Part shown: piece by piece, positions 1 through 64,000 of the stretch
Layout of the letters: each line of letters starts with the position of its first letter
Numbering within the stretch: position 1 is the first letter of the stretch
Origin: a virus
Length of the DNA: 64,000 bases
Strand: one strand, 5' to 3'
UHGV virus genome: UHGV-0168042
The notes under the pieces: generated by a model
What the model was told of the DNA's origin: nothing
What the model saw: the letters and a program-made list of their open reading frames with translations, nothing else
Databases searched by the model: none
Made by a program: the position numbers and the translations under genes

Positions 1-225
1 TGATTGCCAGAGCCTGCTCCTGCTGTGGAGTTTTCGGTGCTGGCGCTGCAGACGAAAAGCCCGCCATAGCCTGGTTGATTGCCAGAGCCTGCTCCTGCTG
101 TGGGGTTTTCGGTGCTGGCGCTGCAGACGAAAAGCCCGCCATAGCCTGGCTGATTGCCAGAGCCTGCTCCTGCTGTGGAATTTTCGGAGTAGAAGGGGAT
201 ACTTGATCTCCCGGAAGTAGATCAA
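1..225. repeat. 75-bp tandem direct repeat, about 3 copies (starts 1, 76, 151), in-frame within the giant virion gene
   Basis: tgattgccagagcctgctcctgctgtgg(a/g)gttttcggtgctggcgctgcagacgaaaagcccgccatagcctgg repeated with 1-2 substitutions; period 75 = 25 codons; array may continue upstream of the window. Confidence 0.9.
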
Positions 226-3200
226 TGATTTCTGTATCGTGATTAACAGTGCGTTTTTGTTGTATGGCTGTTGCGATATCAGCCACTTGAGAAGCTTTTT
301 TAAATCCAAAAGATTTACCGGTTAAGCCGGATATCTTTTCAGTAAGAGCCTGATCCATTCCTTTCGCTTTTTCGGAAAGCGAAGATATAGAACCAAACGA
401 AGTAGCCAACGCAAAATCCTTTACCAGGTCCAGACTTGTTCCAGCAAGGCTGGTAGCCGCGCCGCCAAATAAATTACTTGCACCACTGATTCCGCTTTCA
501 TTTATTGCGATTAACCGCTCAAGCAAACTCGATGGAGAGCCGGTATTAACATCAGCGTTCTCTGGATTAATCGGTTGTGGTTGGTTACCTGTTTTTTGTG
601 GCTTTTTGACTGCCTGGGCATGTTGTGCAACCTCAATTGGCTGTTGTGTTGCTGTCGGAACGGCATTCAAAACTGGTTGAGCTGGAGATTTTCCATTAGC
701 ATATTTTACCTTGCGACCAACACTATATTGCGAATCGCGGGCAATTAGCTGACCACCATTTTCTTTCTGAATTTTATTAATCCGCGCCAATGTTTCATCA
801 GAGAATTGCCCCTCCCATCGACCAGTGTTTGTGTTAAATGCTCCAAGTGCGTTCTTAATGAACTCATTATTAACTGCCGGATTTCCGCCTTCTTTCGTCG
901 CAATTGCACGAACTAATTGCGTCATAACCTCTGGTTTGCTGACATCTATTTTTTCATTAGGCGATACACCAAGATATTTACTGACGTTATCAATATATTG
1001 GTTAGTATTGTTCTCATTTGGCGGTGCCCATTTTGAAATGATGCTGGATACCGTCTGTAACTTCTGATATCCCGCTGCGGCACTGGTGCCGTTGTAATAG
1101 CTGGAAACCTGGTTTGCCAGTGCCCTGATCCCTTCTTCAGGTGTGTTAAATCGCGCAAAACGTTGTTCACCTTTTGCATTTGGCGATTCCAGCGTCGCCC
1201 CTTCCTGGTTGGCAAAAACAAGATTGCCGAGATTATTATTTCGGTAATTGCGGTTTTTAGCGTTGCTGCCGCCAATATTCAGATCCGCTGCAATGGTGTT
1301 GTTGGCAGGTGCACTAAATTCAGTTGGAGAAGTATACCCGTGCTCACCAACTCCATCCTCGCCATTACGCCCACCTTGTAATTGTTCACCTAGAGAATGA
1401 ATCGCATCGACAGTTTTTTTGGTGCCGTCTTCAACAGCTTTTTTTACTTGTTTCGTGTTTTCGTCAGTGGATAAAAATGTATCCTTAAGGCTACCAAAAA
1501 CAGATTTGGTGATATCTACCGCGCCGTTAACACCACGAGCAATATCTCCGGTATCAAAATTCTGAAGTTTTTCACCTGCTCTTTCAAATCCTAGCGCAGA
1601 AATTCCTTTCCCTATCAAGTTCGTTGCGCCCGACACCAAGCCCTCCATATCGAGCACATTAGCTGTTGCGTAAGCCGTTTTTTGCTGTTCGGATACAGCA
1701 TCATCGTCACTTAATCCAAAGGCTGCCTTTTGCGCATCTGTATCAGTGTAACCATCTATAGCGTCATATCCCGCCATAGCTAGCGATCCGATGATCGGGA
1801 TAGCTCTTGCAGCTGTAGAAGCAGCTGATTTAACACCTATTTTTGCAGCACTTTTGAGGGCTACGGATTCGGTTTTTTTCTTTGCAACAGTTTCACCTGT
1901 TTTAATTGTGGCCTCTTCGGCAACAACACCTGCTGGCTTAACTGCCTTTGCTGTGTTTTTTGTTTCTTTAGCAATACCCTTAGATGCGTCGCTTGTGGTG
2001 CTGATGTCTTTGGCTTTACTAACCTTTGTTTTAACAGTCTTTGCAGCTCCGGCACCAGCTCCAGCAGCAGCGGTTCCGGCAGCGGCTTTTTCACCAACAG
2101 AAAGGGCTTTTTTCCCCAGATTGCGACCTTTCCTTTTCGGTTTGTTCCGTTTATTTTTACCAGCCTGATCGCCAATATTGATTTTATTTCTTCTGCTTGC
2201 TCGATTTCTCCAGAGATCACTTAAGCCGAACTTATTCCCAGAAGATACTGATTTGCGTAGCTTAACTACTTCGTCGGAGACATTTTCCAGACCATCAATT
2301 ATTTTGTTGTCATTGGTCTGAAGAATTTTGGTTTGCTCTTCTACTGCTTGTGCGGATTTTGTCTCAACAGCGTTATTGAACGCTTTTGCAGATGTTGCTT
2401 TTTGAGAATTCACCGCCGCCGGATAAGTAATTACTGGTGATATCGCTTTCGAGGTTGATGTTTCTTTTTTTCCCTTTTCTACCCATTCTTTAAGAGATTC
2501 TGCTTTACCTGTGATCTCTTTAGTTATGTCGTACATGCCACGAGCCGCCATCCATAACGGCCCACCAGCACCGACACCAGCTGCATTTGTTAAAGACTCT
2601 TCACTGGAAGACTGATTGCCATCTACCCCCATAATGGAACCTAGCTTTCTGAGAAAGCCAGCTTGTAATTTTGCGTCGGCTTTACGTGCGTTCTGCAATT
2701 CTTTTTTTCTGGCTACATCCTCATTGCTTTTTTGGGATACAAAACGTCCACTACTATCCCGCAGCGGGCCTTTTAGACTTTGGGGGGATTGTGGTTCAAG
2801 AGGGGCTGAATTAGCAGCTACCGGTATAAAACCGTCCGGTTTTCGGATGGTCTGACGTGATTGCACGGAGCGAACACTTTCTGGTGTGTTCGTTGCAACG
2901 ATAGAGCGGTCCACGGTTTGGTTTATCGGTGCCCTTTCCTTTTTAGCAGGGAGACGTTTTTTATATGGGTTAGTTTGGACATCTCTAACGCTATCAGATG
3001 TACTTTGCTCGTAGTCTTTACGCCTGCGTGATAGTCTGTTGCTAACTCTGCCTTGCCTTTCGTCCTGTTGAGTTATGGTGCTTGCCCCAGAAAGAATGGC
3101 GTCTTTAACCTCAGCAAGAGCTTTAAGTTCGTTTGTGCTCGCCTCCTGAATAGCGTCAATTATTGCGATACGGTCTTTATTCTCTTTCAAAATAACCTCT

Positions 3201-3322
3201 CTTTTACCAGCGCGATCAACGTTTCCCAGCTTGAGCTTTGTATTTTTCTTCCAGGGCTTTTGACATATGGAGTGCTCGCCATTGCGGTAATTGTTCAACG
3301 TCGCTAACGGGCTGATATCCAT
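1..3322 (-). CDS. Large virion protein, 5' part only (runs off window start); Sit/tape-measure-like, with possible lytic-transglycosylase-like region and C-terminal 25-aa tandem repeats
   Basis: Manual minus-strand translation from ATG at 3322-3320 (MDISPLATLNNYRNGEH...) stays in the same frame as the repeat unit QAMAGFSSAAPAPKTPQQEQALAI at 1-225; no complete ORF in this frame is listed by the track, consistent with the stop lying outside the window. Absence of internal stops not fully verified. Confidence 0.55.
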   Translation of the reverse strand, partial: MDISPLATLNNYRNGEHSICQKPWKKNTKLKLGNVDRAGKREVILKENKDRIAIIDAIQEASTNELKALAEVKDAILSGASTITQQDERQGRVSNRLSRRRKDYEQSTSDSVRDVQTNPYKKRLPAKKERAPINQTVDRSIVATNTPESVRSVQSRQTIRKPDGFIPVAANSAPLEPQSPQSLKGPLRDSSGRFVSQKSNEDVARKKELQNARKADAKLQAGFLRKLGSIMGVDGNQSSSEESLTNAAGVGAGGPLWMAARGMYDITKEITGKAESLKEWVEKGKKETSTSKAISPVITYPAAVNSQKATSAKAFNNAVETKSAQAVEEQTKILQTNDNKIIDGLENVSDEVVKLRKSVSSGNKFGLSDLWRNRASRRNKINIGDQAGKNKRNKPKRKGRNLGKKALSVGEKAAAGTAAAGAGAGAAKTVKTKVSKAKDISTTSDASKGIAKETKNTAKAVKPAGVVAEEATIKTGETVAKKKTESVALKSAAKIGVKSAASTAARAIPIIGSLAMAGYDAIDGYTDTDAQKAAFGLSDDDAVSEQQKTAYATANVLDMEGLVSGATNLIGKGISALGFERAGEKLQNFDTGDIARGVNGAVDITKSVFGSLKDTFLSTDENTKQVKKAVEDGTKKTVDAIHSLGEQLQGGRNGEDGVGEHGYTSPTEFSAPANNTIAADLNIGGSNAKNRNYRNNNLGNLVFANQEGATLESPNAKGEQRFARFNTPEEGIRALANQVSSYYNGTSAAAGYQKLQTVSSIISKWAPPNENNTNQYIDNVSKYLGVSPNEKIDVSKPEVMTQLVRAIATKEGGNPAVNNEFIKNALGAFNTNTGRWEGQFSDETLARINKIQKENGGQLIARDSQYSVGRKVKYANGKSPAQPVLNAVPTATQQPIEVAQHAQAVKKPQKTGNQPQPINPENADVNTGSPSSLLERLIAINESGISGASNLFGGAATSLAGTSLDLVKDFALATSFGSISSLSEKAKGMDQALTEKISGLTGKSFGFKKASQVADIATAIQQKRTVNHDTEIIDLLPGDQVSPSTPKIPQQEQALAISQAMAGFSSAAPAPKTPQQEQALAINQAMAGFSSAAPAPKTPQQEQALAI

Positions 3323-3336
3323 ATAGAGTCAGGTTG

Positions 3337-4158
3337 TTAATAATGGTTAGCCATCCATTCAGATCTAATTGATGGGATAAACTCTCTATTGAGAAAGGGG
3401 ACGTACAGTGTGGTTGTCACATCTGCACCCTCCTTAGCGTTTTTGCAATGTTGCGGAGGCAGGATCAGTCGGCTTGTGCCTCTCTCAATAGACATTTTCA
3501 GGCCGTGGCGTAGGTCTTTTTGCATAAGCTGTATGCGAGCCACAAGCGGAGTAAATTCAGTTTCAAGCGCCATGCTTTCAATGATGTCAAAGCGTCGGTT
3601 AGCGGCCTGAGTGAAGTCCTCCGGATCGTCTTCAAGCGCCGTGCATAAAGCGAGTTCAGCAATTCGCATCCGTGCCACGCCAGCACTGTATTCGGGGCTT
3701 TTCATATCAGGAAGTGAAGCTCGCATTCGTTCAAGGAGTTCCGCGCCTTTCCCGGTTAATGGTTTAAGTATCCAGTCAGTTGGTACTCCATTTACTGGTA
3801 CGTTGGTTTTCACGTAAGGAGGTACAGTGAGTATTTCTACTGTTTGGGCCAGGTCGCTCAGGTTAATATCTGCATGATGCGTATTACCGCAGTGACTGCA
3901 CTCATAGGAGTAGGTCATTACTGCATCGGGGCGCGAATTAACAAATATCCACCAAAGAGCAGTTCTGCGATCCTGAACTGTCCAGTTAGCACTGTCGTTA
4001 ATTTCACCATCCTGCATAGAGTTAAGGTACTCTGTAGTAGTTGCCTCATCTTCTGCCGGGTTCAGGTCAGAATATTTCAGCGCATCCTTCACGGTAGGGG
4101 CGTGGAACTGAATTTCTGTCTCAGGACGGGAAGGCAATGGAAATTTTGGAATGTTCAA
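3337..4158 (-). CDS. Hypothetical phage virion/morphogenesis protein (273 aa)
   Basis: Complete ORF in track, co-oriented with and immediately upstream of the giant virion gene; no recognisable motif. Confidence 0.5.
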   Translation of the reverse strand: MNIPKFPLPSRPETEIQFHAPTVKDALKYSDLNPAEDEATTTEYLNSMQDGEINDSANWTVQDRRTALWWIFVNSRPDAVMTYSYECSHCGNTHHADINLSDLAQTVEILTVPPYVKTNVPVNGVPTDWILKPLTGKGAELLERMRASLPDMKSPEYSAGVARMRIAELALCTALEDDPEDFTQAANRRFDIIESMALETEFTPLVARIQLMQKDLRHGLKMSIERGTSRLILPPQHCKNAKEGADVTTTLYVPFLNREFIPSIRSEWMANHY

Positions 4159-4403
4159 TTATTCCTCCGAAAAGCAGGTATCTGTTCATTTTCCAGAGGA
4201 TAGGGAGTGTGTGATTTGCGATGGGGATTGAATGAAGATCTTTGCCGGTCGAGAAGCGATTATTGAGGGTGATTTTTACACCTTAAGTGACGCTACTCAC
4301 ATATCCACAGAGTATTTTTATAAACCTTTTTCCATTTTTAATCCTTTTTAGATCCTTTTTAGGCGTCGCTGGAGCCAGTAGTGGCGCGGGCTGTAGAGGA
4401 GTC

Positions 4404-4522
4404 TGGTGTAAGATTTGCCCTCAATTAGATACGATCGGTGTAAGATTTGCCCTCAGAAGGTGTAAGATTTGCCCTCAAAAGGTGTAGTAATTGCCCTCAA
4501 AGTGATGTAAAAATTGCCCTCA
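4404..4522. repeat. Iteron array, 5 direct repeats of about 19 bp (ggtgtaagatttgccctca and variants) at 22-32 bp spacing
   Basis: Copies start at 4404, 4436, 4458, 4480, 4504; directly upstream of the rep gene. Confidence 0.85.
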
Positions 4523-4546
4523 CCATTTGAAGGATCACACAGGGTT

Positions 4547-5302
4547 ATGAACAGAGCGGAATTAACAGCAAAAGCCGTCAGCCTGATTGAGTCAGCGACA
4601 CCTATTAGTCGTAGTTTGGCACAAGCCAATGAGATCACGGAGGCTGCTTATCACCTGACTCGCGACCAAAAGCGACTGTTGTTTATTGTGGTGGGAAGAC
4701 TTCGCTATGCTTCTAAGGATGGCGTTCTTGGTTCAGGTGCCTGTGAGTTGACGGTCAACGAATATGCAGAGATGTATAATTTGCCCTCTGCTGAAGCCAG
4801 CAAGGATATTCGTAAGGCCATTTCAGGTCTTAGCGAGAAGAAAGTTACGATATATAACCCTGATGAATCGACCGAATCAGAAGACAGTTATGAGTCTTAT
4901 CCTTGGATGATTAAGGATGCCTATTCACCACGGCGCGGGACTTACATTATTCATCTTAATCCATATCTCATGCCGTTTTTTACTCTGCTTGATAAGAGAT
5001 TCACAAGGCTGAATTTTACCGAAGTATCTCGCCTTACAAATCCTTATTCTATGCGGCTTTATGAGTCCTTATGCCAGTACAGGAAGGATGATGGAAGCGG
5101 CTTTGCCATACTTGGCGTCGAATGGATGCGGGAGCGTTATGGGTTACCAAAAAGCTATCAGCGGTATGCCGAATTTAAGAGAAGTTTTTTAACGAAGGCT
5201 GTAGCAGAGATTGAAAAAAATACAAAAATGAAAATAGTCTTCTCAGAGGTGACGGAAGGCGGCAAAGTTACCAGGATAAAATTTACCTATCAGCAGTCTT
5301 AA
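4547..5302 (+). CDS. repA: Iteron-binding plasmid replication initiator (Rep_3/RepA-like)
   Basis: Track ORF 4514-5302 starts at TTG; first ATG at 4547 (MNRAELTAK...). Protein resembles Rep_3 initiators (central NEYAEMYNLPSAEASKDIRKAISGL, C-terminal winged-helix-like region). Flanked on both sides by iterons. Confidence 0.8.
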   Translation: MNRAELTAKAVSLIESATPISRSLAQANEITEAAYHLTRDQKRLLFIVVGRLRYASKDGVLGSGACELTVNEYAEMYNLPSAEASKDIRKAISGLSEKKVTIYNPDESTESEDSYESYPWMIKDAYSPRRGTYIIHLNPYLMPFFTLLDKRFTRLNFTEVSRLTNPYSMRLYESLCQYRKDDGSGFAILGVEWMRERYGLPKSYQRYAEFKRSFLTKAVAEIEKNTKMKIVFSEVTEGGKVTRIKFTYQQS

Positions 5303-5593
5303 GGGCAATTTTTACACCCCTCTCAAGGTGTAGAATTTGCCCTTAACGATCGGCAATTGAGGGCAATTTTTACATCTTAATTGCATGTATCTTGTTATTG
5401 GCAAGTTGTGTTTTTATATAACATATTGATATGTAAGGATTATGTAAAAATCACCCTCAACCAATATCGTGCGTATCGTGCATTCTTATTGCGCTTTTTT
5501 ATTATCATTCACTGTGTTAACTGATTGATATTATTGAAATGTGTAAAGAATGCCTTCATTACAGATGGATTAATGATGTAAAAAATGCCCTCA
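5302..5593. repeat. Second iteron cluster downstream of rep, both orientations, with AT-rich stretch (candidate origin / copy-control locus)
   Basis: Reverse copies at 5302-5318 and 5358-5376 (exact reverse complement of iteron 5), forward copies at 5327-5345, 5442-5459, 5575-5593; AT-rich tgtttttatataacatattgatatg between. Confidence 0.7.
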
Positions 5594-5683
5594 AAATTGC
5601 GCTACCTTCCCTACCCGCTATCGTTGAGGGCGTGGGTGCTGACGGGAAATGAGCAACCCTCCAGCACACATAATTAAAGCTAT

Positions 5684-6391
5684 TCAGAATTTGATCACTC
5701 CACTCACAGCCCCCTTTAACGCACTTGTAGCCATGCCAGCGGCACCGTTGACCAAAGCAGAAACACCTGAGCCTGCGGATGTGTATTTCTGGAAAGTGAT
5801 TGGGTATGACAAGAACTCTGACACCTGATCACGTGAGCGAGTGATTTCCCCAAGTTGAGTAGGAAATACGCGCATTTCTTCTTCCAGTTCTTTTCCGCCG
5901 TCCTGAGTCACCCGGTAGACACGGATTTTCATCAGATATTCAGGAGGAAGGTTTATTGTTCCATCAGGATTTGTTACACGAGAACGACGCTCTTTGAACC
6001 AGTCCATGATCTTGCCATCTTCGGTATCCCTCACGGTCATAGTGACCGGTCCGGCGCTAACATAGGTTGGCTTGCTGAATTCTACGCTGCCGATCACCTT
6101 GCTTTCTGTCTCAATGTTTCCACTGCTGTAGGTGATATCCTTCACGAACATATCGAAGCCGTTCAGGCCATCCACTTCAACGGTCCACTGCCACCCCTGG
6201 GCGTAACGGATACGCATAGCGGCAGCAACAATATTTTTCCCGTAGGCAATATCGCTACTGTAATTCCCGCTTACCCCGCCGCCTGATATGGCTTTATCAA
6301 GAATGTCGCTAATGAGGTTGCTGGTGAATGATTTCGTGTTAAATGACAATGCGGTGGTCAACGTTCTACCAACGCTGCTGAAAATACTCAC
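5684..6391 (-). CDS. Hypothetical virion protein (235 aa)
   Basis: Complete ORF, tightly packed in the minus-strand structural gene run. Confidence 0.5.
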   Translation of the reverse strand: MSIFSSVGRTLTTALSFNTKSFTSNLISDILDKAISGGGVSGNYSSDIAYGKNIVAAAMRIRYAQGWQWTVEVDGLNGFDMFVKDITYSSGNIETESKVIGSVEFSKPTYVSAGPVTMTVRDTEDGKIMDWFKERRSRVTNPDGTINLPPEYLMKIRVYRVTQDGGKELEEEMRVFPTQLGEITRSRDQVSEFLSYPITFQKYTSAGSGVSALVNGAAGMATSALKGAVSGVIKF

Positions 6392-6406
6392 TCTGCGCCT
6401 CCAGCG

Positions 6407-6958
6407 TTAAAAAATGGTAGCCCCCGGAATAATGGCCCGGTTTGAGGACATTTTTTCCTCAATCTCCTGCACGCGGGCATATAGTGTGGCTTCATCGGGC
6501 AGATCGGAGTAGTCAAATTTCCCGTCGATGGACGCTCTACGCTGCCGGGCGACATTTCTTACATTGATAAGTGCCTCCAGATATTCCTCCAACATTCCAA
6601 TGATTGCAGGAGGCACTTGCCATTCATCTAGCTCTCTGTCGCGTAGATTAACCAGATACAGCATTCGAAAAGGCCAGCGTTCTGAACCTGTTAGCTCTAA
6701 TTCAATAAATCCGGATAATTCATCCGAATAGACCAACAAGCCGTTGTTGTCAGTAACATGAACCAGAGAGAGATAATCTTCTGGCCACGGGATTGCAGTA
6801 CCACCAGCTTTTTCAAGTTTTAACGTTTTCACTACCCCTGCCCTGTCCTGATACGTGGTCAGAGCTTTGATCAGGAAGGCTTTCAGCGTTTCTTCTTCAC
6901 GCACAAGCAGTGGATTAAATCGTGCTTTAACGCTTTCTAATAATTCGGTTGGTGTCAT
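6407..6958 (-). CDS. Hypothetical virion protein (183 aa)
   Basis: Complete ORF in structural run, 16 bp from neighbour. Confidence 0.5.
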   Translation of the reverse strand: MTPTELLESVKARFNPLLVREEETLKAFLIKALTTYQDRAGVVKTLKLEKAGGTAIPWPEDYLSLVHVTDNNGLLVYSDELSGFIELELTGSERWPFRMLYLVNLRDRELDEWQVPPAIIGMLEEYLEALINVRNVARQRRASIDGKFDYSDLPDEATLYARVQEIEEKMSSNRAIIPGATIF

Positions 6959-7010
6959 CGTACCTACAACTCAAATACAAGGAATTCCCGCCACAAGGGC
7001 GGGAAAGAGA

Positions 7011-7502
7011 TCACTCTACCCAGTTGTAAACAATACGCAGGGAAGGCTTAACGACCGCTGTTACGTCTTCGGATGAGAAGTCCACGGCGTCGGAATACAC
7101 TTTGCAATGAGAATATGTGCGGATCAGACCTTTATGGTTACCGCTATTCGATTCAGCCGCCGCCTGTAAGGTAATTTCCAGATATTCTTTTCCGTATACC
7201 ATCTGTTTTACAGCGGCGAGAACTGCGCCTTCGATAGTTTCCGCGCATGTAACCTGAAATTCACCAGAGTTGCGTAATGGTCCGTGCTGGTTGAATTTCA
7301 TGCCACCAGGGGCGTAATCCTCCACATCTTCACGTGTCATTTCTGGTAACTGAGCTGTACGAACTAGTACAGACAGATGTTCGTAACCCTTAATGGTCAT
7401 CCAATATTCAGAACCAATAAGTTTTTCGCCTGCAGCCAGGTTTTTATTAAACCGGGATTTTAGAAAGGCCATATCGGCTTTTGTATTTGCAAAACCGGAC
7501 AT
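7011..7502 (-). CDS. Hypothetical virion protein (163 aa), size and position compatible with a tail tube protein
   Basis: Complete ORF; tube assignment is positional only (downstream of a 552-aa sheath-sized gene). Confidence 0.4.
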   Translation of the reverse strand: MSGFANTKADMAFLKSRFNKNLAAGEKLIGSEYWMTIKGYEHLSVLVRTAQLPEMTREDVEDYAPGGMKFNQHGPLRNSGEFQVTCAETIEGAVLAAVKQMVYGKEYLEITLQAAAESNSGNHKGLIRTYSHCKVYSDAVDFSSEDVTAVVKPSLRIVYNWVE

Positions 7503-7510
7503 AAATACTC

Positions 7511-8101
7511 CTACACAAAAACAGATGAGATATTGCTACGGTTGATCGATGTGTTACCGCTGCATTGCAGGGTTACCGTGTTATGAGTGAAATAGCCTTC
7601 CGGTGTGCGCGGGGCGTCCAGTTGGTAACTCACGCTTTTGATAACAACGTCGGTAAGGGCTATGTTCCTACCTATGTTTAACGTTACTGTCTCCGGGCGA
7701 CGACCGAATGGCGCTACATTGTTCAGTTCCGGCGATTCCATCTTCAGCAATGCTGTAATGGCTGCGTTCACTTCAAGTTGCGCGTTCGTTGTCGCCATGA
7801 AATCAATTACCAGATTAAATTCAGGCGGTTGCTGACCTTCCCAAACAAGCATTGAGTTGAAGAGGGTTTTTGTTGTTACGCCGGTTGCGGTCTGAAGCGT
7901 ATCTGCAAGAGAGCCAGCCGCAGCGCTAATACCGCCAAGCAAACCTCCTACTGACTGGTTTTCAAATGGTGATTGCCACATTGATGACAGTTCTGCGGTA
8001 GATCCTTCACCGATATAACCGACGACCATATCCTCTGAAGAGAGGATATAAACCTTCATTAACGGACTTATTCCGTCAGGCATTATCGCGCCGCAAATCA
8101 A
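7511..8101 (-). CDS. Hypothetical virion protein (196 aa)
   Basis: Complete ORF in structural run. Confidence 0.5.
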   Translation of the reverse strand: MICGAIMPDGISPLMKVYILSSEDMVVGYIGEGSTAELSSMWQSPFENQSVGGLLGGISAAAGSLADTLQTATGVTTKTLFNSMLVWEGQQPPEFNLVIDFMATTNAQLEVNAAITALLKMESPELNNVAPFGRRPETVTLNIGRNIALTDVVIKSVSYQLDAPRTPEGYFTHNTVTLQCSGNTSINRSNISSVFV

Positions 8102-8150
8102 ACGCTATTTCTCCCAGGTAGAGGCCACCTTTGCAGACGGCCTATGTCAC

Positions 8151-8891
8151 TTACAAACCGCGTTTTTTGCGAATGCGCATTGATTTTTTGCGGTTGATAT
8201 TCGCTACGGATGTATGTGCTTTGCGGCGTGCTTTTTTCAGCGCCTGTTTTTGCAATGACGTCATGCGGCGAGGACGCGGGCGTTTACGGATGATGGTAAC
8301 CTTGCCATCACGAACCACTTTTTTACGTACCGCTTCCAGCATTGCGCTATCACCACCAGCAACGGTGTAAATGGCAATAGCTGTTTCCATCATGTCGGTG
8401 TCGCTTTCGGAAAGAGCGTCATAAACACGTTCGGCAGCTGAGTCATCTTCATCGTCGATCATTTCGGTTACATCGTCCTGATCAGCGCCAAGCGCAACAG
8501 CTGCATCAGCAAGAGCTGCGAGAGCATCGTTATAAGCATCGATTTGCTCATCGGTGAAATCGGTGTCTTCATCGATATCAGCCAGGCCAGCCATAGTGAT
8601 TGCTAATGCATCAAATGAGTCAGCCTCCGGATCACCATCTTCAACCCAACCAGCAATCATGGAAGCTGCCAGGCTGCGCATATCACCTTGTGCACGGGAT
8701 TCAACCGCTTCCATCATCGCGGTTTCAATGTCGTCTTTGGGCTTTGGTTGAGTGTCCTTTCCTTTCTGTCCTGCGCTTTCCAGCATGGCGTTATCATTAT
8801 TGTCCTGAGTGGATTTATCACCGCTTTCAAAGCAGCCAGAACCGAAAATCGCACGCATAAACGGATCAGCAGTATAATTTTTCATATTCAA
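8151..8891 (-). CDS. Hypothetical protein (246 aa) with strongly acidic body and very basic C-terminal tail (RKRPRPRR...RKKRGL)
   Basis: Composition read from translation; could be scaffold-like or an internal DNA-binding protein. Confidence 0.45.
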   Translation of the reverse strand: MNMKNYTADPFMRAIFGSGCFESGDKSTQDNNDNAMLESAGQKGKDTQPKPKDDIETAMMEAVESRAQGDMRSLAASMIAGWVEDGDPEADSFDALAITMAGLADIDEDTDFTDEQIDAYNDALAALADAAVALGADQDDVTEMIDDEDDSAAERVYDALSESDTDMMETAIAIYTVAGGDSAMLEAVRKKVVRDGKVTIIRKRPRPRRMTSLQKQALKKARRKAHTSVANINRKKSMRIRKKRGL

Positions 8892-8928
8892 ACCTCTCTC
8901 CCCCGCATCATTTAGCGGGGGTTATAAA

Positions 8929-10587
8929 TCAGCGCATCAGAATTGGCTTACCGACGATTCGGCGAGCTGTACCGGTCGGACAAACAGACCAGGCCACTTC
9001 CCACAGATCGATGTCCTTTTGGACAACCTGAACAACATATGGATCTTCACCCTGGGACTTGTCACGTGGAGTAACCAGCGCACCGGCTGCAACGTAACGG
9101 TCAAGCAATTCAGTCATTGCTTTCATTAGCGCTTCTTTGGTAATGCCATCCGGTTCGTGCTTAATCGCCTGAGCTACTTCATAGAAATCTCTGGCGATGG
9201 CGTTCATCAAGGAAGACACATGCTGGAATCGCAGATAGTTGTTTTTGCTGTAAGTTGTTAAAGAGTCGTCAATGTAAACGGACCCGTCAGCAGCAACTGA
9301 AACTGGATTAATGCGCGCAAGAACGAACGCTTCACGATCAACTGCACCGATATTTGGAATTCGGGCAATGTTCTGTCGATCAATAATCGCGCGTGATATA
9401 CCTGCCGGTGCGTAATGCCAACCACCAACATCCGGTACCAGCGCCACTCCTTTTGCCTTCGCTACGAATGCGTCGCAGCTAATGCCATAGACGACATTCA
9501 TTCCAGTGAAAGTATCTCGGCAGGAGAGCGGGAAGTAGTAACGGCTTGGTTGATGTGAGCCGCCAAAACTATGGCTTTTCGCTTCTGAAATAGCGTTTTC
9601 AGGTGTCTGGTTGCCCTTCAGGTCATAGAACATGTCTACGCGAACATCTTCAGCCAGCTTTTTGATTGCGGCTAAGGCGGATGCGTCATAACAACCCAAT
9701 GACAGCAATGCGGTGTAATTAACCTCTGAAGCTTCGAGAACCTTTAATGCTTCCAGATAGTCTGCAGCGGCAATTTCGGACAGATTTCCATCAGTACCAC
9801 CTTCAAAAGCCACATCCTCAAAAATGAGTTGAGCAGCGGATGCTTCTGCATTATCTGCCAGTACGGCACCAATGCGAGTGGACTGGCTTTCAAGCAGTGT
9901 CGGAATCCATGCTGGTTGGCCCATGTCGTTGGTGCCTTCTGGATTGAAAGACACTTGGTGGCTTTCCAGCACCTCAATGGACCCATCGGTTTTTTTTTCT
10001 TTCAGCGTCAGCGTAAAGAGTTCGCTTTCTTCATCATCGCGAGTTAGTGATAACGTGCGATTTTGAGATGCATCACCATCTTTGATGAAGAATAATGCCT
10101 TCTCTCCACCTTTAATCTGGGGCGTCTCTTTGGGTGTGAAGGTCACTGATTGAGTCGTTGCAGTTGGAGCAACACCAACGCTTAATGTGTCACCTGGATT
10201 TGCTGTGGTTTCAGTAGGTTCAACGGAAAGTTCTTTGCTCGCCTTTGCCGCTTTTGCTTTGCCCACAACGGAAACAGAAATACCCGGCACCTTCATGTCT
10301 TTAGCGCAAACTCGAACGACATATCCAGAGCCGCCTTTTACTGCACGCTCCACGTGGCGATATGGTTCAAATGCCGCGCCCAGGCGAGGGTGAATCGGTG
10401 AACCTAATACGCTTTGATAAGTCGTATCGTCAACTTTCAGTACCTTACCCGGTGCGCCACGACGCGATATTACAAGCCCAGCAAAGACGGATGCGCCACC
10501 GCTGGTATTGGTGAGGGTAGCGTCAGCATTTACTGACATTACAGCAACGCCAGCTGCCTGCCCTACCGAAAAACTAATCTTATTCAT
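8929..10587 (-). CDS. Large virion protein (552 aa); candidate tail sheath or capsid protein
   Basis: Long ORF, good RBS context; assignment by size and gene order only. Confidence 0.5.
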   Translation of the reverse strand: MNKISFSVGQAAGVAVMSVNADATLTNTSGGASVFAGLVISRRGAPGKVLKVDDTTYQSVLGSPIHPRLGAAFEPYRHVERAVKGGSGYVVRVCAKDMKVPGISVSVVGKAKAAKASKELSVEPTETTANPGDTLSVGVAPTATTQSVTFTPKETPQIKGGEKALFFIKDGDASQNRTLSLTRDDEESELFTLTLKEKKTDGSIEVLESHQVSFNPEGTNDMGQPAWIPTLLESQSTRIGAVLADNAEASAAQLIFEDVAFEGGTDGNLSEIAAADYLEALKVLEASEVNYTALLSLGCYDASALAAIKKLAEDVRVDMFYDLKGNQTPENAISEAKSHSFGGSHQPSRYYFPLSCRDTFTGMNVVYGISCDAFVAKAKGVALVPDVGGWHYAPAGISRAIIDRQNIARIPNIGAVDREAFVLARINPVSVAADGSVYIDDSLTTYSKNNYLRFQHVSSLMNAIARDFYEVAQAIKHEPDGITKEALMKAMTELLDRYVAAGALVTPRDKSQGEDPYVVQVVQKDIDLWEVAWSVCPTGTARRIVGKPILMR

Positions 10588-10654
10588 GCTGGTTCTTATC
10601 CTCTAAAGCGAGAGAACGAGGCAAGGCTGCCCACGGTTAATGGGCAGCCTCTGA

Positions 10655-10933
10655 TCAGGATTCGCTTACCGTGAAGTTATCGCCTACAGTTACTTCTTTC
10701 GTAGTTGGTTCAACACTGACGGTGCTTACGCTTTTATGTGCCTCCCTAACAGTGACTGTGCACTGTGCGGTTTTATTGCCGTCATTTGTTTTGATTGTCA
10801 GCACTGCCTGCCCGGCCTTAAGAGCGGTACATGTAGTGCCATCAACCTGGACAATATCAGGGTGATCTGACTCAACAGTGAAAGATTTGTCTGTTGCGTC
10901 AGGTGGCGTGATAGTTACTTGAATGTTTGCCAT
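10655..10933 (-). CDS. Small Ig-like (Big_2-type) domain protein, candidate decoration/accessory virion protein
   Basis: 92-aa translation has the alternating beta-strand pattern of bacterial Ig-like domains (VTITPPDAT...VQVDGTT...LKAGQAVLTIKT...CTVTV). Confidence 0.5.
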   Translation of the reverse strand: MANIQVTITPPDATDKSFTVESDHPDIVQVDGTTCTALKAGQAVLTIKTNDGNKTAQCTVTVREAHKSVSTVSVEPTTKEVTVGDNFTVSES

Positions 10934-11080
10934 TTTTTTCTCCTTAACGCCCCTTAATCAGGGGCGTGTTTTTGCCTTACTTCTGCTTTGTTTTTTTCTG
11001 TGCCTTTGAAGTGTTCGCGGCGATAGTTTCACCTTCATCTACGTCAAGTGACGTTGGTGATACCGACACGTTCGCCACCA

Positions 11081-12778
11081 TCACTTTTTTTCGTTAACCT
11101 TGCCTGTCAGCATGTCGATAGCACCTTCTTTGGCACGAGTCAGACGCAGGCGGGTGAAGTAGTTTTCACCGTTGCGAGGATGTACTTCGTTGATGGCACT
11201 GCCCCAGAGAGTGGTACGGTTAACGAGAGACGGATTGGTTTCGTGAACGTAAGGGATTGCTGGGACTGCATCACCAGCAATCAGACCGGCTTTACCGATG
11301 CCTTCGCCACGCCCATAGAAGAAGATGTCATCCAGCCCGAAGTCATATCCCTGTGCCAGGAATTGCTCACAGACAGGTTGCGGCACTTCGTAAATACGAA
11401 TCGTGCCAAACAGGGTGCCGATGTACTGTACATACGGCGACTGAACGTAACCTGGTGCGATCTGGAAGTGCTGTGGAGGCAGAGAGCGCAGGAAGTTCGC
11501 GGCGTCACTACCAGCAAAGCCGCCACGAATACCCGTTGTCAGGGTACGATTTGCCATTTCTTGAGACAGAGCGTTTACTGCGTGACGCAGGAGGCCGACC
11601 CAGGACTCATAGTTTTGAGCTTCCGGCAGAGCCACATCAAATTCACGACCATAAACGGTATGGAATACCAGGGTGCGCAGACGCATGATGTCGGTTTCAT
11701 GGGAGATCCAGTTACGCATCGCGGAGAACTGAAGTGCCGCTAATTCAAGGCCGTGCTCACGGCTTAAATCGGATGCGGACATTACCGTGTGTTCGGAAGC
11801 AAGTACGTACTGGGACGGACGAACTTCGTACTTACGCATAGCCTGGTTGATCACCGGAATCAGGCTTGGATTGCGCTCGATGTTAATTTCGACCTGAACA
11901 GCAATTTCAGTACCTACTGGCGGAGCCTGGGTAAATGTAATGTCAATGACACCAGTGTCATAGGCAACTTTGGCAGTCGCTGAGAAAGTATTACCTTTGC
12001 TGTCTTTAGCATTGAAATAAAGGTTGCCATCGCCGTCGTCAACTTTGGACGGTTTGCGGTTGATCAGCAGTTTGTTATAACCAGCGCGAAGCGGGCAGGA
12101 TTGTCCCTCAAATTTTTGGATGTTGAACTGGAAGGTTTTGGTGCTGCCATCCCCTTTAGTGGAAAGGGCATACAGGCGCTTCATTTGAGAATAAACACCA
12201 GCTGACTGCATATTCAGTTCGTCACCTTGGTTGAAGGTGCCGAATTTTGTGCCTGCTACGTTGACCAGTTCATAAATATTTGACTCGTCACGATCACAAG
12301 GAACAAAAGTACAGGCATCACTGGTAGCAGCGCCCAGAGAAGCAGGCAGAATTAGAGCAGCATATTGAGCAACTTTCATTACGCCGTCAGAGCTACGCAT
12401 TGATTGCGCGACAGACTCAAACATTGCCTTACCCGTGCCTTCATGGGTATCACTGGCACATTCAGTCATCAGGCGTTCAAGAGCCATGTGTGCGTTCGCC
12501 AGGATGTCACTTGCCGGGTAATGACCATGTTGACGTTTATACTCATGCAGAGACATAGCCCACCCACCAGTGATCTGACGAGCGACCTCTGGATTTACGC
12601 CTTCAAACATAGGCACTTTCTGGATTGCTTTATCCAGGTTTTCCATCATTACTGCCTGGTCAGCAATCATGTTGCCTGCTGCATCGGTGGTCGGATCGAC
12701 GGTCATAGCCATGACGCTTGCCGCCCGATTCATAATCTCGCGCTCGCGATCACGAGCTGGCTGAATGTTTTTATTCAC
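11081..12778 (-). CDS. Large virion protein (565 aa); candidate major head or portal-class protein
   Basis: Long ORF at the head of the minus-strand structural operon; preceded by an operator-like motif region at 12877-12926. Confidence 0.5.
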   Translation of the reverse strand: MNKNIQPARDREREIMNRAASVMAMTVDPTTDAAGNMIADQAVMMENLDKAIQKVPMFEGVNPEVARQITGGWAMSLHEYKRQHGHYPASDILANAHMALERLMTECASDTHEGTGKAMFESVAQSMRSSDGVMKVAQYAALILPASLGAATSDACTFVPCDRDESNIYELVNVAGTKFGTFNQGDELNMQSAGVYSQMKRLYALSTKGDGSTKTFQFNIQKFEGQSCPLRAGYNKLLINRKPSKVDDGDGNLYFNAKDSKGNTFSATAKVAYDTGVIDITFTQAPPVGTEIAVQVEINIERNPSLIPVINQAMRKYEVRPSQYVLASEHTVMSASDLSREHGLELAALQFSAMRNWISHETDIMRLRTLVFHTVYGREFDVALPEAQNYESWVGLLRHAVNALSQEMANRTLTTGIRGGFAGSDAANFLRSLPPQHFQIAPGYVQSPYVQYIGTLFGTIRIYEVPQPVCEQFLAQGYDFGLDDIFFYGRGEGIGKAGLIAGDAVPAIPYVHETNPSLVNRTTLWGSAINEVHPRNGENYFTRLRLTRAKEGAIDMLTGKVNEKK

Positions 12779-12912
12779 GGTTAAGCCCTAAATTCGGGCG
12801 CGGCGTGAAGGTTCTTTTGACGGGCTAACAATACCTACTTTGTGATTTAGTCAATAGGTTTAGTAAAATAAAATATATTAACACGCATGTTGTTATGTGA
12901 TTTAATTTTAGT

Positions 12913-12926
12913 TTTCTAACACAAAT
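12913..12926. promoter_or_regulatory. TTTTCTAACACAAA operator-like motif, 10 bp upstream of the 12937 start
   Basis: Member of the dispersed TGTTAGAAA / TTTCTAACA family (see findings). Confidence 0.4.
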
Positions 12927-12936
12927 CATTAGAGTT

Positions 12937-13329
12937 ATGGCGTATCGAATCTTTGTTTCGTATAAAAATGGCGCTAAGAGCCACTCTCTGAACACAACAA
13001 GTCGCTTTCTTGTTGAGGCGCAGTTGGCATCAATTCTTGCCGAAAGTGAGATACTCTCGCTCGCTGAACGGATCGTTATCCAGTTTTCTGGTAGAGATAT
13101 ACTCAATGTCCCCGCTCTCACCCCGGCCTCCGAAGTTATGGAATCAATTAAATGGCCTGTATGCGGATGTCCTGCCAGGGTTGAAGAACCGGTAACTGCA
13201 ACGCTCTACATGCCGAAAGCTGTAAGAGATTGGCTTGCTATGGTTGGCAATGGGAAAGTCAGTGCTGGACTTCGCAAGTTAATTGAAATGGCAGATATTC
13301 CTGAGTTAAAAAATGCATGGCGACAATGA
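12937..13329 (+). CDS. Hypothetical protein (130 aa)
   Basis: Complete ORF with ATG start directly after the operator-like motif. Confidence 0.5.
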   Translation: MAYRIFVSYKNGAKSHSLNTTSRFLVEAQLASILAESEILSLAERIVIQFSGRDILNVPALTPASEVMESIKWPVCGCPARVEEPVTATLYMPKAVRDWLAMVGNGKVSAGLRKLIEMADIPELKNAWRQ

Positions 13330-13345
13330 GTAAACAAGGGACAAA

Positions 13346-13804
13346 ATGAGTCACGTTAACCCATCAAAAACACAATATCGCTTAATGCTGGCGATCGCGT
13401 CAGCTATACCAACCAGCCTGAATCCCCCGGCAGGCTATCCCACTGTTGTTGATGATTGTTTTCAGTATTACGGAGAAGACATCCTGAGCCAGTCAAAAGC
13501 GCTCAAGCAGTTATGTAAGGCAGGTATTCTTCACTGTATCGGAGATCCGGACGATTTTGTTGTTATGCTGGCGGATCGTGACTCTTTTCTACTGTCCTGG
13601 AAAGCTGGTGCGCGCGAAGCACGTTTGGGGAATGGTATTGGTTACATAGACTATAGCGATTGTCCGCTGGCATTTGCTGGTGGATATATGCATTGGCATG
13701 AGCGAAATAGGGGCCGTCAGCGTCAGTATCGTTTGAGTGACTTTAACGTCTGTCACGGTTTCGAAGAAGCTGACAGCCAGGACATCTGGCTTCAGGAGCC
13801 TTGA
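13346..13804 (+). CDS. Hypothetical protein (152 aa)
   Basis: Complete ORF, co-oriented and 16 bp downstream of 12937-13329. Confidence 0.5.
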   Translation: MSHVNPSKTQYRLMLAIASAIPTSLNPPAGYPTVVDDCFQYYGEDILSQSKALKQLCKAGILHCIGDPDDFVVMLADRDSFLLSWKAGAREARLGNGIGYIDYSDCPLAFAGGYMHWHERNRGRQRQYRLSDFNVCHGFEEADSQDIWLQEP

Positions 13805-14124
13805 TCCCCCTTCCCTTCCCAAATCTCCCTGTTTCTTTGGTTATTCAGTGCGTTTCGTTGGTTGCATTCGTCGATCGTGCTGAATAACTGTTCAGCGTAT
13901 GTCGGATACTTGTTTAACAGCACTGGCGTGTCTTCTGGCACTAAACAAGGGGAGTAATCAATCAGATTTGCCTGCGGCCTGCTGGTGGCTTCTACGGTAA
14001 TTTTCACTGGCACGCTGGTTGATGGCTTTTGCCCGTTCCCGCTGCATCCTGATAACGTCATCAGGCACACGCACATCGTTAATCCCAGCACGGCGTAACG
14101 CATTTTCAAGGCGAGTGATTTCAT
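13792..14124 (-). CDS. Rz1-like outer-membrane lipoprotein spanin (o-spanin), overlapping the 3' end of the i-spanin in another frame
   Basis: Lipobox LSGC after a signal peptide, Pro-rich mature part, C-terminal Cys; the 167-bp out-of-frame overlap is the classic overlapped spanin architecture. Confidence 0.5.
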   Translation of the reverse strand: MKSLALKMRYAVLGLTMCVCLMTLSGCSGNGQKPSTSVPVKITVEATSRPQANLIDYSPCLVPEDTPVLLNKYPTYAEQLFSTIDECNQRNALNNQRNREIWEGKGDQGS

Positions 14125-14431
14125 TCTGGCTTTCCTCCCGTTGTTTGATTAGGTTGGCATTCAGTTCTGCTGTTTTGCGCTGGTACTCCTTTTCCAGTGC
14201 TTTAATTCTTTCGTTTTCGGTCAGCATGGCTGAGCGAGCGTTCTCACTTAACTGTAATGCGGTAGAAAGCGTGTTGTTCGTGCTTTCCAGTTGTGATTTT
14301 GAGTCTTCAAGCGATCGGACATACCTGATGTGTTCGATAACTGCCGTCGTTGTTCGGTAAATTCCAGAAATGGCTAAAAGCGCAATTACAATCAAAATTA
14401 TCTTTTTCAAAACCATCCTCTTCAGGTTCAT
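13958..14431 (-). CDS. Rz-like inner-membrane spanin (i-spanin)
   Basis: N-terminal TM segment (KKIILIVIALLAISGIY) followed by a long periplasmic coiled coil. Confidence 0.55.
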   Translation of the reverse strand: MNLKRMVLKKIILIVIALLAISGIYRTTTAVIEHIRYVRSLEDSKSQLESTNNTLSTALQLSENARSAMLTENERIKALEKEYQRKTAELNANLIKQREESQNEITRLENALRRAGINDVRVPDDVIRMQRERAKAINQRASENYRRSHQQAAGKSD

Positions 14432-14486
14432 TTTTGGTGTTAAACATGTGCCAATTCACATCCTTTTGTGTTCCTAAGTGGTGTTG

Positions 14487-15290
14487 CTATGGTTCCTTTT
14501 TGGTGTCCTTTTGGAGCGCATCGATAACGCCTTGTGGCATGATTAAACTGATTGCCGGACTCATTACTGCATCATCCAGTAGAGAACTAGTTAACGTGAT
14601 GGCGACAGCGTTCTCTAAACCTTTGGTTGCCTGAGTGGTTGACGTTTTAATGCGACCTGTAAGGGCTACGACACTCTCACTTGCTGAGTTAATTTCGGAG
14701 AGTAAAACTTCGGCGGCTGTCACTGCTTCCCGTAAAGCATCAATTTCATCCTGAGTAATGACTGGAGCCTGAGCGCCCCCAGCACCACCCTGTCCACCAT
14801 TGCTATTACCACCAGCGCTTCCAGCAGCTTCTATTTTTGCGTTAATGGCGTTCATGGCGGTTTTCAGAGCATCAAGTTTTAGCGCCGTCAATGCGTCCGT
14901 TAGAGATTGCGGAATGGAAACATTCCCCATTCCCTCAACAAGGGCGAAAGCAGGTATGGGGGTCAGCTCGTTACCTTTTGCGTAGCATTCCCAGCCAATC
15001 TTCATCTGTAACAGCTCTGATGGCTTGGTGTATGGGGAAAGAGAATCAGCCAGTAATGAAGACGCTTTGCTGGCCTCATTGAGCTGTTCAGAAAAGCCAA
15101 GCAATTGAGTAGTCCAGGCCGAAACAGAATCAGGATAGGTTTTATCGGCGAGAACTATTCCCTGTATGGCGCTGGCGAGTGATGAGGCTTTTACAGACGC
15201 TGCCCGGCTTATGGTTATAGATTCTGGTGTAGAGATACCGGCATCTGACAGAATTTTGAAGGCTTTAACTTCACCTATTGAATCAAGCAT
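14487..15290 (-). CDS. Hypothetical baseplate-associated protein (about 267 aa from internal ATG at 15290)
   Basis: Track ORF 14487-15389; start refined to MLDSIGEV..., where TAATG overlaps the stop of the upstream PAAR gene; Gly/Ala/Ser-rich central region. Confidence 0.45.
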   Translation of the reverse strand: MLDSIGEVKAFKILSDAGISTPESITISRAASVKASSLASAIQGIVLADKTYPDSVSAWTTQLLGFSEQLNEASKASSLLADSLSPYTKPSELLQMKIGWECYAKGNELTPIPAFALVEGMGNVSIPQSLTDALTALKLDALKTAMNAINAKIEAAGSAGGNSNGGQGGAGGAQAPVITQDEIDALREAVTAAEVLLSEINSASESVVALTGRIKTSTTQATKGLENAVAITLTSSLLDDAVMSPAISLIMPQGVIDALQKDTKKEP

Positions 15291-15574
15291 TATGCAACCT
15301 GAAAAATATCCTCGCCGTTGGCGATAACAGAACCACAAGAAAGCGGATCGCCTACACAGACAACTCCCTTTCCACCTATCGAAAACCATACTCGCGTCGA
15401 TACAGCTGCCCCTGGATGTGCACTGTTACCGTCAGTGTGACTGGGAAACATGGCACCATCTACAACAATTGGCTTACCGTTAACGGTGAACCAGGGAACA
15501 GTTTCAGCTACCAGTCGCGGCGGAAATCCTCCGTGACCAGAACAAAGGGTGTCGCTGGTGGCTATTGCGCTCAT
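15290..15574 (-). CDS. PAAR-like spike-tip protein
   Basis: 94 aa with Cys/His-rich PAAR-type motifs (LCSGHGG, SHTDGNSAHPGAAV, CVGDPLSCGSV). Confidence 0.55.
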   Translation of the reverse strand: MSAIATSDTLCSGHGGFPPRLVAETVPWFTVNGKPIVVDGAMFPSHTDGNSAHPGAAVSTRVWFSIGGKGVVCVGDPLSCGSVIANGEDIFQVA

Positions 15575-15639
15575 TCTTCACCTCCGGGTTATCCTCCTAT
15601 TGTCATCACTTTGTTATTTCATCATTCAAACTGAGAGTT

Positions 15640-15815
15640 AAATTTCGGAATATTTCTGTATTCTCACTTCATTCTCAAATAAATCTCACTGTCAGACCAT
15701 AATTCATTGGGTGATTAAGATATTCTCAAAATGAACTCAATAATCACTCTTTTTTTATCTCTTTTGGTGTGGATTTTTGGGTGCTTCTCTTTTAAAATTG
15801 CATTTTGATTCTCAA
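15640..15815. repeat. Short direct repeats (ATTCTCA-type, 4-7 copies) upstream of parM; candidate parC-like centromere/operator
   Basis: tattctcacttc, cattctcaaat, atattctcaaaat, gattctcaaatg within 170 bp. Confidence 0.3.
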
Positions 15816-15841
15816 ATGTGTCTCAGAAGTGGAGCAAGAAG

Positions 15842-16798
15842 ATGCGCATTTTTATCGATGATGGTTCAACCAATATCAAAATGCTGTGGGAGCACGACGG
15901 GGAAACTCGCACTCACATCAGCCCTAACAGCTTTAAGCGCGGATGGTCAGCAACATTTGGTGCGGGCAAGCCGTTTAACTATGTCATTGACGACGAAAAG
16001 TATTCGTATGATTTGATCTCGCCAGATGTTCTGCCGACGAATAACGTGGAATGGCAATACAGCCCGCTTAACGTCCTGGCTGTTCACCATGCCCTGCTGA
16101 CAAGTGGCATTGAGCCGCAGGAAGTAGAAATTGTGGTCACGCTGCCTCTGGCGGAGTTTTACGACGACGACGCGCAATACAATCTCGATAACATCGAGCG
16201 CAAGAAAGCCAGTCTTATGCGCCCCGTCACGCTGAATAAAGGCAATGTGTTCACGATTAAGAAAGTTACGGTACGACCGGAGTCTATTCCGGCAGGAATT
16301 GGCCTGTGCGACAATCTGAACCCTGCCCATTCTGTTCTTATCGTCGATTTGGGTGGAACTACCCTTGATGTTTCAATGGTCGCCGGGCAAATGACGGCAG
16401 TTTCCCGTGTTTTTGGCGATTCGAATCTTGGTGTATCACTGGTCACCAGGGAAGTAAGGCAAGCACTTGCAAGGGCCAATACCGAAACGTCAAATTACAA
16501 TGTCGATCAGCTCATTATTAACCGCCACGATGAAGATTATCTGAACGACAATATCAATGACCCATCAGCGATTGGTGATGTGAAAAAGGCCATTGCCGCA
16601 AGCATTGACCGTCTGCGTACCCGCGTTCTTGATGTGATTGGCGACTTTAAAGGATATACGCATGTCATGGTGATCGGTGGTGGCGCACCGCTGGTGGCAG
16701 ATGCAATTCGCGAGCAAGTTAATATTCGTGATGACCGTTTCTTCGTGGCGGATGACCCGCAACTTGCTCTTGTTCATGGCCTGAAAGCAATCGGTTAA
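15842..16798 (+). CDS. parM: ParM/StbA actin-like partition ATPase (type II partition)
   Basis: MRIFIDDGSTNIKMLW... N-terminus and overall similarity to R1 ParM (family-level recall); track ORF begins at GTG 15818, ATG with GGAG RBS at 15842. Confidence 0.85.
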   Translation: MRIFIDDGSTNIKMLWEHDGETRTHISPNSFKRGWSATFGAGKPFNYVIDDEKYSYDLISPDVLPTNNVEWQYSPLNVLAVHHALLTSGIEPQEVEIVVTLPLAEFYDDDAQYNLDNIERKKASLMRPVTLNKGNVFTIKKVTVRPESIPAGIGLCDNLNPAHSVLIVDLGGTTLDVSMVAGQMTAVSRVFGDSNLGVSLVTREVRQALARANTETSNYNVDQLIINRHDEDYLNDNINDPSAIGDVKKAIAASIDRLRTRVLDVIGDFKGYTHVMVIGGGAPLVADAIREQVNIRDDRFFVADDPQLALVHGLKAIG

Positions 16799-16805
16799 CG
16801 AGGTA

Positions 16806-17150
16806 ATGTCCATGTCTCAGGAACGTAAGAAAGTGATGATTTATCTTCGCCCAGAGGCTTATGCCAATGAAAAGGCGGCGAGCGAGAAGATAAAAAAACA
16901 TAGCGATATGGCAAGAACCGCATTGTTGGCAGGGCTTGCGCTGGGAGAAGTCGATAGCAGGCTTCCAGGATTACTGGCTTCCCTGCTGACCGAAGATAAT
17001 AATCCGGAGCTGATCCGAAAAATGCTGGCATCCTTCCTGGAACTACCAGCTGCGGTTGAGGAGCGCCCTGCCTCCATTGAGCCAGTGAAGGAGCAAGTTG
17101 TTGCCAAAAGCGCGTCGGCGCGCAATCTGGCTGACTCTCTACCTGATTGA
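16806..17150 (+). CDS. parR: ParR/StbB-like partition adaptor
   Basis: Small protein directly downstream of parM with RHH-like N-terminus and ALLAGLALGE motif. Confidence 0.6.
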   Translation: MSMSQERKKVMIYLRPEAYANEKAASEKIKKHSDMARTALLAGLALGEVDSRLPGLLASLLTEDNNPELIRKMLASFLELPAAVEERPASIEPVKEQVVAKSASARNLADSLPD

Positions 17151-17168
17151 CAGAAGATGTGCTGGTTT

Positions 17169-17194
17169 AAGGCTGCAAATTGCAGCCTTTTTTA
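17169..17194 (+). terminator. Rho-independent terminator after parR
   Basis: aaggctgcaaattgcagcctt hairpin followed by a T run. Confidence 0.6.
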
Positions 17195-17437
17195 TGCCTT
17201 AATGGTGCCTAATTGGTGTTAATCTGGCACCGGTTAGGTGCTGTTATGGTGCAGTTTTGTATCTGGTTCCAATTTAGGGCTGATTTCGTGTTAAACAGGA
17301 TGCAACAGAGGGCAAATTTAGAATGATTAGTGTTATACTTTTGCAAAGCATAATGACTCCACTATAGAGCCAAAACCGCATCAATAAGACTTCTGTTTGG
17401 AGCCAGTTTGATACCAAAATAACACCGAGGAACGGAT

Positions 17438-18079
17438 ATGATTATATTGGTAGTCAGCCAAAAAGGTGGCTGTGGAAAATCAACCACAAGCGTAAACATC
17501 TGTGCGGAGCTTGCCCGCGCAAATAAGGATGTAGTGTTACTAGATGCAGACAAGCAAGGAACAGCTGCCCGCTGGGCAGCTGACCGTAACACGGCAGAGG
17601 TTTCTCCTGTAATTCATTGTGTCCAGAAGTTTGGTAATATTCGAGAAACACTTCTCGATCTGGATAAGCGTTATGAATTTGTAGTTGTTGATACAGCCGG
17701 GCGCGATAGCAAAGAGATGCGTACAGGCATAACCGCTGCAGATATTGTGTTGGTCCCATTCAGACCATCTCAACCAGATTTAGACACGCTGGCACACTTT
17801 GTTGAAGTGTTTGAAGAGGCTTTGGACCTGATGCCTAATCCTAGCATTAAGGCGTTCGCAGTCTTAACAATGGCCCCATCCAATCCGGTTGTGAATGAAA
17901 CCAATGAGGCCAAAGAGTACCTGGCTGAATATCCGCAACTGAAGTTGCTGAAAACCATCATTCGTGATCGTAAGGTTTACCGCGATTGCATGGCTGAAGG
18001 GAAGGGCGTTGTTGAGATGGACAACGGGAAAGCTAAAGGTGAAATCCAGATGTTGGTTAAGGAGTTATTAAGTGATTAA
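17438..18079 (+). CDS. Small ParA/ParF-family partition ATPase (type Ib)
   Basis: Deviant Walker A KGGCGKST, Walker B-like VVVDTAG; 213 aa lacking the N-terminal HTH of large ParA proteins. Confidence 0.8.
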   Translation: MIILVVSQKGGCGKSTTSVNICAELARANKDVVLLDADKQGTAARWAADRNTAEVSPVIHCVQKFGNIRETLLDLDKRYEFVVVDTAGRDSKEMRTGITAADIVLVPFRPSQPDLDTLAHFVEVFEEALDLMPNPSIKAFAVLTMAPSNPVVNETNEAKEYLAEYPQLKLLKTIIRDRKVYRDCMAEGKGVVEMDNGKAKGEIQMLVKELLSD

Positions 18080-18359
18080 ACCTCGTAAATCGGTAAAAGC
18101 CCCCGAAGTAAAAGACCCCGATCTTGAACGCCGAATTGAGGATTTTGCAAGTAAGGCTGATTTGGTGCCGGGTGAGCAACCAGAAGACAACAAAGTGCTC
18201 GATAAGGACGCCCCACGTGATTTTAAATCTATTCGTGTTGGTTTCAATGAATACGAGTACCAGGTACTTGATGCGTTAAGTAAAAAGCATAATCGCAGCA
18301 AATTGAATATGATCCGCCATGCTATCCTCATGTTAGCGGAGTCTGAGGAAGCAAAATAA
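18072..18359 (+). CDS. ParG-like small partition/DNA-binding partner
   Basis: 95-aa basic protein overlapping the ParA stop; RHH-like C-terminus (KLNMIRHAILMLAE); GGTGCA-containing inverted repeats flank the pair (17211-17250, 18406-18436). Confidence 0.5.
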   Translation: MIKPRKSVKAPEVKDPDLERRIEDFASKADLVPGEQPEDNKVLDKDAPRDFKSIRVGFNEYEYQVLDALSKKHNRSKLNMIRHAILMLAESEEAK

Positions 18360-18627
18360 AGTCTTTCAGGGTGGTTTTAGAACTTAAAAAATCTTGAACC
18401 AAAGATGCACCAATACACCACTAATTTGGTGCACCTTTACATCCTTTTTGGTCCCAATTGTGTACCATTTGTCATTAATTTACTTATGCGCAAAAGTGGG
18501 CTTCATGAAAAAGCTCATTATTGAAATAACGATAGAAAGCAATTTCTAATCAACTAGTGGTTGTCAGCCTATTCGGCTTATAAGATCATACGCTGTTATA
18601 CGTTTTTTACGCTTTGAGGAATCCACA

Positions 18628-20289
18628 ATGAGTGAGGCAGAAGCCCGCCCGACTAACTTTATTCGTCAGATCATCGATGAAGATCTGGCCAGTGGTAAGC
18701 ACACCACAGTACACACCCGTTTCCCGCCGGAGCCGAATGGCTATCTGCATATTGGTCATGCGAAATCTATCTGCCTGAACTTCGGGATCGCCCAGGACTA
18801 TAAAGGCCAGTGCAACCTGCGTTTCGACGACACTAACCCGGTAAAAGAAGATATCGAGTACGTCGAGTCGATTAAAAACGACGTTGAATGGTTAGGTTTT
18901 CACTGGTCTGGTAACGTCCGTTACTCCTCCGATTATTTTGATCAGCTCCACGCCTATGCTGTTGAACTGATCAACAAAGGCCTGGCGTATGTTGACGAAC
19001 TGACGCCGGAACAGATCCGCGAATACCGCGGCACCCTGACGCAGCCGGGTAAAAACAGCCCGTACCGCGATCGCAGCGTTGAAGAGAACCTGGCGCTGTT
19101 CGAAAAAATGCGTGCCGGTGGTTTTGAAGAAGGTAAAGCCTGCCTGCGTGCGAAAATCGACATGGCGTCGCCGTTTATCGTGATGCGCGATCCGGTGCTG
19201 TACCGCATTAAGTTTGCTGAACACCACCAGACTGGCAACAAGTGGTGCATCTACCCGATGTACGACTTCACCCACTGCATCAGCGATGCGCTGGAAGGTA
19301 TTACGCACTCTCTGTGTACGCTTGAGTTCCAGGACAACCGTCGCCTGTACGACTGGGTGCTGGACAACATCACCATTCCTGTTCACCCGCGCCAGTACGA
19401 ATTCTCGCGCCTGAATCTGGAATACACTGTGATGTCCAAGCGTAAGCTGAACCTGCTGGTGACCGACAAGCACGTTGAAGGCTGGGATGACCCGCGTATG
19501 CCGACCATTTCCGGTCTGCGTCGTCGTGGTTACACTGCGGCTTCTATTCGTGAGTTCTGCAAACGCATCGGCGTGACCAAGCAGGACAACACCATTGAAA
19601 TGGCGTCGCTGGAATCCTGCATCCGTGAAGATCTCAACGAAAACGCCCCGCGCGCAATGGCGGTTATCGATCCGGTGAAACTGGTCATCGAAAACTATCA
19701 GGGCGAAGGCGAAATGGTCACCATGCCGAACCATCCAAACAAACCGGAAATGGGTAGCCGTCAGGTGCCGTTTAGCGGTGAGATTTGGATCGACCGCGCC
19801 GATTTCCGAGAAGAAGCTAACAAGCAGTACAAACGTCTGGTGCTGGGTAAAGAAGTGCGTCTGCGTAATGCTTACGTCATTAAGGCTGAACGCGTGGAGA
19901 AAGATGCCGAAGGTAATATCACCACCATCTTCTGTACTTATGACGCCGACACCTTAAGCAAAGATCCGGCAGATGGTCGTAAAGTGAAAGGCGTTATTCA
20001 CTGGGTGAGCGCGGCACATGCGCTGCCGGTTGAAATCCGCCTGTACGATCGTCTGTTCAACGTGCCGAACCCAGGTGCTGCGGATGATTTCCTGTCGGTG
20101 ATTAACCCGGAATCGCTGGTGATCAAACAAGGCTTTGCTGAACCGTCGCTGAAAGAAGCGGTAGCGGGTAAAGCATTCCAGTTTGAGCGTGAAGGTTATT
20201 TCTGCCTCGACAGCCGCCATTCTACGGCGGAAAAACCGGTATTTAACCGCACCGTTGGACTGCGTGATACCTGGGCGAAGTTAGGTTAA
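18628..20289 (+). CDS. glnS: Glutaminyl-tRNA synthetase (class I, HIGH/KMSK)
   Basis: 553-aa translation matches E. coli GlnRS along its length from recall ([24 protein letters not shown]..., HIGH at [17 protein letters not shown] motif); only the last residues appear to differ. Confidence 0.95.
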
Positions 20290-20314
20290 TAGGTATTTCG
20301 CCACATGAAAAAGT

Positions 20315-20340
20315 AAACGCCGCTACTGCGGCGTTTTTTA
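20315..20340 (+). terminator. Rho-independent terminator after glnS
   Basis: aaacgccgctactgcggcgtttttt. Confidence 0.7.
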
Positions 20341-22632
20341 CTTCATTATTGCAATTATATCGTTAGCAACTACACGTGTTGACGCCTTGCAGGAAACCGA
20401 CCGTCTGGCTGCCATATGATGTACTTTAAACCCGTTTCCTTCATATAGTTCACGGATGTTTGGTGCACCACTATTTGTAATCACTACCTTAGCGCCGCGC
20501 TGGTGGGCTTCCACCAATAGAGATACCAGCCGTTTCTGTTCGTCGAAACGGAAGCTATTTCCTGAATAACTGGTAAACCCTTCTGTATCCGGCAGCGGTT
20601 CATACGGCGGATCGCAAAAAATCACATCTCCTTCACCAGCCGCCTCGATGACGCCAGCAAAGTCACCTGATACAAAGGACGTGTTTTTGAGTACGTCATC
20701 AGCCAAAAATGCCTCCATCTCTGCATGTGGGAAGTAGGGCGCTTTGTATTTGCCATACCCCACGTTGAACTCGCCATTTTGGTTGTACCGCGTTACGCCA
20801 TTAAAACAGTGCCGATTAAGGTACAAAAAGGCGGCAGCATGATGTAGCTGGTCATACTTTCCTCTGTTAAATGCCTCACGCACTTCGAGGTAAGCGTCAG
20901 CGTTGTTGTAATTTTGGAAAAAACTATATGACAGCGTGACGAGCGAATGTCCTTCTCGCTGCAATGTCTGATAGAAGTTAATCAGGTCACCGTTAATATC
21001 ATTAAGCAGGTTGTGGCGAAATCCTGCATTCGTAAATACAGAACCGCCACCAACGAACGGTTCTATTAACCGCTTGCCGTGTGGTAGATGCTCAAGCACT
21101 GTAGGCAACTCTGAGAATTTACCGCCTACCCATTTGAAGATCGGACGCTCATATTCATCCGGAGTCCGGAGTTTTCTTGTGTAGGTAATGGTATTTATTG
21201 TTTTTGGCTGTTTAGCTTCCACAGTCGCAAGAATGCGACACCCAATCCATTGCATAACAGGAACTGCCATGCTGTTGCCAATCGCTTTGTAACGCGGCCC
21301 GTCAGCAGCGAGCATCGCGGCCTCTTCTTCGCTTAAATCTGGATAGTGATTGCGAAGGTATGCCAGTTCATCTGAGGAAATTGTTTTACGCTTTTCCGTA
21401 GGGATCAACGTATGCCCATCAGGAAAACCTTGCAGCCTTTCACATTCGACAGGGGTAAGACGGCGGACAGCTACTTCTGCGTTTCTTACTTCATAGCAAA
21501 CGGCTGTTGGATTTTGAGCCATTAGAGATGGTGAAGTATTCTTAGTTGCAGCATGTTGTGTACCGCTCATACGCTCAGGAAAAGCTAATGTAACAAGATG
21601 CTCATGGCTTTCTTGCTCACGCGCCCGCAATGTACCATGCCCCTCTGACCAAAAACCTGCTCCTGTGCTGCTAAAAACGGCAAGGTCAGTGGCATCTTTA
21701 AAGTCTCTTGCCTTTACTGTCGATGCGGTTTCATCGTCAATATATTCCCCAAATGCCGCCATCCTGAAAGCGTTTACGGCTTTCGTCGATTTCATACCGG
21801 GGGGCATGTCAGCGTGTAGGCATGGATTTAGGCTTTCGCCACTGATTGCAGCGCCATTTGCAATAATGGCGGAAGCGATTTCCTTCTTTTTTCGGCTCGG
21901 CGCAATATTCCGGCGCACGCCTTCGAACTCAAAAAGTATCGTTGCGGGATCGAGGTCTGTTCGAGCACTTGCGACAACAAACACGCGTCGGCGTCGTTGC
22001 GCCACTCCGAAGTATTGGGCATCAAGGATTCTCCAGGCCACTTTTCGCTGCGGTCCATAAATACAACCACACTGCGGCCACTTTGGAGCATGGCAACTGG
22101 TTTTGACATCCCACCGCCAGAACGCGTTACTTTTTCGCGATTCAGGTCGAGCACCTGGTTCGAATGGCGCATCTTCTCCAGCCAATCCGGCAAGGAAACA
22201 TCCGAAGGCGTTATCTGCCGATGACAAGACTCCTGGGACATTTTCCCAGACGATAACGGCTGGTTTGAGAAATGACTCAGCCCGTTTGTCGTCAATTGCA
22301 TTTGCAAGCTCCACATACTTTAAAGTTAGCGCGCCACGCTCATCATCAAGCCCACCACGTAATCCAGCGATACTGAATGCCTGACAAGGTGTTCCCCCGA
22401 CGAGCACATCAGGGGATTCGATTTCCCCAGCCAGGACTTTTTTGGCAAGTTTTGTCATATCGCCAAGGTTGGCGACATGGGGCCAGCGGTGCGCAAGAAC
22501 GGCAGATGGAAAAGGCTCGATTTCAGCAAACCACGCCGGACGCATACCCAACGGTTCCCAGGCAATGCTCGCTGCTTCAATTCCACTGCAAACTGAACCA
22601 TATCTAAGGTTAACGTTCTGCTTCACCACCAA
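20338..22632 (-). CDS. dmt: Bifunctional DNA methyltransferase: N-terminal C5-cytosine MTase domain fused to C-terminal Dam-like N6-adenine MTase domain (P1 Dmt-like)
   Basis: C5-MTase motifs GSVCSGIE (I), [12 protein letters not shown] (IV), ENV (VI), QRRRRVFVV (VIII), GNSMAVPV (X); then Dam-type KWVGGK, NRHCFNG and CDPPYEP. Confidence 0.85.
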
Positions 22633-23515
22633 CGGCCTCCACTAGCGAAGTGAACATCGCGGATAATTCAGCAGTAAACAGGATAAAGTCAGCGTCAAAT
22701 CGTTGCGCAACATCCTCTCGATCAATATCGTCGTTCTGGTCGTACAATTCGTCGCTGAACGACAAAGCCTTGATACTCATATCGTCATTCAGTCTGAAAA
22801 ATGCACGGTCTTGCCAGTTAACCGCAACTGTGGTTGCAACCTTACCAGCTTCTATATGACTCATGATCTCGTCGGATAGCAGGTCCACTTTTTTGCAGCG
22901 GACCGCGCCGCCATCATCAAGCAATGCTTTTAAGGTCGCTTCCTCACCGGCACGGAAACCGTTCGGGAAGCCATTTTTAATCCAGCCAGTGATGGTCAGT
23001 TCTAATGGGTCTTTCGGAGAGAAGGGGACAACGGGCAAGCTGCCAAGCGATTTCCGTAACAAAGCCAGCTGATCCTCTGCTTTTTTAGCACTGCTGGCCT
23101 CGACAAAAACCAGATGATTGCTTCGGTCTATCAGGATTTTAGCTACTGATTTTCTCGTGAAAGCGCGAGGAAGAAGAGAGTGAAGCACTTCATCCTTCAG
23201 CGAATCTTTTTCGGTCTTCTTCAGCTTTCTGTCTTGCTCTTCTTCAAGTTTCAGGATTTTTTTCTGTAACTCTTCTTTGAGTACTTGAGAAGGTAGGATT
23301 TTTTCCTCTCGTTTATGCTGCATCAGAAGAAAACCCTGGTATTCATGGGTGAGGTTGTCGCCAAGAACGGGGGTCCAACCAGCTTTAGCCATATCCTGAG
23401 AACCGCATGGGGTAAACACAAACTTGCTAAGGGCTGCATTTACTTCTGCAGTATCCCAGCTAACTTCGCGTGAAAGACGATAGATGAAGATATTTTTGAA
23501 AGCGACTGATCTCAT
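22610..23515 (-). CDS. rdgC: RdgC-like recombination-associated protein
   Basis: Collinear similarity to E. coli RdgC from recall ([73 protein letters not shown]). Confidence 0.85.
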
Positions 23516-23526
23516 GTCTCACCATA

Positions 23527-23560
23527 TGTGTTAGAAAATACATATTAATTATCTAACACA
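23527..23560. promoter_or_regulatory. Palindromic operator-like site TGTGTTAGAAAAT-N11-ATCTAACACA upstream of the rdgC-dmt operon
   Basis: Near-perfect inverted half-sites; the minus-strand copy sits about 12 nt upstream of the rdgC ATG. Confidence 0.45.
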
Positions 23561-23574
23561 AATGGGTGCATTTT

Positions 23575-24228
23575 CTATCCTTTCTTGAAATCGAAGTTGC
23601 TAGCAGTGGCCTGAAAGGTTCCTCCTGCCTTGAAAGCTATGTCTCCGTTAGCGGTGACAGCAATATTTTCCCCTTTAACATTGATGTTGTTGGCTGATTT
23701 GACGTTAACACTCCCTCCTGCATTCACGATTACATCAGCCGGACCAATGATATATATCTGCCCGGACTCATTCATGCCAATCCTTGAGCCTGCAGCCGTA
23801 TTGGCAATTTCATAGCCGCCACCAGCAGTTCGTACTTCAAGAATATTGTTGCGGTGAATAACGAAGTCTTTCGTTGCTGAGATTTGGGGGCGGGGAGGCG
23901 CTCCATCTACTTCCGGCGGCGTCCAGCCGTTGCCTTTGCCAGATGCTTCTGGTGCAACGTTTGGAATTCCTCCCGGTGCATCCTGAGCGGCACCAACTAT
24001 CATTGGGCGTCTGGTGTCTATTCGACCGTTAACATCTAAATAAGGAAACTCTACCCAGACCAGGTCACCTTTGACTGTGGGTACAAAAGCGTTTCCGATG
24101 GGTAACAGGTATTCCGCCCAGGGTAGATCGTCATCAGGAACGCCATTCCAGTCAGGTAAAACACGGACTTGAGCACGCATAAGCCCTGCCGGGTGCACAG
24201 TTCCAACAATTTGCGCTCTACGCTTCAT
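23575..24228 (-). CDS. Baseplate central spike (gpV-like)
   Basis: N-terminal OB-fold-like region, then Gly-rich repetitive region (NAGGSVNVKSANNINVKGENIAVTANGDIAFKAGG) typical of spike/needle proteins. Confidence 0.6.
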   Translation of the reverse strand: MKRRAQIVGTVHPAGLMRAQVRVLPDWNGVPDDDLPWAEYLLPIGNAFVPTVKGDLVWVEFPYLDVNGRIDTRRPMIVGAAQDAPGGIPNVAPEASGKGNGWTPPEVDGAPPRPQISATKDFVIHRNNILEVRTAGGGYEIANTAAGSRIGMNESGQIYIIGPADVIVNAGGSVNVKSANNINVKGENIAVTANGDIAFKAGGTFQATASNFDFKKG

Positions 24229-25205
24229 TTGTTCGGCACTCCCAATATCATTCGTGTTGTGTAGCCTACGCGGTCTTCAAAGTGCGCAACATTTTTTACT
24301 ATCAGCTTACGGGGCATTGATTCATCAATGCGGTTTTCCTGGTCATAGCGGTATACGATAATCTCTATCACCATCCCCGGTTTTATATCAGGATTGCCTG
24401 CGACTTCTATATCCATTTTGGGGACGAGAGACAGCTGCATATTGCGAAGAGTTTCCATATCAGAGTCGGATATATAACGCACTGGGAGTGAGCTATCGCC
24501 ATATTCGACGTAGCCATCGGTCATGGAATACCCAACAAAACGATATTGATTCTTTGCTGTTGTCGCATGTTCCTGTTGGAGTAGGCGCATTTTGGACAAA
24601 GTGTATTCTGCTTTAGGGTTATTCCCCTCGTAGGTAAATGATGGCGTTTGCTTCATCAGATCAGCCAGGGTGTAAAAGTTAAATTCCCCCCGGCATACCC
24701 AACATAATGCACCTTTGTCTCGCGCTATCTCCGAAAGCATTTTTGACGGTTTGTCACCGGCATTCAGATGATATGTAACTGCGCGTTTTAGCACGCTGCT
24801 GGTAATTTTAAGCTTGCCGGAATATGCCTTGAATATAGCGTCTGGTGTTTTGTTGGTATGTAAATTTGTGCGCGGGGAGGGGATCTTAAACCTGCGCACG
24901 TCTTCACTGACAGCAATAACGGTAACAACATCACCAGCCAGCATTGCAGACGTAACAAAGAAATCTGTTTTAAAAGTGCCTGCATTACCGTTTGGATCGC
25001 CCATTTCAGCCACCAGCGATGCACCGTATTTGGCTTTCCAGTCATCAATTACGGTGCCGGTAGCGTCATGAATTTCCAGTTTTAGCAAAGGGGCTTTGAG
25101 GCTGGTTTTTTCTACATATACTGCGGTAAAAATCCAGTCTCGTGGCACTTTGTTATCGTTAATGAGCACTGACTGTAGAAAATATTGTTGTAACTCCTGG
25201 GCCAC
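24225..25205 (-). CDS. Baseplate hub-like / tail protein (326 aa)
   Basis: Positional: directly upstream of the spike, overlapping its start by 4 nt. Confidence 0.4.
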   Translation of the reverse strand: MAQELQQYFLQSVLINDNKVPRDWIFTAVYVEKTSLKAPLLKLEIHDATGTVIDDWKAKYGASLVAEMGDPNGNAGTFKTDFFVTSAMLAGDVVTVIAVSEDVRRFKIPSPRTNLHTNKTPDAIFKAYSGKLKITSSVLKRAVTYHLNAGDKPSKMLSEIARDKGALCWVCRGEFNFYTLADLMKQTPSFTYEGNNPKAEYTLSKMRLLQQEHATTAKNQYRFVGYSMTDGYVEYGDSSLPVRYISDSDMETLRNMQLSLVPKMDIEVAGNPDIKPGMVIEIIVYRYDQENRIDESMPRKLIVKNVAHFEDRVGYTTRMILGVPNK

Positions 25206-25208
25206 TTA

Positions 25209-25976
25209 TCACCCCATAGATATCGAGGTTTCGGTAATAATACGTTTTGCGTCCAACTCCCATGCTGTGATCACGTCTGTAATCACACTTATCGGCGCTT
25301 GTGTGGCATAAATACGCTCTTCTCCAATTGGTGCTGAAACATCCGTAAAGCCGACTTCTTTGGCATCCTGTATCGAGCAAATCAGCGGGACCGGGACACG
25401 AACAAGGTGAGTGGTTGCTTCAAATTGTGTACCTGTCATCAGGCGAAGCCGTGCGCCCAGCGAATTACACATCAGACTCATGGTCGCTTTATCAGTTGCC
25501 ATTAACGTAACGTCATACGTCAGAATGGCCTGGGTGTATTCCAGTTCTGCTAAAGGCATTCCGGTATCTGGTTCGCAAAAACTGGCTACTTTTTTGCGGT
25601 CAATCTGCTGATCATCGTTGATATAATTGATATCCATAGTGCGTGAGATATTGACCAGGGGGAGAGCATCCCGGTTAATGTTCTGGTTTTCAGGTTTTCT
25701 CCCTTGCCCGGCATTTGCGCGACGAACTGCTTTAAGAAACTCGATCGCATTGTCGAAACGGGCCATATAGACACGCTCTGCTGGTGGACGATTCAGGAAT
25801 GACGCAAAGCGTTTTTCTTCCGGCGCGGGGGCCACCAGTAAGATATCAGAAAAAATGTTGCTGATTAGCGTCGCAAACGCGTTATCCACGTTTTCAAAGC
25901 CCGTGGTCTGGAATTTTCCTGTGCGTAAGGTTTGCCATTCACCGGTTCGCGCCAGGAGGGTTTTATTTGAAGTCAT
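25209..25976 (-). CDS. Hypothetical tail/baseplate protein (255 aa)
   Basis: Complete ORF in baseplate run. Confidence 0.45.
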   Translation of the reverse strand: MTSNKTLLARTGEWQTLRTGKFQTTGFENVDNAFATLISNIFSDILLVAPAPEEKRFASFLNRPPAERVYMARFDNAIEFLKAVRRANAGQGRKPENQNINRDALPLVNISRTMDINYINDDQQIDRKKVASFCEPDTGMPLAELEYTQAILTYDVTLMATDKATMSLMCNSLGARLRLMTGTQFEATTHLVRVPVPLICSIQDAKEVGFTDVSAPIGEERIYATQAPISVITDVITAWELDAKRIITETSISMG

Positions 25977-26776
25977 TCGATCACTCCGTTTTGAGTCGTA
26001 TCAAAATTTCTGGCAGGTATGCAGTAGTAAAGCGAACCAACATGCTGTGTGCCGTAGCTAAAAATACGGTGCACGTACCACCAGCGGCGGGCTACGCCGT
26101 TTACCATCTCTTCATTCCATTCAAGAATTGAGCCGACGGGGACGTTATTTGCTGCAATACGCAGAATCAGAACATCATCGGTTAAGCCATCCTGCTCACC
26201 GTCTGCGTCAATCGCATGGAAAGAGTCACGCCCGTCAGGGTTATCCAGCACATAAACGATTTCAGGTTCCTGGTAAGTCAGTTCGCGTTGGTTGTTATCC
26301 AGTTCAGTGAATGACTCTTCTCCTGTTTCGTCGCTGACTACCCCATATGTGCCAACATCTGGTCGATATAAGAGAGCCTGAAACGCGTCTGGGCTGGATT
26401 CAATAATCAGCATCCAGTCTGCGCGGATTTGGTCGTTAAAGGCTTTATGCCCGTTATAGCGTGCTTTTAACTGTGGAGTCGGTTCTCTCCCAGCCAGGGA
26501 AGATGGAAGTATGGCTATATCTGATTCGCCAGCATCCGAAGTAAGGCCACCGTTGCTATCAGCAAAATTATCATGGCTATCAGCTTTGGCGGCGGGTTGC
26601 TCTTCCAGAATGCTGAATGAATCCGAACCGGTATTGCCATGTTCCGGCGCGCCTCCTGCATTCGCTTCAATCGGTGCTGGCGTTTCTCTCTGCGTGCTGT
26701 CATGTTCTGACTCCTTACTTGCCAGGTTTGCATCGTCAGCAAACCATTCGTCAAAACGGCCCATAAGCATCCTCAA
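25973..26776 (-). CDS. Hypothetical tail/baseplate protein (267 aa), acidic
   Basis: Complete ORF, 4-nt overlap with downstream gene. Confidence 0.45.
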   Translation of the reverse strand: MRMLMGRFDEWFADDANLASKESEHDSTQRETPAPIEANAGGAPEHGNTGSDSFSILEEQPAAKADSHDNFADSNGGLTSDAGESDIAILPSSLAGREPTPQLKARYNGHKAFNDQIRADWMLIIESSPDAFQALLYRPDVGTYGVVSDETGEESFTELDNNQRELTYQEPEIVYVLDNPDGRDSFHAIDADGEQDGLTDDVLILRIAANNVPVGSILEWNEEMVNGVARRWWYVHRIFSYGTQHVGSLYYCIPARNFDTTQNGVIE

Positions 26777-26926
26777 AGGTCGATCTGTCAGGTATCGAAA
26801 GGAAGATTTTCGGGAGATTGTGATTTTGGATGAAGGAGGGGGAATTCATAAAATGCACTTGCGCACAGTGCAACAGTGCGCTATAGTTATGGCATTCGGT
26901 AATCATCACGGAGGATCAAATGACTA

Positions 26927-27229
26927 ATGACCAAAAAAATTAACATAAAGGATTTCAGGGATGCGTGGCTTGATGATTTTTTTGAATTTTCAACACCACA
27001 TAGAAAGATACCTCCTGATATTCATATGACATTGTCACGGAAGTTGGACATTATCAATGCCGCAACTACCTGTAAGGATTTAAGATCACCACCAGGTAAT
27101 CGGTATGAGGAACTGTCAGGGAAGCTAAATGGCTATTCATCAGTAAGGGTGAATAAGCAATATAGGTTAATTTTTAAGTGGGTTAACGGAAAGGCCGAGG
27201 ACTTGTATCTCGACCCTCACAAATACTAA
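26927..27229 (+). CDS. higB: HigB-family toxin (RelE/ParE fold, plasmid maintenance killer protein)
   Basis: 100-aa protein with C-terminal pattern (YRLIFKWVNGKAEDLYLDPH) resembling HigB toxins; toxin-first gene order typical of hig loci. Confidence 0.75.
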   Translation: MTKKINIKDFRDAWLDDFFEFSTPHRKIPPDIHMTLSRKLDIINAATTCKDLRSPPGNRYEELSGKLNGYSSVRVNKQYRLIFKWVNGKAEDLYLDPHKY

Positions 27230-27299
27230 AACAGATACCCGGTTACGGACCGGGTTCTGACCAGAGTCCACTTAATACGCACGCTAGTAAGGGCAAAAA

Positions 27300-27638
27300 A
27301 TGAAACAGGCAACCAGAAAACCGACGACCGTAGGTGATATCCTGCTGTACGAATACCTGGAGCCGTTAGAGCTGAAGATCAACGAGTTAGCAGAAATACT
27401 TCATGTTCATCGTAACACCGTAAGTGCTCTTGTTAATAATAATCGTAAGCTAACGATGGATATGGCATATCGCCTGGCAAAAGCATTCGATACTTCTGTA
27501 GATTTTTGGATTAATCTCCAGACCGCAGTAGACCTGTGGGAAGTCGAAAATGACATGCGCGTTCAGGAAGAGTTAAGTCGTATCAATACTGCTGAAAAAT
27601 TTATTTCTCAGCGGAACCTGAATAAAAAAGCAGCCTGA
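27300..27638 (+). CDS. higA: HigA antitoxin (XRE-family HTH)
   Basis: HTH segment INELAEILHVHRNTVSALVNNNRKLTMDMAYRLAKAFDTSVDFWINLQ matches the HigA antidote family. Confidence 0.8.
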   Translation: MKQATRKPTTVGDILLYEYLEPLELKINELAEILHVHRNTVSALVNNNRKLTMDMAYRLAKAFDTSVDFWINLQTAVDLWEVENDMRVQEELSRINTAEKFISQRNLNKKAA

Positions 27639-27673
27639 TATAGTAAAACACATACAAAAAGCCCACTTAACAA

Positions 27674-28054
27674 GTGGGCTTTCCTTTGGAATTAATGAAC
27701 ATTAAAACTATCCGTACAGAACAAGATTATGAGGCCGCACTGCGTGCGGTAGAACCGATGTTCGATAACGAACCGGAAACGAACACCCCGGAAGGTAATT
27801 TCTTGGAGGTTATGTGTCTTCTCATTGAGGAGTACGAGAAAAAACATTACCCAATTGAGCCGCCATCACCTATTGAAGCCATTAAATCCCGTATGGAATA
27901 GCAAGGGTTGACCGTGAAGGATCTGGAACCGGCGATTGGTAAGTCAAATCGTGTTTACGAAGTGCTAAATGGGACACGAAATTTAACGTTACCTATGATT
28001 CGTCGTTTACATTCCCAGTTTGGCATTCCTCTTGAAAGCCTAGTTGGTGTTTAA
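27674..28054 (+). pseudogene. Second HigA-like antitoxin gene interrupted by an in-frame TAG at 27899-27901
   Basis: N-terminal 75 aa (IRTEQDYEAALRAVEPMFD...) and, in the same frame after the amber codon, the HTH part (QGLTVKDLEPAIGKSNRVYEVLNGTRNLTLPMIRRLHSQFGIPLESLVGV); intact homologs carry a sense codon there. Confidence 0.5.
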
Positions 28055-28114
28055 GTTTGGCAGTCTGGAGGGCCGATTTTACATAAAATCAAGGTTTAAA
28101 TATTTGGTGATTAT

Positions 28115-28855
28115 ATGAGCACTGATTCATCAATAGAAAAGGAAAATGAAAAATCATCCGCCCAAAATCTGATAGAAGATGCTGTAAAAGATAAGTTGTT
28201 TAATAAGGTTTTTGCCTACATTTTTATTTCATTTTTAATTTCTAACTGGCGAGATATATTTATATTGTTGAAGTCAAAAGATGATGTTATGTATACATTA
28301 TCTATGGTGTTTGTTGGGGAAAAGATTCCATTATTTGGGAATGTTTTTGTACCCTCATTCGTAGCTCATTTTGTCTTGCCTTTTATTTATGGTGTTGTGG
28401 CTTCAATATTAGCCCCAATGTTAACTTTACTAATTTCTATGGTGACTGGCACAATATACGCTAAATTGAGAGAGATAGATAAAATTGAAGACAAAAAAGA
28501 ACAAGTAAGAAAAATTAACAGAGACATTAATGATCTTACTAAGAAACGGAAAGACGTTGAAGAGCGTCTTGAAAAAGAAAAAGAAGAACATGAATCATTA
28601 AAAAGAAAGGTAGAAGAAGTTAGGGAACAGATTGAATGTGTGGATAGCGATATCCGTCATGTTATTAAATTATATAGAGAGAAAGGTGAGAGCTTAAATT
28701 CGTTGGATGATTTTTATGAATTTTTTACTGCCGTGAAAAACTCATCTTTTCGTTCGGGTGATACAAATGACAGGGAGACACTTGAGGAGATTCTCTCAAA
28801 GCTTTCTGATTCACTTGAAAAAATTAAATGCGATGCTAATAAAAAGGTGGGATAA
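28115..28855 (+). CDS. AT-rich membrane protein with N-terminal TM helices and C-terminal K/E-rich coiled coil (candidate exclusion/abortive-infection-type protein)
   Basis: 246 aa; hydrophobic segments VFAYIFISFLISNW and FVLPFIYGVVASILAPMLTLLISMV, then a long charged coiled coil; markedly lower GC than neighbours; followed by a hairpin terminator. Confidence 0.55.
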   Translation: MSTDSSIEKENEKSSAQNLIEDAVKDKLFNKVFAYIFISFLISNWRDIFILLKSKDDVMYTLSMVFVGEKIPLFGNVFVPSFVAHFVLPFIYGVVASILAPMLTLLISMVTGTIYAKLREIDKIEDKKEQVRKINRDINDLTKKRKDVEERLEKEKEEHESLKRKVEEVREQIECVDSDIRHVIKLYREKGESLNSLDDFYEFFTAVKNSSFRSGDTNDRETLEEILSKLSDSLEKIKCDANKKVG

Positions 28856-28880
28856 ACCCACCTTTGTTAATTTTTTATGT
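28844..28880. terminator. Bidirectional hairpin terminator between convergent genes
   Basis: aaggtgggataaacccacctt followed by a T run. Confidence 0.5.
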
Positions 28881-30057
28881 ACTCCATGAACATTTTTTCA
28901 GCTTGTGCTGGTGGTGTTCCAGCCATGACAAGCGCATCAATGAACGCCTGCTTCTTCAGTGCGAACTGATCGGCAAGGCGTTGCTGAAGTTCCTTATTTT
29001 TCTGTTTCTCACGTTGCAAGGCCGCTTCTTTTGCAGCCGCCCGTTTTTTCTGTGCGTCTGACAACTTTCTGGCCCTGGTCAATTGGTCACGTAGCTTGTC
29101 GATATTGCCGTTGTCCTTTGCCAGTTTTGTACTTAAAGCTGCCTGGCGCTTCTGATAGAGCCTCCATTCGCGTTTGGCGGCTTCAACGTTTGTTTTACTG
29201 CTTCGATTGCGATTAAACTCCTTCTCGTCTTCTTTTGAGAAGTGTTTGGTTGTACGGCGGCGATCGTCACCAAATGCAATTTGCGTTGCAGCCTTTTGTA
29301 GCGCACGAGCAATACTCATTTGCCAACTGGCGGACTGTAACCGCGTCATTGAGTGGATCACGTGTTTACAGGCGACGCCTTGCAGCTTCGGGTTGCGAAC
29401 TTTTGGATAGGCGTATTCTTTTGGCGGGGCCAGGGCAAAGTTACCCGCAGTAGCGATGTAACGATACCAGTATTGATGACGACCACAGTCACAATCGAAA
29501 GACACTCGCCCGGCGCACAGTGATTTAGTGATTTTGAGAGCTGATTTATCGTCTTCTGCGATGTCATCGACCATCTGATCCCATTCTTCAAAGCGTATCC
29601 GGACGATATGGTGCTGGTGGACGGATATATCCGATGCTTCTACGCGGATATTAATCACGTTGTGGCGAAGAGATACGGGGGTAGCTCTTTTGATACCAGA
29701 TCCGTCATCCACGGCGTTATTTGCACGCTTAATATCGATTGCCTGGCTGGATGCCACCAGCTGGGCGTATGTGATGCCAGCCGTCTTGCTGTCATATTTT
29801 TCGCGTGTTTTACTCCGTAGCTTTTCGAAACCTTTCAGGTCGTCTCGCGTGAAGAACGTGCCGCCTTTTTTCTTCCCTAACTTGAGAATATCTTCGGCGG
29901 ATTTGTTCCTCAGTCCACCTGGCGTCAGCGTCCGGTGAGCTTGTCGGCGCTTACGGGTTTGTTCTTTCCTGATAATCTCGAATATACGCGTGAAGTCCTT
30001 AGAGGACAGACCGTCAGTGATATAGCGCCCGTCCTGGTTTTTCAGGAAATCAGGCAT
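28867..30057 (-). CDS. SWIM-type zinc-finger protein with long basic coiled-coil C-terminus (396 aa)
   Basis: CxC-Xn-CxH signature (FDCDCGRHQYWYRY...GVACKHVIH); C-terminal K/R/Q/E-rich helix. Confidence 0.5.
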   Translation of the reverse strand: MPDFLKNQDGRYITDGLSSKDFTRIFEIIRKEQTRKRRQAHRTLTPGGLRNKSAEDILKLGKKKGGTFFTRDDLKGFEKLRSKTREKYDSKTAGITYAQLVASSQAIDIKRANNAVDDGSGIKRATPVSLRHNVINIRVEASDISVHQHHIVRIRFEEWDQMVDDIAEDDKSALKITKSLCAGRVSFDCDCGRHQYWYRYIATAGNFALAPPKEYAYPKVRNPKLQGVACKHVIHSMTRLQSASWQMSIARALQKAATQIAFGDDRRRTTKHFSKEDEKEFNRNRSSKTNVEAAKREWRLYQKRQAALSTKLAKDNGNIDKLRDQLTRARKLSDAQKKRAAAKEAALQREKQKNKELQQRLADQFALKKQAFIDALVMAGTPPAQAEKMFMEYIKN

Positions 30058-30379
30058 TTTCTATCTCCGGTTCCGCGCTTGCGTAATCACGGATCTTGTT
30101 CCTCAGCCATGCCACATCAGGAAGAGTTAACGTGGTCCCTGCGGGCATTTCTTCCATTTCTGACTCATGGCCCACCAGCACCCGGAATACCCAGCGCAAA
30201 TCTGCATTGCCATACGCCCTGTAGGCTGCAAGGTCTGAACGATATACTTCATCAATCTTTATCGTGTACTGGAAATTATCAGAGTGATACTCCGATACCC
30301 GCTTAATCATTTCCTGGTGAAACAGCGCACGAAAAATATCGTCTTCAATGTACCTATCGTCGAGTCTGCTATAGCCCAT
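30050..30379 (-). CDS. Hypothetical protein (109 aa), translationally coupled upstream partner of the SWIM protein
   Basis: 8-nt overlap with the 28867-30057 start. Confidence 0.5.
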   Translation of the reverse strand: MGYSRLDDRYIEDDIFRALFHQEMIKRVSEYHSDNFQYTIKIDEVYRSDLAAYRAYGNADLRWVFRVLVGHESEMEEMPAGTTLTLPDVAWLRNKIRDYASAEPEIENA

Positions 30380-30572
30380 AACAAAGCCTCTCAGTCATAA
30401 CCTGGTGGAAACTGTATGCAGGGTGTGAAATGCGAGAAACAGACAGGCCACCAGTTCAGGGGGATGTGGTTCATAAATCCCCTCACTGGTGACAAGTGAC
30501 TTTCATTAATCTTTATGCGGGGGCCAGCTTCATTTGCTGGCATTAGATTAAAAATTAAACGGAGTGAATGAC

Positions 30573-30707
30573 ATGGATGTTATCTTCGAATTATTAATGC
30601 TAATTGATCTGTTTATGAACGCTTCATTGACCACGCAAATACTGGCGTCAATATTTTTGTTACTCTTCTACCTGGTATTGAGGGAGTTAACAAAGCTACT
30701 AATGTGA
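30573..30707 (+). CDS. Candidate small hydrophobic peptide (44 aa)
   Basis: GGAG RBS 8 nt upstream of ATG; single predicted TM helix (MDVIFELLMLIDLFMNASLTTQILASIFLLLFYLVLRELTKLLM); below the track size cut-off. Confidence 0.3.
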   Translation: MDVIFELLMLIDLFMNASLTTQILASIFLLLFYLVLRELTKLLM

Positions 30708-31361
30708 TCAAAGTATCACGGTATCTTCATCAACTTCTTTCCCAGCCAGTGACTTTGGCTGGGAGGTGCCTGCTTTAACTTTTTCATGCCCAATAATGGA
30801 CAGGAACGAAGCGAGTATGCCTGTTTTTTGCTCTTTCTCGACTGTACCGATCATCTGCTCTACGTAATCCGCACTGGCAACGTTGTGGTATACGGTCGCG
30901 TAGCAACACAGGACCATCAGAATATGTTCCGGCCTGATATCCTGCCAGTTCACCCGGTAGACTTCTTCTCCGTTACCGTTGTATTCGGTGTCAACGATGG
31001 AGTCAGGGATTTCGAAAGCACCTTTGTTATTTTGCGGCAGGGATAATAGCTTCTGGAGTTTTAACTCTCTGTATCTTTCCATCCCGACGATGATTGCTGC
31101 TCTGCCATCGGCATGACGGGTCTTGAGAGTCACCTGGCTTGCTCCGGTGCCAGCGGAGATCGTTGGCGTTATTTCGTCTACCAGTACCTTAAATTTGCTT
31201 TTCCGCAGGGCTGCTATAGCTGGAGGAATTTTTTGCTTTTGCTCCAATGCTGACGCGGGAAGGGGTTTTACTTCGTTAATAATGAGAGCACCGTCTTTCA
31301 GTATTGCAGTGAGCATTTGAGGCTTGCTGGTGGTCAGGCTGAATATTGCGATCTTTTCCAT
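30708..31361 (-). CDS. Hypothetical protein (about 218 aa from ATG at 31361)
   Basis: Track ORF 30708-31403; GGAGGA RBS precedes internal start MEKIAIFSL. Confidence 0.5.
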   Translation of the reverse strand: MEKIAIFSLTTSKPQMLTAILKDGALIINEVKPLPASALEQKQKIPPAIAALRKSKFKVLVDEITPTISAGTGASQVTLKTRHADGRAAIIVGMERYRELKLQKLLSLPQNNKGAFEIPDSIVDTEYNGNGEEVYRVNWQDIRPEHILMVLCCYATVYHNVASADYVEQMIGTVEKEQKTGILASFLSIIGHEKVKAGTSQPKSLAGKEVDEDTVIL

Positions 31362-31629
31362 TGTCCTTCCTCCACGGATGACGGATACAAAAAAAGGCCG
31401 CACATGGCGGCCTGCTTTGGCGTTATGACTCCCTACCGCGCTTCGGCTGAAAGTTAATCGTCAAAAGAACCTTCAACGGGAGCCGTTAGCGCGATGGATT
31501 ATGTGCAGTTTGTGATTTCCAAAATAGTGTCAACCACTTTTTGTGGATTTTATTTTTTGACCGAAATTTGGCCTAAATCATGTTGATGTAGTTGATTGTT
31601 TTTGTAACATAAAACTTCATTTTGTTTAC

Positions 31630-32253
31630 ATGAAGGACGGTGTAGTGAAGTTAAGGGTTTTAGGGACCGCGCTCGCGGCTATGTTGGGATGCGTATCTGT
31701 TAATACAGCCAATGCAACTGCGTTACCTGCACAATTCAGGGCAGGGCAGCAGGTTATGAATAACGCTGGTGGGGATCATTCACAAGCGGCAATTATGGAC
31801 TTTTGCAAGAGAGAGGGCATTCCATTACGGCCTGTTGGAACTCAGTTTATTGGTAAAACTGACTTTTGCGTTTTTGCATATACAGCATATCTGACGGACA
31901 AAGCTATAACAAAAACAGGTTATTCAACCAAAGATACTCTTTCCAGATTAAGTCAGGGATGGCAGCAATTCGAAGTGTATCGCCAGCAAGGATTAGGTGA
32001 GTTATTACAACCACTTTTTATGCTTGCGTTGGTGCCCGAGGGGCAGCAATTTTTGGTTAAAAAGGGAATGCTTCGCCAAAGTGATATTGCCGGGTTCGAT
32101 AGCATGATGGCTTATGAGCGCAAACTAACCGAGCAGCGAAATAAAAAACCATCTGCTTCATGTGTGCAAAGTAAAACAGCAGAATACAGTGCAGTAGCCG
32201 GGCCTTTAGCCAAACAAATGGCAGAGCAATGGTGTAAAAAATACGGGCAATAA
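31630..32253 (+). CDS. Secreted protein with N-terminal signal peptide (207 aa)
   Basis: Signal-like N-terminus LGTALAAMLGCVSVNTANA. Confidence 0.5.
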   Translation: MKDGVVKLRVLGTALAAMLGCVSVNTANATALPAQFRAGQQVMNNAGGDHSQAAIMDFCKREGIPLRPVGTQFIGKTDFCVFAYTAYLTDKAITKTGYSTKDTLSRLSQGWQQFEVYRQQGLGELLQPLFMLALVPEGQQFLVKKGMLRQSDIAGFDSMMAYERKLTEQRNKKPSASCVQSKTAEYSAVAGPLAKQMAEQWCKKYGQ

Positions 32254-32273
32254 GTTACGCAGCGGAGGCAGAA

Positions 32274-32666
32274 TTGAAAAGATTGGCTATTGCTTTACTG
32301 GCGTCTTTCCCTTTGATCGCGAGCGCCGGAAATTTACAAGTTAAGTGCGGTCGGTTTGATATAAAAATCTATCCAGATGCCATATTTCTGAATGGGAATA
32401 AGGTTGATAACGCACACCGAAAAACTGAATCTGACGTAATGAGCTATGTGTTCCAGGAGTATGCGGAGATGGGGGGAACTTACACGCTGTACTCGCTGGA
32501 TGTTCCTTCTCGCGGTGATATGACATTATCCCATCAATGGCAGAACGCCGATGGCGAAGCTCTGCGCGAGGTTAAAACAGAAAAATGTGGCACTTTCCAT
32601 TCTTTTAAAGGGAAAGCGCCAAATGTTAAATCTGTGCTTGAAAAACAGCGCGCAGGTGAGCTTTAA
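32274..32666 (+). CDS. Secreted/periplasmic protein with signal peptide (130 aa)
   Basis: MKRLAIALLASFPLIASA signal peptide. Confidence 0.5.
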   Translation: MKRLAIALLASFPLIASAGNLQVKCGRFDIKIYPDAIFLNGNKVDNAHRKTESDVMSYVFQEYAEMGGTYTLYSLDVPSRGDMTLSHQWQNADGEALREVKTEKCGTFHSFKGKAPNVKSVLEKQRAGEL

Positions 32667-32974
32667 ACACCTTTAACCACGGAGATGCCGTTTCCTGCAC
32701 GATAGCGGCGGGGAACGGAATTCTCCATCAGGTCACGAATTACTCCCGCCTCATGTAGTTCCTCTGTTTCCCAGTATCTGTTTGTCACCAGATCGAGGCT
32801 GGCTATGACCTTGTGCCGGTCATTCGGCATAGCCAATTTTTCTGCTATAACCATCAGTGAAAACTCTTCATCCAGTAGGATTTGATACCAGACTTTTGAC
32901 AGTTCCAACTCTCTAATGAGGGTGAAGCGCCGCTCAAGTGTGGCGGCAGAATAAGTGAAATCTATTTTTTTCAT
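32663..32974 (-). CDS. Hypothetical protein (103 aa)
   Basis: Complete ORF convergent with 32274-32666. Confidence 0.4.
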   Translation of the reverse strand: MKKIDFTYSAATLERRFTLIRELELSKVWYQILLDEEFSLMVIAEKLAMPNDRHKVIASLDLVTNRYWETEELHEAGVIRDLMENSVPRRYRAGNGISVVKGV

Positions 32975-33033
32975 CGTGCGGATAATCCGATTATTTGGCA
33001 GTTAAATCCCCGGCGTCGCCGGGGATGCAGCAT

Positions 33034-33975
33034 TTAACTAACAATCCAGTCCATAGCAATAACATCCTCTGGAGCTAAATCAATAGCATGGATTTTCCCG
33101 TCACGGATGGTGCGCCAGTGCTTTCGTGATCCACCTTCGGGCCACACCCATATACCTTCAGGCCAGGAAGAACGACGACACACTGTTGCGTATCCAGTCC
33201 TGATCTTCTCTCTGACGGTATGTAGTGACAGATTATCCTTTGGGCTTTCAGGCACAGGATGGTGGATTGCCTGAAACATCCCCATCTTTGGATGATACCA
33301 GCGTTTATTGCGTGGTTCTGCCTCCGACATCACCTGCTTAAAGGCTTTCCGGAAGGGGGCCAGGGCCACAATGGAGCGTCGCGCAAGCAAACCATCTGGA
33401 GTTAAAAACTCATGCGTATCGGTGGGAATCCGGAAAGCGTTAACCAGGTTGCGACATTTGGCTTCAGTCAGGCCACATTTCGCCGCCAGCTGGCGGTAGC
33501 CAATGTAGCCTTCCGGAATATTGCCTTTCTTTATTTGCTCGAGTGTTTCAGCGACCATCGATACTTGTGCTGATACCTCGGCTACCTGGGCATTTACGGC
33601 GTTGATCCGGCGTTCATGCTCAAGATGCATTTGCGCCATTTCAGCCAGGATTTCGGCTTTTGATTTTAACTGTACCCGGGCATTCTCCAGTTCGCGCCAG
33701 CGGTCCACCAGCCGGGCGGTGAATTCCGGAGAGAGCTGCGCGACGACAATGATGCTGTCTCGTTTTCCTTGTTCGCCTTCAAATATGTAAGCCTTGGAAA
33801 ATCGACGAGGGCCAACTGATTGTTTATTTTCAATTTCCACAGATTGTGGAAATTGGATCACACTCTTTTTAGCCAGTGTTTCGATAGTTCTCTTCACACT
33901 ATCTTGGCGACTTCCTACCAGTTCCGCGATCTCAATGCTGGTCATTGTCGCTTTTTGAGAGATGGACAGATTCAT
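33034..33975 (-). CDS. Rha/Ant-family phage antirepressor
   Basis: N-terminal Rha/KilAC-type domain (MTSIEIAELVGSRQDSVKRTIETL). Confidence 0.7.
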   Translation of the reverse strand: MNLSISQKATMTSIEIAELVGSRQDSVKRTIETLAKKSVIQFPQSVEIENKQSVGPRRFSKAYIFEGEQGKRDSIIVVAQLSPEFTARLVDRWRELENARVQLKSKAEILAEMAQMHLEHERRINAVNAQVAEVSAQVSMVAETLEQIKKGNIPEGYIGYRQLAAKCGLTEAKCRNLVNAFRIPTDTHEFLTPDGLLARRSIVALAPFRKAFKQVMSEAEPRNKRWYHPKMGMFQAIHHPVPESPKDNLSLHTVREKIRTGYATVCRRSSWPEGIWVWPEGGSRKHWRTIRDGKIHAIDLAPEDVIAMDWIVS

Positions 33976-34190
33976 CAGTGCACCTCCACGCAGTTCATTG
34001 GCAGATTCCAGTAATTGAGGATCTCCATCGCATCAAGAGTGAAGCGTGCGGCAAAAATGCAGGGTTCTTCAGGAAGGTATGAACGAGCTTCTGCTTCGGT
34101 TGCAGCCATGACGCAGATATACAGGTGTTTTTGGCAGGAATAGAAACGCCAGATAAATTCAGAATGAGTTGGGGTAGGGATAGTAGCCAT
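33975..34190 (-). CDS. Small protein overlapping the antirepressor start (Icd-position gene)
   Basis: 71-aa ORF whose stop overlaps the ant ATG, as for icd-ant in P1 immI; positional inference only. Confidence 0.35.
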   Translation of the reverse strand: MATIPTPTHSEFIWRFYSCQKHLYICVMAATEAEARSYLPEEPCIFAARFTLDAMEILNYWNLPMNCVEVH

Positions 34191-34373
34191 ATTGGCAGCC
34201 TCCTTTTGCTAATTTAAGGAGCTACCGCGTGAGGTTCCAATCTCAATGGCGGTAGCACTGACTGGGTTGGAACTACCGGCGCAAAAGGGAACCGGCCTGC
34301 CTTTCGGCAGCCCAGCCAGCACTACCATTGATCTCTGAGCTAAACGCTACGTATGGCTGTGCGATGGCATGAC

Positions 34374-34470
34374 ACAAGAAAAGACGCTTTCGGCGTCTGT
34401 GTCGCCTTTTGCATTATCCGGGGTTCCAATCCCGGCACCCGTTTTTCTAAGGTGCCGTAGAAATATACCC
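34374..34470 (-). ncRNA. Candidate c4-like antisense regulatory RNA upstream of icd/ant
   Basis: Minus-strand hairpins ggcacc...ggtgcc and ccggg-attggaac-cccgg, then terminator gacgccgaaagcgtc+ttttctt ending near 34374; 5' end not defined. Confidence 0.3.
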
Positions 34471-34502
34471 CACGATAATGCCAGGGCGCAACAGTCAGTA
34501 TT

Positions 34503-34670
34503 TTATGCTTTGGCGGATTTCTTCCGGGCTTGCTTGCAGGCGTAGGCCATTGCTTTAGCTTTCACTTCATCCAGCTTCCCGGTAATCACTTCTTTTCCGA
34601 GAGTGACAAACCAGTCATAGCAACCGCCAGTAATGTTCTTGATTTGAAAGTTGAGGTAGCGAACAGTCAT
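34503..34670 (-). CDS. Candidate small protein (55 aa)
   Basis: GGGGGAG RBS then ATG at 34670; MTVRYLNFQIKNITGGCYDWFVTLGKEVITGKLDEVKAKAMAYACKQARKKSAKA; below track cut-off. Confidence 0.3.
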   Translation of the reverse strand: MTVRYLNFQIKNITGGCYDWFVTLGKEVITGKLDEVKAKAMAYACKQARKKSAKA

Positions 34671-35001
34671 TTTGACTCCCCCAGCGCGAATAAAGAATGC
34701 AGATTATCGCGTGAGTGGTGGACGACGAGTGATGGGAAAAGACTGTAGTTGTTCATAGTGTAGTGACTCCTTGCTTTCGGAGCCGCCATCGACTGTTCCA
34801 CGGTCTGGTGGCGGCGCAATAAAGGCTGGAACACCGTGAGTCAACGGGGGCTTTTCAGCCACCTATATTGCACCGCCATAGGTATGGCGGGGGCAATAAT
34901 ACGAAAAACTAAACAGTTTGTCTCAAAAAGTTGACCGGTGTGCCAATCGGTAGTGAATGTACATCGGAGAAATTTACAATTCAACTTAAAATGTTAGAAA
35001 A

Positions 35002-35580
35002 CTAATTTATTAATTCAATCGCCATCTGATACAACGCCATTTCATCGGCATTGTGCCGTATGAAATCTGCTTTTCCGCCTATTTTTCCATCAGCATGAAC
35101 AGGGACCAGCCAGGGATATTGTTCTCGGACCTCGGCTGGCGCTGCGTACTGGTGGTGCCATTTACACAAAGGGAGGACATATTTATGTGCGTTCTCTGCC
35201 GTTCTCCCGAAGATATGGTGCAGGGATACCACTGGGCTATGTTGCCCGTGAATATGGCAGGCAATGCAGGGGAGAGTACCGATAGCGGTCTGTATCCGGC
35301 GTTCATCGGCTGTGAGTGATCTGCCCTTCAGGCCGCGTGACGTGCGTGTTTTTTTGGGCGGAGCGGATACAGCTTTATCTTTTCTCCGCTGTTCATATTG
35401 CTTTGCTTTTTCAATTTTCTTTTGCCGATATTCAGGCGATGCGGCTTTTTCTCTCGCTCGCTGCTGCTGGCGTTGAGCTTGTTGAAGGCGCTTTGCCCTT
35501 TGTTCCTCTCGCCAGGCTGGGTCAGCCAATTTTTGCATGGCTTTTTGTCTCTGTTTCTCCCAATAGCTCTGTTTCTGCAT
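35002..35580 (-). CDS. ref: Ref-like HNH endonuclease (recombination enhancement function)
   Basis: HNH core LPCIACHIHG...VSLHHIFGRTA...LPLCKWHHQYAAPAEVREQYPWLVPVHADG matches P1 Ref as recalled; basic N-terminal region. Confidence 0.75.
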   Translation of the reverse strand: MQKQSYWEKQRQKAMQKLADPAWREEQRAKRLQQAQRQQQRAREKAASPEYRQKKIEKAKQYEQRRKDKAVSAPPKKTRTSRGLKGRSLTADERRIQTAIGTLPCIACHIHGQHSPVVSLHHIFGRTAENAHKYVLPLCKWHHQYAAPAEVREQYPWLVPVHADGKIGGKADFIRHNADEMALYQMAIELIN

Positions 35581-35619
35581 GATGGCTGCCTCTTACTTTT
35601 CAGCTATTTTTCTATGATT

Positions 35620-35663
35620 GATCAAAACAGTTAGATATTCAAAATTGATTTTCTAACACAAAA
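35620..35663. promoter_or_regulatory. Operator-like palindrome (GTTAGATATTC ... TTTTCTAACACAAAA) upstream of ref and of the divergent 35698 operon
   Basis: Motif family member in the divergent intergenic region. Confidence 0.4.
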
Positions 35664-35697
35664 CATTAATATCATTCCTGATAACTGTTTGGAGGAC

Positions 35698-35853
35698 ATG
35701 ATGCTTATAGCTTTAAGTGCGATCCACCAGCCATCTGTGAATGAGATTGGCCTGTTCTATGTGTTGTTTTTCGGGGCGTTGGCGCTACTTGAACTTGGTA
35801 TTGAGCTTTTCGCAGTGCTTATGTTTTGCGTCACGATTTTGGGGAAATTTTGA
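35698..35853 (+). CDS. Small membrane peptide (51 aa)
   Basis: GGAGGA RBS, ATG at 35698; hydrophobic sequence; stop overlaps next start (TGATG). Confidence 0.4.
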   Translation: MMLIALSAIHQPSVNEIGLFYVLFFGALALLELGIELFAVLMFCVTILGKF

Positions 35854-36476
35854 TGGTGAAACGTGTTTTGAAAATTTACATCGCGGGGCCGATGACTGGT
35901 TATCCAGATTACAACCGTGCTGCGTTTAATGCGAAAGCGAGCGAGCTGATGTCTGAAGGGCATATCGTTCTGAATCCAGCTGTGTTACCTGGTGGCCTTT
36001 GCCAGAGTGAATACATGGATATTTGCCTGGCAATGGTGCGTTCTGCTGATGCGATCTATCTGCTCAATCAATGGGAAGAATCGGTTGGTGCTCGCGCAGA
36101 GCACGCGCTGGCTGAAAAGCTGGGGCTGACTGTAATTTATGAGTCACAAACCAACATTGAATGCCAGGTTGCTCCGCATATTTACCGTGAACTGGTAAAT
36201 GCGTTACGTGATGTTGCTATTGAATGTCACGGCACGGATCAGCTTCGCGCCCGCTTAAGCAAAACCCTTTCCAGTTACCTGTCTTTGGCTGAAGGATACA
36301 ACCTCCGGCAGCGGAGAATGGTCAAATTAATCACGCGTTTATCTCAATCCCTGGCAAATGCCGAACCAACTAATCCGCTACCTAATGACGCAATGAATTA
36401 TCTGAAGTCATGCGGCGTTGTTTCTGAAGATGCAGTTCGTTTTGTGGAGTTTATGTCTCAGAGGATGTCAGCGTGA
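35853..36476 (+). CDS. Nucleoside 2-deoxyribosyltransferase-like protein
   Basis: N-terminal KIYIAGPMTGYPDYNRAAF pattern; start refined to ATG 35853 (track lists 35826). Confidence 0.45.
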   Translation: MVKRVLKIYIAGPMTGYPDYNRAAFNAKASELMSEGHIVLNPAVLPGGLCQSEYMDICLAMVRSADAIYLLNQWEESVGARAEHALAEKLGLTVIYESQTNIECQVAPHIYRELVNALRDVAIECHGTDQLRARLSKTLSSYLSLAEGYNLRQRRMVKLITRLSQSLANAEPTNPLPNDAMNYLKSCGVVSEDAVRFVEFMSQRMSA

Positions 36477-36790
36477 GCTGGCGGGGATGGGGAAGGGCGG
36501 AAATCATGATACTCCGCCAGTGCGCCGGGACTATGACAGTCGTGAGTATTGGGAGGCTGATCGGGCGTACCGGTAGTGCTGTCAGAACCAAAGCGCGGCA
36601 GCTGCGGATCTGCATGATTCTGAAAGGAGACTTTCACCCGTCAGCCAAATACCGGCAGGGCGATATAGAACTGGCACGGCAGCTTCATCGGTGTGGTGTT
36701 CCCCGCCGTGAGATCGCAGAAAAACTCGAAATGCCCTTGAGCATGATTAATCAGTACGTTTATTTCGAAAGGAGAGTACATGAAGTCTGA
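36473..36790 (+). CDS. Putative HTH DNA-binding protein (105 aa)
   Basis: HTH-like segment GVPRREIAEKLEMPLSMINQYV. Confidence 0.4.
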   Translation: MSWRGWGRAEIMILRQCAGTMTVVSIGRLIGRTGSAVRTKARQLRICMILKGDFHPSAKYRQGDIELARQLHRCGVPRREIAEKLEMPLSMINQYVYFERRVHEV

Positions 36791-37268
36791 AGGTTTAACG
36801 CCAGCACAACTGGCAGAGCGTAACGCTGAGTATGTAACGGAAATTTCCCGACTTGAGAAAGAACGCTCGGCGCTGGCGGCGGAGAATGCTGGGCTGAAAC
36901 ATGCAATGGCTGTAACTCTTGAGCATGTGTCGGTCACGGATGCAGGGCAGGCCGGAGTTGCTGCAATGATTATCAACGATGCCCTGCACCACAGCGAAAC
37001 TCCAGCCACCGATGCTTTTCTGGCTGAAATTCGTGCGGAGGCTCGCAACGAGGGGATTAACTATACCGCAAGCCGTCTTGCTGCTGCTTTCAACCACGGA
37101 TTTATCAATAAGTCTTTACGTGAAGTTTTCGACGTTACACGCATGATTCTGTCAGCGAAAGAAGAGTTGGCTAATGAACCGCACCCGATTGATGGCCTGT
37201 CCGGTGAATATGCGGAGAAATCCCTTGAAGAATGGGCGGAACAGATTCGCAAAGGAGCTGACAAGTGA
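36780..37268 (+). CDS. Ea22-like family protein, paralog A
   Basis: Coiled coil RLEKERSALAAENAGLK and C-terminal PATDAFLAEIRAEAR...AEQIRKGADK shared with the other paralogs. Confidence 0.55.
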   Translation: MKSEGLTPAQLAERNAEYVTEISRLEKERSALAAENAGLKHAMAVTLEHVSVTDAGQAGVAAMIINDALHHSETPATDAFLAEIRAEARNEGINYTASRLAAAFNHGFINKSLREVFDVTRMILSAKEELANEPHPIDGLSGEYAEKSLEEWAEQIRKGADK

Positions 37269-37675
37269 AGAAGATGATTTTTGTCGCGGCATTGTTGGTG
37301 AATATCCAACAAGTGCATGCTTCAGCAGCTATTGTAGCCTCTACCGCCGCGACTACGGCTGCTGTAGCTGCTGCGAACTCTGCGAATATCGCAAACCAAC
37401 AGGCACAGCGTGCTGCTAATGCATCAGCCAGCGTTCACTCAATCACCATTAAGAGCAGTAAGCAAAATCTGGGATTCATAACGTGCGGCACGCGTTCTAA
37501 TGAAGCTGTAGGTTCACTTGGATGTACGGTATATGGGGGTAGTGAGAATAGAGAAATTCCATGGAAAACGTGGCCCGGATACGTTCTTGGCTCGAAGCTC
37601 CCGGCCAGTTATGAAGTAAACGCCGTATCGTTTGATCACTATAACGGCGTGGCAACGGTCTATTTTGCATATTGA
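37265..37675 (+). CDS. Secreted protein with signal peptide (136 aa)
   Basis: MKKMIFVAALLVNIQQVHA signal peptide. Confidence 0.45.
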   Translation: MKKMIFVAALLVNIQQVHASAAIVASTAATTAAVAAANSANIANQQAQRAANASASVHSITIKSSKQNLGFITCGTRSNEAVGSLGCTVYGGSENREIPWKTWPGYVLGSKLPASYEVNAVSFDHYNGVATVYFAY

Positions 37676-38484
37676 GGCTCCGCATGAAATTCTCCAAATT
37701 TTCTGAGTTGGTGAATCGTATTTTGTTGAATCGTATTTTGTCCAACAACCACAGCCATCGTCGCGATATGGATGTAACGATCGTTGTTCATTCGCCTGGC
37801 AGCATTGGTTCAACACCCTCAGTTGAGGTTCAGTCAATTCACGCTGGTTTTGATTGGGATTCCGGGAAAGTGCTGATTTTCCCAGCACAGCCACTGACCA
37901 CGCTAACACCAGAACAGATTACTGATATTACTGATAGTGTGCGCAAAGGTCAGTCCTGGCACGCATATCAGGAATACAAGAAGCATCAAGAGCAGTTGGA
38001 AAAATTATCGATTGAACTTGATACCGCAAAACAGCGCATTGCAGAGCTGGAGGGTAATCGCGCGGCGCTGGCTGCGGAGAATGCGAGACTGAAGGCGATA
38101 TGTGAGGATCGCCGCACGTTCATTATGAATGGCGTGCAGCTTGGTTTTATCAAGGTGCCAACAGTGGAAATAGATCCAGCTCTTGAAACAATTCGTATCG
38201 CCCTATCACCACAAAAAACCACTCCTGCGACCGACACTTTCCTGGATGAAGTGAAGACTGAAGCACGCAAGGAGGGCGCTTACTTTGTGGCGAATAGAAT
38301 GCTGGCTGCCTGGGAAGCTGGTTTTATTGATGATACTGCGAAGAACGCCGCGGATATTGCCCGGATGATTCTTACCTCTACTGAGTTTATGGCTAATGCG
38401 CGGGAAGGCGATTTTGACCGCTCATTCTCTGATGGTGTTCTCGAAGATATCGCTGAACAGCTTCGCAAAGGAGGCAGCCAGTGA
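37672..38484 (+). CDS. Ea22-like family protein, paralog B
   Basis: RIAELEGNRAALAAENARLK ... PATDTFLDEVKTEARKEG ... AEQLRKGGSQ. Confidence 0.55.
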   Translation: MRLRMKFSKFSELVNRILLNRILSNNHSHRRDMDVTIVVHSPGSIGSTPSVEVQSIHAGFDWDSGKVLIFPAQPLTTLTPEQITDITDSVRKGQSWHAYQEYKKHQEQLEKLSIELDTAKQRIAELEGNRAALAAENARLKAICEDRRTFIMNGVQLGFIKVPTVEIDPALETIRIALSPQKTTPATDTFLDEVKTEARKEGAYFVANRMLAAWEAGFIDDTAKNAADIARMILTSTEFMANAREGDFDRSFSDGVLEDIAEQLRKGGSQ

Positions 38485-39122
38485 GCGAGCTTTACTATCA
38501 GACGTTACGTGAACGTTTTTCACCGAAACCAGCGCCTAAATGCTCTGTTTGTGGCGAGGAAATGTCAATGCAGCGCATATCTGGATCACATGTTGTTTAT
38601 GCCTGTTCCGGCATGGAGGACGACGGATGCTTCAAAACTGGACGAACTTATGCTGACGAGCATTACAAAAAATCGCGCATAACAGTAGTTGATGATAGCG
38701 ATCCTGATGTGATTGAACTGCTGGAAGAGAACATGGAGATGGCTCTAACGCTTGAGAAGCTGCGTGTTGAGCTGGAGGCTGCTAAACAGCGTATTGCCGA
38801 ATATGAAAGCAATTGCGGGGCGATGGTGGCGGAATGCCAAAGCAAAAAAGCAGCTCTTGAGGCAATTCTTAGCCATTGCCCAATTAATCATCCAGATATA
38901 GACATCGCATGTATAGCGAACATCGCTCATAACGAATTAGGCGGGGCGAAAAGCACTACATCTAAGGCATACCTTGTAGAAATACAGGCACAAGGGGTGG
39001 AGGCATTCGCTTTGACGATGCGCGATACCGGAGATGATCCATTTTTTGATTCCGTTGCTTCTGCTTGCGCGGATGCAGCTGATAGGTTCGCTGCCCAGCT
39101 TCGAAAAGGAGGCAAACAGTGA
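38481..39122 (+). CDS. Ea22-like family protein, paralog C, with N-terminal Cys-rich zinc-ribbon-like motif
   Basis: CSVCGEE...YACSG...DDGCF; RIAEYESN coiled coil; C-terminal AAQLRKGGKQ. Confidence 0.5.
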   Translation: MSELYYQTLRERFSPKPAPKCSVCGEEMSMQRISGSHVVYACSGMEDDGCFKTGRTYADEHYKKSRITVVDDSDPDVIELLEENMEMALTLEKLRVELEAAKQRIAEYESNCGAMVAECQSKKAALEAILSHCPINHPDIDIACIANIAHNELGGAKSTTSKAYLVEIQAQGVEAFALTMRDTGDDPFFDSVASACADAADRFAAQLRKGGKQ

Positions 39123-39367
39123 GTAATACCGCACGACTACAGCTTGGTTTTTTACCGCTATCAAAAACCATCGTGTTGGCAAAAATGCGTGACTTAGGGG
39201 ATGGAACAAAACGTCGTGTCGGCAATGATCGCGGTCGTGATGTAACCAACGAGGCCGCACAACTCGTTTGGCATCTAGTCATGGCTGAAGGCGGTGAAAT
39301 TAATTGGGAGCTGGATGATGGTTCTCGCATGGTATTAAAGGCAGAAAAGCAGGAGCCACCACAGTGA
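39119..39367 (+). CDS. Hypothetical small protein (82 aa)
   Basis: 4-nt overlap chain of small early-region-type genes. Confidence 0.4.
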   Translation: MSNTARLQLGFLPLSKTIVLAKMRDLGDGTKRRVGNDRGRDVTNEAAQLVWHLVMAEGGEINWELDDGSRMVLKAEKQEPPQ

Positions 39368-39657
39368 ATATCGACACCACGATAACGATTGATACGGCCC
39401 TAAATACCGGTCTGGCACTTCTCGGTTGGCTTTACATCATGTCCAGTACATGGCGATGGCTGGGTTCCATTTTCCTGAAACAGTGGAAAAAACGGCGCAA
39501 ACAGGAATTACGCCAGAAGGCATTAGAAGCGTTCTATGACGCATTTGAACTTAGCCGCATTGAACCAGGCACAACAGCCAGGATAGCGACAAAAGGCGAC
39601 CTGATGATAGTGATGTTCCGACAGGAGAAAGCAAATGGCAGCAAAGCGAATGACTAA
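39364..39657 (+). CDS. Hypothetical small membrane protein (97 aa)
   Basis: Hydrophobic segment LNTGLALLGWLYIM. Confidence 0.4.
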   Translation: MNIDTTITIDTALNTGLALLGWLYIMSSTWRWLGSIFLKQWKKRRKQELRQKALEAFYDAFELSRIEPGTTARIATKGDLMIVMFRQEKANGSKAND

Positions 39658-39859
39658 TCGCGAACTTGTTGATGCCGCGATTGAACTTGCTGGCGATTTT
39701 TATTCCATGATGGGGTACACGCATCGCCCAGGCTTCAAATATTGGGAGTCTCCGCACCCGCAAGAGCAACGGGTATTTCAAATGGCCTGTCGCGCTTTTG
39801 AAGTTATTCGCGGTTCTGATGTGATGGACGCGGTTGCTGATTTGGAGGATGAAGAGTGA
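39635..39859 (+). CDS. Hypothetical small protein (74 aa)
   Basis: Complete ORF in coupled chain. Confidence 0.4.
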   Translation: MAAKRMTNRELVDAAIELAGDFYSMMGYTHRPGFKYWESPHPQEQRVFQMACRAFEVIRGSDVMDAVADLEDEE

Positions 39860-40167
39860 ACACAATTAAAGAAATGCCGGTAGAACGTGATGAATATGGC
39901 TGCTGGACACATCCGGAGTATGAAAAGTTTTGCGCAGGTCGTGAATATATATCCACTGAGGAATTTGACGCCTGGATGAAGGAAAATAATCTTCAGTGGA
40001 CTATTCGCAGTATGGATGAAGATGATTTTGATCTGGACGCAGCTGGTCCCGATATTGCCGCCTGGGAACCGGAGCGACCAGAGGGTGAAGGCTGGTTTGT
40101 TGGCTCTATTCATGACACTGAAGATGGTCCAGTTTGTATCTGGCTGCGGGAGAAGGTTGCCGCATGA
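39856..40167 (+). CDS. Hypothetical small protein (103 aa)
   Basis: Complete ORF; stop overlaps phosphatase start (ATGA). Confidence 0.4.
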
Positions 40168-40856
40168 TCCAGACTATGCATGAAGTGAATTTATATAGCC
40201 GTATTGATGGTTCTGGCTACAGAAACATATGGGTTGTTGGTGATCTGCATGGTTGCTACACCAGACTGATGTCCGAACTCCATCGTGTGGATTTTGACCC
40301 GGCGCAGGATTTACTGATATCGGTTGGCGACCTTATCGATCGCGGTACTGAAAATGTCGAATGTCTGGAACTATTGCAGATGCCCTGGTTCAGGGCAGTA
40401 ATGGGGAACCATGAGCGGTTGATGCTTGATGCGTTAAGTCCTGATGGCAACGTGAATAACTGGCTAATGAATGGCGGACAATGGTTCTTCATGCTGGGCA
40501 CTGATCAGGAAATATTAGCCAAGGCGCTGGTGGAGCTGGTAAAGCGTCTGCCATATATCATTGAGTTGAACACCGGGCATGAAACTATCGTTATAGCCCA
40601 TGCCGACTATCCAGGTGGAGAGTACCAGTTCGGTAAGGATGTGTCGTTTTTTGATGTTGTCTGGTCGCGCAGTCGCGTCGGTGATTCGATAGATGGCATT
40701 GGTGGAGAAATCACAGGCGCAGATCGCTTTATCTTTGGGCACACACCGGTACGAAGACCAAAAGCATACTGGAATCAGCACTACATAGACACGGGCGCGG
40801 TTTTTTGCGGAAATCTGACGCTAATGCAGGTGAAGGGAGGGCAGCTTAAAGTCTGA
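40164..40856 (+). CDS. Ser/Thr protein phosphatase (lambda PPase-like metallophosphoesterase)
   Basis: Metallophosphatase motifs GDLHGC, GDLIDRG, GNHE and collinear similarity to lambda PPase ([15 protein letters not shown]...[15 protein letters not shown]). Confidence 0.85.
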
Positions 40857-40880
40857 TCAAATCATTTACGCACTCAAAAT

Positions 40881-40916
40881 CACGTTAGAACATTGATTTT
40901 AGTTTTCTAACATATT
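40881..40916. promoter_or_regulatory. Operator-like palindrome CGTTAGAACATTGATTTTAGTTTTCTAACA upstream of the 40955 operon
   Basis: Motif family member. Confidence 0.4.
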
Positions 40917-40954
40917 ATTTTACCGATCGGAACAAAACAGAGTCGGTATGCATT

Positions 40955-41950
40955 ATGAGTGCAATAATCACCCCATATGTCGTAAATGAAACTGGTGTGG
41001 CTGTCTTTCCTGTAGATAAGCCCACCAGCAATTACATCGGCGCAGGACGCCGTTTTCTTATATCCCCATTGCCGCGTGAACAGGCTGAAAACACCCCTGA
41101 TGGTGTCGTTGACCTGAATTATTCACTGGTTGCCAACCAGTCACTGGCACCCTTTTTTCAAAGTGAGCGTGTATTTAACGCGTTAGGTGGTGAGGATTCT
41201 CTCGTTCACTGGGTTAGCACCAACATTCACGATTGCCAGGCGCATGATAAGCGCGATTGCAGCCACCAGCTAACCACCCATTTCTATAACGGTTCTGCCG
41301 TTCGCCTGTGCTGGAAGCATGATGCGGAATACATGATGAAGGGATACGGCAAGCTGGAAGACCAACTGTCACGGAATCGCGCCAACTGGATTATGAACTG
41401 GGCTGCCAGCGAGTTAAAACTTCCGCCAGATCGCGATCTGAGCATGGTTGAACTCACCTTTTGGGCCATTCGCCGGAATCTTAAAGACGAACTGCCTGAT
41501 GAAGCTGGTCGCATTGCATTTTGTCAGCCAAAAACTGAAATCCCTACCGGTACGCTGAAAGAATCAGATATCACCTGGGAGCACAGTACCCGCGAGCTGG
41601 TGGACATAACCGCAGAGCAGATCGTCAACCTGTCTGTAGATGAGGATTCCGGCCTGCTTTATATGCGCCGACCAAAAGCGGTCCTCGGTAAAAGCCCGGC
41701 TTATCTCCGGTTTGTGGTTTCTCGTCCGTGCATCGGATGCGGTGGCAAAGTTAACCACCCGTTCATGTACCGCGCCCGCTCGTTAAACGAACACGACCGC
41801 TGGGCTGTTCCTCTTTGCGATGACTGCGCCAGAAGCGCAGAAAACGATGTTCGGGCATGGGAAAAAGCACATGGCATACGCCTTTACGTAGCCGCTAACC
41901 AGCTTTTTGACTTCGCCATCGAGCGCGGAGTGATCACGTTCAATAACTGA
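40955..41950 (+). CDS. Phage protein with C-terminal Cys-rich motif (DUF968-like)
   Basis: CIGCGGKVNHPF...VPLCDDCARSAEN; family assignment from recall, low certainty. Confidence 0.4.
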   Translation: MSAIITPYVVNETGVAVFPVDKPTSNYIGAGRRFLISPLPREQAENTPDGVVDLNYSLVANQSLAPFFQSERVFNALGGEDSLVHWVSTNIHDCQAHDKRDCSHQLTTHFYNGSAVRLCWKHDAEYMMKGYGKLEDQLSRNRANWIMNWAASELKLPPDRDLSMVELTFWAIRRNLKDELPDEAGRIAFCQPKTEIPTGTLKESDITWEHSTRELVDITAEQIVNLSVDEDSGLLYMRRPKAVLGKSPAYLRFVVSRPCIGCGGKVNHPFMYRARSLNEHDRWAVPLCDDCARSAENDVRAWEKAHGIRLYVAANQLFDFAIERGVITFNN

Positions 41951-41954
41951 TGAG

Positions 41955-42647
41955 GTGGATCAAAAAATGAAAGAACGCGGGATGATTTTTAACGATGAGA
42001 TGGTCAGGGCCATCCTCGAAGGAAGGAAGACGCAGACTCGCCGACCTGTAAAAAATGTCAGGGCCGATAACTGCCTAGTTATCCGTAAACCGACAAAGAA
42101 ACGCAATGGTGTCTATACCCACGTTATGGATGCACCTGAACATGGTTTATGCCCGTTCGGTAACGTTGGTGATCGCATATGGGTCCGTGAGGCGTGGGCG
42201 ATATTAGGCAATGAGGATGGTTGCAGTGTGGACTGGAACGACAACCTTTGTCGTGGCGATGAGAAGAACGCAGCAAGGATTTATCGGGCCAGTTGTGAGC
42301 AAAAGCCTGGTGATTACGGTTTGTGGTCGATACCCGATGATGCCGACTGGAAACCTCACACTGTGAATGAAAAGTTTGATGGCGGGTGGCGTCCATCAAT
42401 TCACATGCCGCGCTGGGCTTCGCGTATTTTGCTGGAAATTACCGACGTGCGTGTGGAACGGCTGCGTGATATGAGCGAGGCAGATGCTAAAGCAGAAGGC
42501 GCATCTCCGGCGATGTACAAAATTACGCCGCCGGAAGCTGTTTATCGCGTTGGTTTTGGTGACATCTGGCGCAGTATTTACGGGCAGGATAACTGGCTAT
42601 CTAACCCGTGGGTATGGGTAATCGAGTTTAAGCGCGTTCAGGAATAA
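41955..42647 (+). CDS. Hypothetical protein (230 aa), ASCH/PUA-like N-terminus possible
   Basis: MIFNDEMVRAILEGRKTQTRRP pattern common in prophage genes. Confidence 0.4.
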   Translation: MDQKMKERGMIFNDEMVRAILEGRKTQTRRPVKNVRADNCLVIRKPTKKRNGVYTHVMDAPEHGLCPFGNVGDRIWVREAWAILGNEDGCSVDWNDNLCRGDEKNAARIYRASCEQKPGDYGLWSIPDDADWKPHTVNEKFDGGWRPSIHMPRWASRILLEITDVRVERLRDMSEADAKAEGASPAMYKITPPEAVYRVGFGDIWRSIYGQDNWLSNPWVWVIEFKRVQE

Positions 42648-42650
42648 ACC

Positions 42651-43529
42651 GTGAGTATGCATCAAGTTGTCAGCTTTTCAGGTGGACGAACATCGGCTTA
42701 TCTCGTTCATCTGATGGAAGCACAGCGAAAAGCTGGCGCTAGCGTCCATTTCATTTTTATGGATACCGGCTGTGAACATCCTCTGACGTATCGCTTTATT
42801 CGTGAGGTTGTGAAGTTCTGGAATGTACCGCTAACGGTGTTGCAGGTCGATATAAATCCAGAACTTGGGCAGCCAAATGGTTATACGGAATGGGAACCAA
42901 AGGATATTCAGACGCGAATGCCGGTGCTTAAACCGTTTATGGACATGGTTAAAAAGTACGGTACGCCATACATCGGCGGCGCGTTCTGTACTGACAGGCT
43001 AAAACTAACCCCTTTCACGAAATATTGCGATGACCATTTTGGGCGAGGGAATTACATCACATGGCTGGGTATTCGTGCGGACGAACCCCGTAGGCTGAAA
43101 CCGAAACCGGGCGTCCGGTATCTTGCCGAGCTGTCAGATTTTGATAAGTCGGATGTTATCCGGTGGTGGCGAAAACAACCTTTTGATTTGCAAATCCCGG
43201 AGCACCTCGGGAACTGTGTTTTTTGCATCAAAAAGTCAACGCAAAAGCTGGGGCTTGCATGTAAAGACGAACCAGGTCTGATGCGGGTTTTTAATGAACT
43301 GGTTACAGGCAAACACGTCAGGGATGGTCATCGCAGAACAGATAAAGACGTTATGTACCGTGGTCACCTGACGCTTGACGGGATTGCCAGAATGTATGCC
43401 GACAGCGACTACAGAAATTTGTATCAGGCGATGGTGCAGGCCAAGCGGTTTGATACTGGTTCGTGTTCCGAATCATGTGAAATCTGGGGTGACCAATTGG
43501 AGTTGAAATTCGAAGAGGTAGTGGCATGA
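42651..43529 (+). CDS. PAPS reductase-family (PP-loop ATP pyrophosphatase) protein
   Basis: PP-loop SFSGGRTS near N-terminus, C-terminal Cys cluster. Confidence 0.7.
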   Translation: MSMHQVVSFSGGRTSAYLVHLMEAQRKAGASVHFIFMDTGCEHPLTYRFIREVVKFWNVPLTVLQVDINPELGQPNGYTEWEPKDIQTRMPVLKPFMDMVKKYGTPYIGGAFCTDRLKLTPFTKYCDDHFGRGNYITWLGIRADEPRRLKPKPGVRYLAELSDFDKSDVIRWWRKQPFDLQIPEHLGNCVFCIKKSTQKLGLACKDEPGLMRVFNELVTGKHVRDGHRRTDKDVMYRGHLTLDGIARMYADSDYRNLYQAMVQAKRFDTGSCSESCEIWGDQLELKFEEVVA

Positions 43530-44035
43530 CAAACAAAATTGACTATCAAAAGCTTCGTGAAATTGCTGAAAAAACAAAAATTGCTGGTGAAGCGCCTGTA
43601 ATGCCTTTCGATCAGCGAATTAATGCGCTTAACGATTTTATGAAGCACTTTTCGCCAGATATCGCGTTGGCATTATTGGATGAAGTTAAACGCCTGGAGG
43701 ACACAAATATTGATGCTATGTGTCGAATTGCAGAGCTTGAGACTAATCTCGCGGCGCTGGCAGCGGAGAATGAGCTGGCTCGTAAGGCAGTTCAGGCATT
43801 CTGCGATGTTGTTGGCGACAACACCGAGGTTATCGCTGAGGTGGTTGGGCGAGATGGCGTTCTGGTTATTTTGGAGGCCATGAAGGCAACAGGAAATATG
43901 CCAGCCACCGATGCTTTCCTGGCTGAAGTACGGGCGCAGGGCGTGGAGATGTTTGCGGAGTGTGCATACACGCTTGAACATCATGATCACGCAGTAGCCT
44001 TCGCCGCTGAGCTTCGCAAAGGAGGCAACCAGTGA
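43526..44035 (+). CDS. Ea22-like family protein, paralog D
   Basis: IDYQKLREIAEK N-terminus, RIAELETNLAALAAENELARK, PATDAFLAEVRAQGV...AAELRKGGNQ. Confidence 0.55.
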   Translation: MTNKIDYQKLREIAEKTKIAGEAPVMPFDQRINALNDFMKHFSPDIALALLDEVKRLEDTNIDAMCRIAELETNLAALAAENELARKAVQAFCDVVGDNTEVIAEVVGRDGVLVILEAMKATGNMPATDAFLAEVRAQGVEMFAECAYTLEHHDHAVAFAAELRKGGNQ

Positions 44036-44727
44036 GCAAGATTGACTATCAAGAACTGCGCGAGGCGGCGGAGAAGGCTACGAAAGGTAAGTGGGCTGTT
44101 GAATTCGACGATGAGATTTACTCCACTGACGGCATAAACCATGAGCAAATAGCTATGGTGTTCAGTGAAAACGAATCTCGTGATGCTGAATTCATCGCCG
44201 CAGCCAATCCGGCTACCGTCTTGGCGCTGCTGGATGAACGGGAAAGAAACCAGCAATACATCAAACGCCGCGACCAGGAGAACGAGGATATTGCGCTAAC
44301 GGTAGGGAAACTGCGTGTTGAGCTGGAAGGCAAAGACAGCAAAATAGCCAATCTTACCGCCGAACGCGATGCTCTTCGTGAAGGTGAGATGGGCGACGCT
44401 AGGCATAGCAACACACGGGCCGCAGCTGATATCTACTTCCAACTGGTCGAGGAGTGCGAAATTCCTGCTGGCGGATCTCTGGTCGAGTACGTTGACGATA
44501 TGCGCGAGAAGCTGGAAGCCGCAGAGAAGCGCATTGCAGAGTTAGAAAGTGGTTCTCAGGCACAAAAGTTAGTTGAAGCAATCATTGTTGCGATAGAAAA
44601 CGAACAGGAAAGGCTTTTTGATGAAGATTACCTAATGGATTCGAAAGAATGCATTGACGTAATTCGTGAAGAAGTAAAGCGATGGAATGATTCCCGCGCC
44701 GCTGGCATTCGCATCAAAGGAGAGTGA
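44032..44727 (+). CDS. Ea22-like family protein, paralog E (divergent C-terminus)
   Basis: IDYQELREAAEKATKGKW N-terminus, coiled coil RIAELES. Confidence 0.5.
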   Translation: MSKIDYQELREAAEKATKGKWAVEFDDEIYSTDGINHEQIAMVFSENESRDAEFIAAANPATVLALLDERERNQQYIKRRDQENEDIALTVGKLRVELEGKDSKIANLTAERDALREGEMGDARHSNTRAAADIYFQLVEECEIPAGGSLVEYVDDMREKLEAAEKRIAELESGSQAQKLVEAIIVAIENEQERLFDEDYLMDSKECIDVIREEVKRWNDSRAAGIRIKGE

Positions 44728-44728
44728 T

Positions 44729-44992
44729 ATGGCAACTTTGACAAAAAAAGAACAAGCATGGTTGAGCGAATTACAGGACGTTCTTGATCGCTGCCCATCA
44801 CCGAAAAAAATTGGTTTTTACACCATTGGCGATAAAAGCATTTACCTGTATGACCTGCGCCGCATGGATGAAATCATGGAGGCTCTTGATAATCGTTCGT
44901 CAATGGATTGGTGTGTTGCTGTTCATGATATGAATGCCGGATTTGATGAAAAGATTTTATTCCCCTCATCAGTTGAAAGCACTGCGGGTTAA
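44729..44992 (+). CDS. Hypothetical protein (about 87 aa from ATG 44729)
   Basis: Track ORF 44687-44992; internal start MATLTKKEQ follows preceding stop. Confidence 0.4.
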   Translation: MATLTKKEQAWLSELQDVLDRCPSPKKIGFYTIGDKSIYLYDLRRMDEIMEALDNRSSMDWCVAVHDMNAGFDEKILFPSSVESTAG

Positions 44993-45002
44993 GGAGTAAC
45001 AC

Positions 45003-46193
45003 ATGACCACTATTACCAAAGAACGTATTGAATTGTTCATTAAAAATCCGCTTGAAAACGGGCTTACCCGTGGTGAACAAATGGAACTGGCACGGATTGC
45101 GCTGGCATCGCTGGAAGCAGATCCAGTTAAACGAGTTAACTCAGATCAGATGCGCCGAGTCTGCTTAGAAGCTAATCGCCATTTAGATAAATATGACGCG
45201 ATGGCGAAAGAGGTAAATAAGTTGCTTGGCCGCATCGCCCCGCCAGCGCCGGTAGTGCCGGAAGAAATCAGTACGACCCACACAATGCTGCCCGCCATGA
45301 GTGATCAGTTGATGGCGTTCGGTTATGTGAAGGGGTGGAATGCCTGCCGCGCGGCTATGCTTCATGCCGGAAACTTTCGGAAAAACGCGAATTCGTCAAC
45401 CAATAATTTTCGGGATATTGCGGAAACGTCAACCAACTCTCCGGTAATTCCTGGTGAGGTGTTGTCCGCAATCCTGAAGTTTGCCAGAGTTCGTGCTGAT
45501 TTCGATGATTTTGACGGCGACAGACGAGGTATCGGTGATTGTCTGGATGAGGCTGAGCAAGAGCTTATCGTTACCATTAACAAATATGCCAGCCAGTTGG
45601 CAGCAGAACCGATAGCGACTAATGACGTTCGAGAGCAGCAGACAGCCGTTCCACCAATACAGGCTGATGTCGCACAAGCAATTGAAAATCTCAAGCAGAA
45701 GTTAGTGGAATGCAATCGCTATAACTACTGCGCAGATGCAGTTAAAGGCGTAGAGGATGCCTGCCGTGCTGTTAGCTATAGCCAAGCCGACAATCAACCA
45801 GCATCTGGCAACCAGGCTGCCGAATCCAATCGCGGTAATGAGTGGACCGGCAATCCTGATATTGATAACGCCATCATCATGCTCGACCGCATAGATACGC
45901 TGGAAAATTGCGATGATGACCGTATTGAGGCTGTTAAGGCTGTTTTGCGCAGACTGGCTGTCAACTCTCCGGTAACTCCGGATGGCTGGATAAGCTGTAG
46001 TGAGCGAATGCCGGATACCAAAACAGCCGTTCTTGTTGCCGTGGAGTTTGACAGGAAAGGTGACTGGCGAATGAAATGGGCGACTTACATCCCTGGTCAT
46101 CCTGACGCTAATGATGGGTGGATAATTCCTGGTGCGTCGTGGAAACCGTCACACTGGATGCAGCTACCAGAACCGCCACAGGAGGCGAAATGA
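45003..46193 (+). CDS. Hypothetical protein with DUF551-like C-terminal domain (396 aa)
   Basis: C-terminal GWISCSERMPDTKTAVLVA...WKPSHWMQLPEPP pattern typical of DUF551 prophage proteins. Confidence 0.5.
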   Translation: MTTITKERIELFIKNPLENGLTRGEQMELARIALASLEADPVKRVNSDQMRRVCLEANRHLDKYDAMAKEVNKLLGRIAPPAPVVPEEISTTHTMLPAMSDQLMAFGYVKGWNACRAAMLHAGNFRKNANSSTNNFRDIAETSTNSPVIPGEVLSAILKFARVRADFDDFDGDRRGIGDCLDEAEQELIVTINKYASQLAAEPIATNDVREQQTAVPPIQADVAQAIENLKQKLVECNRYNYCADAVKGVEDACRAVSYSQADNQPASGNQAAESNRGNEWTGNPDIDNAIIMLDRIDTLENCDDDRIEAVKAVLRRLAVNSPVTPDGWISCSERMPDTKTAVLVAVEFDRKGDWRMKWATYIPGHPDANDGWIIPGASWKPSHWMQLPEPPQEAK

Positions 46194-46450
46194 TGGATGT
46201 AAAAGAGAAGGTTTTGCAGGTGATGCGTTCCCGTGCTGCCCTACAAGAGAAAGCTCTCGGCGGTGAATATCCATTCACGATAGCAACCTGGAATCTGCGG
46301 TTGGCAATGGAGAAGGAATTTCCTGATGAAGAATGGCGTTCGGCAGATTTGCGCAAAATTCTTATGGAGCTGGCTAAAGACGGAACAGTATCCAAAGATA
46401 CCCATGCCAGCCGGATTGGTCAGGCGGTATGGAGACTGGAGGTGAGGTAA
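46190..46450 (+). CDS. Hypothetical protein (about 86 aa)
   Basis: Track ORF 46118-46450; start refined to MMDVKEK overlapping preceding stop. Confidence 0.4.
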   Translation: MMDVKEKVLQVMRSRAALQEKALGGEYPFTIATWNLRLAMEKEFPDEEWRSADLRKILMELAKDGTVSKDTHASRIGQAVWRLEVR

Positions 46451-46731
46451 TGGCTAACCTGCAACTTGCCGTTAAAGGTGAATACTTCGATGCCATGATT
46501 CGAGGGGAGAAAACGGAAGAGTATCGCCTGTGTAATGACTACTGGAATAAGCGCCTCGTTAACCGTAAGTATGACCGCCTGATTATCACAAAGGGATATC
46601 CGAAGCGCGAAGACTTCAGTCGCAGAATTGACGTCCCGTATAACGGATATGAAATAAAAACAATCACACATCCGCACTTCGGTGATAAACCGGTAAAGGT
46701 GTTCGCGATAAAAGTGAAGATTAATAGCTAA
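46450..46731 (+). CDS. Hypothetical protein (about 93 aa)
   Basis: Track ORF 46429-46731; start refined to MANLQLAVKG after a GAGG RBS. Confidence 0.4.
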   Translation: MANLQLAVKGEYFDAMIRGEKTEEYRLCNDYWNKRLVNRKYDRLIITKGYPKREDFSRRIDVPYNGYEIKTITHPHFGDKPVKVFAIKVKINS

Positions 46732-46754
46732 ATTTCAATTAACACGGAGTAATT

Positions 46755-47048
46755 ATGTGGCGCGGTAATAATCATGGCGGAAGCCAGATGATACTTACCG
46801 AATATACTTTCGACCACAAAACCAATAAATCACGTTCAGTATATTTGCTTCGGCACAATAGCCGCGTAAGAAATACCGTGCTGGAGCAAAATCTGACCGT
46901 CGAAATGGATAATTTAGGAAGCTTCAAGCCAACAATATCGCTTGATGATTTTCCGTGTGGTTTAAGCGAAAGAGAAGCAATGCTGAAATTAGCAGAATGG
47001 TTACAAAGATTAAGCATTGCTATTGAAGATAACTGGATTCAACCATAA
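46755..47048 (+). CDS. Hypothetical protein (97 aa)
   Basis: Complete ORF. Confidence 0.4.
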   Translation: MWRGNNHGGSQMILTEYTFDHKTNKSRSVYLLRHNSRVRNTVLEQNLTVEMDNLGSFKPTISLDDFPCGLSEREAMLKLAEWLQRLSIAIEDNWIQP

Positions 47049-47072
47049 TGAAAAACAGAAAGAAAGATTGCT

Positions 47073-47282
47073 ATGGCAACATTTAGTAAATTCGCAGTAA
47101 TTATTATTTTATTAATTCCCCTCACTGTTACAGCAGGGGAACAGCAACATTGCACAAAAGAGAATGAACACCCTTTCATCGTTATTCAATGCGATGACGG
47201 AACGGTGACTGTGGTTAATGTAAGAAATGACCGTGTAGCTGTTTGCCGTAAAGGCGAACCATGCAAGGAAATAAAACTATGA
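47073..47282 (+). CDS. Small secreted Cys-containing protein (69 aa)
   Basis: Signal peptide FAVIIILLIPLTVTAG, four Cys in mature part. Confidence 0.4.
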   Translation: MATFSKFAVIIILLIPLTVTAGEQQHCTKENEHPFIVIQCDDGTVTVVNVRNDRVAVCRKGEPCKEIKL

Positions 47283-48028
47283 CAAGAATCACTAAAGAGC
47301 GTATTTCAGATATTATTTCCCGTATCGAAATGTATGGTCACGGTGCTGGATACACAGCAGATGAAGTATTGGAGCTTGCCAAAATAGCTTTAGCGCCTTG
47401 CAAGGATGGTAAAGCTATGACACTGATTGACTTGTTAGTGAAGGAATTATCTAAGGGGCGTGGATGGCCTGATGGAAAAGATTTTTGCCATCTATCCATT
47501 ACGATGCCAGGTAGTAGTCGCGCTACGGTTCTTTTTGGTACGCGCCATAAAAATTACCAATCATCAAAGAATTATTCCATTGATGGCATTATTTGCGATA
47601 TCAGTGACCTTGATCGCAGTGCGTTTACATCGGTTGTCACTCGTGAACAGTATGAAGCAGCTCGCATAGCGTCTCAGAAAGTCAAGTCTGAAAGTAAGGC
47701 TTACAAGTTAGATTTTGAGCAATGGCTGGAGCAGCAACGCGGGGAAATCGATGTGGACTGCGGTTGTGTGTCTGCGGAAACATTCATGCACTGGTTGCGG
47801 GTAGCTTATGAGGCTGGGAACCATCCGGTTCTTCCGGATAGTTCCCAACAAGCGCCCAGGAAAAGCGTAAAAACCACTCTGGAAAGAGGCTATCTTGAGG
47901 CCGCATTAAAGATTAAGCCGGGCCATACGCTAGGCGTCATTGATGCCATGTTGGTTCATGAAATGGCTAAGGCTTTATTGCCGCTGGTGGCTGATAAACA
48001 TGAGGCGGGCCATGCCAACGAAAGCTGA
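47261..48028 (+). CDS. Hypothetical protein (255 aa)
   Basis: Complete ORF. Confidence 0.45.
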   Translation: MQGNKTMTRITKERISDIISRIEMYGHGAGYTADEVLELAKIALAPCKDGKAMTLIDLLVKELSKGRGWPDGKDFCHLSITMPGSSRATVLFGTRHKNYQSSKNYSIDGIICDISDLDRSAFTSVVTREQYEAARIASQKVKSESKAYKLDFEQWLEQQRGEIDVDCGCVSAETFMHWLRVAYEAGNHPVLPDSSQQAPRKSVKTTLERGYLEAALKIKPGHTLGVIDAMLVHEMAKALLPLVADKHEAGHANES

Positions 48029-48296
48029 GTTACAGGCTCGCGTAGAGATTCTTGAAAAAGAAAATGCGAGTCTAAAAGGAATGCTGGCGCGGGCGGAAAG
48101 GGAATTATCAGGCAAATTATTGCCAGAAGAGCTGCCACCAGCAGATATACCTGATCGAGTGTCCTGGTGGATGAAGTATTTCCGTGCACCGTGGGAGGCG
48201 TTTTGGTGCTACGACCATCGCAGATGGTGTGATGAGCTTGATAGCAGTTTCCCCTATTTTGCGGAAGGGAACTCTTGCCCTGAATGTAGGAGTTAA
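48012..48296 (+). CDS. Hypothetical protein with coiled coil and C-terminal Cys-rich motif (about 94 aa)
   Basis: Track ORF 47940-48296; likely start MPTKAELQARVEILEKENASLK; C-terminal CYDHRRWC...CPEC. Confidence 0.35.
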   Translation: MPTKAELQARVEILEKENASLKGMLARAERELSGKLLPEELPPADIPDRVSWWMKYFRAPWEAFWCYDHRRWCDELDSSFPYFAEGNSCPECRS

Positions 48297-48528
48297 TGAT
48301 GACCGGCGAGCTTTATTTTAAAATGTTTCTCGTTAGGAGTGCAGTCAAAATTTTTGGGCAATACAGGATCGAGAGGAATGCGATTAGGCATAGCCAATTC
48401 CTTATTAACTGATTGGCAACGAGGTTGCGCTGATCCGTTGGTGATGAATAGTAGCAAAGCGCACAAAATCATCTGCGGTGGTTGATGTACATAACGCGTT
48501 TGCACCAAAGGTGTCTCTTTAATGTATA

Positions 48529-48544
48529 CTGTATAAATGAACAG
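48529..48544. promoter_or_regulatory. LexA (SOS) box CTGTATAAATGAACAG upstream of humD
   Basis: Exact CTGT-N8-ACAG with AT-rich spacer, about 22 bp upstream of the humD start. Confidence 0.75.
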
Positions 48545-48565
48545 TATTGTTGAGGTGAAAACGCT

Positions 48566-48955
48566 ATGGGCTTCCCTTCTCCTGCGGCGGATTATGTTGA
48601 AAGCAGAATTTCTCTTGATCAGCAACTAATCAGGCATCCATCAGCGACATACTTCATGCGGGCGGCAGACAGCCATCACCGTGAGGGAATATTGCAGGGT
48701 GCTTTGCTGGTGGTTGATTCTTCGCTTACTCCAGTTGATGGTTCGCTGCTTGTGTGCGCTATGGAGGGTGAATATCGCATAAAGAGATACAGGAAGTATC
48801 CGCGCCAGCACCTGGAGGATTTAAGCACCGGGAAGAAAGAGGCGTTACCAGTAGATGACGATGGATGCACGGGAAGTAATGCTGTTTTTGGTGTGATCAC
48901 TCATGTCATCAATGATGCCCGAAGTGGGGAGTTTGATGATTGTCCGGTTATTTAA
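48566..48955 (+). CDS. humD: UmuD'-like S24 peptidase-domain protein (HumD-like)
   Basis: Collinear with the UmuD C-terminal domain (GFPSPAADYVE...HPSATYF...GDIVIA/SLLVCAMEGE...VFGVITHVI); lacks the N-terminal cleavable part, as P1 HumD. Confidence 0.8.
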   Translation: MGFPSPAADYVESRISLDQQLIRHPSATYFMRAADSHHREGILQGALLVVDSSLTPVDGSLLVCAMEGEYRIKRYRKYPRQHLEDLSTGKKEALPVDDDGCTGSNAVFGVITHVINDARSGEFDDCPVI

Positions 48956-49027
48956 GCTGCAAAGTGCTGGTGCTTTATGCCTGTGAGGTTTATAATTGTG
49001 TACACATAATGAGTACACGAGGTGTTT

Positions 49028-49249
49028 ATGCAATCCATTAACTTCCGTACCGCGCGCGGCAACTTTTCTGAAGTGCTCAACAATGTTGAAGCCGGGGAAG
49101 AGGTTGAAATCACCCGCAGAGGCCGTGAGCCAGCAGTAATTGTCAGCAAGGCTACTTTCGAAGCCTACAAAAAAGCGGCGCTGGATGCTGAATTTGCATC
49201 CCTGTTTGACACCCTGGACTCCACCAACAAGGAACTGGTTAACCGATAA
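49028..49249 (+). CDS. phd: Phd antitoxin
   Basis: [73 protein letters not shown] matches P1 Phd as recalled. Confidence 0.9.
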
Positions 49250-49629
49250 TGAGGCATATATCACCGGAAGAACTTATTGCGCTTCATGATGCGAATATAA
49301 ACCGCTACGGCGGCCTGCCGGGAATGTCTGATCCGGGTAGGGCAGAGGCCATTATCGGGAGAGTTCAGGCCAGAGTTGCCTACGAAGAGATCACCGACCT
49401 TTTCGAAGTCTCCGCCACCTACCTGGTGGCTACAGCGAGAGGGCATATATTCAATGATGCCAATAAGCGTACCGCGCTAAACAGTGCGCTGCTATTTCTA
49501 CGCCGTAACGGGGTGCAGGTATTTGATTCACCTGAACTGGCAGACCTTACCGTAGGGACTGCGACTGGCGAGATATCTGTATCTACTGTCGCCGCCACGT
49601 TACGTAGATTGTATGGTTCTGCGGAGTAG
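49249..49629 (+). CDS. doc: Doc toxin (Fic-fold kinase)
   Basis: 126 aa with [15 protein letters not shown] Fic-like motif; start overlaps phd stop. Confidence 0.9.
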
Positions 49630-49831
49630 ATTAATGGCACGCAAATGCAACAAATTGTCCCATAAAGCGTTAAAGATGCTTCTTGATGGCGTGAGTCGCC
49701 GCGAGGTAAAGCAATACCTGGTTGGTAAGCAAATTGGTGCCAGGACCGCTATTGCTGTGTTATGCCGTCAGGAAATGGTTGTGCTTAAACAGAGAATGCT
49801 TGGTAGCAGACAAAGTGCTTCCAGTATTTGA
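49613..49831 (+). CDS. Hypothetical small basic protein (72 aa)
   Basis: ORF downstream of doc overlapping its end; may be spurious. Confidence 0.3.
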
Positions 49832-49832
49832 A

Positions 49833-49865
49833 AAGAAGCCCGCCATACCAAGCGGGCTTTTTGTT
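49833..49865. terminator. Bidirectional hairpin terminator between convergent operons
   Basis: aagcccgccataccaagcgggctt followed by T run. Confidence 0.6.
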
Positions 49866-50640
49866 ATTTCACCTCTTCTGTCGCTGTATCATTGGCCTGT
49901 TCTTCTTTGGCCCGTTCTGCAATCGCCGCACGGCATTTCGCCCTGGCTGTAGCGATTGCTTCTGCTCGTACATCGTCTGGAATCGTTGACGTTATATACA
50001 TATCCAGTTCTTCGGCACGGAATACTGTTTGGTCCAGATATTCGCGTAGCATCCAGGTAAATTCGAAATCACACGCGATAATCTCTGCGCTACCTTCTGC
50101 ACCATTTGGGAAATGAATAAATGCCTGTTTAGCCAAACCGATAACACGACATGCGGTTACCAAAACAGCGACAACCAGGTTTACATTTTCACACGCTACG
50201 GGCTGATTAACGCCGGAGATTACTCCATTTAACTGTCGGTTATATGGAAGGTAGTTTGAGATGCGTTCTACGCGCCATGTGCCAGTCAGGCTGCCATTTT
50301 TAAAGATAATTGGTGTAACGGATAGCCCAAGCTCGCGTATAAGTCGTTGCGCTATAGCAGGATCATTAAACAGGTCTAATGCTACACATTCGAAAGACTG
50401 CGCAAGGGCAAACAGTTCTTCCAGAGAGTAGTCTTTGCCCCTGGCGGTGATGTAACGACGAACGCCGCTGTCTGCATCACTCCATATAGCTACGCCATGC
50501 TCTTCATTCAGTTCTTCATTAAAGCCGAGATACGTCATGATAGTGCGTTCAATCGTGTCAAACGGCAGTGACATGTCGGCGTTAACAGCCACCAGCAGGC
50601 CATTACGCAAGCGGTATTGAATTGTTTTAGTGCTTTCCAT
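49864..50640 (-). CDS. Hypothetical protein (258 aa)
   Basis: Complete ORF. Confidence 0.5.
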   Translation of the reverse strand: MESTKTIQYRLRNGLLVAVNADMSLPFDTIERTIMTYLGFNEELNEEHGVAIWSDADSGVRRYITARGKDYSLEELFALAQSFECVALDLFNDPAIAQRLIRELGLSVTPIIFKNGSLTGTWRVERISNYLPYNRQLNGVISGVNQPVACENVNLVVAVLVTACRVIGLAKQAFIHFPNGAEGSAEIIACDFEFTWMLREYLDQTVFRAEELDMYITSTIPDDVRAEAIATARAKCRAAIAERAKEEQANDTATEEVK

Positions 50641-50646
50641 GTCAAA

Positions 50647-51324
50647 TCACTCCACAACAAACCAGTCACAGGCCAGCAGGTCGCCAACTGAAGGCACCCA
50701 CGGAACAACTACACCTTGTGCATTTTTTAAGGCGAAATAAGCACCATACGGAACGAGGTCGCCGGGGAAATATCCCTTAATGGCTTCCATTCGTGCCGGG
50801 TACTGTCCTTCAGGAACCAGCCAGCAGAATTGGTCTTCGCCGTTCCACCCGCGTCGAGCAACTTTCTTGCCATCCTTCAGCCACATCAGCGCGTCAGAAA
50901 AGTCGGCTGCTTCAAGGTCGATTTCTTCTTGCTGGGTGGTGATGCCACCAGCAGAAATAGTTACGCTCCCGGTAAGATTAATCATCTCGCCGTTGTCATC
51001 CGTAATGATGACCGTGGTTCCATTTTTGGAGGCGTCGTTAACCAGGCCATAGCGTTCCTCAAATGGTTTCTCCGGGACATAGAACAGATAACCGTTTTCA
51101 TAAACGATCAGATACCCGCCAGTTTTTGGTCGGTGTTTTTGTAAAAAAATTGCGTCAACACAAACTGTTGCCCCTTTAGGTTCAACGAGTTCGATGCTGC
51201 CCCAAAGTGGGGCATCAGTTACTCCGAAAATAACAACATTTTTGATTTTCGATGCACTAACGTTTTTGTGAGCTTTGTATTTGGGAAGGAGCTTAAAAAG
51301 CTCTTTCGTTGCCATGTTATTCAT
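50647..51324 (-). CDS. Protein with C-terminal DUF2829-like domain
   Basis: C-terminal ALMWLKDGKKVARRGWNG ... VVPWVPSVGDLLACDWFVVE resembles the DUF2829 signature from recall. Confidence 0.45.
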   Translation of the reverse strand: MNNMATKELFKLLPKYKAHKNVSASKIKNVVIFGVTDAPLWGSIELVEPKGATVCVDAIFLQKHRPKTGGYLIVYENGYLFYVPEKPFEERYGLVNDASKNGTTVIITDDNGEMINLTGSVTISAGGITTQQEEIDLEAADFSDALMWLKDGKKVARRGWNGEDQFCWLVPEGQYPARMEAIKGYFPGDLVPYGAYFALKNAQGVVVPWVPSVGDLLACDWFVVE

Positions 51325-51338
51325 AGTCTTTTCTCTGC

Positions 51339-51833
51339 TTATAACTTTTCGTACTGAAGCGGTGTACGCTTGATTTCAACGCGGTCTTCCGATGTACTAC
51401 CAAAGCCACCAGCACCTCGCTCTGTTTCATCGAGTTCATCAACTTCTACCAGCGATACCGGTTCAACACGCTCAAAAATGCCTTGCATGACAGCCATTCC
51501 AGGCTTGAGGCAAATGCCTTCCCCGCCGGGATCAGCAATCAGTTTTGCCATGATTTCACCGCGATAATCGGAGTCGATAATTCCTACGCAGTTAGCCAGG
51601 CGAGTATGTTTTTTGCAGCCCAATCCGGATCGTGGATAGAGTTTCAGACACCAGCCGGGCGGGATCTCCATAGCCAGTCCGGTATACACCCACCAGCTTG
51701 AGGAAATTGCCCCATTGCTATCGACGCATGGTTTTATTTCAACAGCCTCAAAATCCATCGCCGCCGATCCGGAGGTGGCATAAGCTGGAAGTTTTGCTGC
51801 CGGATGTAGGCGTTTCACTTTTACGTAAATCAT
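51339..51833 (-). CDS. dut: dUTPase
   Basis: dUTPase motifs GIIDSDYRGEI and RGAGGFGSTS. Confidence 0.85.
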   Translation of the reverse strand: MIYVKVKRLHPAAKLPAYATSGSAAMDFEAVEIKPCVDSNGAISSSWWVYTGLAMEIPPGWCLKLYPRSGLGCKKHTRLANCVGIIDSDYRGEIMAKLIADPGGEGICLKPGMAVMQGIFERVEPVSLVEVDELDETERGAGGFGSTSEDRVEIKRTPLQYEKL

Positions 51834-52306
51834 TGTTTTTTAGCTCTCTGCGTGAAGGTGTAAACCCGACGTTTGATATGTGGAACGGTAGGAACAGGAA
51901 GACAGGAACTTTCAATAACTCCTTGCTCCTCCAGCGATCGCACCGCCCGCAAGAACTGCGACGTGTCGCCGCCAAACTGGCGGGCATAGGTGCTGCCGTT
52001 ATGAAGTATTTGAGCTATTACCCGAGCTTTTGTCTGGCTGTCACGATATGCGAATAGCCGCACGGCCTCTTCTGGCGCAATCGCTAACTGATAGCCTTTC
52101 CCGGCACGGTGTCGAATGAATCCATGCGCCAGTAGGTTTTTGAGTTCGTTACGAGTGCGAACAGATCCGTAATCCAGGAAGTGTGGATTGATAACGACTG
52201 GCTTAAACCATTCCGTAGGTGCTTTAGCTAATAGAGCTAACAGCTTCCCGGACAATTCTGGATAGGAAGACGGGTAACAATTCAGAGATGGGTAATAAGT
52301 TTTCAC
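51830..52306 (-). CDS. Hypothetical protein (158 aa)
   Basis: Complete ORF, 4-nt overlaps with neighbours. Confidence 0.45.
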   Translation of the reverse strand: MKTYYPSLNCYPSSYPELSGKLLALLAKAPTEWFKPVVINPHFLDYGSVRTRNELKNLLAHGFIRHRAGKGYQLAIAPEEAVRLFAYRDSQTKARVIAQILHNGSTYARQFGGDTSQFLRAVRSLEEQGVIESSCLPVPTVPHIKRRVYTFTQRAKKQ

Positions 52307-52647
52307 CGACGCCCCCTTGCCGGATATCGACCTGCATTAGTATCCGGTGCAATAAAGCCGGTAGTGGGGCGAGTGAAAGCGAGATTAATCTTCTCGACCA
52401 TAGTGCGATAATTTTCCTGATAGTGGGCCAGGAGTTTTTCGGCGGCAATGATGGTTACTTTCCGGACGTAGCTTTCTGCTTCCTCCAGATTTCGCCAGTT
52501 TTTTTCGAGGGTAAACACAGGGACGGCCTCAAGCCCGGTCATGATGCCGAACACAACGACAGCATGACTGTTCTTAACACCAGCGGCGAAGGTTACGGTG
52601 TAACCATCTACCTTGAAGCGTCTTGATTCCGTGATTTGACTCTGCAA
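52303..52647 (-). CDS. Hypothetical protein (114 aa)
   Basis: Operator-like motif (52693-52715) lies about 45 nt upstream of its ATG. Confidence 0.45.
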   Translation of the reverse strand: MQSQITESRRFKVDGYTVTFAAGVKNSHAVVVFGIMTGLEAVPVFTLEKNWRNLEEAESYVRKVTIIAAEKLLAHYQENYRTMVEKINLAFTRPTTGFIAPDTNAGRYPARGRR

Positions 52648-52720
52648 AGCACCCTCCTAAATAGGCGAGGGTACTTTACAGCAAAGGCGTTAATCTAAAA
52701 AGATGTGTTAGAAATTTAAT

Positions 52721-53749
52721 TTACGAATCCATCAGGCGGCTATTAGCCCCCACAGACACGCCGCCACGGCGAAGATACCGCATAAGTGTTTCCGGTTTCT
52801 TCCATGTTCCTTCCTGCATGATCTCCACCATAGACACCTGCTTTTCAGCCATATCAATAGCGGCCCCGACGCGTGCACTATGCCCGGTCCACGTCCGGTA
52901 TCTTCCTTTGTTTGGCGTAGCATCTCTTTTATTCAGCAACACCCAGGCGTCGCTGAATATTTTCTCCATTGCAGGTGCAGTAAGGGGCGTTGTCGTGATC
53001 CTGGCCTTATTGCTACGGTGTATCGGCGGGAACAGCACTGCGTCAGGATGTTCGCGAAGCCCGGAAACATCCAGCCAGTCATTCAGCACAGCGGTAGTGC
53101 GACGGGAAAGCACCTTATCAAGCCCGGCGGCGGTCGTTATTGTCTTCGTGTGTGAAATATGTAGCGTGACAGTGTCACCTGTTTGGTCCAGATCTCCTAC
53201 ACGAATACGCGAGATTTCCGACATACGCATCAGCGTATTGTATGCAACAAAGAGAAAAGCCCGGTTGCGCAGGTCCACCAGCCGTTCTGACCTGGACAAC
53301 AGGACGTCGAGCAGTTTCAGATCGTCCCACCGCAGCGGTATAGCCTGGCCTGTTCGTTCGCCTTTTTCCGTTGCCGCTTCACGCCGGATGCGCCGCATAG
53401 CCAGAGAAACACTTTTATCATCCGAAAGTGGCGGAAGGCCACAATGCGAAAGCAGCATGTTAAGCATGGCGTAGTGCTTATCAATGGTGGTCGAAGCCAG
53501 ATCAGCATCATGCAGCTGGAGAAAATACTCGCGGGCCATCTCTGGTGAGATCGGGAACCAGGCGAGCTGGCGAGCGTGACACCATCTCGCCCAGGAGTGA
53601 AACACTAACCGGAGATCGCGCAAAGTATTCGGCGCGTAAGCCCCCCGGTCATTCATGAACCGCATAAAGTTTTCTGCGGCCTCCTGGTACTCTTTGCCAA
53701 TGTTGCGCAGAAAACCACCGGAGCTGCCAGAGATAATTAATTCACTCAT
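52721..53749 (-). CDS. cre: Cre-like tyrosine site-specific recombinase
   Basis: Collinear similarity to P1 Cre as recalled (WFPISPEMAREYFLQL, NRAFLFVAYNTLMRMSEISRIRV, WTGHSARVGAAIDMA, catalytic Y in LMRYL). Confidence 0.85.
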   Translation of the reverse strand: MSELIISGSSGGFLRNIGKEYQEAAENFMRFMNDRGAYAPNTLRDLRLVFHSWARWCHARQLAWFPISPEMAREYFLQLHDADLASTTIDKHYAMLNMLLSHCGLPPLSDDKSVSLAMRRIRREAATEKGERTGQAIPLRWDDLKLLDVLLSRSERLVDLRNRAFLFVAYNTLMRMSEISRIRVGDLDQTGDTVTLHISHTKTITTAAGLDKVLSRRTTAVLNDWLDVSGLREHPDAVLFPPIHRSNKARITTTPLTAPAMEKIFSDAWVLLNKRDATPNKGRYRTWTGHSARVGAAIDMAEKQVSMVEIMQEGTWKKPETLMRYLRRGGVSVGANSRLMDS

Positions 53750-53901
53750 GAAACTATTTCGCCTCTATATACAGATGACGCTACGCGAAAAATATAAAAA
53801 TGACAGGGTAGCTATAAGTTAATTTTCAAAATACAAGCCTTTGATTCGAGGCGCGTATTTTCATTGATGTCAACACTGATCATCTACCCATGATTATAGC
53901 C

Positions 53902-53933
53902 TAACTTTAAATAATGCCAATTATTTAAAGTTA
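53902..53933. other. lox-like recombination site: 14-bp perfect inverted repeats TAACTTTAAATAAT / ATTATTTAAAGTTA around a 4-bp core (or 12-bp arms around ATGCCAAT)
   Basis: Located about 150 bp upstream of the cre-like start; arm resembles the loxP arm ATAACTTCGTATA (10 of 13). Confidence 0.6.
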
Positions 53934-54114
53934 TAAAATGGCGATTTTTTTTAATCCATCACAGATTGATTCTGACCAGTAACACGTTGCCTTCATGGTC
54001 TTTAATTTGCGAAGTGTGGTTTATACAGTTGGTTTTCTAAAATTGATGACAAAAAATCACAGCTCTATCCTTTACTCACTCTGTTATTCGACATAAATTT
54101 GTCATAGTAATTTT

Positions 54115-54126
54115 ATGTTAGAAAAC
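54115..54126. promoter_or_regulatory. Operator-like motif ATGTTAGAAAAC about 20 bp upstream of the 54144 start
   Basis: Motif family member; a second partial copy at 54034-54044. Confidence 0.4.
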
Positions 54127-54143
54127 TAAATCGAGTAGGAATA

Positions 54144-55181
54144 ATGAGTAAGAAGTCGATCGAGAAAGAGTACAAACGGTTCCTGCAAACCGCTGAACGG
54201 TGGAAAGAGCTGGTGGTCGCAAACTCTGTTTTCCATGATACCAGTTATGCTGGCGAGGAATTCCGCCATGTTGCATTAACGCATGACCAAAACATATTAG
54301 AAGAAGCTGAAAAATGTCTTGCTGAATGGAAAGCCTTCGTTGACATGTGTCGCGATGCCGACGGCAAAGCGTCGAACATTGTTGAGTCTGTATATTCTCC
54401 GATCCCATTCATCATTGAGGACACCAATCAAAGCACGCATGTTGTTGTGCAAAGCGCTACAACAACACGTACATTTACACGTGAGCAATTGCTCAAAAAA
54501 TACGACAAAATCATAAAGAAAAGCCTGAAAAATAGGGTTTTTTCTCAAATCGTAGGTGCTCTTGAAGAAGAACAGCGCTTCTTTGAAGCTGAGCCTGAAG
54601 GCGAGATCTACCGGGCGCGTAAAGAGGCATATACAGATGTTGTGCTGACAACAAACATCGAAGGCAGCAATGCCCTTTCTCGCTTTAGAGTTGGCGCACA
54701 TGGCGCATTGGTTTTCGCAAGACTACCGAAGACAACGATCCCCGTTGTCAATAATGTTGGTGAACGCCGGAGCATTACAATTTATTCTGGCGTCGAATCG
54801 GTACCTTGCAGCCTTCTCGGCGATTTTAACTTATATCGTGTTCGTGACCTGGAAAAACACCAGCCAAGCTACGTTGCGAAGTCGTACATCTTAAGGAACA
54901 TCGATATTCGCAACGAAAACCTTAAGCAGAAATCCGCTAAGATGCTGGAGGATGCCGATCCGGCCATTCGCCATATCATTGAACGTAAGATTCGTACATC
55001 GCGTGAAGCAATGGCAAGGCTGGATAAAATGGATCTGGAATTGTTAGACGTAATGATGGCCTCTGGAGACGACCTGACCGGCATCAAACTGAATGAAGCG
55101 CGTAAAAAATACGGCAAAGCAATCGAAGAACGTTACGGATACACATTCCCCCAAACGCAGCACGCCGCAAAGCTCTGGTAA
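54144..55181 (+). CDS. Hypothetical protein (345 aa); occupies the position held by the c1 repressor in P1
   Basis: Lies between the lox-like site and pacB with an operator-like motif in its leader; no sequence-level support for repressor function. Confidence 0.45.
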   Translation: MSKKSIEKEYKRFLQTAERWKELVVANSVFHDTSYAGEEFRHVALTHDQNILEEAEKCLAEWKAFVDMCRDADGKASNIVESVYSPIPFIIEDTNQSTHVVVQSATTTRTFTREQLLKKYDKIIKKSLKNRVFSQIVGALEEEQRFFEAEPEGEIYRARKEAYTDVVLTTNIEGSNALSRFRVGAHGALVFARLPKTTIPVVNNVGERRSITIYSGVESVPCSLLGDFNLYRVRDLEKHQPSYVAKSYILRNIDIRNENLKQKSAKMLEDADPAIRHIIERKIRTSREAMARLDKMDLELLDVMMASGDDLTGIKLNEARKKYGKAIEERYGYTFPQTQHAAKLW

Positions 55182-55209
55182 TCACCACCGGCCCCGCACC
55201 GCGGGGCTT

Positions 55210-56718
55210 TTATATATCCAGATCCGGCATTTCGATATCCGCCAGAACCTGATCTCGGAAAGTTGCCATTTCGGCACCAATATCTTCATTAGCAGGCACA
55301 TAGTCCACCAGCATAGTGAAGCAGTAGGTATCCCATCGGTCAGGCGATTTGATGTTTAGCTTTTGCCGCATGTGCTCTTTGCGCATCATCGCCATTTTCC
55401 CCTCTTCATTCAGTAAAAAGGGGATTTTTGACGCTTGCTCTGCCGTTTTAGGGTCACTGTCTATCCGCATACGCCCTGACTTTATGGCATCACGCGCCAT
55501 AATATTTGCGTAGGCACGCTGATTAACAAATCGCTCCCTGTCTTTGTTCGCAAACATGGGTTTTCCCCACCGAATACGTACCGGGTTCGCACCACGACGC
55601 ACCAACTGCGCACACGTATCAGAACCAAAACCATCAGCATCAACCGCGATTGTTATATTCGGGTATTTTTCCGGCGTACATTCGTTATATATGAAGTCAG
55701 CAAAGGCCAATGGGTCCATAGTGCCAGGCATCTCCATTACCTTAAAGTTAACAACGCGCCGCTTATCCCTGTGACCTGATACCTTGCAGATGTTGAGGAC
55801 CGACTTATCTCGCCCATTACCAACGTCAGCCGTTGCCACCCATCCCCAGTTTTTCTCCAACAACACCTTGCGGCGAGCAGCGCGATCGCATTCATCACGA
55901 CCAAGCAAATAGCCGTTAATTTCTCGTGGGAACTGACCAAGCACCTTGACCATGTACTCAATAGAATCGCGCCCGCCATATTCCAGAAGCTTCTCCTTGA
56001 TGAATTGTGGTGTGACGAACGGTGATTCTTCCGAGTTAAGAACAATTGCTGTCCAGATCCCTTTCGGGTTGCCTGGGGTTTTTGCTCGAGAATGGTGCGA
56101 ATCGTAGAAATAACCACTTGGCCTTGTTGGCTGGGATAGCATCAACATCCGGTTATCTTCTTCAGTAAGAGCACCGGTCATTACGCCGATCGCCTTATCA
56201 GATATACCAGATGCTTCATCCAGAATTAGAAGCAAATGTGCCGCGTGTTCCCCCGCCAGCGCTTCTTCGTTGCCGAGTCGATAACCTTTGCAGAGAACTT
56301 CCCAAATCCCCTTACGGGAGCGCTCATAAAACATGGTGTCAGAGAGGACAAAATAGGTCTGCAACCACCCATGACGCTTAACTGCATTCGCCCAATACTG
56401 TTTAACGTATTTGAATACGCCTGTTTTTACCTGGCCTATCTTGTTAGCAACAATGATGACACGGGCATCGGGGAACAGGATCATAAAAATCAACAGCAAC
56501 ATCGCGGTAAGGGACGACTTCCCCGTTCCGTGTCCGGACGTGACGGTAGTCCTACTCCCCGTTTCCTGTACGGACTGAATGATCTGCTGCTGCTGGTGGG
56601 AGGGGAACATCCCAAAAATATCGACAACAGCCTGGGTAAAGTTGTAGCGGTATTTGATTACCATATCGCGCCAGCGTGGATCTCTGGTGACGCATTTAAC
56701 CTTGCGCCCGCCAGCCAT
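55210..56718 (-). CDS. pacB: Terminase large subunit (PacB-like)
   Basis: Walker A GHGTGKSS, Walker B LLILDEAS, C-terminal nuclease-like region; directly downstream of pacA-like gene. Confidence 0.75.
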   Translation of the reverse strand: MAGGRKVKCVTRDPRWRDMVIKYRYNFTQAVVDIFGMFPSHQQQQIIQSVQETGSRTTVTSGHGTGKSSLTAMLLLIFMILFPDARVIIVANKIGQVKTGVFKYVKQYWANAVKRHGWLQTYFVLSDTMFYERSRKGIWEVLCKGYRLGNEEALAGEHAAHLLLILDEASGISDKAIGVMTGALTEEDNRMLMLSQPTRPSGYFYDSHHSRAKTPGNPKGIWTAIVLNSEESPFVTPQFIKEKLLEYGGRDSIEYMVKVLGQFPREINGYLLGRDECDRAARRKVLLEKNWGWVATADVGNGRDKSVLNICKVSGHRDKRRVVNFKVMEMPGTMDPLAFADFIYNECTPEKYPNITIAVDADGFGSDTCAQLVRRGANPVRIRWGKPMFANKDRERFVNQRAYANIMARDAIKSGRMRIDSDPKTAEQASKIPFLLNEEGKMAMMRKEHMRQKLNIKSPDRWDTYCFTMLVDYVPANEDIGAEMATFRDQVLADIEMPDLDI

Positions 56719-58082
56719 TAATCATCCTCCGGCGGTTCTATCGCGATATCATCATCTCCGGCGTCATACCCTGCATCAGATGCATCATAATCACCGTAAA
56801 TTTCAGCCGTTGCCGAAGGGTCAATATCCAGCTCTTCGTCGTTGGCCTCGAATTCTCCAGCTTTACGCTCGCCATTGCGGTCGTAATCTCCGCAACCCAA
56901 TTCTTCAACAATGGTTGCCACATCCGCCCGGCGCTCTGCCAGCCATAGCGGATGGTTAGCCTGAAGCGTTGCAAACTCCCTTGCCTCTTTGTCCAGCTGT
57001 TCATCATCAACATCATTGACGTCAGAAACAGGTGGTTCGAGAAGAGTGATAGCTTTCGCCGCGCGCGCCGCGAGGATAGCCGGGACGCTGACACCCTGGC
57101 GCTCGATGTATTCAGCAACACCGATATCATCCAGTTCCTCGCGCTCACGCATACGTATAGCGGCGGCGATAACTCTGGCTGCGCGTGCGTCAGCGCCAAT
57201 GCGATATTCAATCTCTTTGCCACGCTGTTCGGCCTGTAGGCGTGCTAATTCGAGTTTTTCTCTGGCCTCAGCCTCTTTGAATGCTTGCTGGCGAGCGCTC
57301 TGACGAAGCTTTTCATCCCCCTGTCGCAGCTTTTGTTCGGACTGATATATAGCTGCCAACCTACTGATAAAATCATTCATGTAGTAGGCCGCGTCACTGA
57401 TTAGACCGAGAAGGCGCTGCCCAGGGTGCATTCCTTCTGGCTCTTTATCGCCCAAGGTGTCTATTTCCGCCTGTAGACGTTCGGCCTCCTGATCAACAAT
57501 GCTTTGATACTGAAGTGCGCGCTCTTGCGCCATTTGAATTGCTAACCGCAGGTGTTCTTCTGCGCCGTTCTTCATCATATCGCGAGCCACATTCGTAGTT
57601 GGCAATGTGGCACGCTGCACAGCACCGTCAGGGATCATTGCAGAAGATCCCTCAATTTTTGGGGCACTTTTATCTTCTTCGGGGATCATTTTCGCCATTT
57701 TTTCGCGCAATGATCTCCTGACGGATTCTTTTATCTCATTGTTATTATTTAAATTATTTTCATGATCCGAAGTTTTCTTTCTCGGCATACTTCGGAAAGA
57801 ACCTGCGCCCTGCGAATTGTCAATTTCTGTAAATTTTGTTTTTTCTGCACCCTCTTCCTGCTTTTTTGTTGCTCTTCCTGCCCGTTTTTTTTCAGGTGAT
57901 TTGGTGCTTTTTTTTGTTGTCTTTACCTGCGACCGCACCTCATTTTTTTTCATATTGAGATGCTTTCTGGCTGTATTGAAGCTAAGGCCATGCTCCTCAC
58001 AGTATTCCTTTACAGTGATCCCTTTTTCTTCACGCAACGCTATAAAGCGGGCGCGGTGCTCCTCCCAATTAACCAGACTCAT
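56718..58082 (-). CDS. pacA: Terminase small subunit (PacA-like) with N-terminal HTH
   Basis: N-terminal HTH (GITVKEYCEEHGLSFNTARKHL), acidic C-terminus; contains a GATC-rich cluster at 57630-57770. Confidence 0.55.
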   Translation of the reverse strand: MSLVNWEEHRARFIALREEKGITVKEYCEEHGLSFNTARKHLNMKKNEVRSQVKTTKKSTKSPEKKRAGRATKKQEEGAEKTKFTEIDNSQGAGSFRSMPRKKTSDHENNLNNNNEIKESVRRSLREKMAKMIPEEDKSAPKIEGSSAMIPDGAVQRATLPTTNVARDMMKNGAEEHLRLAIQMAQERALQYQSIVDQEAERLQAEIDTLGDKEPEGMHPGQRLLGLISDAAYYMNDFISRLAAIYQSEQKLRQGDEKLRQSARQQAFKEAEAREKLELARLQAEQRGKEIEYRIGADARAARVIAAAIRMREREELDDIGVAEYIERQGVSVPAILAARAAKAITLLEPPVSDVNDVDDEQLDKEAREFATLQANHPLWLAERRADVATIVEELGCGDYDRNGERKAGEFEANDEELDIDPSATAEIYGDYDASDAGYDAGDDDIAIEPPEDD

Positions 58083-58471
58083 AAAGCAACACCACGCTTT
58101 TTAACGGCGGCATTCCACAGCTTATTCGCCATGTCCACCAGCTCTCGTTGCTCTTTTCGCGCCTGTTCGACTGATTTCCTGCTACAGTTTTTAACCAGTA
58201 AACTGCCGTATTCAGGGGTTCGCCCACGCACCTTGAACTGATATCCGTTCAGGCCATGCAACCAGTATTTTCGTGGGTAAACACGATCATCAAGCTCACA
58301 GATTGCCCTGCTTGAACGAACAAAATGACGAATGATGTTAGTTACACTTACTCGTGAAACATGGAGATGAGGGTATTTTTCTTTGGCGAGAGTGGTAATT
58401 TCAGTGACTGTCAGATAGCAGTCAGCCCTGATCATGATATCCGCAATTTCTGCGCTGCTGATTTGTTCCAT
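58079..58471 (-). CDS. Hypothetical protein (130 aa); position matches the late promoter activator gene of P1
   Basis: Positional only (immediately upstream of pacA, operator palindrome in leader). Confidence 0.35.
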   Translation of the reverse strand: MEQISSAEIADIMIRADCYLTVTEITTLAKEKYPHLHVSRVSVTNIIRHFVRSSRAICELDDRVYPRKYWLHGLNGYQFKVRGRTPEYGSLLVKNCSRKSVEQARKEQRELVDMANKLWNAAVKKRGVAL

Positions 58472-58547
58472 TAATCCCCCGGCAGGAAATGACCGAGGGG
58501 ATGATAATGAGAATGTTAAAACTGTATAGACTGGTAAAAAGATGATT

Positions 58548-58582
58548 ATATTAGAAAATTAATATTAAATACCTAACACTAC
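58548..58582. promoter_or_regulatory. Operator-like palindrome TATTAGAAAATTAATATTAAATACCTAACACT
   Basis: Motif family member upstream of the 58471 start. Confidence 0.4.
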
Positions 58583-58971
58583 CAGCGAGACAAACGAACA
58601 ACATGTTTCACTTTTGCGATCCACTGTCCGCGATAACTATTGATTACGGCCTGTGCCAGCTTCAAATTGGCTTCAAAATCAGCCTTACTACCATCAGACT
58701 CCACCAGCATTCCTCCATCTATTTCTGGTAAACATAGATAATCCTGCTCAACCTGCAGCGGCATTGATGGCTCTCTGAATGGCGTTACTTGCTCTGCTTT
58801 CCAGCGAAATCTAACCCTCATCCCCCTGGTGGTCATTACTAGATAGCCTGTTATAGTGCTTTTATGGCCCACATCAGTACGCGTGGCATTGCATGACACG
58901 ATCTTACAGTTAGCGATAGACCACTCCATATTGGTGGCCTGTTGAGTGCTTAATTTGGTAGTCCCGTACAT
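58579..58971 (-). CDS. Hypothetical protein (130 aa)
   Basis: Complete ORF. Confidence 0.4.
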   Translation of the reverse strand: MYGTTKLSTQQATNMEWSIANCKIVSCNATRTDVGHKSTITGYLVMTTRGMRVRFRWKAEQVTPFREPSMPLQVEQDYLCLPEIDGGMLVESDGSKADFEANLKLAQAVINSYRGQWIAKVKHVVRLSRW

Positions 58972-59546
58972 CAGAAAGCCTCCCAGTCAGTCGCGATAAT
59001 ATCCACACCAGTTGCAAACCAGTCTGTCTGCGCCTGTAAATCACCATTCATCATTACCAGGCGAGGCATCACCATCACATCGCACCCTTCCACAATATCG
59101 AATGCCTCTTCCGGCAAGAATTCGAAGAGCTTTTCTTTGCTGCCAATGCTGCCACGGAACATCGATATATAGCTCCCTTTAGGCCATGATGTCCGCCGGG
59201 CATCAAGCCCTTTCATCATCCAGTAAAAAGCCGAGGAAAAAGGGATATTCTTTTTGCCAATGATTACATTATTCGCTTCTGTGTACTTCAGGAACTTAAC
59301 TAACCTTACCATTGACTCGGATAACGCAACGTATGGCTCATGATTGATTGCTGACACGCTTACACCGTGCAAATCCACGCTTACCACTGTCATATCACCG
59401 CTCTGTGCGGTTTCGATATTGACGCCTTTGCGAACTAATGAGGCGTAAAGTTCCTCTCGCTTTTTGGTCCAGCGTTCCCGCTTCCCTATGAAGTCACTCA
59501 AAATGAGATCTTCTTCTGCATATGCGTTATCGTTCGCCATTAACAT
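58971..59546 (-). CDS. Hypothetical protein (191 aa), possibly DUF2829-related
   Basis: Weak resemblance to the DUF2829 pattern (YWMMKGLDARRTSWPKGSY ... ATDWEAF). Confidence 0.35.
   Translation of the reverse strand: MLMANDNAYAEEDLILSDFIGKRERWTKKREELYASLVRKGVNIETAQSGDMTVVSVDLHGVSVSAINHEPYVALSESMVRLVKFLKYTEANNVIIGKKNIPFSSAFYWMMKGLDARRTSWPKGSYISMFRGSIGSKEKLFEFLPEEAFDIVEGCDVMVMPRLVMMNGDLQAQTDWFATGVDIIATDWEAF

Positions 59547-64000: not shown

Follow-up and report, generated by a model that had tools for sequence, protein, structure and literature searches.

A candidate anti-phage determinant: an AT-rich membrane and coiled-coil gene inserted into the tail operon of a D6-like phage-plasmid

The gene at 28115..28855 (+ strand), here called gene X, in the 64,000-nucleotide stretch of viral DNA analysed (UHGV-0168042, hereafter the window) encodes a 246-residue protein from an ATG start and is a good candidate for a new anti-phage determinant, a function that we infer. 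The window is a D6-like phage-plasmid of the P1 family, and gene X, a member of phrog_8191, is the counterpart of orf73 of phage D6, which lies at the same position and on the same strand between the homologues of P1 genes 7 and 25 and downstream of the same hig genes. The original prediction had proposed an exclusion or abortive-infection role; this is made more plausible by the insertion of the gene into a late tail operon, by the extreme divergence of its alleles and by the known defence genes and toxin-antitoxin (TA) modules that adjoin its relatives in several unrelated mobile elements.

The inserted cassette is bounded on the left by a tail-protein gene homologous to P1 gene 7 (25973..26776, − strand), whose D6 equivalent D6_69 is annotated as ‘similar to P1 gene 7’. 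On the right its boundary is a tail-protein gene homologous to P1 gene 25 (28867..30057, − strand; phrog_1722, E 1e-195), whose product is 57% identical to P1 gp25 and whose D6 equivalent D6_74 carries the annotation ‘similar to P1 gene 25’. The SWIM zinc-finger operon originally described on this side of gene X is accordingly the P1 gene 25/26 tail-baseplate operon, and the 28867-30057 protein has no Pfam SWIM match at E<=0.1. A CDC...CKH motif is visible in its translation. In P1 itself genes 25 and 7 are separated by 3 nt and gene X is missing, whereas in D6-like elements a hig/X cassette on the opposite strand splits them, with X at the 3′ end of the cassette. Gene X is a foreign-looking insertion that interrupts late tail genes forming an unbroken operon in P1, and it has the marks of a moron, being inserted between genes that adjoin in a related phage and deviating in base composition, as does its relative in a lineage where X stands alone. 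In that lineage, a distant P1-like one, an X-family member occupies the 7/25 junction by itself (GC 0.35 versus 0.51); HigBA without gene X is also found at this junction, and some D6-like elements lack gene X entirely. Positions 26918-26926 match the P1 LP26 -22 box (AAATGACTA) exactly, but this match was given no weight as a late promoter, as such a box has about even odds of arising by chance in the window and no -10 element adjoins it.

The location among tail genes could suggest that X serves the lytic cycle of the phage, in lysis timing, in a spanin- or holin-like membrane function or in assembly. A membrane anchor followed by a coiled coil is common to i-spanins, and X has a weak match to the Rz-like spanin family phrog_739 (E 0.008). 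However, this match is confined to the coiled coil, X is encoded on the strand opposite the late operon, P1 and some D6-like elements lack it, its truncation elsewhere has not led to loss of the element, and its range extends to non-phage plasmids and chromosomal islands. We consider a lytic-cycle role very improbable.

The GC content of gene X is 0.320 and its GC3 0.271, compared with 0.475 GC for the window and with 0.48-0.50 GC and 0.46-0.53 GC3 for tail genes 7, 25 and 26, in agreement with the originally noted lower GC relative to the neighbouring genes. It is the lowest-GC segment of the window and the only spot where GC over 741 nt falls to 0.36 or less (z = -4.6; 0.18% of 741-nt segments are this low), so that base composition sets the gene apart from the backbone. 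A terminator of its own had also been claimed, and a hairpin with T tract at 28843..28876 is indeed predicted as an intrinsic terminator common to the convergent genes X and 25: the hairpin proper (28843-28865; 9 bp, dG -14.1, z -3.3) is followed by a T run, and the minus strand likewise has a T run after the stem. The description of the gene as ‘stand-alone’ calls for some qualification: gene X is the last of four same-strand genes, and a consensus promoter was not found in the spacer. It begins 60 nt past a decaying second higA; this spacer (28055..28114, + strand) contains a degenerate version of a hairpin found behind higA in related elements, as well as a GGTGA Shine-Dalgarno sequence at 28106-28110. 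Consensus scans, which were uninformative, gave no consensus sigma-70 promoter upstream of X, either in the window or in contexts where X is alone. Gene X is not clearly autonomous in the window.

The upstream part of the cassette confirms the toxin-antitoxin genes originally reported beside X. A HigB/RelE-type toxin gene (26927..27229, + strand; PF05015, E 4.4e-35) is followed by an Xre-HTH antitoxin gene (27300..27638, + strand; PF01381 (HTH_3), E 7e-11), named HigA in the D6 annotation, and the pair has the HigB/RelE-fold toxin and subsequent Xre-HTH antitoxin of a type II HigBA module. The second higA-like gene (27695..28054, + strand), a homologue of D6_72, is an orphan antitoxin remnant interrupted by an in-frame amber codon at 27899-27901; in other elements the D6_72 homologue is cut to 66 aa. 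X was rejected as the toxin partner of this upstream HTH gene, because the latter carries the amber codon or is truncated while X is intact; elsewhere the D6_72-type HTH gene is the ordinary partner of a HigB.

TA modules lie directly upstream of X-family genes in five backbone/cassette combinations. In P1/D6-like elements X is found 55-70 nt behind a same-strand HigBA belonging to three unrelated lineages, the same HigBA-X order and spacing recur in an SSU5-like phage-plasmid and in Klebsiella IncFIB/HI1B plasmids, and in one case TacA-TacT replaces HigBA. This recurrence makes a TA link a live alternative: X could be a third member, under HigA control, of a HigB-HigA-X module, transcribed together with the TA pair past an attenuating hairpin and serving a TA-based defence as its effector or its membrane anchor, or else be cargo retained by the TA pair. 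Consistent with such a module, the HigB/HigA/X block has been transferred whole between Klebsiella plasmids and a P1-like element (99/99/93-95% identity), the three genes have diverged together between P1-like and SSU5-like blocks (54/53/25% identity), every HigA stop codon has a hairpin behind it, and a promoter was not found in the spacer. A precedent for HigBA-like pairs that require a further gene for defence is PD-lambda-2, which consists of a HigB-like protein, a HigA-peptidase and a third component (Vassallo et al. 2022, PMC9519451). Against the module, X-family genes lacking any TA partner are found at the 7/25 junction, on chromosomal islands and in prophages, P2-like ones among them, and HigBA is present at that junction where X is missing. 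Reassortment between X alleles and HigBA cassette types is also seen, and the HigA next to X, both in the window and in D6, is a decaying orphan, so X is independent of that HigA. We regard a HigB-HigA-X module as unlikely.

Membership of PD-lambda-2 itself was ruled out on all three components. The cassette resembles that system in pairing HigBA-type genes with an extra gene, and D6_72 matches the HTH part of PD-Lambda-2_B (E 4e-43), as do the two halves of the interrupted gene in the window (E 2e-20 and 2e-13). However, D6_72 and the remnant match only positions 1-119 of the 402-position profile, corresponding to 119 aa without a peptidase; HigB (26927-27229) has no PADLOC match at E<=0.01 and hence is no PD-Lambda-2_A; and X has no PD-Lambda-2 match in PADLOC, including to the P4-beta-like third component C. 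Unlike PD-lambda-2, X also occurs without any HigBA.

Protein X agrees with the predicted N-terminal membrane segment followed by a long K/E-rich coiled coil. AlphaFold run with a 38-sequence alignment gave a confident model (mean pLDDT 85) with an unbroken helix at residues 81-189, and a fold search with it returned no match; an earlier run on 12 sequences was poor (pLDDT 63), so only the 38-sequence run was used. The hydrophobic segments are residues 32-52 and about 74/81-116. All of the following regions are encoded on the + strand. Residues 1-31 (28115..28207), probably cytoplasmic, comprise a variable acidic N-terminus and a conserved KDKLFNK juxtamembrane helix (modelled helix 8-28). The first transmembrane helix, TM1 (residues 32-52; 28208..28270), is supported by hydropathy and a pLDDT of about 90 and contains N44, invariant in the 38-sequence alignment, next to W45. 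The putatively periplasmic loop (residues 53-80; 28271..28354) starts with a KSK motif (K53, S54, K55) that does not vary among close relatives, and continues in the model as a short helix and a β-hairpin. TM2 (residues 81-116; 28355..28462), with hydropathy up to 2.1, is continuous with the long helix 81-189; in the 38-sequence alignment its P89 is invariant and G93 and P101 near-invariant. The K/E-rich stalk (residues 117-190; 28463..28684; pLDDT 95-98) is 61% charged over its 74 residues and follows one heptad register, which was matched by 0 of 2,000 shuffled sequences; sustained heptad periodicity together with the single helix 81-189 identifies it as a coiled coil. The protein ends in a three-helix head (residues 191-246; 28685..28852; helices 197-209, 211-214 and 220-245), which is the most divergent part between alleles, although Y187 and D199 are conserved despite the divergence of the C-terminal part. 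Counts of K and R under the positive-inside rule suggest an N-in orientation.

Over its residues 1-244 X matches positions 1-242 of the 242-position profile of phrog_8191, a family whose function is not assigned (E 9.7e-75). This full-length match extends the correspondence in position, strand and hig neighbours to D6_73 (D6 orf73; ASR76396.1, ‘hypothetical protein’), but the 40% amino-acid identity between the two proteins places D6 orf73 in a different allele class. A word-index protein search recovered only 12-21 close relatives, and an exhaustive HMM search was needed to reveal the family: hmmsearch returned 66 homologous representatives, one per 50%-identity cluster, most of them aligning end to end. 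A scan of the genome collection gave one locus. Most family members, of about 210-290 aa, share the plan of a two-helix membrane hairpin, then a coiled coil and finally a short C-terminal domain of helices, and X itself has this architecture together with the invariant N44 and P89 and the near-invariant G93 and P101. The family rides in prophages, phage-plasmids, plasmids and genomic islands, defence islands among them, of Enterobacterales as AT-rich ‘moron’ cargo; 146 of 156 plasmids were typed as non-mobilizable. We found no paper in the literature that characterises D6 orf73 or the X family; the relevant papers were general ones on hotspots.

The earlier statement that the protein matches no nameable family also stands. 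Assignment to a named family was rejected after scans of X and 38 relatives yielded only phrog_8191 and coiled-coil noise. X has no Pfam-A or NCBIfam score above the curated cut-offs, only sub-threshold coiled-coil matches, and the 38 scanned members have no Pfam family in common. PADLOC-DB 2.0.0 contains no significant match outside the low-complexity coiled coil; the best ones (LmuB, JetC and PbeC, E 1e-4 to 1e-3) all fall within residues 116-243, and no PADLOC family is common to more than 3 of the 38 members. Searches of PHROGs, PADLOC, Pfam, NCBIfam, PDB sequences and folds gave no homology to known Sie, Abi or defence families.

Homology to a housekeeping membrane protein, which would have spoken against the original proposal, did not emerge: Pfam, NCBIfam and structure searches gave no significant similarity to any such family. 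This bears on the possibility that X, as a membrane protein, serves lysogenic conversion or the fitness of its carrier outside phage defence, acting in the envelope, cell division, stress or plasmid-phase biology. Many moron functions are non-defence, and an N-terminal anchor with a cytoplasmic coiled coil is the plan of bacterial division and envelope scaffolds; matches of X or its relatives to EzrA and ZapB are at noise level only. One homologue lies in an apparently ordinary Enterobacter chromosomal neighbourhood, and D6-type alleles are plasmid-only among complete E. coli genomes, which also fits a benefit to the carrier. However, extreme allele diversity in identical backbones would be unexpected for a host-physiology factor, family members repeatedly adjoin defence and TA genes, and we give this explanation a minor share of the probability.

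In near-identical backbones whose flanking proteins are 96-100% identical, X alleles share only 37-47% identity. The divergence is uneven: with the closest allele (L048) excluded, the membrane half is 49-65% identical between alleles and the C-terminal half 16-26%. Between allele classes dS is at least 1 and dN/dS 0.2-0.4; dN/dS is 0.34 overall and 0.12 in the membrane half, and reaches 0.92 in the C-terminal part relative to the nearest allele. X alleles are under purifying selection, and their pattern is typical of specificity or defence loci. Part of the low C-terminal identity reflects weak constraint rather than an arms race, because coiled coils tolerate substitutions. In 55 Klebsiella plasmids X is cut short by IS903B, and in some P1-like elements by frameshifts; being often truncated, and absent from some D6-like elements, it is dispensable. 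Such truncated copies, and the promoter that was not found, could be taken to mean that the ORF is fortuitous or a decaying remnant, but a 246-codon ORF within DNA of 32% GC, the confident structure prediction, the family-wide architecture with invariant residues and the low dN/dS of the membrane half all argue otherwise; family conservation and dN/dS effectively refute this explanation.

The neighbourhoods of X relatives, a small and non-random sample taken without a matched control set, show further opposite-strand insertions in the late operons of other P1-like and P2-like prophages. One family member lies between gpV and gpS in a P2-like prophage, and a 2026 survey describes a defence/accessory hotspot within P2 tail genes (PMC13586616). 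In other prophages family members are flanked by the portal gene and a presumed terminase gene. AbiTii is directly upstream of one relative (E 3e-45), a PD-T7-4-like DUF4145 protein is encoded 12 nt upstream of another (E 5e-13), and an HEC-04/OLD-like ATPase and a methyltransferase adjoin a further one. Another relative shares an integrase-bounded island with a TmtA/MkoA-like (Tiamat/Mokosh-like) helicase (E 5e-37) and a mad6/PD-T4-6-like kinase (E 1e-21).

Taken with the allele pattern, these contexts suggest, with a probability that we place just short of even, that X is a membrane effector of defence or exclusion, carried by prophages and equipped with a variable sensor in the cytoplasm. 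A conserved membrane hairpin joined to a variable coiled coil and head fits a membrane-anchored sensor-effector. X would form an inner-membrane two-helix hairpin marked by polar or helix-breaking residues (N44/W45, P89, G93 and P101), from which a coiled-coil stalk of about 11 nm and a small helical head would project, probably into the cytoplasm. The fast-diverging stalk and head would act as the specificity or sensor part and the conserved hairpin as the effector. Presumably made in the lysogen or plasmid carrier, X would shield the cell, and therefore the element, from other phages or related elements. It might oligomerise and render the membrane leaky or depolarised, resulting in abortive infection, which we slightly favour, or it might block a membrane step of genome entry, resulting in superinfection exclusion.

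A more specific form of this proposal, improbable in the conjunction of its parts, is that the X family is an unrecognised single-gene anti-phage or anti-element system combining three aspects. The two-helix membrane effector would be linked by the stalk to a cytoplasmic head that exchanges rapidly and recognises specific invaders; the ancient alleles would make X an allele-specific kin-discrimination or exclusion locus among near-identical D6/P1-type phage-plasmids; and HigBA or TacAT would control X, or back it up when host transcription collapses.

Among known systems, single-gene membrane Sie and Abi proteins include T4 Imm, P22 SieA, lambda/P22 SieB, HK97 gp15 and lactococcal AbiP/AbiZ. 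Like X, they are small inner-membrane proteins from prophage accessory genes, have variable alleles and are expressed independently of late genes, as is predicted for X; unlike X, they lack a long cytoplasmic coiled coil and head, and they show no detectable sequence or fold similarity to it. Eex of SXT/R391 is an entry-exclusion protein of conjugative elements. It, too, is an inner-membrane protein of a mobile element, and in both cases allelic variation of a cytoplasm-facing C-terminus would set specificity, but the carriers of X are mostly phages and non-conjugative elements. A membrane-anchored coiled-coil (DUF4041) nuclease defence protein has been described (Vassallo et al. 2022, PMC9519451), which shares with X the N-terminal anchor, the central coiled coil and a single-gene organisation on mobile elements. 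X, however, has no DUF4041 match and carries a helical head of about 50 residues in place of a C-terminal nuclease or DNA-binding domain.

If X does act in defence or exclusion, it would represent a compact and structurally orphan anti-phage family that escapes Pfam, PADLOC and fold searches, and one in which a membrane effector is combined with a swappable coiled-coil and head sensor. The natural allele series, which on the same backbone joins membrane domains of 49-65% identity to heads of 16-26% identity, would be a ready-made means of mapping specificity. The gene 25/gene 7 junction of D6/P1-like phage-plasmids is an accessory-gene hotspot for TA modules and X. These phage-plasmids bear resistance genes and are common among E. 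coli and Salmonella isolates of food-animal and patient origin; genes that gate the entry of phages or sister elements into their carriers would therefore affect phage therapy, transduction and plasmid epidemiology.

Judged by its sequence, the window is a D6-like phage-plasmid of the P1 family. Escherichia phage D6 is 96% identical to it over positions 26800–30400, the IMG/VR contig L010 carries the same DNA as this region, and the X allele recurs unchanged in E. coli GF60, on a plasmid of 98 kb. Gene X (28115–28855, +) is an ORF of 246 residues; a spurious ORF was excluded. The original prediction of a GC content lower than that of the neighbours is borne out (GC 0.32 and GC3 0.27, versus 0.48–0.50 and 0.46–0.53 in the neighbouring tail genes), and within the 64 kb the X site is the only one where 741-nt windows fall to a GC of ≤0.36 (z = −4.6). 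The terminator ascribed to the gene is likewise predicted, as a hairpin with a T tract (28843–28865; dG −14.1, z −3.3) that overlaps the X stop codon and is placed between two convergent genes, X and gene 25.

X also belongs, as had been stated, to no family that can be named. Pfam, NCBIfam and PADLOC scans of X returned coiled-coil noise and nothing more, and the sole family matched, phrog_8191, is of unknown function and includes D6 orf73 (E 9.7e-75), the D6 counterpart of X, which shares only 40% identity with it. A word-index protein search yielded a dozen close relatives, the source-named ones all from E. coli, and a profile search run exhaustively over 1.84 billion cluster representatives (cut-off E ≤ 1e-3) matched 66 proteins, most of them 210–290 residues long and aligned nearly end to end. 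N44 and P89 are invariant in a 38-sequence alignment of the family, and G93 and P101 nearly so. Literature searches found no paper characterising D6 orf73 or the X family. Prophage-borne membrane accessory proteins that are candidate abortive-infection or superinfection-exclusion determinants are of a kind already known; the X family and its fold are new.

The expected N-terminal membrane segment and long coiled coil are both recognizable in X, which comprises a variable, acidic N terminus, a conserved juxtamembrane stretch (KDKLFNK), two hydrophobic helices (residues 32–52 and ~81–116), a segment of 74 residues, 61% of them charged, in one heptad register throughout (matched by 0 of 2,000 shuffles), and a C-terminal region of ~50 residues. 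The AlphaFold model, a monomer built from the 38-sequence alignment (mean pLDDT 85), predicts a helical hairpin, a continuous helix spanning residues 81–189 and a three-helix head (197–245). The K/R counts favour an N-in/C-in topology: 3 such residues precede TM1, 3 lie in the loop and 5 follow TM2. Because of this topology, the variable stalk and head would be cytoplasmic and only a loop of ~25 residues would lie outside, for which reason a sensor–effector (abortive infection) mechanism is somewhat favoured over a block of DNA entry.

Toxin–antitoxin genes do adjoin X, with HigB (26927–27229, +; PF05015, E 4e-35) and HigA (27300–27638, +; HTH_3) encoded upstream on the same strand. They are followed by a second higA-like gene (27695–28054, +), a homologue of D6_72 with an in-frame amber codon (27899–27901) at codon 69, a single CAG-to-TAG change where D6 has Gln; D6_72 is 119 residues long in D6, and the same gene is cut to 66 residues in other D6-like elements. 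The gene appears to be an antitoxin left without its partner when a RelE-type HigB/HigA cassette took the place of the toxin in an earlier HigB/HigA pair. A hairpin with a 13-bp stem between the two higA genes (27656–27684), scored as a minus-strand terminator, may mark the end of this inserted cassette. Directly 5′ of the higB start codon, positions 26918–26926 repeat exactly the −22 box annotated for the P1 late promoter LP26, the 9-mer AAATGACTA; the match is probably a coincidence, since ~0.5 chance matches are expected and no good −10 element was found beside it.

The hig genes and X form a cassette of ~2.1 kb flanked by minus-strand homologues of P1 tail genes 7 (25973–26776) and 25 (28867–30057). 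In P1 (L097 3114–7865), genes 26-25-7-24-6-5 make up a single contiguous late operon, with only 3 nt between 25 and 7; by this comparison, the cassette is therefore an opposite-strand insertion into the late tail operon. The cassette separating genes 25 and 7 in D6-like elements is closed by a hairpin that has a T run on each strand. The operon convergent to X, originally described as a SWIM zinc-finger operon, is actually this P1-type tail operon, and the gene 25 homologue has no Pfam SWIM match at E ≤ 0.1. Its product contains a SWIM zinc finger-like CDCGRH...ACKH (CxC...CxH) motif, a candidate metal site in a tail/baseplate protein that is possibly worth a check. The gene 26/mat interval is a second accessory site, occupied in some D6-like plasmids by a RelE/ParE toxin and HigA antitoxin pair (pF374-2, L048 6467–7038; weak matches also at L016 8457–8642 and L023 9190–9375) and in the window (30380–30707) by short ORFs only.

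Across 25 D6/P1-like loci compared with the window as reference, most of the proteins encoded around X (gp7, gp25, gp26 and the Hig proteins) share 96–100% identity with their window counterparts, and X only 37–47%. At least eight allele classes occur at the X locus, the closest allele to that of the window being L048 (90% and 77% identity in the membrane and C-terminal halves). With L048 set aside, D6-type classes share 49–65% identity in the membrane half (residues 1–120), where the Enterobacter-type allele (L030/L042) has 40–42%, and classes share 16–26% in the C-terminal half. dS is ~1 or more between X classes versus 0.05–0.15 in the flanks, and X dN/dS is 0.2–0.4. The X alleles are old, under purifying selection and moved by recombination into a young backbone, and not junk. 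Between the window X and its nearest allele (pF374-2), dN/dS rises from 0.12 in the membrane half to 0.92 in the C-terminal one; part of the C-terminal divergence may reflect low constraint on coiled coils. Of 5,426 complete E. coli genomes, 67 have an X allele detectable at the DNA level, in every case on a plasmid (~90 kb), and just one has the exact window allele; in PLSDB, 156 plasmids encode an X relative.

Wherever P1/D6-like elements have X, it sits between genes 7 and 25, behind one of three unrelated HigBA cassettes. This recurrent adjacency underlies the main rival reading, in which X would be the third gene of a HigBA module under HigA control; also in its favour are the joint divergence of the three genes of a HigB-HigA-X block, a 60-nt spacer upstream of X in which no promoter was detected, and a hairpin that follows each HigA stop codon. 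However, X alleles reassort with HigBA cassette types, the HigA directly upstream of X in the window is a decaying orphan, and each partner occurs without the other, making such control quite improbable. Some P1/D6-like elements have HigBA at the 7/25 junction without X, and in a more distant P1-like lineage (gp25 72%, gp7 56% identity) an X-family gene of a different subfamily stands there alone, without HigBA (L049 2526–3260; L050 3992–4681; GC 0.35 versus 0.51).

Large Klebsiella IncFIB/HI1B plasmids carry a HigB-HigA-X block in which X is interrupted by IS903B, after residue ~134 in K. pneumoniae plasmid NZ_CP104679.1 (L041 5201–7425); of the 156 PLSDB records, 55 are from Klebsiella, most with the same partial N-terminal match. 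Klebsiella HigB, HigA and X are 99, 99 and 93–95% identical to those of Enterobacter P1-like phage-plasmids, and the likeness indicates transfer of the block between phage-plasmid and ordinary plasmids. On an SSU5-like phage-plasmid backbone, one element has HigBA ahead of X and another has TacA-TacT (upstream slot with TacA-TacT or PF09907-type HigB and HigA; L038/L039 4781–5621, L046 4221–4945); here the TA cassette was exchanged and X was retained, as in D6-like elements. Compared with the P1-like block, the SSU5-like one shows identities of 54% for HigB, 53% for HigA and 25% for X.

Relatives also occur in prophages and islands. One P2-like prophage has X between gpV and gpS, in the opposite orientation; a recent survey describes a defence/accessory hotspot within P2 tail genes (PMC13586616). 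About thirty other prophage contigs (among L062–L096) encode longer relatives of 240–358 residues, again on the opposite strand (for example, L064 3947–4687 and L077 3941–4993). In many, X is convergent with a gene of 488–514 codons preceded by one of ~200–225, and in L077 and L090 it lies between the former and a gene of 559–561 codons. The neighbour set includes Terminase_2 small-subunit and T7-type portal (Head-tail_con) matches, and a 491-residue neighbour has no Pfam match; we presume the 488–514-residue protein to be the large terminase and the 559–561-residue one the portal. In a small neighbourhood sample taken without controls, X adjoins an integrase, a mad6/PD-T4-6-like kinase (E 1e-21) and a TmtA/MkoA-like helicase (E 5e-37) in a Citrobacter island, has a PD-T7-4-like DUF4145 protein (E 5e-13) encoded 12 nt upstream in another island, directly follows AbiTii (E 3e-45) in a third setting, and elsewhere adjoins a HEC-04/OLD-like ATPase and a cytosine methyltransferase. 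Further copies lie in a methylase/DUF1173/DUF4942/H-NS island and, in Enterobacter, at a chromosomal site of no special note.

X is unlikely to serve in the lytic cycle, in view of its strand, its dispensability and its presence outside phages, and a non-defence lysogenic-conversion protein is a rather doubtful alternative. Defence or exclusion is the most likely reading, with about an even chance of being correct, because X forms AT-rich opposite-strand insertions in late operons of several unrelated temperate phages, shows presence/absence polymorphism, concentrates deep allelic diversity in one protein half, and repeatedly adjoins defence genes and TA modules. To arrive at gene 7, late transcription from the gene 26/25 side would have to run through the cassette in antisense, and could thereby silence hig and X during the element's own lytic growth; the minus-strand T run of the hairpin at the X end bears on how such transcription would get as far as gene 7. 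Together, the four features are the hallmark of prophage accessory genes whose products counter competitors of the lysogenic element from within the lysogen.

Follow-up and report, generated by a model that had tools for sequence, protein, structure and literature searches.

The region analysed here, part of a 64,000-nt stretch of viral DNA (the window), is very probably an immunity operon of the P1 immI type, in which a C4 antisense RNA would silence icd-ant as in P1. The region matches known RNA families, contains exact complementarities that co-vary among related loci, encodes an Icd homologue and has the immI gene order. By analogy with P1, P7 and Gifsy-1, C4 would be processed and act in trans, ant would be coupled to icd, and Ant would inactivate a C1-type repressor. 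The window belongs to a D6-like phage-plasmid, with 96% identity to phage D6 and 98% identity to E. coli plasmids of about 90 kb. Among complete E. coli genomes, about 8% carry a D6-like or P1-like phage-plasmid. The type of system is already known: Rfam has models for it, and a previous study described c4, icd and an antirepressor gene in the immI region of a D6-like plasmid (PMC6799933). The original prediction had regarded the region as an immI-like module. This is borne out by the gene order c4-icd-ant, as in the annotation of P1 immI (NC_005856), and by the Icd homology, and all of the elements it listed were found in place on the minus strand (Table 1). The D6 GenBank record has no RNA gene at this locus, an antisense 'orf84' being annotated instead.

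Table 1. Features of the immI-type region and of the unit upstream of it.
Feature	Position	Strand	Evidence or remark
GC-rich hairpin CCCCGGCGACGCCGGGG, just past ant stop	33008..33024	-	read from sequence, weak
Antirepressor-like gene ant, 313 aa, Rha-like N-terminus	33034..33975	-	PHROG 63 match
icd-like gene, 71 aa	33975..34190	-	NF033153 match and identity to P1 Icd
C4 target region in icd leader	34199..34240	-	complementarity and co-variation
b2 GCAAAAGG, icd leader	34209..34202	-	exact complement of b', 8/8 pairs
a2 UUGGAAC, icd leader	34240..34234	-	exact complement of a', 7/7 pairs
C4 antisense RNA	34332..34245	-	RF01695, 76.7 bits, cut-off 45, E 3e-13
C4 a' GUUCCAA	34273..34267	-	single-stranded linker
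C4 b' CCUUUUGC	34288..34281	-	loop of hairpin 2
isrK-type / c4-a1b1-type leader RNA	34372..34455	-	RF01394 at 34455..34377
Intrinsic terminator gacgccgaaagcgtc and T run	34398..34382	-	terminator scan
b1 GCAAAAGG	34412..34405	-	exact complement of b'
a1 UUGGAAC	34429..34423	-	hairpin loop; exact complement of a'
Candidate isrK-like RNA promoter	34462..34491	-	inferred from sequence
55-aa ORF (D6 orf85; PHROG 7786)	34503..34670	-	distal gene of C4-2 unit
29-aa ORF (D6 orf86, MNNYSLFPSLVV...)	34667..34756	-	stop overlaps next start, AUGA
C4-2 targets	34764..34800	-	exact complementarity
b2-2 GAGUCA	34769..34764	-	overlaps SD AAGGAG (34772..34767) of 29-aa ORF
a2-2 UGGAACA	34800..34794	-	
Second C4-like RNA, C4-2	34804..34883	-	RF01695, 40.2 bits, sub-threshold (cut-off 45)
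C4-2 a' UGUUCCA	34833..34827	-	
C4-2 b' UGACUC	34843..34838	-	
Leader hairpin GAUUGGCACACCGGUC, then U-rich tract	34925..34948	-	terminator-like site in scan
Candidate upstream promoter	34956..34984	-	read from sequence, inferred
Candidate C1-type operator, 17-mer TGTTAGAAAACTAATTT	34992..35008	.	repeated motif in window

The ORF-free stretch with hairpins that had been noted upstream of icd spans 34191..34502 and contains both a C4 and an isrK match, each above its gathering score. The scan with the Rfam C4 covariance model, which had been suggested as a check, gave an alignment over the full RF01695 model (1-87). The search for complementarity between this RNA and the icd/ant leader returned two sites, a'/a2 (7 nt) and b'/b2 (8 nt); the second target, b2, overlaps the Shine-Dalgarno (SD) sequence of icd (AAGGAGG, 34205..34199). 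An alternative hairpin, with arms at 34256..34249 and 34228..34221 that vary jointly in other classes, has the a2 site in its loop. When the 54-nt icd leader (34244..34191) or the isrK-like RNA was shuffled 200,000 times, no shuffle had both C4-complementary sites in the right order, and chance is therefore excluded for the complementarity between C4 and its targets. In RefSeq the C4 gene is labelled 'ash family protein'. The 39-aa 'ash' ORF inside C4 was rejected as a conserved coding feature because its length and frame differ between classes: it has only 14 codons in P1 and in one related locus (L084), and extends beyond the aligned stretch in other classes, two of which have it in another frame with respect to icd.

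Co-variation was assessed in an alignment of 26 distinct related loci. Pairing amounts to 98.3% over the C4 stems plus a'/a2 and b'/b2, and 20 pairs show compensatory changes (0 of 500 shuffles); it falls to 27-50% when the partner is slid. Within C4, with two hairpins inside a long closing stem, helices 1-3 are 98-99.5% paired, and 13 of the 27 intramolecular pairs are altered on both sides. For a1/a' and b1/b', 96.2% are paired and eight pairs show double changes; none of 500 shuffles reached this paired fraction or the covariation score, and six reached eight doubly changed pairs. All three copies of the sites co-vary, and the co-variation fits pairing in cis or in trans alike. At least seven a/b combinations were seen, a and b reassorting independently, and further classes occur in the Stx2 phage F039 and in phiP27. 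The b' sequence CCUUUGAC is a natural class, as against CCUUUUGC in the window. Antisense-RNA control of antirepressor synthesis, as originally proposed, is thus supported by the C4 model match, the complementary target pair and the compensatory changes across related loci.

The hairpins and terminator upstream of C4 constitute a separate leader RNA of the isrK/c4-a1b1 type, bearing the decoy sites a1 and b1. The minus-strand intrinsic terminator had been recognized correctly, and it forms the 3' end of this isrK-type RNA, not that of C4. The leader matches isrK (RF01394) at 59.4 bits (cut-off 50, E 3.6e-10, model 1-77). Its score against the c4-a1b1 motif (RF03163), at 34468..34415, is only 22.4 bits and does not reach the gathering score of 46.7, which P1 and another D6-like module pass with 51 and 52.2 bits. 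In the window the a1/b1 function is carried by an isrK-type scaffold. A candidate promoter with -35 TTGCGC (34491..34486), an 18-nt spacer and -10 TATATT (34467..34462) is predicted to start this RNA near 34455. It is a weak consensus match (-35 3/6) that was not reported by the consensus scan; its position and hexamers are kept across D6-like and P1-like loci and align with the P1 promoter P1c4/P51b. In the MFE fold of the 276-nt read-through RNA (-111.1 kcal/mol, z -5.07), a1-b1 is paired with b'-a' in cis and C4 is not free, suggesting that the amount of free C4 depends on processing. An SD-sequestering hairpin (CUCCU/AGGAG) of the MFE fold is not conserved in other classes and hence is not claimed.

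The 71-aa ORF downstream matches the NCBIfam Icd-like family NF033153 (49.4 bits, cut-off 25), shares 63% identity with P1 Icd (E 6e-28) and is annotated in RefSeq as 'host cell division inhibitor Icd-like'. As had been noted, the stop of icd overlaps the start of ant, by one base (UGAUG), and the ant SD (GGAGG) lies inside the 3' end of icd. The 313-aa product of the following gene, noted earlier as a Rha/Ant antirepressor, matches PHROG 63 'anti-repressor Ant' at E 3e-60, and its homologue is named 'Rha family' in RefSeq; the match to Pfam Rha (PF09669, profile positions 1-91) is borderline, with 28.1 bits just below the gathering score of 29.9, and homology to P1 Ant1/Ant2 is absent. Ant showed no similarity to P1 Ant1 (BLASTP E 0.32) or to KilA (E 0.83), a PDB sequence search gave no solved relative, and PADLOC gave no match for any of the four ORFs. 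Ant belongs to a different, Rha-like Ant family, not to that of P1 Ant1/Ant2 or KilA; since it is not homologous to P1 Ant1/Ant2, the C1-type repressor is only its putative target. The GC-rich hairpin just past the ant stop possibly marks the end of the operon, and it obtained no terminator score because it has no T run.

A C4 RNA of this family is expected to be a stable RNA of about 77 nt that is processed from the operon transcript as an RNase P substrate and represses ant in trans. In P1, Ant synthesis is repressed by c4 RNA (PMC8546580). In the mechanism proposed here, the promoter just upstream of 34455 would drive the isrK-type leader; some transcripts would end at the intrinsic terminator of the leader, and others would continue into C4, icd and ant. 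The tRNA-like C4 (about 80-88 nt) would be excised from the read-through transcript and accumulate, and its b' (hairpin-2 loop) and a' (linker) would bind b2 and a2 of the icd leader in trans. Because b2 overlaps the icd SD, icd would stay untranslated while C4 is paired, and because ant expression would need icd translation, the antirepressor would be off and the lysogen immune. The dependence of ant on icd may operate via the overlapping stop and start; in P1 it operates via transcriptional polarity, which is Rho-dependent. As a second exact copy of the target, a1 and b1 in the leader would compete for C4, whether in cis or in the form of a free short RNA, and would thereby set the threshold of the switch. 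The particular a/b letters would confer the immunity specificity of the element.

Activation of the Gifsy-1 IsrK type might be dominant instead, the short terminated isrK-like RNA serving as an anti-antisense that switches on icd-ant in trans upon induction. Here a1/b1 would pair with the C4 segment of a silent read-through mRNA and free the RBS. Such activation is compatible with silencing by C4; the limiting RNA and the sign of the regulation would be different. The leader exceeds the isrK cut-off and has its own terminator and a promoter-like site, a1/b1 are perfect and co-varying complements of a'/b', and the long cis a1b1:b'a' helix in the read-through MFE fold resembles 'structure A' of Gifsy-1. 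In Gifsy-1, trans IsrK raised anrP translation more than 100-fold, and this is the only experimental case of Hfq binding by isrK and trans-activation of a downstream antirepressor (PMC4825925). However, the activated orf45 downstream of isrK in Gifsy-1 ends at the antirepressor start, whereas here, like in P1, a separate icd with an a2/b2-covered RBS follows C4, and the ORF running through C4 lacks conservation between classes. The dominance of IsrK-type activation is possible but somewhat doubtful.

Control of the P4 type, in which a C4-like RNA acting on nascent a1/b1 and a2/b2 (cf. CI RNA on seqA and seqC) would cause premature termination rather than a translational block, appears unlikely, even though the three-site layout of target, RNA and target is shared and the intrinsic terminator immediately follows a1/b1. 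IsrK has also been called a structural homologue of P4 seqA (PMC4825925), and C4 and c4-a1b1 both belong to Rfam clan CL00128. However, the position of b2 on the icd SD in every class is needed for a translational block and not for termination, and the terminator scan found no site between a2/b2 and icd. That the complementarities and hairpins arose by chance or are what is left of a decayed system, with ant independent of any RNA, is hardly credible: the Rfam matches (E 3e-13 and 3.6e-10), the shuffle results (0 of 200,000) and the compensatory changes in 20 pairs already contradict it. We favour silencing of icd-ant by C4.

The only new detail in this region is a second, weaker C4-like RNA upstream, C4-2, with its own a2/b2 over the RBS of a 29-aa ORF. 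C4-2 aligns to the full RF01695 model with E-values of 9.6e-6 in a local search and 3.4e-4 over the whole window, scores 36.2-42.7 bits in relatives, and reproduces the C4 architecture in its MFE fold. It is 88-91% identical in relatives, where the adjacent leader is 54-62% identical; the sequences barely vary, leaving no covariation to score. Both targets occurred in order in 2 of 200,000 shuffles, and a2-2 and b2-2 are unchanged in all relatives. The 29-aa ORF has in-frame indels in divergent relatives, and a 61-aa Icd-like ORF takes its place in two loci (L088 and L090). The candidate upstream promoter consists of -35 TTGAAT (34984..34979), a 17-nt spacer and -10 TACATT (34961..34956); both hexamers are retained in relatives with a diverged spacer, and the consensus scan gave no match to it. 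Judged by eye, the leader hairpin that follows could be a degenerate counterpart of the isrK a1 hairpin.

The 55-aa ORF, which had been left unexplained, is real and conserved, and it can now be placed in this upstream module. It is conserved in D6-like plasmids, with nearly invariant N-terminal 31 residues; tblastn against phages found it in D6 only, and a search of 5.8 billion proteins found it in D6-like plasmids only, without domains. The AF2 model of the protein comprises four strands and a helix (pLDDT 82.5), and comparison with PDB folds gave no significant match (best E 2.4). The sequence GUUCCAG of C4-2 can pair with UUGGAAC via one G-U, and its b differs entirely from that of C4. Since C4-2 and C4 share most of 'a' and differ in 'b', they could form a two-stage or cross-talking switch. 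We tentatively suggest, as a plausible possibility, that the operator-proximal C4-2/29-aa/55-aa unit and isrK-C4-icd-ant are tandem C4-type riboregulators in the same direction, which would make up such a switch with a combinatorial a/b code and a 55-aa factor. If so, the 55-aa protein would act as a new factor in immunity or anti-immunity under RNA gating, and the free reassortment of a and b across relatives would amount to a combinatorial immunity code far larger than the classical P1/P7 pair.

The operator-like motif noted at 34991 is a real 17-mer. It sits at the stop codon of ref, with 7 nt between it and the -35 of the upstream promoter, which lies downstream. Allowing up to three mismatches, the pattern TGTTAGAAAAYYAATTT occurs 12 times in the window compared with 0.88 expected, and none of 100 shuffles reached 12. 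An inverted partner lies at 35642-35658, upstream of ref; in a sister plasmid, the 17-mer is also located ahead of the promoter of a further C4-icd module, and the asymmetric 17-mer is also found upstream of a weak C1-like ORF. A C1-like protein of 345 aa is encoded at 54144-55181. In divergent relatives it is 71-88% conserved. The P1 C1 operator consensus ATTGCTCTAATAAATTT has no match in the window at up to three mismatches and is replaced by this different 17-mer.

The immI operon of P1 and P7 is organized as c4-icd-ant1/ant2 (Citron & Schuster 1990, 1992; Heinrich et al. 1994). It has the same order as the window, namely a promoter, an a1/b1 leader, C4, a2, b2 over the icd RBS, icd and an overlapping antirepressor gene. 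P1 and the window are also alike in the 7-nt a and 8-nt b sites, as annotated in P1 (NC_005856), the terminator-like hairpin in the leader, the repressor operator upstream, and Icd. The a/b letters are UUGGAAC/GCAAAAGG in the window and UUGACAG/GUUAGUGA in P1, suggesting that the immunity specificity should differ. In addition, unlike that of P1, the leader of the window fits isrK better than c4-a1b1, the antirepressor is Rha-like and unrelated to Ant1/Ant2, icd and ant overlap by 1 nt instead of 4 bases (AUGA), the operator is a different 17-mer, and there is an extra upstream C4-like unit.

The Gifsy-1 locus isrK-orf45/STnc1160-anrP of a Salmonella prophage (Hershko-Shalev et al. 2016; PMC4825925) resembles the window in its isrK-type RNA with its own promoter and leaky terminator, followed by a complementary structured segment and, further on, a translationally coupled antirepressor-like gene. 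In contrast to Gifsy-1, the RNA and ant are set apart in the window by a distinct Icd gene whose RBS is covered by C4, and an ORF across the C4 segment is not conserved in its relatives. P4 immunity (seqA - CI RNA (seqB) - seqC) likewise involves a processed tRNA-like small RNA between two target copies. Its effect is to terminate the transcription of replication genes prematurely; P4 is not known to carry icd or ant, nor to place its targets on an RBS. In Stx-converting phages and phiP27 (LC710660), isrK and C4 follow one another as in the window and show three-way complementarity, with other a/b letters, but there C4 is directly followed by an ORF for a Rha-like regulator (about 216 aa) with the Icd-like N-terminus MATIP, without a separate icd. 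A non-coding immunity switch omitted from public records can thus be found by careful reading of the sequence itself, and hetero-immunity at immI among D6-like or P1-like phage-plasmids may be predictable from their a/b letters. The second C4-like unit in tandem and the reassortment within the a/b code add a little to a system that is well understood and do not constitute a new kind of system.

An Rfam scan recovered, on the minus strand, the originally predicted C4 antisense RNA (RF01695; 76.7 bits, gathering score 45, E 3e-13), together with an isrK-type RNA (RF01394; 59.4 bits, gathering score 50). The intrinsic terminator predicted on this strand was found as a hairpin with a T run, with its assignment amended: it belongs to the 3' end of the isrK-type RNA. 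The promoter-like site TTGCGC/TATATT is placed as P1c4/P51b in P1, and its position is kept across D6-like and P1-like loci. The family c4-a1b1 (RF03163), which forms one Rfam clan with C4 and was defined by Weinberg et al. 2010 (PMC2864571), scores 51 bits on the P1 leader but only 22.4 bits in the window. Because isrK and c4-a1b1 matches overlap in one compared locus (L084), the isrK-type RNA is the leader bearing a1/b1, on a slightly different scaffold.

The 71-aa ORF, whose predicted overlap with ant amounts to one common base (UGAUG), scores 49.4 bits with the Icd-like model of NCBIfam (cut-off 25), and its identity to P1 Icd is 63%. PHROG 63 'anti-repressor Ant' is the family of the 313-aa protein (E 3e-60), which lies slightly under the cut-off for Pfam Rha (28.1 against 29.9 bits); comparison with P1 Ant1 and KilA gave no similarity. 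Over its last ~75 residues it matches another PHROG (7385), pointing to a domain fusion that the annotation pipeline misses. In a 98%-identical plasmid, the homologue NL410_RS01135 (window 33265-33975) is a RefSeq pseudogene 'missing C-terminus'; the ORF in the window is intact.

The search for complementarity between the candidate RNA and the icd leader yielded two matching pairs, a'/a2 and b'/b2, and the isrK-type RNA carries a second target copy. When the icd leader or the isrK-type RNA was shuffled 200,000 times, no shuffle had the two sites in order. In addition, the closing stem of C4 has a 3' strand, GCUACCGC, that can pair alternatively with downstream GCGGUAGC, so that a2 comes to lie in the loop of a hairpin; both arms change jointly in other classes, and the alternative hairpin is conserved.

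Features of the region, of one relative and of the dispersed 17-mer (window positions unless an accession is given)
Feature	Position	Strand	Remark
ref	end at 35002	minus	
TTGAAT-17 nt-TACATT	34984..34956	minus	second promoter-like site, seven bases downstream of 17-mer
C4-2	34883..34804	minus	permissive Rfam scan, 40.2 bits
C4-2 loop UGACUC	34843..34838	minus	complement of GAGUCA
C4-2 linker UGUUCCA	34833..34827	minus	complement of UGGAACA
UGGAACA	34800..34794	minus	target of C4-2 linker
GAGUCA	34769..34764	minus	overlaps SD AAGGAG of 29-aa ORF
29-aa ORF (D6 orf86)	AUG at 34756	minus	overlaps 55-aa ORF (AUGA)
55-aa ORF	34670..34503	minus	
TTGCGC-18 nt-TATATT	34491..34462	minus	promoter-like site
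isrK-type RNA	34455..34377	minus	
a1 UUGGAAC	34429..34423	minus	isrK-type RNA
b1 GCAAAAGG	34412..34405	minus	isrK-type RNA
Terminator hairpin	34398..34382	minus	
C4 RNA	34332..34245	minus	
b' CCUUUUGC	34288..34281	minus	C4, hairpin 2 loop
a' GUUCCAA	34273..34267	minus	C4, linker
a2 UUGGAAC	34240..34234	minus	downstream of C4
b2 GCAAAAGG	34209..34202	minus	overlaps icd SD AAGGAGG
icd-like ORF	34190..33975	minus	71 aa; AUG at 34190
ant	33975..33034	minus	313 aa
TGTTAGAAAAYYAATTT sites	12905, 23529/23542, 34992, 35642, 40883/40896, 52706, 54026, 54116, 58549, 63282		
Candidate c1 ORF	54144-55181	plus	345 aa; tblastn vs P1-type C1, 20.6% identity, E 1e-5
L088	NZ_CP091837.1 1380-2060		C4-2, then 61-aa Icd-like ORF

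For the comparative test, 80 viral loci were fetched with Icd as anchor, and 26 distinct leaders plus that of P1 were aligned. The aligned leaders fall into at least seven specificity classes, wherein a reads UUGGAAC, UUGAGAC, UUGGUCU, UUGGCCU or UUGGCGU (UUGACAG in P1) and b reads GCAAAAGG, GUCAAAGG, GUCUAAGG or ACUCAAGG (GUUAGUGA in P1), and a and b reassort independently across the classes. Within each class a1, a' and a2 change jointly, as do b1, b' and b2, and b2 lies on the SD in every class. Across the C4 stems, a'/a2 and b'/b2, 98.3% of the cells are paired and 20 pairs have both sides changed, which none of 500 shuffles equalled; shifting the partner by 1-3 columns leaves a pairing of 27-50%. 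For a1/a' and b1/b', 96.2% are paired with 8 pairs changed on both sides, and the paired fraction or covariation score was matched by 0 of 500 shuffles. One locus (L039; IMG/VR UViG 2778261639_000014, 1231-1503) combines a1 UUGAGAC with a'/a2 GUUCCAA/UUGGAAC of a different class, which suggests a natural recombinant whose sole mismatch is in the leader decoy; it could be a natural test of the role of a1.

The predicted antisense-RNA control of antirepressor synthesis is thus supported by features observed directly, namely family matches, complementarity, covariation, the position of b2, icd homology and gene order, and the P1 immI mechanism is the best-supported reading. C4 would be excised from the operon transcript and pair with a2/b2, blocking icd translation and, via coupling, antirepressor synthesis, while the leader copy a1/b1 would compete for C4. 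Processing by RNase P, action of C4 in trans and dependence of ant on icd translation, which have reportedly been described (Citron & Schuster 1990, 1992; Biere et al. 1992; Hartmann et al. 1995; Heinrich et al. 1994), would apply here too, and Ant, unrelated to P1 Ant1, would inactivate the C1-type repressor of the phage.

In Salmonella prophage Gifsy-1, an isrK-type RNA can activate the downstream antirepressor in trans by pairing with the following segment (PMC4825925). In the best fold of the 276-nt read-through RNA of the window, a1-b1 pairs with b'-a' in cis (-111.1 kcal/mol, z -5.07), while the centroid structure of the same RNA retains the C4 fold; such logic may therefore act alongside the P1 mechanism. 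Termination of the P4 type is less likely, since b2 lies on the ribosome-binding site throughout.

A second C4-like RNA upstream, C4-2, scores below the C4 cut-off of 45 (E 9.6e-6 locally, 3.4e-4 over the whole window); its alignment spans the entire model, and the minimum-free-energy fold of C4-2 has the C4 architecture. Both of its target sites were found in order in 2 of 200,000 shuffles. In relatives whose adjacent leader reaches only 54-62% identity, C4-2 and its targets retain 80-91%; the Rfam score there is sub-threshold throughout (36-43 bits), and no covariation was obtained from these too invariant sequences. C4-2 is therefore to be seen as a probable, not a proven, second riboregulator. 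Its unit accounts for the location of the 55-aa ORF, previously unexplained. Downstream of C4-2, the loci L088 and L090 have first a 61-aa Icd-like ORF and next the 55-aa homologue, and L089 (NZ_CP034790.1, 1380-1960) retains ref, C4-2, and the 55-aa ORF with the small ORF before it, while lacking isrK-C4-icd-ant, indicating that the two units are separable cassettes. The 55-aa protein occurs only in D6-like plasmids; its model is confident, with four strands and a helix, and a fold search with it gave no significant match. In some E. coli and Salmonella plasmids (P0001, P0005), the 29-aa and 55-aa ORFs are fused into one of 83-85 aa; either a frameshift does no harm, or no separate product of the small upstream ORF is needed.

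The operator-like motif predicted at 34991 corresponds to a 17-mer at 34992-35008, whose asymmetric pattern TGTTAGAAAAYYAATTT is over-represented in the window (12 occurrences against 0.88 expected). Two pairs overlap in inverted orientation; one copy precedes ref, two lie closely upstream of a 345-aa ORF with weak P1-type C1 similarity, and one, in a sister plasmid, stands before the promoter of a different C4-icd module. Both hexamers of the TTGAAT/TACATT site are retained in divergent relatives. The 345-aa ORF, which has no Pfam match, starts 12 nt past one copy and ~100 nt past another, and is a candidate for an autoregulated c1 gene. The P1 C1 operator consensus is absent from the window; the distribution of the 17-mer resembles the mono- and bivalent C1 operators of P1, which are dispersed, asymmetric and 22 in number (PMC8546580). 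The 17-mer sites would mark out the repressor regulon in D6-like phages.

Escherichia phage D6 (MF356679, 74022-75990) shares 95.9% identity with the 1,969-base stretch, and ~90-kb E. coli plasmids share as much as 98.3%. A match was present in 435 complete E. coli genomes out of 5,426; the matching places number 586, of which 568 are plasmid-borne. By this identity and location, the window belongs to a D6-like phage-plasmid, a relative of P1. The phage-plasmid also carries three minus-strand tRNA genes, Met-CAT, Thr-TGT and Arg-TCT (59999-60074, 61912-61987, 61990-62066). The D6 record names orf82 'putative anti-repressor' and orf83 'inhibition of cell division, similar to P1 icd', gives three hypothetical ORFs and ref for the remainder, and annotates no RNA gene in the corresponding region. 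Its orf84 ('hypothetical protein'; window 34246-34545, plus strand) runs antisense over the C4 and isrK-type RNA genes and is most likely a spurious gene call. Wholly inside the C4 gene lies a 39-aa ORF (34209-34328, minus strand) that matches Pfam PF10554 'Phage_ASH' (33 bits, cut-off 26) and is labelled 'ash family protein' in RefSeq. It is not kept among C4 classes, having 14 codons in P1 and L084 and being extended elsewhere, partly in other frames; the 'ash' family or its annotation probably reflects translation of a conserved RNA gene. The C4 segment is also found inside several PHROG 'transcriptional regulator' families.

This kind of locus is well known, and the present instance is essentially already described: an ImmI region with c4, icd and antirepressor homologues is reported for a D6-like plasmid, along with a second c4-icd region (PMC6799933). 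The new details are the explicit a/b sites and class, the isrK-type leader, the reassorting specificity code, the candidate 17-bp operator and the sub-threshold tandem C4-like unit. Outside the window, sister plasmids have a further c4-icd module, located in L087 (NZ_CP116996.1) at 47975-49160 and ordered over 47975-49270 as 17-mer operator, promoter, P1-like c4-a1b1 leader, C4 (71.9 bits), icd and a Rha-family gene, with a third specificity (a UUAGCAG, b ACGAAUG); D6-like elements accordingly carry up to three C4-type RNAs. Three-way pairing of this kind, in still different letters, is also seen in phiP27 and in Stx2 phage F039; for F039, both RNAs are already part of the GenBank annotation. 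A Rha-like ORF directly follows the isrK and C4 leader in phiP27 and Stx-converting phages (F039, L004, 2021-2910; phiP27, L005, 2002-2607) and begins with the same residues as Icd, MATIP/MATVP; the cassette recombination junction appears to lie inside the first codons of the regulated ORF. The layout in the window is exactly that annotated in P1 immI (a1, b1, c4, a2, b2, icd, ant), and differs in the letters only, those of P1 being a1 UUGACAG, b1 GUUAGUGC, a2 UUGACAG and b2 GUUAGUGA.

Follow-up and report, generated by a model that had tools for sequence, protein, structure and literature searches.

Five Ead/Ea22-EaE genes of a D6-like phage-plasmid are probably chimeras of modules joined at short shared boxes

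The window analysed here comprises 64,000 nucleotides of the UHGV virus genome UHGV-0168042 and, judged from its sequence, belongs to a phage-plasmid of E. coli/Salmonella that is D6-like and related to P1. Phage D6 matches the backbone at 97–98% identity over 93% of window positions 1–25000, and again at the 3' end; its coverage of positions 36000–46500 is only 46%, and D6-like plasmids of 92–94 kb cover 64–73% of that segment. Five plus-strand genes, designated A to E, belong to a long, co-directional operon (about 35.7–49.9 kb), in which they occupy the two most variable cassettes of the element; these slots form its most variable segment, the remainder being 97–98% conserved. Neighbouring genes are of accessory type (PAPS-reductase-like, DUF551, ASCH and phosphatase).

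All five open reading frames of the original prediction were confirmed in the ORF list: gene A (36780..37268, 162 aa), gene B (37684..38484, 266 aa), gene C (38481..39122, 213 aa), gene D (43526..44035, 169 aa) and gene E (44032..44727, 231 aa). For B, a TTG at 37672 had been chosen; the start is most likely the ATG at 37684, which has a GAGG Shine-Dalgarno sequence 6 nt upstream and agrees with a 266-aa RefSeq homologue (99.6% identity). The encoded proteins are acidic (pI 4.5–5.5), and public databases already contain exact copies of all five, that of A in 126 contigs (named 'Eae protein' or hypothetical), that of C in 421 (named ead/Ea22-like) and that of D in 55.

The layouts, each ending at the stop codon with the tail quoted, are as follows. 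Gene A opens with a short unique N-terminus, after which come a coiled coil holding the ALAAENA box, a middle segment, the PATDAFLAEIRAE box and a long EaE-type C-terminal domain made up of helices only, before the tail IRKGADK; its AF2 model (pLDDT 84) consists entirely of helices, with low confidence in the final residues. Gene B combines a beta-rich N module (phrog_6026), a coiled coil with AKQRIAELEGNRAALAAENA, a middle segment and a PATDTFLDEVK box with a long C domain of EaE type and the tail LRKGGSQ. Gene C has an Ead_Ea22 N module with a Cys4 motif, a coiled coil, a degenerate PATD box, a short C-terminus and the tail LRKGGKQ. Gene D has a short Ead_Ea22 N module (IDYQKLREIAEK ... ALALLDE); a middle segment then separates its RIAELETNLAALAAENE and PATDAFLAEVRAQ boxes, and two helices make up the short C-terminus, which precedes the tail LRKGGNQ. 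Gene E carries a canonical Ea22-type N domain with the first coiled coil, a C-terminal part of its own and the tail AGIRIKGE.

The Ea22-like label given to all five holds for C, D and E, which pass the 27-bit cutoff of Pfam PF13935 (Ead_Ea22) with 49.5, 30.0 and 101.9 bits, the last over the entire profile; A and B are of the P22 EaE type, and a search of A against Ead_Ea22 gave no match. PHROG 368 matches all five (E-value ≤ 4e-41; A 3.9e-41, D 4.3e-41), and phrog_614, which with 14548 and 492 makes up the PHROGs of the P22 EaE group, matches A (1.5e-57) and B (3.1e-43). A is 34.5% identical to P22 eaE (4e-16) and 69–73% identical to Stx and phiV10 homologues. P22 EaE and the 'Eae-like' proteins of epsilon15, phiV10 and Rac-type prophages have in common with A and B the all-helical C-terminal domain of roughly 100 aa, whereas the N-terminal halves differ. 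This domain is covered by no Pfam model and belongs to a narrow family, of which 1.8 billion proteins contain 283 representatives at 50% identity. C is 90% identical to D6 orf92. E is 52% identical to lambda Ea22 over 105 aa (2e-27), including an identical 34-aa stretch, LLDERERNQQYIKRRDQENEDIALTVGKLRVELE; its relatives number more than 8000, and in E. coli prophages it has full-length matches at 78–99% identity. Composition-corrected pairwise BLASTP gave E-values of 1e-21 for A-B (36.6% identity over 153 aa), 6e-8 for B-C, 3e-5 for C-D, 4e-5 for D-E, 3e-4 for A-D and 6e-4 for C-E. A against E was not significant (0.64) and B against E marginal (0.047); the five-gene 'family' is therefore a chain of common modules. 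A tblastn search with the five proteins found no further member in the window.

The N box reads KIDYQKLREIAEK in D and KIDYQELREAAEK in E, the two members in which it had been noticed, and takes a degenerate third form, ELYYQTLRER, in C. Its protein sequence is conserved and its DNA is not (4/11 identical codons, versus 28/34 in the tails); Ea22-type proteins carry it almost unchanged, and the inserts that follow it are hypervariable. The ALAAENA box (direct-repeat families D2, D4 and D5) lies at 36840..36898 in A (EISRLEKERSALAAENAGLK), 38035–38094 in B (RIAELEGNRAALAAENARLK) and 43724–43783 in D (RIAELETNLAALAAENELAR). The coiled-coil motif had been assigned to all five, but C has it in degenerate form (38781–38838) and E has the first half only (AEKRIAELE, 44521–44547). 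Codon identity in this box is 11/14 between B and D and 8/9 between A and D, its Asn occupies the heptad 'a' position in A, B and D, and it is matched at ≥85% DNA identity in about 50% of 153 family genes elsewhere.

The PATDAFLAE box (repeat family D3) is found at 37002..37041 in A, 38224–38263 in B and 43901–43940 in D, where box and tail read PATDAFLAEIR...QIRKGADK, PATDTFLDEVK...QLRKGGSQ and PATDAFLAEVR...ELRKGGNQ, respectively. In C, the fourth member credited with this C-terminal module, the box is degenerate (SKAYLVEIQ, 38961–39011) but the tail is intact (QLRKGGKQ). The box opens the first helix of the C head, as in the model of A, where helix H75-105 starts there; representative matches break at query residues 29–33 and 48. 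The ALALLDE box, the joint between N head and coiled coil, lies at 43664..43684 in D and has its counterpart at 44218–44238 in E. As DNA, the boxes are direct repeats of 40–51 nt. Across the 153 family genes, at ≥85% DNA identity, boxes are common to 40–66% and most module bodies to 0–10%, the middle segment of D being an exception (about 30%); these frequencies are biased, as the 80 viral loci were chosen by similarity to D.

The tail junction box (repeat family D1), CAGCTTCGCAAAGGAGGCAnCCAGTGA, lies at 38450..38500 in B and recurs at 37234–37284 (A to the gene at 37265), 39088–39138 (C to the gene at 39119) and 44001–44051 (D to E). It contains the last codons (QLRKGGxQ and stop), a Shine-Dalgarno sequence, AAAGGAGG, and the next gene's GTG start, which overlaps the stop. 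E ends instead in GGCATTCGCATCAAAGGAGAGTGA (AGIRIKGE and stop, 44695..44731), followed by T and by the ATG at 44729 of the next gene (MATLTKKEQ...). Among distinct junctions elsewhere, the RKGGxQ type has an overlapping start and a Shine-Dalgarno sequence in 56/58, before 22 different downstream N-termini, and the IRIKGE type has a start at -1/+1 and a Shine-Dalgarno sequence in 28/29, before 18 different downstream genes (84/87 for both types pooled). Both tails hold AAAGGAG(G), properly spaced from a start codon overlapping or directly adjoining the stop, irrespective of the gene that comes next. We infer that the tail is kept as a ribosome-binding site and translational-coupling signal for the downstream gene; it would also serve as a cassette boundary for whole-gene gain and loss. 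This reading appears to account for the published K/RGE motif, described as a '+GE motif' of unknown significance (PMC7093339). In lambda itself, no start codon directly follows the same tail, and ea8.5 begins 191 nt downstream. Two translationally coupled clusters had been described; the overlaps are present, but an unrelated gene (37265–37675) keeps A and B apart, and 4-nt start/stop overlaps also occur at several further junctions of the co-directional block (for example, 39119/39367–39364 and 42651/43529–43526).

The C-terminal half of A is 98–100% identical to prophage proteins bearing at least six different N-termini, and match boundaries on A cluster at residues 30, 73 and 86–88. Closely related plasmids carry chimeras of genes A to E, at 90–98% DNA identity, that switch in the ALLDE, ALAAENA and PATDAFLAE boxes. 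Within the PATDAFLAE box, D6 orf91 passes from A-like (95.4%) to D-like (89.6%) DNA. At the same box, L002_2269 has the order A/D/A and L004_3775 joins B to the C-terminal domain of A; L004_2281 switches from A to B within the ALAAENA box. L003_8338 combines D, E and the lambda C-terminal domain, and in this gene, L004_8356 and D6 orf100 the DNA passes from D-like (96–99%) to E-like (91–97%), the overlap being exactly the ALALLDE box. Gene C is missing from L003, where the B-type gene carries the tail of C. Each D6-like plasmid examined has a different combination of family genes.

Sister elements switch from one window paralog to another exactly at the boxes, which argues that the array was built by homologous recombination there, and not by tandem duplication and divergence. 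Genes A to E are members of the known mosaic Ead/Ea22-EaE family of lambdoid-phage early accessory proteins, and are probably chimeras joined at boxes. The modules of each gene (N head, coiled-coil stalk, middle segment and C head) would be interchangeable, and recombination at the boxes would build and remodel the array by exchange between its two slots as well as with the gene pool of prophages. By sequence, the ALAAENA, PATDAFLAE and ALALLDE boxes behave as recombination joints. They probably also mark structural boundaries, PATD the start of the C-head helix and the ALAAENA Asn a core 'a' position. Their conservation could be due chiefly to constraints on the protein (coiled-coil register, helix start), in which case recombination would simply make use of them. 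The primary sources for boundary sequences are reportedly Susskind and Botstein in 1978 and Clark et al. in 2001 on HK620. The concept of short boundary sequences as recombination sites (PMC3029335) is matched by short DNA-conserved boxes (17–50 nt) flanking polymorphic modules, chimeras switching inside them and a tail box exactly at gene boundaries. Here, however, most joints are intragenic and at domain boundaries; the shuffled unit is therefore the protein domain, not the gene alone.

The original prediction of a diversifying family is supported, with conserved joints and variable modules, and its shared motifs are homologous, as BLASTP, PHROG 368, the DNA repeats and the sister-plasmid chimeras agree. 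It had further taken the genes for locally expanded paralogs, with the conserved ends as an interface for a common partner; this view, in which the variable middles would provide specificity, we consider unlikely. A protein-level constraint does fit the IDYQxLREAAEK box, kept as protein and not as DNA; the ALAAENA Asn could set a common oligomerisation register, and module alleles are under purifying selection (dN/dS 0.00–0.27). However, the RKGG tail is better explained by the overlapping Shine-Dalgarno sequence and GTGA start, which precede unrelated genes in nearly all junctions, than by a protein interface, and confidence in the A model is low over its last residues. Expansion within the element is contradicted by window copies only 28–37% identical to one another, with the closest relative of each module in other elements (90–100% identity) and chimeras in sister plasmids. 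A and E lack significant similarity, and published yeast two-hybrid screens yielded no partner for lambda Ea22.

It is improbable that A, B and D form mixed oligomers, a combinatorial adaptor assembled through their coiled-coil core (L-AAEN-A-L) from a coupled operon. The box with Asn at 'a' is common to these three, lambda and P27 Ea22 are tetramers, and family genes are usually adjacent and coupled, with at least two in 72/86 loci. Against this, the box versions of C and E are divergent, 14/86 elements have a single copy, and cassette insertion at tail junctions explains adjacency equally well. Little probability likewise attaches to an arsenal for anti-defence or inter-phage competition, with variable acidic heads directed against different host immune proteins or against rival phages, which would account for the rapid turnover of modules in an accessory hot spot. 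The acidity of the proteins, their high module polymorphism, the variable location and the accessory neighbours are in keeping with such a role; a PADLOC search, however, gave no match, structural comparison with known inhibitors gave no similarity, and full-text literature on Ea22-like/PF13935/Ead_Ea22/IPR025153 yielded no support. The low dN/dS within modules also gives no sign of a point-substitution arms race. A low-complexity coincidence among unrelated genes, to which the A-E and B-E comparisons and the alanine- and glutamate-rich coiled coil might point, is refuted to near certainty by composition-corrected E-values down to 1e-21, one PHROG profile matching all five, 40–51-nt DNA repeats and the sister-plasmid chimeras.

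As chimeric members of the Ead/Ea22-EaE family, genes A to E may be compared with its studied representatives. Lambda Ea22 (NP_040612; PF13935) has the N domain, first coiled coil and AGIRIKGE tail in common with E. Lambda Ea22 and the Stx-phage variants Ea22 V1, V2 and V3 resemble the window genes in their layout, with an N part and a coiled coil ahead of a variable acidic C-terminal part, and in being mosaic with several variants per genome; C and D also pass their Pfam cutoff. Published work describes Ea22 as a tetramer (lambda, P27) encoded by mosaic genes, of which a genome holds up to three variants; the C-terminal domains are acidic and the phenotype is pro-lysogenic (Goddard et al. 2024, PMC10834534; Dydecka et al. 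2020, PMC7093339). The window differs in its host, a non-integrating P1/D6-like plasmid prophage rather than a lambdoid phage, in a position not between exo and xis, in five copies versus one to three, and in four of five tails being RKGGxQ versus K/RGE. The solved lambda Ea22 C-terminal domain (an alpha/beta dimer with an HRYYGVGG loop) is carried by none of the five and is present in L003_8338.

By analogy, the proteins may be acidic oligomeric coiled-coil stalks displaying variable heads to host or phage partners; searches for a partner, a fold homologue or a defence-related signature of A to E found none. They may tilt the element towards a quiescent (lysogenic/plasmid) state and host survival, as described for lambda/Stx Ea22, whose pro-lysogenic phenotype is the sole experimental evidence on Ea22 function (PMC7093339, PMC10834534). 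However, since the element does not integrate, 'pro-lysogenic' may not transfer. The family had been said to have no established function, which holds for molecular mechanism but not for the published phenotype and solved C-terminal domain.

D6 (orf91, orf92 and orf100) and D6-like plasmids (pF374-2, pAPEC201603 and others) have the same two slots and flanking genes, with DUF4406 and a DNA-binding protein on the upstream flank, followed by ppp, pdcB/DUF968 and the pmgU side. pF374-2 resembles the window in having five members, with B and C identical, whereas D6 has three, of which orf91 is an A/D chimera and orf100 joins D to E and carries a P-loop-like C-terminal domain. Among 86 loci, biased by the choice of 80 viral loci for similarity to D, one copy was found in 14, two in 42, three in 22, four in 6 and five in 2. 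Two to four family genes per element are normal, and five is the upper end, also reached in pF374-2. The array is typical of a family already known, and the analysis clarifies some useful points of its anatomy. The neighbouring DUF551 protein (45003..46193, plus strand, 396 aa; Pfam DUF551 at 1e-20) is not among the five. Its C-terminal head (residues 321–392) is 97% identical over 72 aa to the C-terminal end of an Ea22-type ORF in L020, and is the same module that caps some Ea22-N-domain proteins of the 'Ea22 V2' type, on which DUF551 has been described (Goddard 2024, PMC10834534).

The five open reading frames that the original prediction had grouped as an Ea22-like family were all found on the + strand, together with every motif listed for their translations. 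They are referred to here as A (36780-37268), B (37672-38484 as predicted), C (38481-39122), D (43526-44035) and E (44032-44727). B probably starts at ATG 37684 rather than at 37672, this ATG being favoured by a GAGG 6 nt upstream and by a RefSeq homologue of 266 aa. The shared motifs were confirmed as homologous by composition-corrected BLASTP (A-B, E 1e-21 with 36.6% identity over 153 aa; B-C, 6e-8; C-D, 3e-5; D-E, 4e-5; A-D, 3e-4; C-E, 6e-4), by a single profile, PHROG 368, that matches all five proteins (A 3.9e-41, B 1.1e-60, C 8.3e-53, D 4.3e-41, E 1.5e-43), and by recovery of the motifs as direct DNA repeats of 40-51 nt. In pairwise protein comparison the similarity of A to E was not significant (E = 0.64) and that of B to E was marginal, and A and E match PHROG 368 at barely overlapping profile positions (110-238 and 1-124, respectively), so that the five genes form a chain linked by shared modules. 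By this pattern of matches, A-E do not represent a single domain architecture repeated five times. No further copy was found in the window by tblastn with the five proteins as queries. The exact protein sequences are all public, on 11 to 421 contigs each, under the names 'ead/Ea22-like family protein', 'Eae protein' or hypothetical, and the window's gene order recurs as consecutive accession numbers in several assemblies.

Membership of the Ea22 family held for three of the five genes. Against Pfam PF13935 (Ead_Ea22; gathering cutoff 27 bits, whole-protein score), C, D and E scored 49.5, 30.0 and 101.9 bits, while A and B gave no match even at E <= 0.1 and are tied to the family only via PHROG 368 and a set of shared boxes. 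These boxes are short joints conserved in DNA: ALLDE, ALAAENA (in the coiled coil), PATD (PATDAFLAE) and a tail (RKGGxQ or IRIKGE). A is 34.5% identical to P22 eaE (E 4e-16, 86% of the query covered) and 69-73% identical to 'Eae-like' genes of Stx phages and phiV10; B matches phrog_614 at 3.1e-43, a profile also matched by A. A and B carry an EaE-type C-terminal domain of ~100 aa, of which only the first-helix box and the tail are kept in C and D. The classification of A and B as EaE-type rather than Ead_Ea22-type, as these profile matches indicate, is an addition to what was known. An exhaustive search with residues 41-162 of A returned 283 representatives at 50% identity, so the EaE-type family is narrow.

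By its nucleotide similarity, the window is a D6-like, P1-related phage-plasmid: positions 1-25000 are 97.2% identical to phage D6 across 93% of their length, a value that rises to 98.2% in the 3' part. The segment 36000-46500, by comparison, has only 46% in common with D6, and the best plasmids (92-94 kb, non-mobilizable, from E. coli and Salmonella) cover 64-73% of it, which places A-E where this otherwise conserved element varies most. A-E occupy two slots, slot 1 reaching from the DUF4406/DNA-binding genes to the ppp phosphatase, and slot 2 from pdcB/DUF968 (here plus a PAPS-reductase-like gene) to the DUF551/pmgU side. The A-E region is flanked by ref-side genes on one side and by homologues of pmgU, hot, humD and phd-doc on the other. 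It belongs to a co-directional block that starts at ~35.7 kb and ends at 49833-49862, the sole strong + strand terminator in the scanned interval 35400-50500, where sigma-70-like promoter matches are scarce (7 found versus 20.3 ± 4.4 expected). The consensus of the P1 C1 operator had 0 matches anywhere in the window at up to 3 mismatches.

Evidence for exchange of modules (N head, coiled-coil stalk, middle segment and C head) comes from relatives outside the window. A protein search with A gave 4349 relatives, in which near-identical sequence from ALAAENAGLKHAMAV... to the end sits on at least six unrelated N-terminal parts, with or without an Ead_Ea22 domain. In the exhaustive search with residues 41-162 of A, a match covered either query positions 1-48 alone or roughly 30-121 alone, so that the breaks lie on either side of the PATDAFLAEIRAE box. 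Chimeras of the window's own genes were found in five closely related plasmids/phages. In D6, orf91 follows A (95.4% DNA identity, 36780-37041) and then D (89.6%, 43901-44035), the two matches overlapping by 40 nt at the PATD box. In other D6-like sister loci, L004_2281 changes from A (94%) to B (97.9%) with the overlap at the ALAAENA box, L002_2269 has the middle of D (91%) set between two parts of A, and L004_3775 joins the N-terminal half of B, a third middle and the C head of A (95%), the last two genes switching at both boxes. L003_8338 runs from D (98.7%) into E (91%) and then into a lambda C-terminal domain with an HRYYGVGG loop, switching at the ALLDE box. The L003 locus is also without gene C, and its B-type gene carries the tail of C, an arrangement that would amount to gain or loss of a cassette through tail-to-tail exchange. 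A tandem duplication-divergence model was rejected because of these chimeras and of the low identity among the window's own copies, and the predicted expansion of paralogs within the element is not supported.

The family, its three-part architecture, its mosaicism, its multiple variants per genome and the exact sequences were already known; mosaic ea22 genes, with up to three variants per EHEC genome, have been described (PMC10834534). What the sequence comparison adds is a map of the joints in DNA and direct evidence that the two slots exchange modules with each other and with the prophage pool. The striking 'paralog array' turns out to be the usual mosaic Ea22/EaE gene pool of lambdoid prophages, brought into two P1/D6-like hot spots, and provides a documented case of genes moving between phage-plasmids and integrating prophages. 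No new kind of system is revealed, and the main value of the analysis is clarification. The exact domain joints would also be useful for expressing single heads or making chimeras in the search for Ea22 partners.

In a sample of 153 distinct family genes, taken from 85 loci other than the window and chosen for similarity to D, the joints stand out in DNA. Matches at >=85% DNA identity concentrate on the boxes (ALAAENA in ~50% of genes, PATD in 40-55%, the tail in 55-66%), and most module bodies are common to 0-10% of genes at the same threshold, the middle of D reaching ~30%. For the N box IDYQxLREAAEK, conservation is seen in the protein but not in the DNA: 4/11 codons are identical, as against 28/34 in the tails and 11/14 or 8/9 in the coiled-coil box; DNA conservation is therefore no automatic by-product of protein conservation. 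Between allelic copies of the same module dN/dS is 0.00-0.27, which indicates purifying selection on modules that encode functional protein. The family is diversifying, as had been suggested, through recombination and not through accelerated substitution. A further hypervariable cassette was observed in the E-type N head, at about residues 18-50 of E (window ~44083-44181): E-type proteins that are otherwise 84-99% identical carry many unrelated inserts between the N box (AEKATxGxW) and NAxFIAAxNPxxVLALLDE.

Copy number was surveyed in 80 IMG/VR loci encoding a relative of D, the five plasmid/phage loci and the window, counting family ORFs within ~10 kb; this sample is biased to D-like loci and includes some incomplete contigs. 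One family ORF was found in 14 loci, two in 42, three in 22, four in 6 and five in 2, the last being the window and pF374-2. Within this sample the counts show that multiple, adjacent, coupled family genes are the rule, with five at the upper end and not unique. As for the two translationally coupled clusters of the original prediction, the overlaps are real; A and B, however, are split by an unrelated gene (37265-37675), and 4-nt start/stop overlaps occur at other junctions of the block too.

The conserved tails are most simply explained as dual coding for the ribosome-binding site of the downstream gene. The tail box CAGCTTCGCAAAGGAGGCAnCCAGTGA occurs at four window junctions: between A and the gene at 37265, B and C, C and the gene at 39119, and D and E. 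Its LRKGG codons hold the Shine-Dalgarno sequence AAAGGAGG, and the GTG of the next gene overlaps the TGA stop. E ends in ...ATCAAAGGAGAGTGA (IRIKGE*), followed by T and then ATG 44729. In a survey of 113 distinct junctions from 86 loci, RKGGxQ-type tails had an overlapping start and a Shine-Dalgarno sequence in 56/58 cases, leading into 22 different downstream N-termini, and IRIKGE-type tails had a start at -1/+1 and a Shine-Dalgarno sequence in 28/29, ahead of 18 different downstream genes. Nor does the tail depend on the C head before it, which may be of the long EaE or a short type, P-loop-like, or the lambda C-terminal domain. The 30-nt tail box may also serve as a cassette boundary. Lambda ea22 (NC_001416, 29847-29655 region) keeps the ATCAAAGGAGAGTGA tail, but the next bases are GATCGG, not GATG; no start codon follows, and ea8.5 begins 191 nt downstream. 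The lambda junction has the look of a remnant, its coupled gene having since been lost, and is also the main caveat to the ribosome-binding-site explanation. One of these tails, K/RGE or RKGGxQ, is listed in the Ea22 literature as of unknown significance (PMC7093339); reading the tails as Shine-Dalgarno and coupling signals, as the junctions suggest, adds a simple and testable account of both.

The closest parallel to lambda Ea22 is E, which is 52% identical to it over residues 1-105, with a 34-aa identical stretch and an AGIRIKGE end, but has a different C-terminal part. The loop motif HRYYGVGG of the lambda-type C-terminal domain (a beta-beta-alpha-beta-beta-alpha dimer) occurs in none of A-E, and only E has the terminal K/R-G-E of lambda Ea22 (as IRIKGE), A-D ending in RKGADK or RKGGxQ. 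AlphaFold2 models of A and E and the heptad pattern agree with the three-part architecture with a central coiled coil of lambda/Stx Ea22. A-E are acidic, as whole proteins and in their C-terminal parts (pI 4.4-5.5). This agrees with what is published for the lambda/Stx proteins, whose C-terminal domains are acidic and dimeric and which form tetramers, as described for lambda and P27 Ea22 (PMC10834534, PMC7093339). The lambda/Stx locus is the exo-xis region in the pL operon of integrating lambdoid phages, whereas A-E lie in a D6-like element.

The model of A (pLDDT 84, 60-sequence alignment) has a long helix at 8-52 that forms the stalk and contains ALAAENA (pLDDT 85-95), a less confident helix at 55-71, and, at 75-159, a bundle of helices, the first of which begins exactly at the PATD box; the last residues are of low confidence. 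The model of E is poor (pLDDT 56, 28-sequence alignment), with a helix at 60-122 reaching 79-89. In three of the proteins (A, B and D) AAENA places its Asn at heptad position 'a', with Leu at the 'd' positions on both sides; a polar layer of this kind determines register and the choice of partner in well-studied coiled coils. Searched by sequence, the PDB had no match to B or E below E = 0.2, an NCBIfam search gave no meaningful match, and the PADLOC-DB 2.0 defence profiles matched none of A, B, D and E, with weak coiled-coil matches only for C (E 0.014-0.02). No relatives with known activity were found by structure or sequence, and literature on Ea22-like proteins, PF13935 and D6 yielded nothing on the function of such genes in phage-plasmids. 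By analogy with lambda/Stx Ea22, A-E could be oligomeric coiled-coil stalks that show exchangeable heads to host or phage partners and modulate the quiescent versus lytic decision. The pro-lysogenic phenotype, in which deletion raises lytic development, is published only for lambda and phi24B (PMC10834534, PMC7093339), and the host of A-E differs from both in being a plasmid prophage.

A bolder and, in our judgement, improbable proposal is that the family serves as an inbuilt generator of combinatorial diversity. The DNA-conserved domain joints would reshuffle N heads, stalks and C heads between element and prophage pool, perhaps aided by the adjacent Ref and the Chi-rich backbone, and co-expressed copies, joined by the Asn-containing coiled-coil core, would form mixed oligomers, each able to recognise several targets in the host or in rival phages. 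The gene for the Ref-family recombination-enhancement nuclease (P1 ref homologue; 35002-35580, - strand) heads the operon in divergent orientation, ~1.2 kb upstream of A, with the DUF4406 gene and the gene at 36473 in between; P1 Ref promotes RecA-dependent recombination where homologies are short. Chi (GCTGGTGG) is present in 41 copies in the 64 kb versus 1.65 expected from shuffles (maximum 6 among 100), and P1 is likewise Chi-rich. Chi-free stretches at 35732-40525 (4.8 kb) and 41604-47982 (6.4 kb) correspond to the lambdoid-like accessory cassettes holding A-E and would fit a foreign origin of these cassettes; a third gap of 5.3 kb lies elsewhere in the window, at 8361-13675. Chi was considered as the driver of the joints and dropped, as there is no true Chi within A-E and the ALAAENA box is 1-2 mismatches off it.

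The + strand gene between A and B (37265-37675) encodes a 136-aa protein that matches phrog_8805 at 7e-86 and has no Pfam match; it has a signal-peptide-like N-terminus (MKKMIFVAALLVNIQQVHA...) and an Ala/Asn/Gln-rich stretch, and in other loci genes of this type always follow the variant tail IRKGADK* or IRKGGDK*. A DUF551 protein (45003-46193, + strand) has its last ~72 residues 97% identical to the C head of an Ea22-N-domain protein in another compared locus, L020. This sixth gene, which has in common with some Ea22 proteins the DUF551 head, belongs to the same module-exchange network, though it has none of the A-E boxes, and is a further addition to what was known. A Walker-A-like motif, VVVSGFTGCGKSAIAGE, was observed in the C-terminal heads of some sister-plasmid family members (L004 8356-9081, L005 8252-8731 and D6 orf100, 11089-11736), and at least one head type may bind nucleotides. 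The N-terminal ~83 aa of C (38481-38730) form a Cys4 module (CSVCGEE...ACSG...DGC) that also stands alone as a 107-aa protein annotated 'ClpX C4-type zinc finger protein' and is 37% identical to Gordonia phage proteins, so it is an independent, widely travelled domain.

Follow-up and report, generated by a model that had tools for sequence, protein, structure and literature searches.

The stretch of DNA analysed here (the window; 64,000 nt) is a plasmid prophage that shares ~98% identity with the P1 relative Escherichia phage D6. Two ORFs that a first-pass annotation had singled out as possible anti-defence sponges are present as given there, both on the minus strand: ORF-A (50647-51324, 225 aa) and ORF-B (58971-59546, 191 aa). 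The span 50647-59546 assigned to them stands as the outer bracket of the two ORFs, but the genes in between (dut, two small ORFs, dre, c1, pacB, pacA, lpa and orf5) serve other functions. ORF-A belongs to a tightly packed run, orf2-orf3-dut-ORF-A-isaA, extending from a promoter-like site near dre to a terminator-like site. Within this run the dUTPase gene (51339-51833, minus strand) ends 14 nt upstream of ORF-A, and the 258-aa homologue of P1 IsaA (49864-50640, minus strand; no assigned function), a conserved neighbour at this locus among P1-like phages, lies 6 nt downstream. ORF-B is preceded by the ribosome-binding site AAGGAG, and its stop codon overlaps the start codon of orf5 (58579-58971, minus strand; 130 aa, no assigned function) in the sequence TGATG, so that ORF-B and orf5 are probably translationally coupled. 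A search for P1 C1 operators by their consensus ATTGCTCTAATAAATTT, which could have pointed to early expression, found no site with three or fewer mismatches; D6 may use another operator.

The exact proteins are already in NCBI, ORF-A as a 'DUF2829 domain-containing protein' and ORF-B as a 'Thoeris anti-defense Tad2 family protein'. The Tad2 family calls are therefore not new and add nothing to current annotation. What is new here is the N-terminal extension of ORF-A, an OB-fold, and this is the more interesting part of the protein. ORF-A consists of the OB-fold domain (residues 10-95; 51040-51297), a low-confidence linker (residues 96-136; 50917-51039; pLDDT 38-60) and a Tad2-like domain (residues 137-225; 50650-50916), all encoded on the minus strand. 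The extension had been put at roughly 130 aa and measures about 136-140 aa; with an OB-fold and a linker ahead of the Tad2 domain, the architecture is indeed not the minimal one.

The likeness of the ORF-A C-terminus to DUF2829 had been proposed from the sequence alone, with a weaker version in ORF-B, and profile searches bore this out for both proteins. Pfam PF11195 (Tad2-like; curated cut-off 25 bits) matched ORF-A residues 141-224 at 79.8 bits (E=2.3e-22, profile positions 2-73 of 73) and ORF-B residues 103-190 at a lower but still significant 39.1 bits (E=1.1e-9). ORF-A also matched the solved structures of ModTad2 (9eib, E=7e-20), HgmTad2 (5e-10) and SPO1 Tad2 (3e-8) by sequence, and in a Foldseek search with its Tad2 part all Tad2 structures outranked every other PDB entry. 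The model has the Tad2 fold, in which a helix at the N-terminus precedes an antiparallel sheet with loop helices. The ligand-contact residues are retained: the GWNG motif (G159, W160, N161, G162; 50839-50850, minus strand) equals W21/N22/G23 of HgmTad2, with W160/N161 equal to W25/N26 of SPO1 Tad2. The C-terminal segment PWVPSVGDLLACDWFVVE (residues 208-225) contains the motif PWVPSVGD (50680-50703, minus strand), in which W209, S212 and D215 are spaced as W73/S76/D79 of SPO1 Tad2 and W87/S90/D93 of HgmTad2. At the threonine position of the W-x-x-S-x-T-D motif, ORF-A has G214 and ModTad2 has S77.

The closest characterised relative is ModTad2, also called MoTad2, from a Myroides odoratus prophage (9eib, 8v3e), which is 45% identical to the Tad2-like domain. 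The two share GWNG, W-x-P-S-V-x-D and a β2-β3 insertion of nearly equal length, but ModTad2 is a stand-alone protein of 88 aa, whereas ORF-A has 136 additional N-terminal residues. SPO1 Tad2 (gp34.65) and HgmTad2 (AcrIIA7), homotetramers with pockets at the protomer interfaces, have the same fold and pocket residues (W/N and W/S/D) at a lower identity of 32-36%. The long β2-β5 insertion of HgmTad2 binds cyclic dinucleotides, and at least three versions of this insertion occur in the P1-like family. ModTad2 and close homologues bind His-ADPR and thereby inhibit type II Thoeris, ModTad2 also binding cUMP and cCMP. These ligands are experimental for ModTad2 and putative for ORF-A. The specificity of ORF-A is extrapolated from the 45% identity because the accessible texts leave the histidine contacts of ModTad2 with His-ADPR unnamed, and by homology ORF-A is a candidate sponge.

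Databases also link DUF2829 to toxins of type I toxin-antitoxin systems ('MW1434 family') and to anti-CRISPR activity (AcrIIA7); that either function applies to ORF-A or ORF-B is very improbable. NCBI names some members of the ORF-B cluster 'MW1434 family type I TA system toxin', but NCBIfam release 20 gave no match for either protein. AcrIIA7 (8kbi, 9kzr) matches ORF-A in both sequence and structure. Against an anti-CRISPR role, E. coli is not known to have type II-A CRISPR-Cas9. Moreover, AcrIIA7 is HgmTad2, for which Cas9 inhibition was not reproduced and which instead acts as a sponge for gcADPR and cyclic dinucleotides (Li et al.).

ORF-B is likewise extended at its N-terminus, by about 100 aa. 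Its residues 1-90 (59277-59546, minus strand) form an α/β domain of the order helix-helix-strand-strand-strand-helix with no family assignment, and residues 100-191 (58974-59249, minus strand) form a divergent Tad2-like domain, identified by Pfam, by its motifs and by hhalign against the ORF-A family (E=4e-6, probability 87%). The pocket is altered. SWPKG replaces GWNG, with W121 kept and the asparagine changed to P122; the second motif retains W176 and D182 and has threonine for serine at 179 and valine for threonine at 181. These changes weaken the claim to a canonical ligand, not the homology of the domain. The fold comparison proposed earlier succeeded for ORF-A, whose model matches the Tad2 structures, but not for ORF-B, whose model has a mean pLDDT of 56 and only 31-53 over residues 90-191, leaving the C-terminal half unusable for this purpose. 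A PDB sequence search with ORF-B returned nothing below E=0.5. Its N-terminal domain did not match Acb4 (PF13876) in HMM and profile comparisons and matches nothing at the sequence level. Only about 10 related clusters were found. ORF-B is a divergent Tad2 paralogue, and since the asparagine of the W-N pair is lost and the model is of low confidence, its candidate sponge role is much less secure than that of ORF-A.

Fused Tad2 proteins are already known, including Acb4-Tad2 and Tad2-Sequestin (bioRxiv 10.1101/2025.07.12.664507). Reported fused sponges comprise Acb4-Tad2 of Pasteurella phage Pm86, Tad2-Sequestin and Acb4-Sequestin (Tal et al. 2025; Fedorova et al. 2026 preprints). Like these, ORF-A and ORF-B each consist of a Tad2 domain and a further small phage domain, connected within a single chain by a flexible linker. 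Pmp13_0045 of a Pasteurella phage (185 aa; Acb4 at 5-80, Tad2 at 99-184) has almost the layout and length of ORF-B, and sister plasmid prophages of about 90 kb carry Tad2-Sequestin at the ORF-A locus. Unlike in the known fusions, the partner domains here are neither Acb4 nor Sequestin, so that neither protein combines two or more experimentally verified sponge domains, Tad2 being the only verified one. For the OB-fold partner in ORF-A there is neither a Pfam model nor a reported function.

The OB domain of ORF-A is confidently modelled and is homologous, in sequence and fold, to the N-terminal domain of the phage L decoration protein Dec (6e3c). The family profile matches Dec over the whole OB domain (E=8e-8), and ORF-A shares with Dec the motifs P-x-Y-K, A-x-x-I-K, K-P-E-V-G-G-Y-L and A-F-E-x-x-Y. 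The family is large, with at least 1,649 representative clusters (50% identity) at E<=1e-3, mostly of stand-alone proteins of 85-160 aa, among which a form of about 90 aa recurs. Other members are joined to domains from at least five known sponge families, with the OB domain on either side. Of the top 150 matches, the 93 longest yielded at most 20 Pfam matches: Acb4 (4), Tad2 (4), Sequestin (4), the Acb2/Tad1 hairpin (3), RyR, DUF4406, DUF551 and AlpA (1 each) and a marginal P68HR (1; E=7e-4). Most of these longer members thus have no recognisable partner, and the partners that can be recognised are mostly from known signal-sponge families (Tad2, Acb4, Sequestin, Acb2/Tad1 and RyR). Examples are fusions to Acb4 (P0246, P0248), Sequestin (P0243, P0244) and Tad2 (P0184, P0196), and double fusions to Tad2 and Sequestin (P0259) or to Sequestin and Acb4 (P0307). 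The Sequestin family, since verified by experiment, was found by the same reasoning from fusion to a known sponge. We read ORF-A as an anti-signalling protein of two modules, in which the OB domain is a candidate for a new module that binds signals. In the literature searched, the OB-fold family was not among the named sponge families, and no paper joined an OB-fold with sponges, Thoeris and CBASS.

The main rival to signal binding by the OB domain is capsid anchoring. Dec is the only characterised relative of the domain and binds capsids, not nucleotides. ORF-A residues 10-130 could accordingly be a Dec-like decoration module, with OB legs and a short trimeric stalk, that holds Tad2 at its tip on the virion. 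Dec is the sole specific PDB match for the OB half of ORF-A, and both proteins continue from the OB-fold into a similar stretch: linker residues 114-126 (MINLTGSVTISAG) resemble TITLTGAVTGSAS from the C-terminal part of Dec, reported as its trimeric-spike region. The single-sequence match likewise runs into that region (INLTGSVTISAG versus ITLTGAVTGSAS), with phmmer aligning ORF-A 60-126 to residues 57-122 of the Dec chain (E=0.004). In Ralstonia phage YL4 a stand-alone OB homologue is encoded between portal and major head genes. Homologues in Pantoea and Pseudomonas phages carry the name Dec or capsid decoration protein, but these labels were probably transferred from Dec. The stalk-like stretch of ORF-A is 13 residues of low pLDDT that lead into the Tad2 domain, whereas Dec ends in a trimeric β-helix spike, and the LTG stalk motif occurs in 0 of the 149 top OB representatives. 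The coat-protein contacts of Dec defined by mutagenesis (K30, Y31, Y49, Y71, E73) are not conserved, the manually aligned positions in ORF-A being V31, I32, C55, N77 and Y79. This comparison is a weak one, as other capsids could use other contacts.

The wider family also speaks against a general role on capsids. It spans phages with unrelated capsids, jumbo phages included, and its fusion partners are cytoplasmic sponge domains, with no structural virion domain among the Pfam partners. Approximately 25 positions reach 90% conservation or more in members from Ralstonia, Klebsiella and Caulobacter hosts and from jumbo phages, the near-invariant polar and aromatic residues including H19, K20, K26, H64, Y71, Y75, D77, Y79, S81, S83 and E89. 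Judged from sequence, such conservation fits a common small ligand better than unrelated capsids. Dec itself lacks most of the polar near-invariant residues and looks like a diverged member. The major capsid protein triggers staphylococcal and streptococcal Thoeris sensors (PMC12578639), and one form of capsid anchoring would put a sponge at the site where some TIR sensors are activated; another would give the DUF2829 domain a non-immune role on the virion surface. We consider capsid anchoring in these forms improbable for ORF-A. That the OB family binds or processes bacterial immune signalling nucleotides, with Dec as a diverged, capsid-recruited member of a large unnamed phage family, is a tentative proposal that we rate somewhat below even odds; in a bolder variant of it, the module would tether sponges to the capsids that some TIR sensors recognise.

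On another reading, the Tad2 domain of ORF-A might be an ordinary sponge, and the OB extension, perhaps with all of ORF-B, an inert leftover of domain shuffling at a recombination hotspot. In reference D6, an in-frame deletion of 237 nt at a CAAAAA microhomology removes codons 21-99 and with them the OB domain, and the resulting 146-aa form is present on 527 contigs compared to at most 102 for any single full-length variant listed. The OB domain of the D6-like group, ORF-A included, deviates at four near-invariant positions (D77N, S81F, S83V, G91R). P1 has no ORF-A gene, the copy in RCS47 is interrupted by IS26, and accidental fusions occur at the locus, joining Tad2 to dUTPase (P0056) or to tail-fibre repeats (P0005). 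In the latter the repeat replaces the OB domain; the repeat model PF03406 had no match in the ORF-A linker. The change of asparagine to proline in the W-N pair of ORF-B points the same way. Against inertness, the 225-aa ORF is intact on many contigs at 97-100% identity and retains most of the near-invariant OB residues, and ORF-B keeps an intact frame at 90-99% identity behind a strong ribosome-binding site, its architecture recurring in a relative with 56% identity. We consider it unlikely, though less so than capsid anchoring, that these domains are inert. Because reference D6 has deleted the OB module and the short form is on more contigs, the module may nonetheless be dispensable or decaying in this lineage.

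Collectively, the observed domain identities, folds, conserved pocket residues, fusion partners and gene arrangement favour ORF-A as a modular anti-signalling protein, a Tad2 sponge with a separable OB module, and ORF-B as a divergent paralogue with an altered pocket (probability roughly 0.6). Beyond these observations, we infer how ORF-A might oligomerise, which ligand it might bind and what, if anything, its OB module does. The Tad2 domain would most likely form the usual homo-oligomer and sequester an immune nucleotide signal that the infected host produces, so that the effector would stay inactive. With ModTad2 as the closest characterised relative, our best guess is that ORF-A binds His-ADPR, the TIR product of type II Thoeris, and perhaps also cUMP/cCMP or a cADPR isomer. 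The OB module would most likely be a second signal-binding or signal-processing unit, widening the range of signals neutralised per polypeptide. Since the ORF-B pocket is altered, its ligand, if any, probably differs from that of ORF-A.

To get past Thoeris, CBASS and Pycsar, phages rely on signal sponges as one of their main means, and the fusion partners of known sponges have lately led to new families. The OB family is widespread and linked to five sponge families through fusions like that of ORF-A. Alleles that naturally have or lack the OB module, together with the sister Tad2-Sequestin prophages, provide a ready comparison set for experiments in E. coli, in the group of phage D6, from which the Dre/rox recombination system comes. 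If the OB family does bind a signal, it would be a further sponge-type family beside Tad1, Tad2, Acb2, Acb4, Sequestin, Lockin, TadIV-1 and the RyR-like sponge. It would enlarge the set of anti-defence proteins, offer a simple marker for anti-defence loci and tie a classic capsid decoration protein to proteins of anti-immunity.

Between 49.8 and 59.7 kb, the window matches Escherichia phage D6 at 98-98.6% identity; D6 is the P1-related plasmid prophage in which the Dre/rox recombinase originates. The minus strand carries, in order, the gene for the 191-aa protein ORF-B (58971-59546), orf5, lpa, pacA and pacB; c1 on the plus strand and the rox site come next, followed by dre, two small ORFs, dut, the gene for the 225-aa protein ORF-A (50647-51324) and an IsaA homologue, again on the minus strand. 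Past the IsaA homologue, a Phd/Doc-type toxin-antitoxin pair (49022-49629) and a HumD (UmuD') homologue (48566-48955) are encoded on the plus strand, as in P1 and D6. The span 50647-59546, given by the first-pass annotation, simply marks the outer bounds of ORF-A and ORF-B. A sigma-70 promoter-like site with 11/12 consensus matches (TTGGCA, 16-nt spacer, TATAAT) was observed on the minus strand at 53893-53920, directly upstream of dre and beside the rox region, and a GC-rich hairpin scored as terminator-like on either strand was observed at 49833-49862, 3' of the IsaA homologue. It is possible that these two elements enclose a dre-to-isaA transcription unit that includes ORF-A. Further along, at 59999-60074, 60229-61056 and 61912-62066, the window carries minus-strand tRNA-Met, tRNA-Thr and tRNA-Arg genes and an ORF of 275 aa whose signal sequence resembles that of a lipoprotein, whereas the D6 record has tciA/tciB-like genes and tRNA-Ser/Thr/Asn at about equal distance. 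The window may therefore depart from reference D6 near 60-62 kb.

The first-pass annotation had likened both proteins to the DUF2829 family and raised a possible Tad2-type function for them, as sponges that sequester immune signalling nucleotides. HMM search with the family model (Pfam PF11195, 'Thoeris anti-defense 2-like domain') gave significant matches to residues 141-224 of ORF-A (E=2.3e-22) and residues 103-190 of ORF-B (E=1.1e-9). Both scores lie above the curated cut-off (25 bits), so that this family assignment was right, as was the remark that the architecture is not that of a minimal Tad2, whose length both proteins exceed. The Tad2 reading itself is supported for ORF-A by homology, fold and pocket residues and less so for ORF-B. 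The call is not new: identical proteins are already public as 'DUF2829 domain-containing protein' and 'Thoeris anti-defense Tad2 family protein', and each belongs to a cluster at 90% identity with several hundred members, many of which lie on ~90 kb contigs.

In sequence searches, residues 137-225 of ORF-A matched ModTad2 (9eib, 8v3e; E about 1e-20, 40/89 positions identical), HgmTad2/AcrIIA7 (E=1e-11), and SptTad2 and SPO1 Tad2 (E about 4e-9). SPO1 Tad2 contacts its ligand through W25, N26, W73 and D79, aided by S76 and T78, and HgmTad2 through W21, N22, G23, W87, S90, T92 and D93; binding is lost in the HgmTad2 W21A/N22A and S90A/T92A/D93A mutants. In ORF-A, GWNG (residues 159-162) and PWVPSVGDLLACDWFVVE (residues 208-225) bring W160, N161, G162, W209, S212 and D215 into register with these contacts. 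The threonine of SPO1 Tad2 and HgmTad2 is replaced by glycine in ORF-A and by serine in ModTad2. ModTad2 additionally has a second interface that takes up cUMP/cCMP, and it counters Pycsar. On the best-supported reading, the ORF-A Tad2 domain would be a functional sponge of the ModTad2 type, although assigning it a precise ligand would be an extrapolation from ModTad2. An AlphaFold2 model built from an alignment of 27 homologues has a pLDDT of ~77-91 over most of this domain, falling to 48-59 in the β2-β3 insertion. In P1-like Tad2 proteins that are otherwise near-identical, this insertion, which makes the cyclic-dinucleotide pocket in HgmTad2, takes at least three forms unrelated to one another (alignment A1, columns about 200-245), one of them accompanied by a change of GWNG to EWKG or GWKG. 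Such variation is suggestive of cassette exchange in the region where HgmTad2 holds its second ligand, and by analogy the P1-like alleles probably differ in their second ligand.

The N-terminal extension of ORF-A gave no matches in a Pfam scan, and PHROGs assigns the region to families of unknown function. Residues 10-95 were modelled with a pLDDT of ~87-94 as a small β-barrel with short helices, and the linker (residues 96-136) with low confidence. A profile built from 18 N-domains matched a single PDB sequence, that of Dec, the capsid decoration protein of phage L (E=8.1e-8), across the Dec OB-fold, with a shared motif K-P-E-V-G-G-Y-L ... A-F-E-x-x-Y. The single-sequence alignment extends to the C-terminal part of Dec, which forms a trimeric spike (MINLTGSVTISAG versus TITLTGAVTGSAS), and the first ~130 residues of ORF-A therefore look like a near-complete Dec homologue. 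By manual mapping of the profile alignment, the residues of Dec that contact the coat protein (K30, Y31, Y49, Y71 and E73) are not kept in ORF-A.

With residues 1-100 of ORF-A as query, exhaustive phmmer at E<=1e-3 recovered an OB family whose representative clusters number 1,649; its members include proteins of Ralstonia, Klebsiella, Caulobacter, Burkholderia and Pseudomonas phages and of several jumbo phages. Among the top 149 representatives, with the cluster of ORF-A itself left out, 43 have at most 110 aa and 62 have 111-160 aa, which leaves 44 longer ones; the OB domain is present twice in four. Pfam partners in the 93 longest of the top representatives were Acb4/PF13876 (n=4), Tad2 (n=4), Sequestin/PF21825 (n=4), the Acb2/Tad1 hairpin (n=3), RyR, a domain recently reported as a Thoeris sponge (n=1), DUF4406, DUF551 and AlpA (n=1 each), and a marginal P68HR hit (n=1, E=7e-4). 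Most of the Pfam partner families in this set are immune-signal sponge families, and the partners of most long members are recognised by no Pfam model. The arrangements, from N- to C-terminus, include Acb4-OB (P0246), OB-Acb4 (P0248), OB-OB-Acb4 (P0167), OB-Sequestin (P0243 and P0244), OB-Tad2 (P0184 and P0196), OB-Tad2-Sequestin (P0259) and OB-Sequestin-Acb4 (P0307). This pattern is the same signal by which Tal et al. (bioRxiv 10.1101/2025.07.12.664507) discovered Sequestin, which was found through its fusion to known sponges and then verified experimentally.

About 25 OB positions are at least 90% conserved across 145 of the top representatives, including H19, K20, K26, H64, Y71, Y75, D77, Y79, S81, S83 and E89 (ORF-A numbering). 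Because polar and aromatic residues are conserved over such diverse viruses, a shared small ligand or catalytic site would account for them more readily than attachment to unrelated capsids. Most of the near-invariant residues are missing from Dec, which is thus plausibly a diverged member of the family. Capsid anchoring by the OB module would accord with the activation of some Thoeris TIR sensors by the major capsid protein (PMC12578639) and with the stand-alone 86-aa OB gene of Ralstonia phage YL4, which has the portal and major head genes on either side. Some OB members are also annotated as decoration proteins, but these labels were probably carried over from Dec, and we rate anchoring well below signal binding by the OB module. 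At L008:4007-4491 the YL4 gene also adjoins a CsrA-like regulator gene, an unusual placement that bears on the choice between capsid and sponge roles.

In ORF-A, four near-invariant OB positions are substituted (D77N, S81F, S83V and G91R). The reference D6 protein has only 146 aa, its gene (L004:4127-4567) being that of the window minus 237 nt in frame (window 51028-51264, codons 21-99). The deletion junction lies within a CAAAAA repeat found at both ends, indicating that the D6 form is a derived loss of the OB domain. This form occurs on 527 contigs, versus at most 102 for any one 225-aa variant among those listed. Given the substitutions and this deletion in the D6 lineage, the OB copy in the window may be weakened even if the family is functional.

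Homologues of ORF-A are plentiful on P1-like contigs of E. coli, Salmonella, Shigella and Klebsiella. Among P1-like phages, the ssb-isaA interval is unstable: the OB-Tad2 gene is present in SJ46; P1 lacks it, ssb being followed directly by isaA, with IS1 just downstream (ssb-isaA-IS1-isaB); in RCS47, IS26 splits the ORF-A homologue and cargo genes are inserted. At the syntenic position, other ~90 kb plasmid prophages encode a fusion of Tad2 and Sequestin (L010:5001-5870 and L011:5001-5576), with a 342-aa Cre/Dre-like integrase upstream, a ~220-aa protein downstream and a HigB/HTH pair replacing Phd/Doc. In its behaviour the locus resembles a small hotspot of anti-defence genes whose modules are exchangeable. 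Some E. coli homologues are dUTPase-Tad2 (P0056, 241 aa) and tail-fibre-repeat-Tad2 (P0005, 306 aa) fusions, probably born of deletions uniting adjacent genes; a dUTPase gene adjoins a Tad2-like gene in Bacillus phage JL too.

ORF-B has few relatives: they fall into 10 clusters and come without exception from D6-like elements, the farthest being 56% identical and of equal length. Its C-terminal domain matched the ORF-A family by hhalign (E=4e-6) and is poorly modelled. GWNG of ORF-A corresponds to SWPKG, so that the diphosphate-contacting asparagine is gone, and the second motif is W176/T179/D182. We regard ORF-B as a diverged Tad2 paralogue of uncertain ligand. Since Acb4-Tad2 fusions are known (bioRxiv 10.1101/2025.07.12.664507) and one of them, Pmp13_0045, has nearly the same layout, the N-terminal domain was checked for Acb4, which neither Pfam nor hhalign supported. 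A strong ribosome-binding site precedes ORF-B, and TGATG at 58969-58973 combines its stop codon with the start codon of orf5; the two may act jointly. The orf5 product (130 aa) belongs to PHROG 7004, which has no assigned function.

An OB-fold is absent from the known sponge families of a 2026 paper (Tad1, Tad2, Acb2, Acb4, Sequestin and Lockin, to which TadIV-1 was added), and a full-text search combining sponge, OB-fold, Thoeris and CBASS returned no papers. Within the literature searched, the OB family has no prior description as an anti-defence module. The novelty lies in the architecture, a putative Tad2 sponge fused to a Dec-like OB module, and the recurrent fusion of this module's family to five sponge families is the lead that gives ORF-A its interest.
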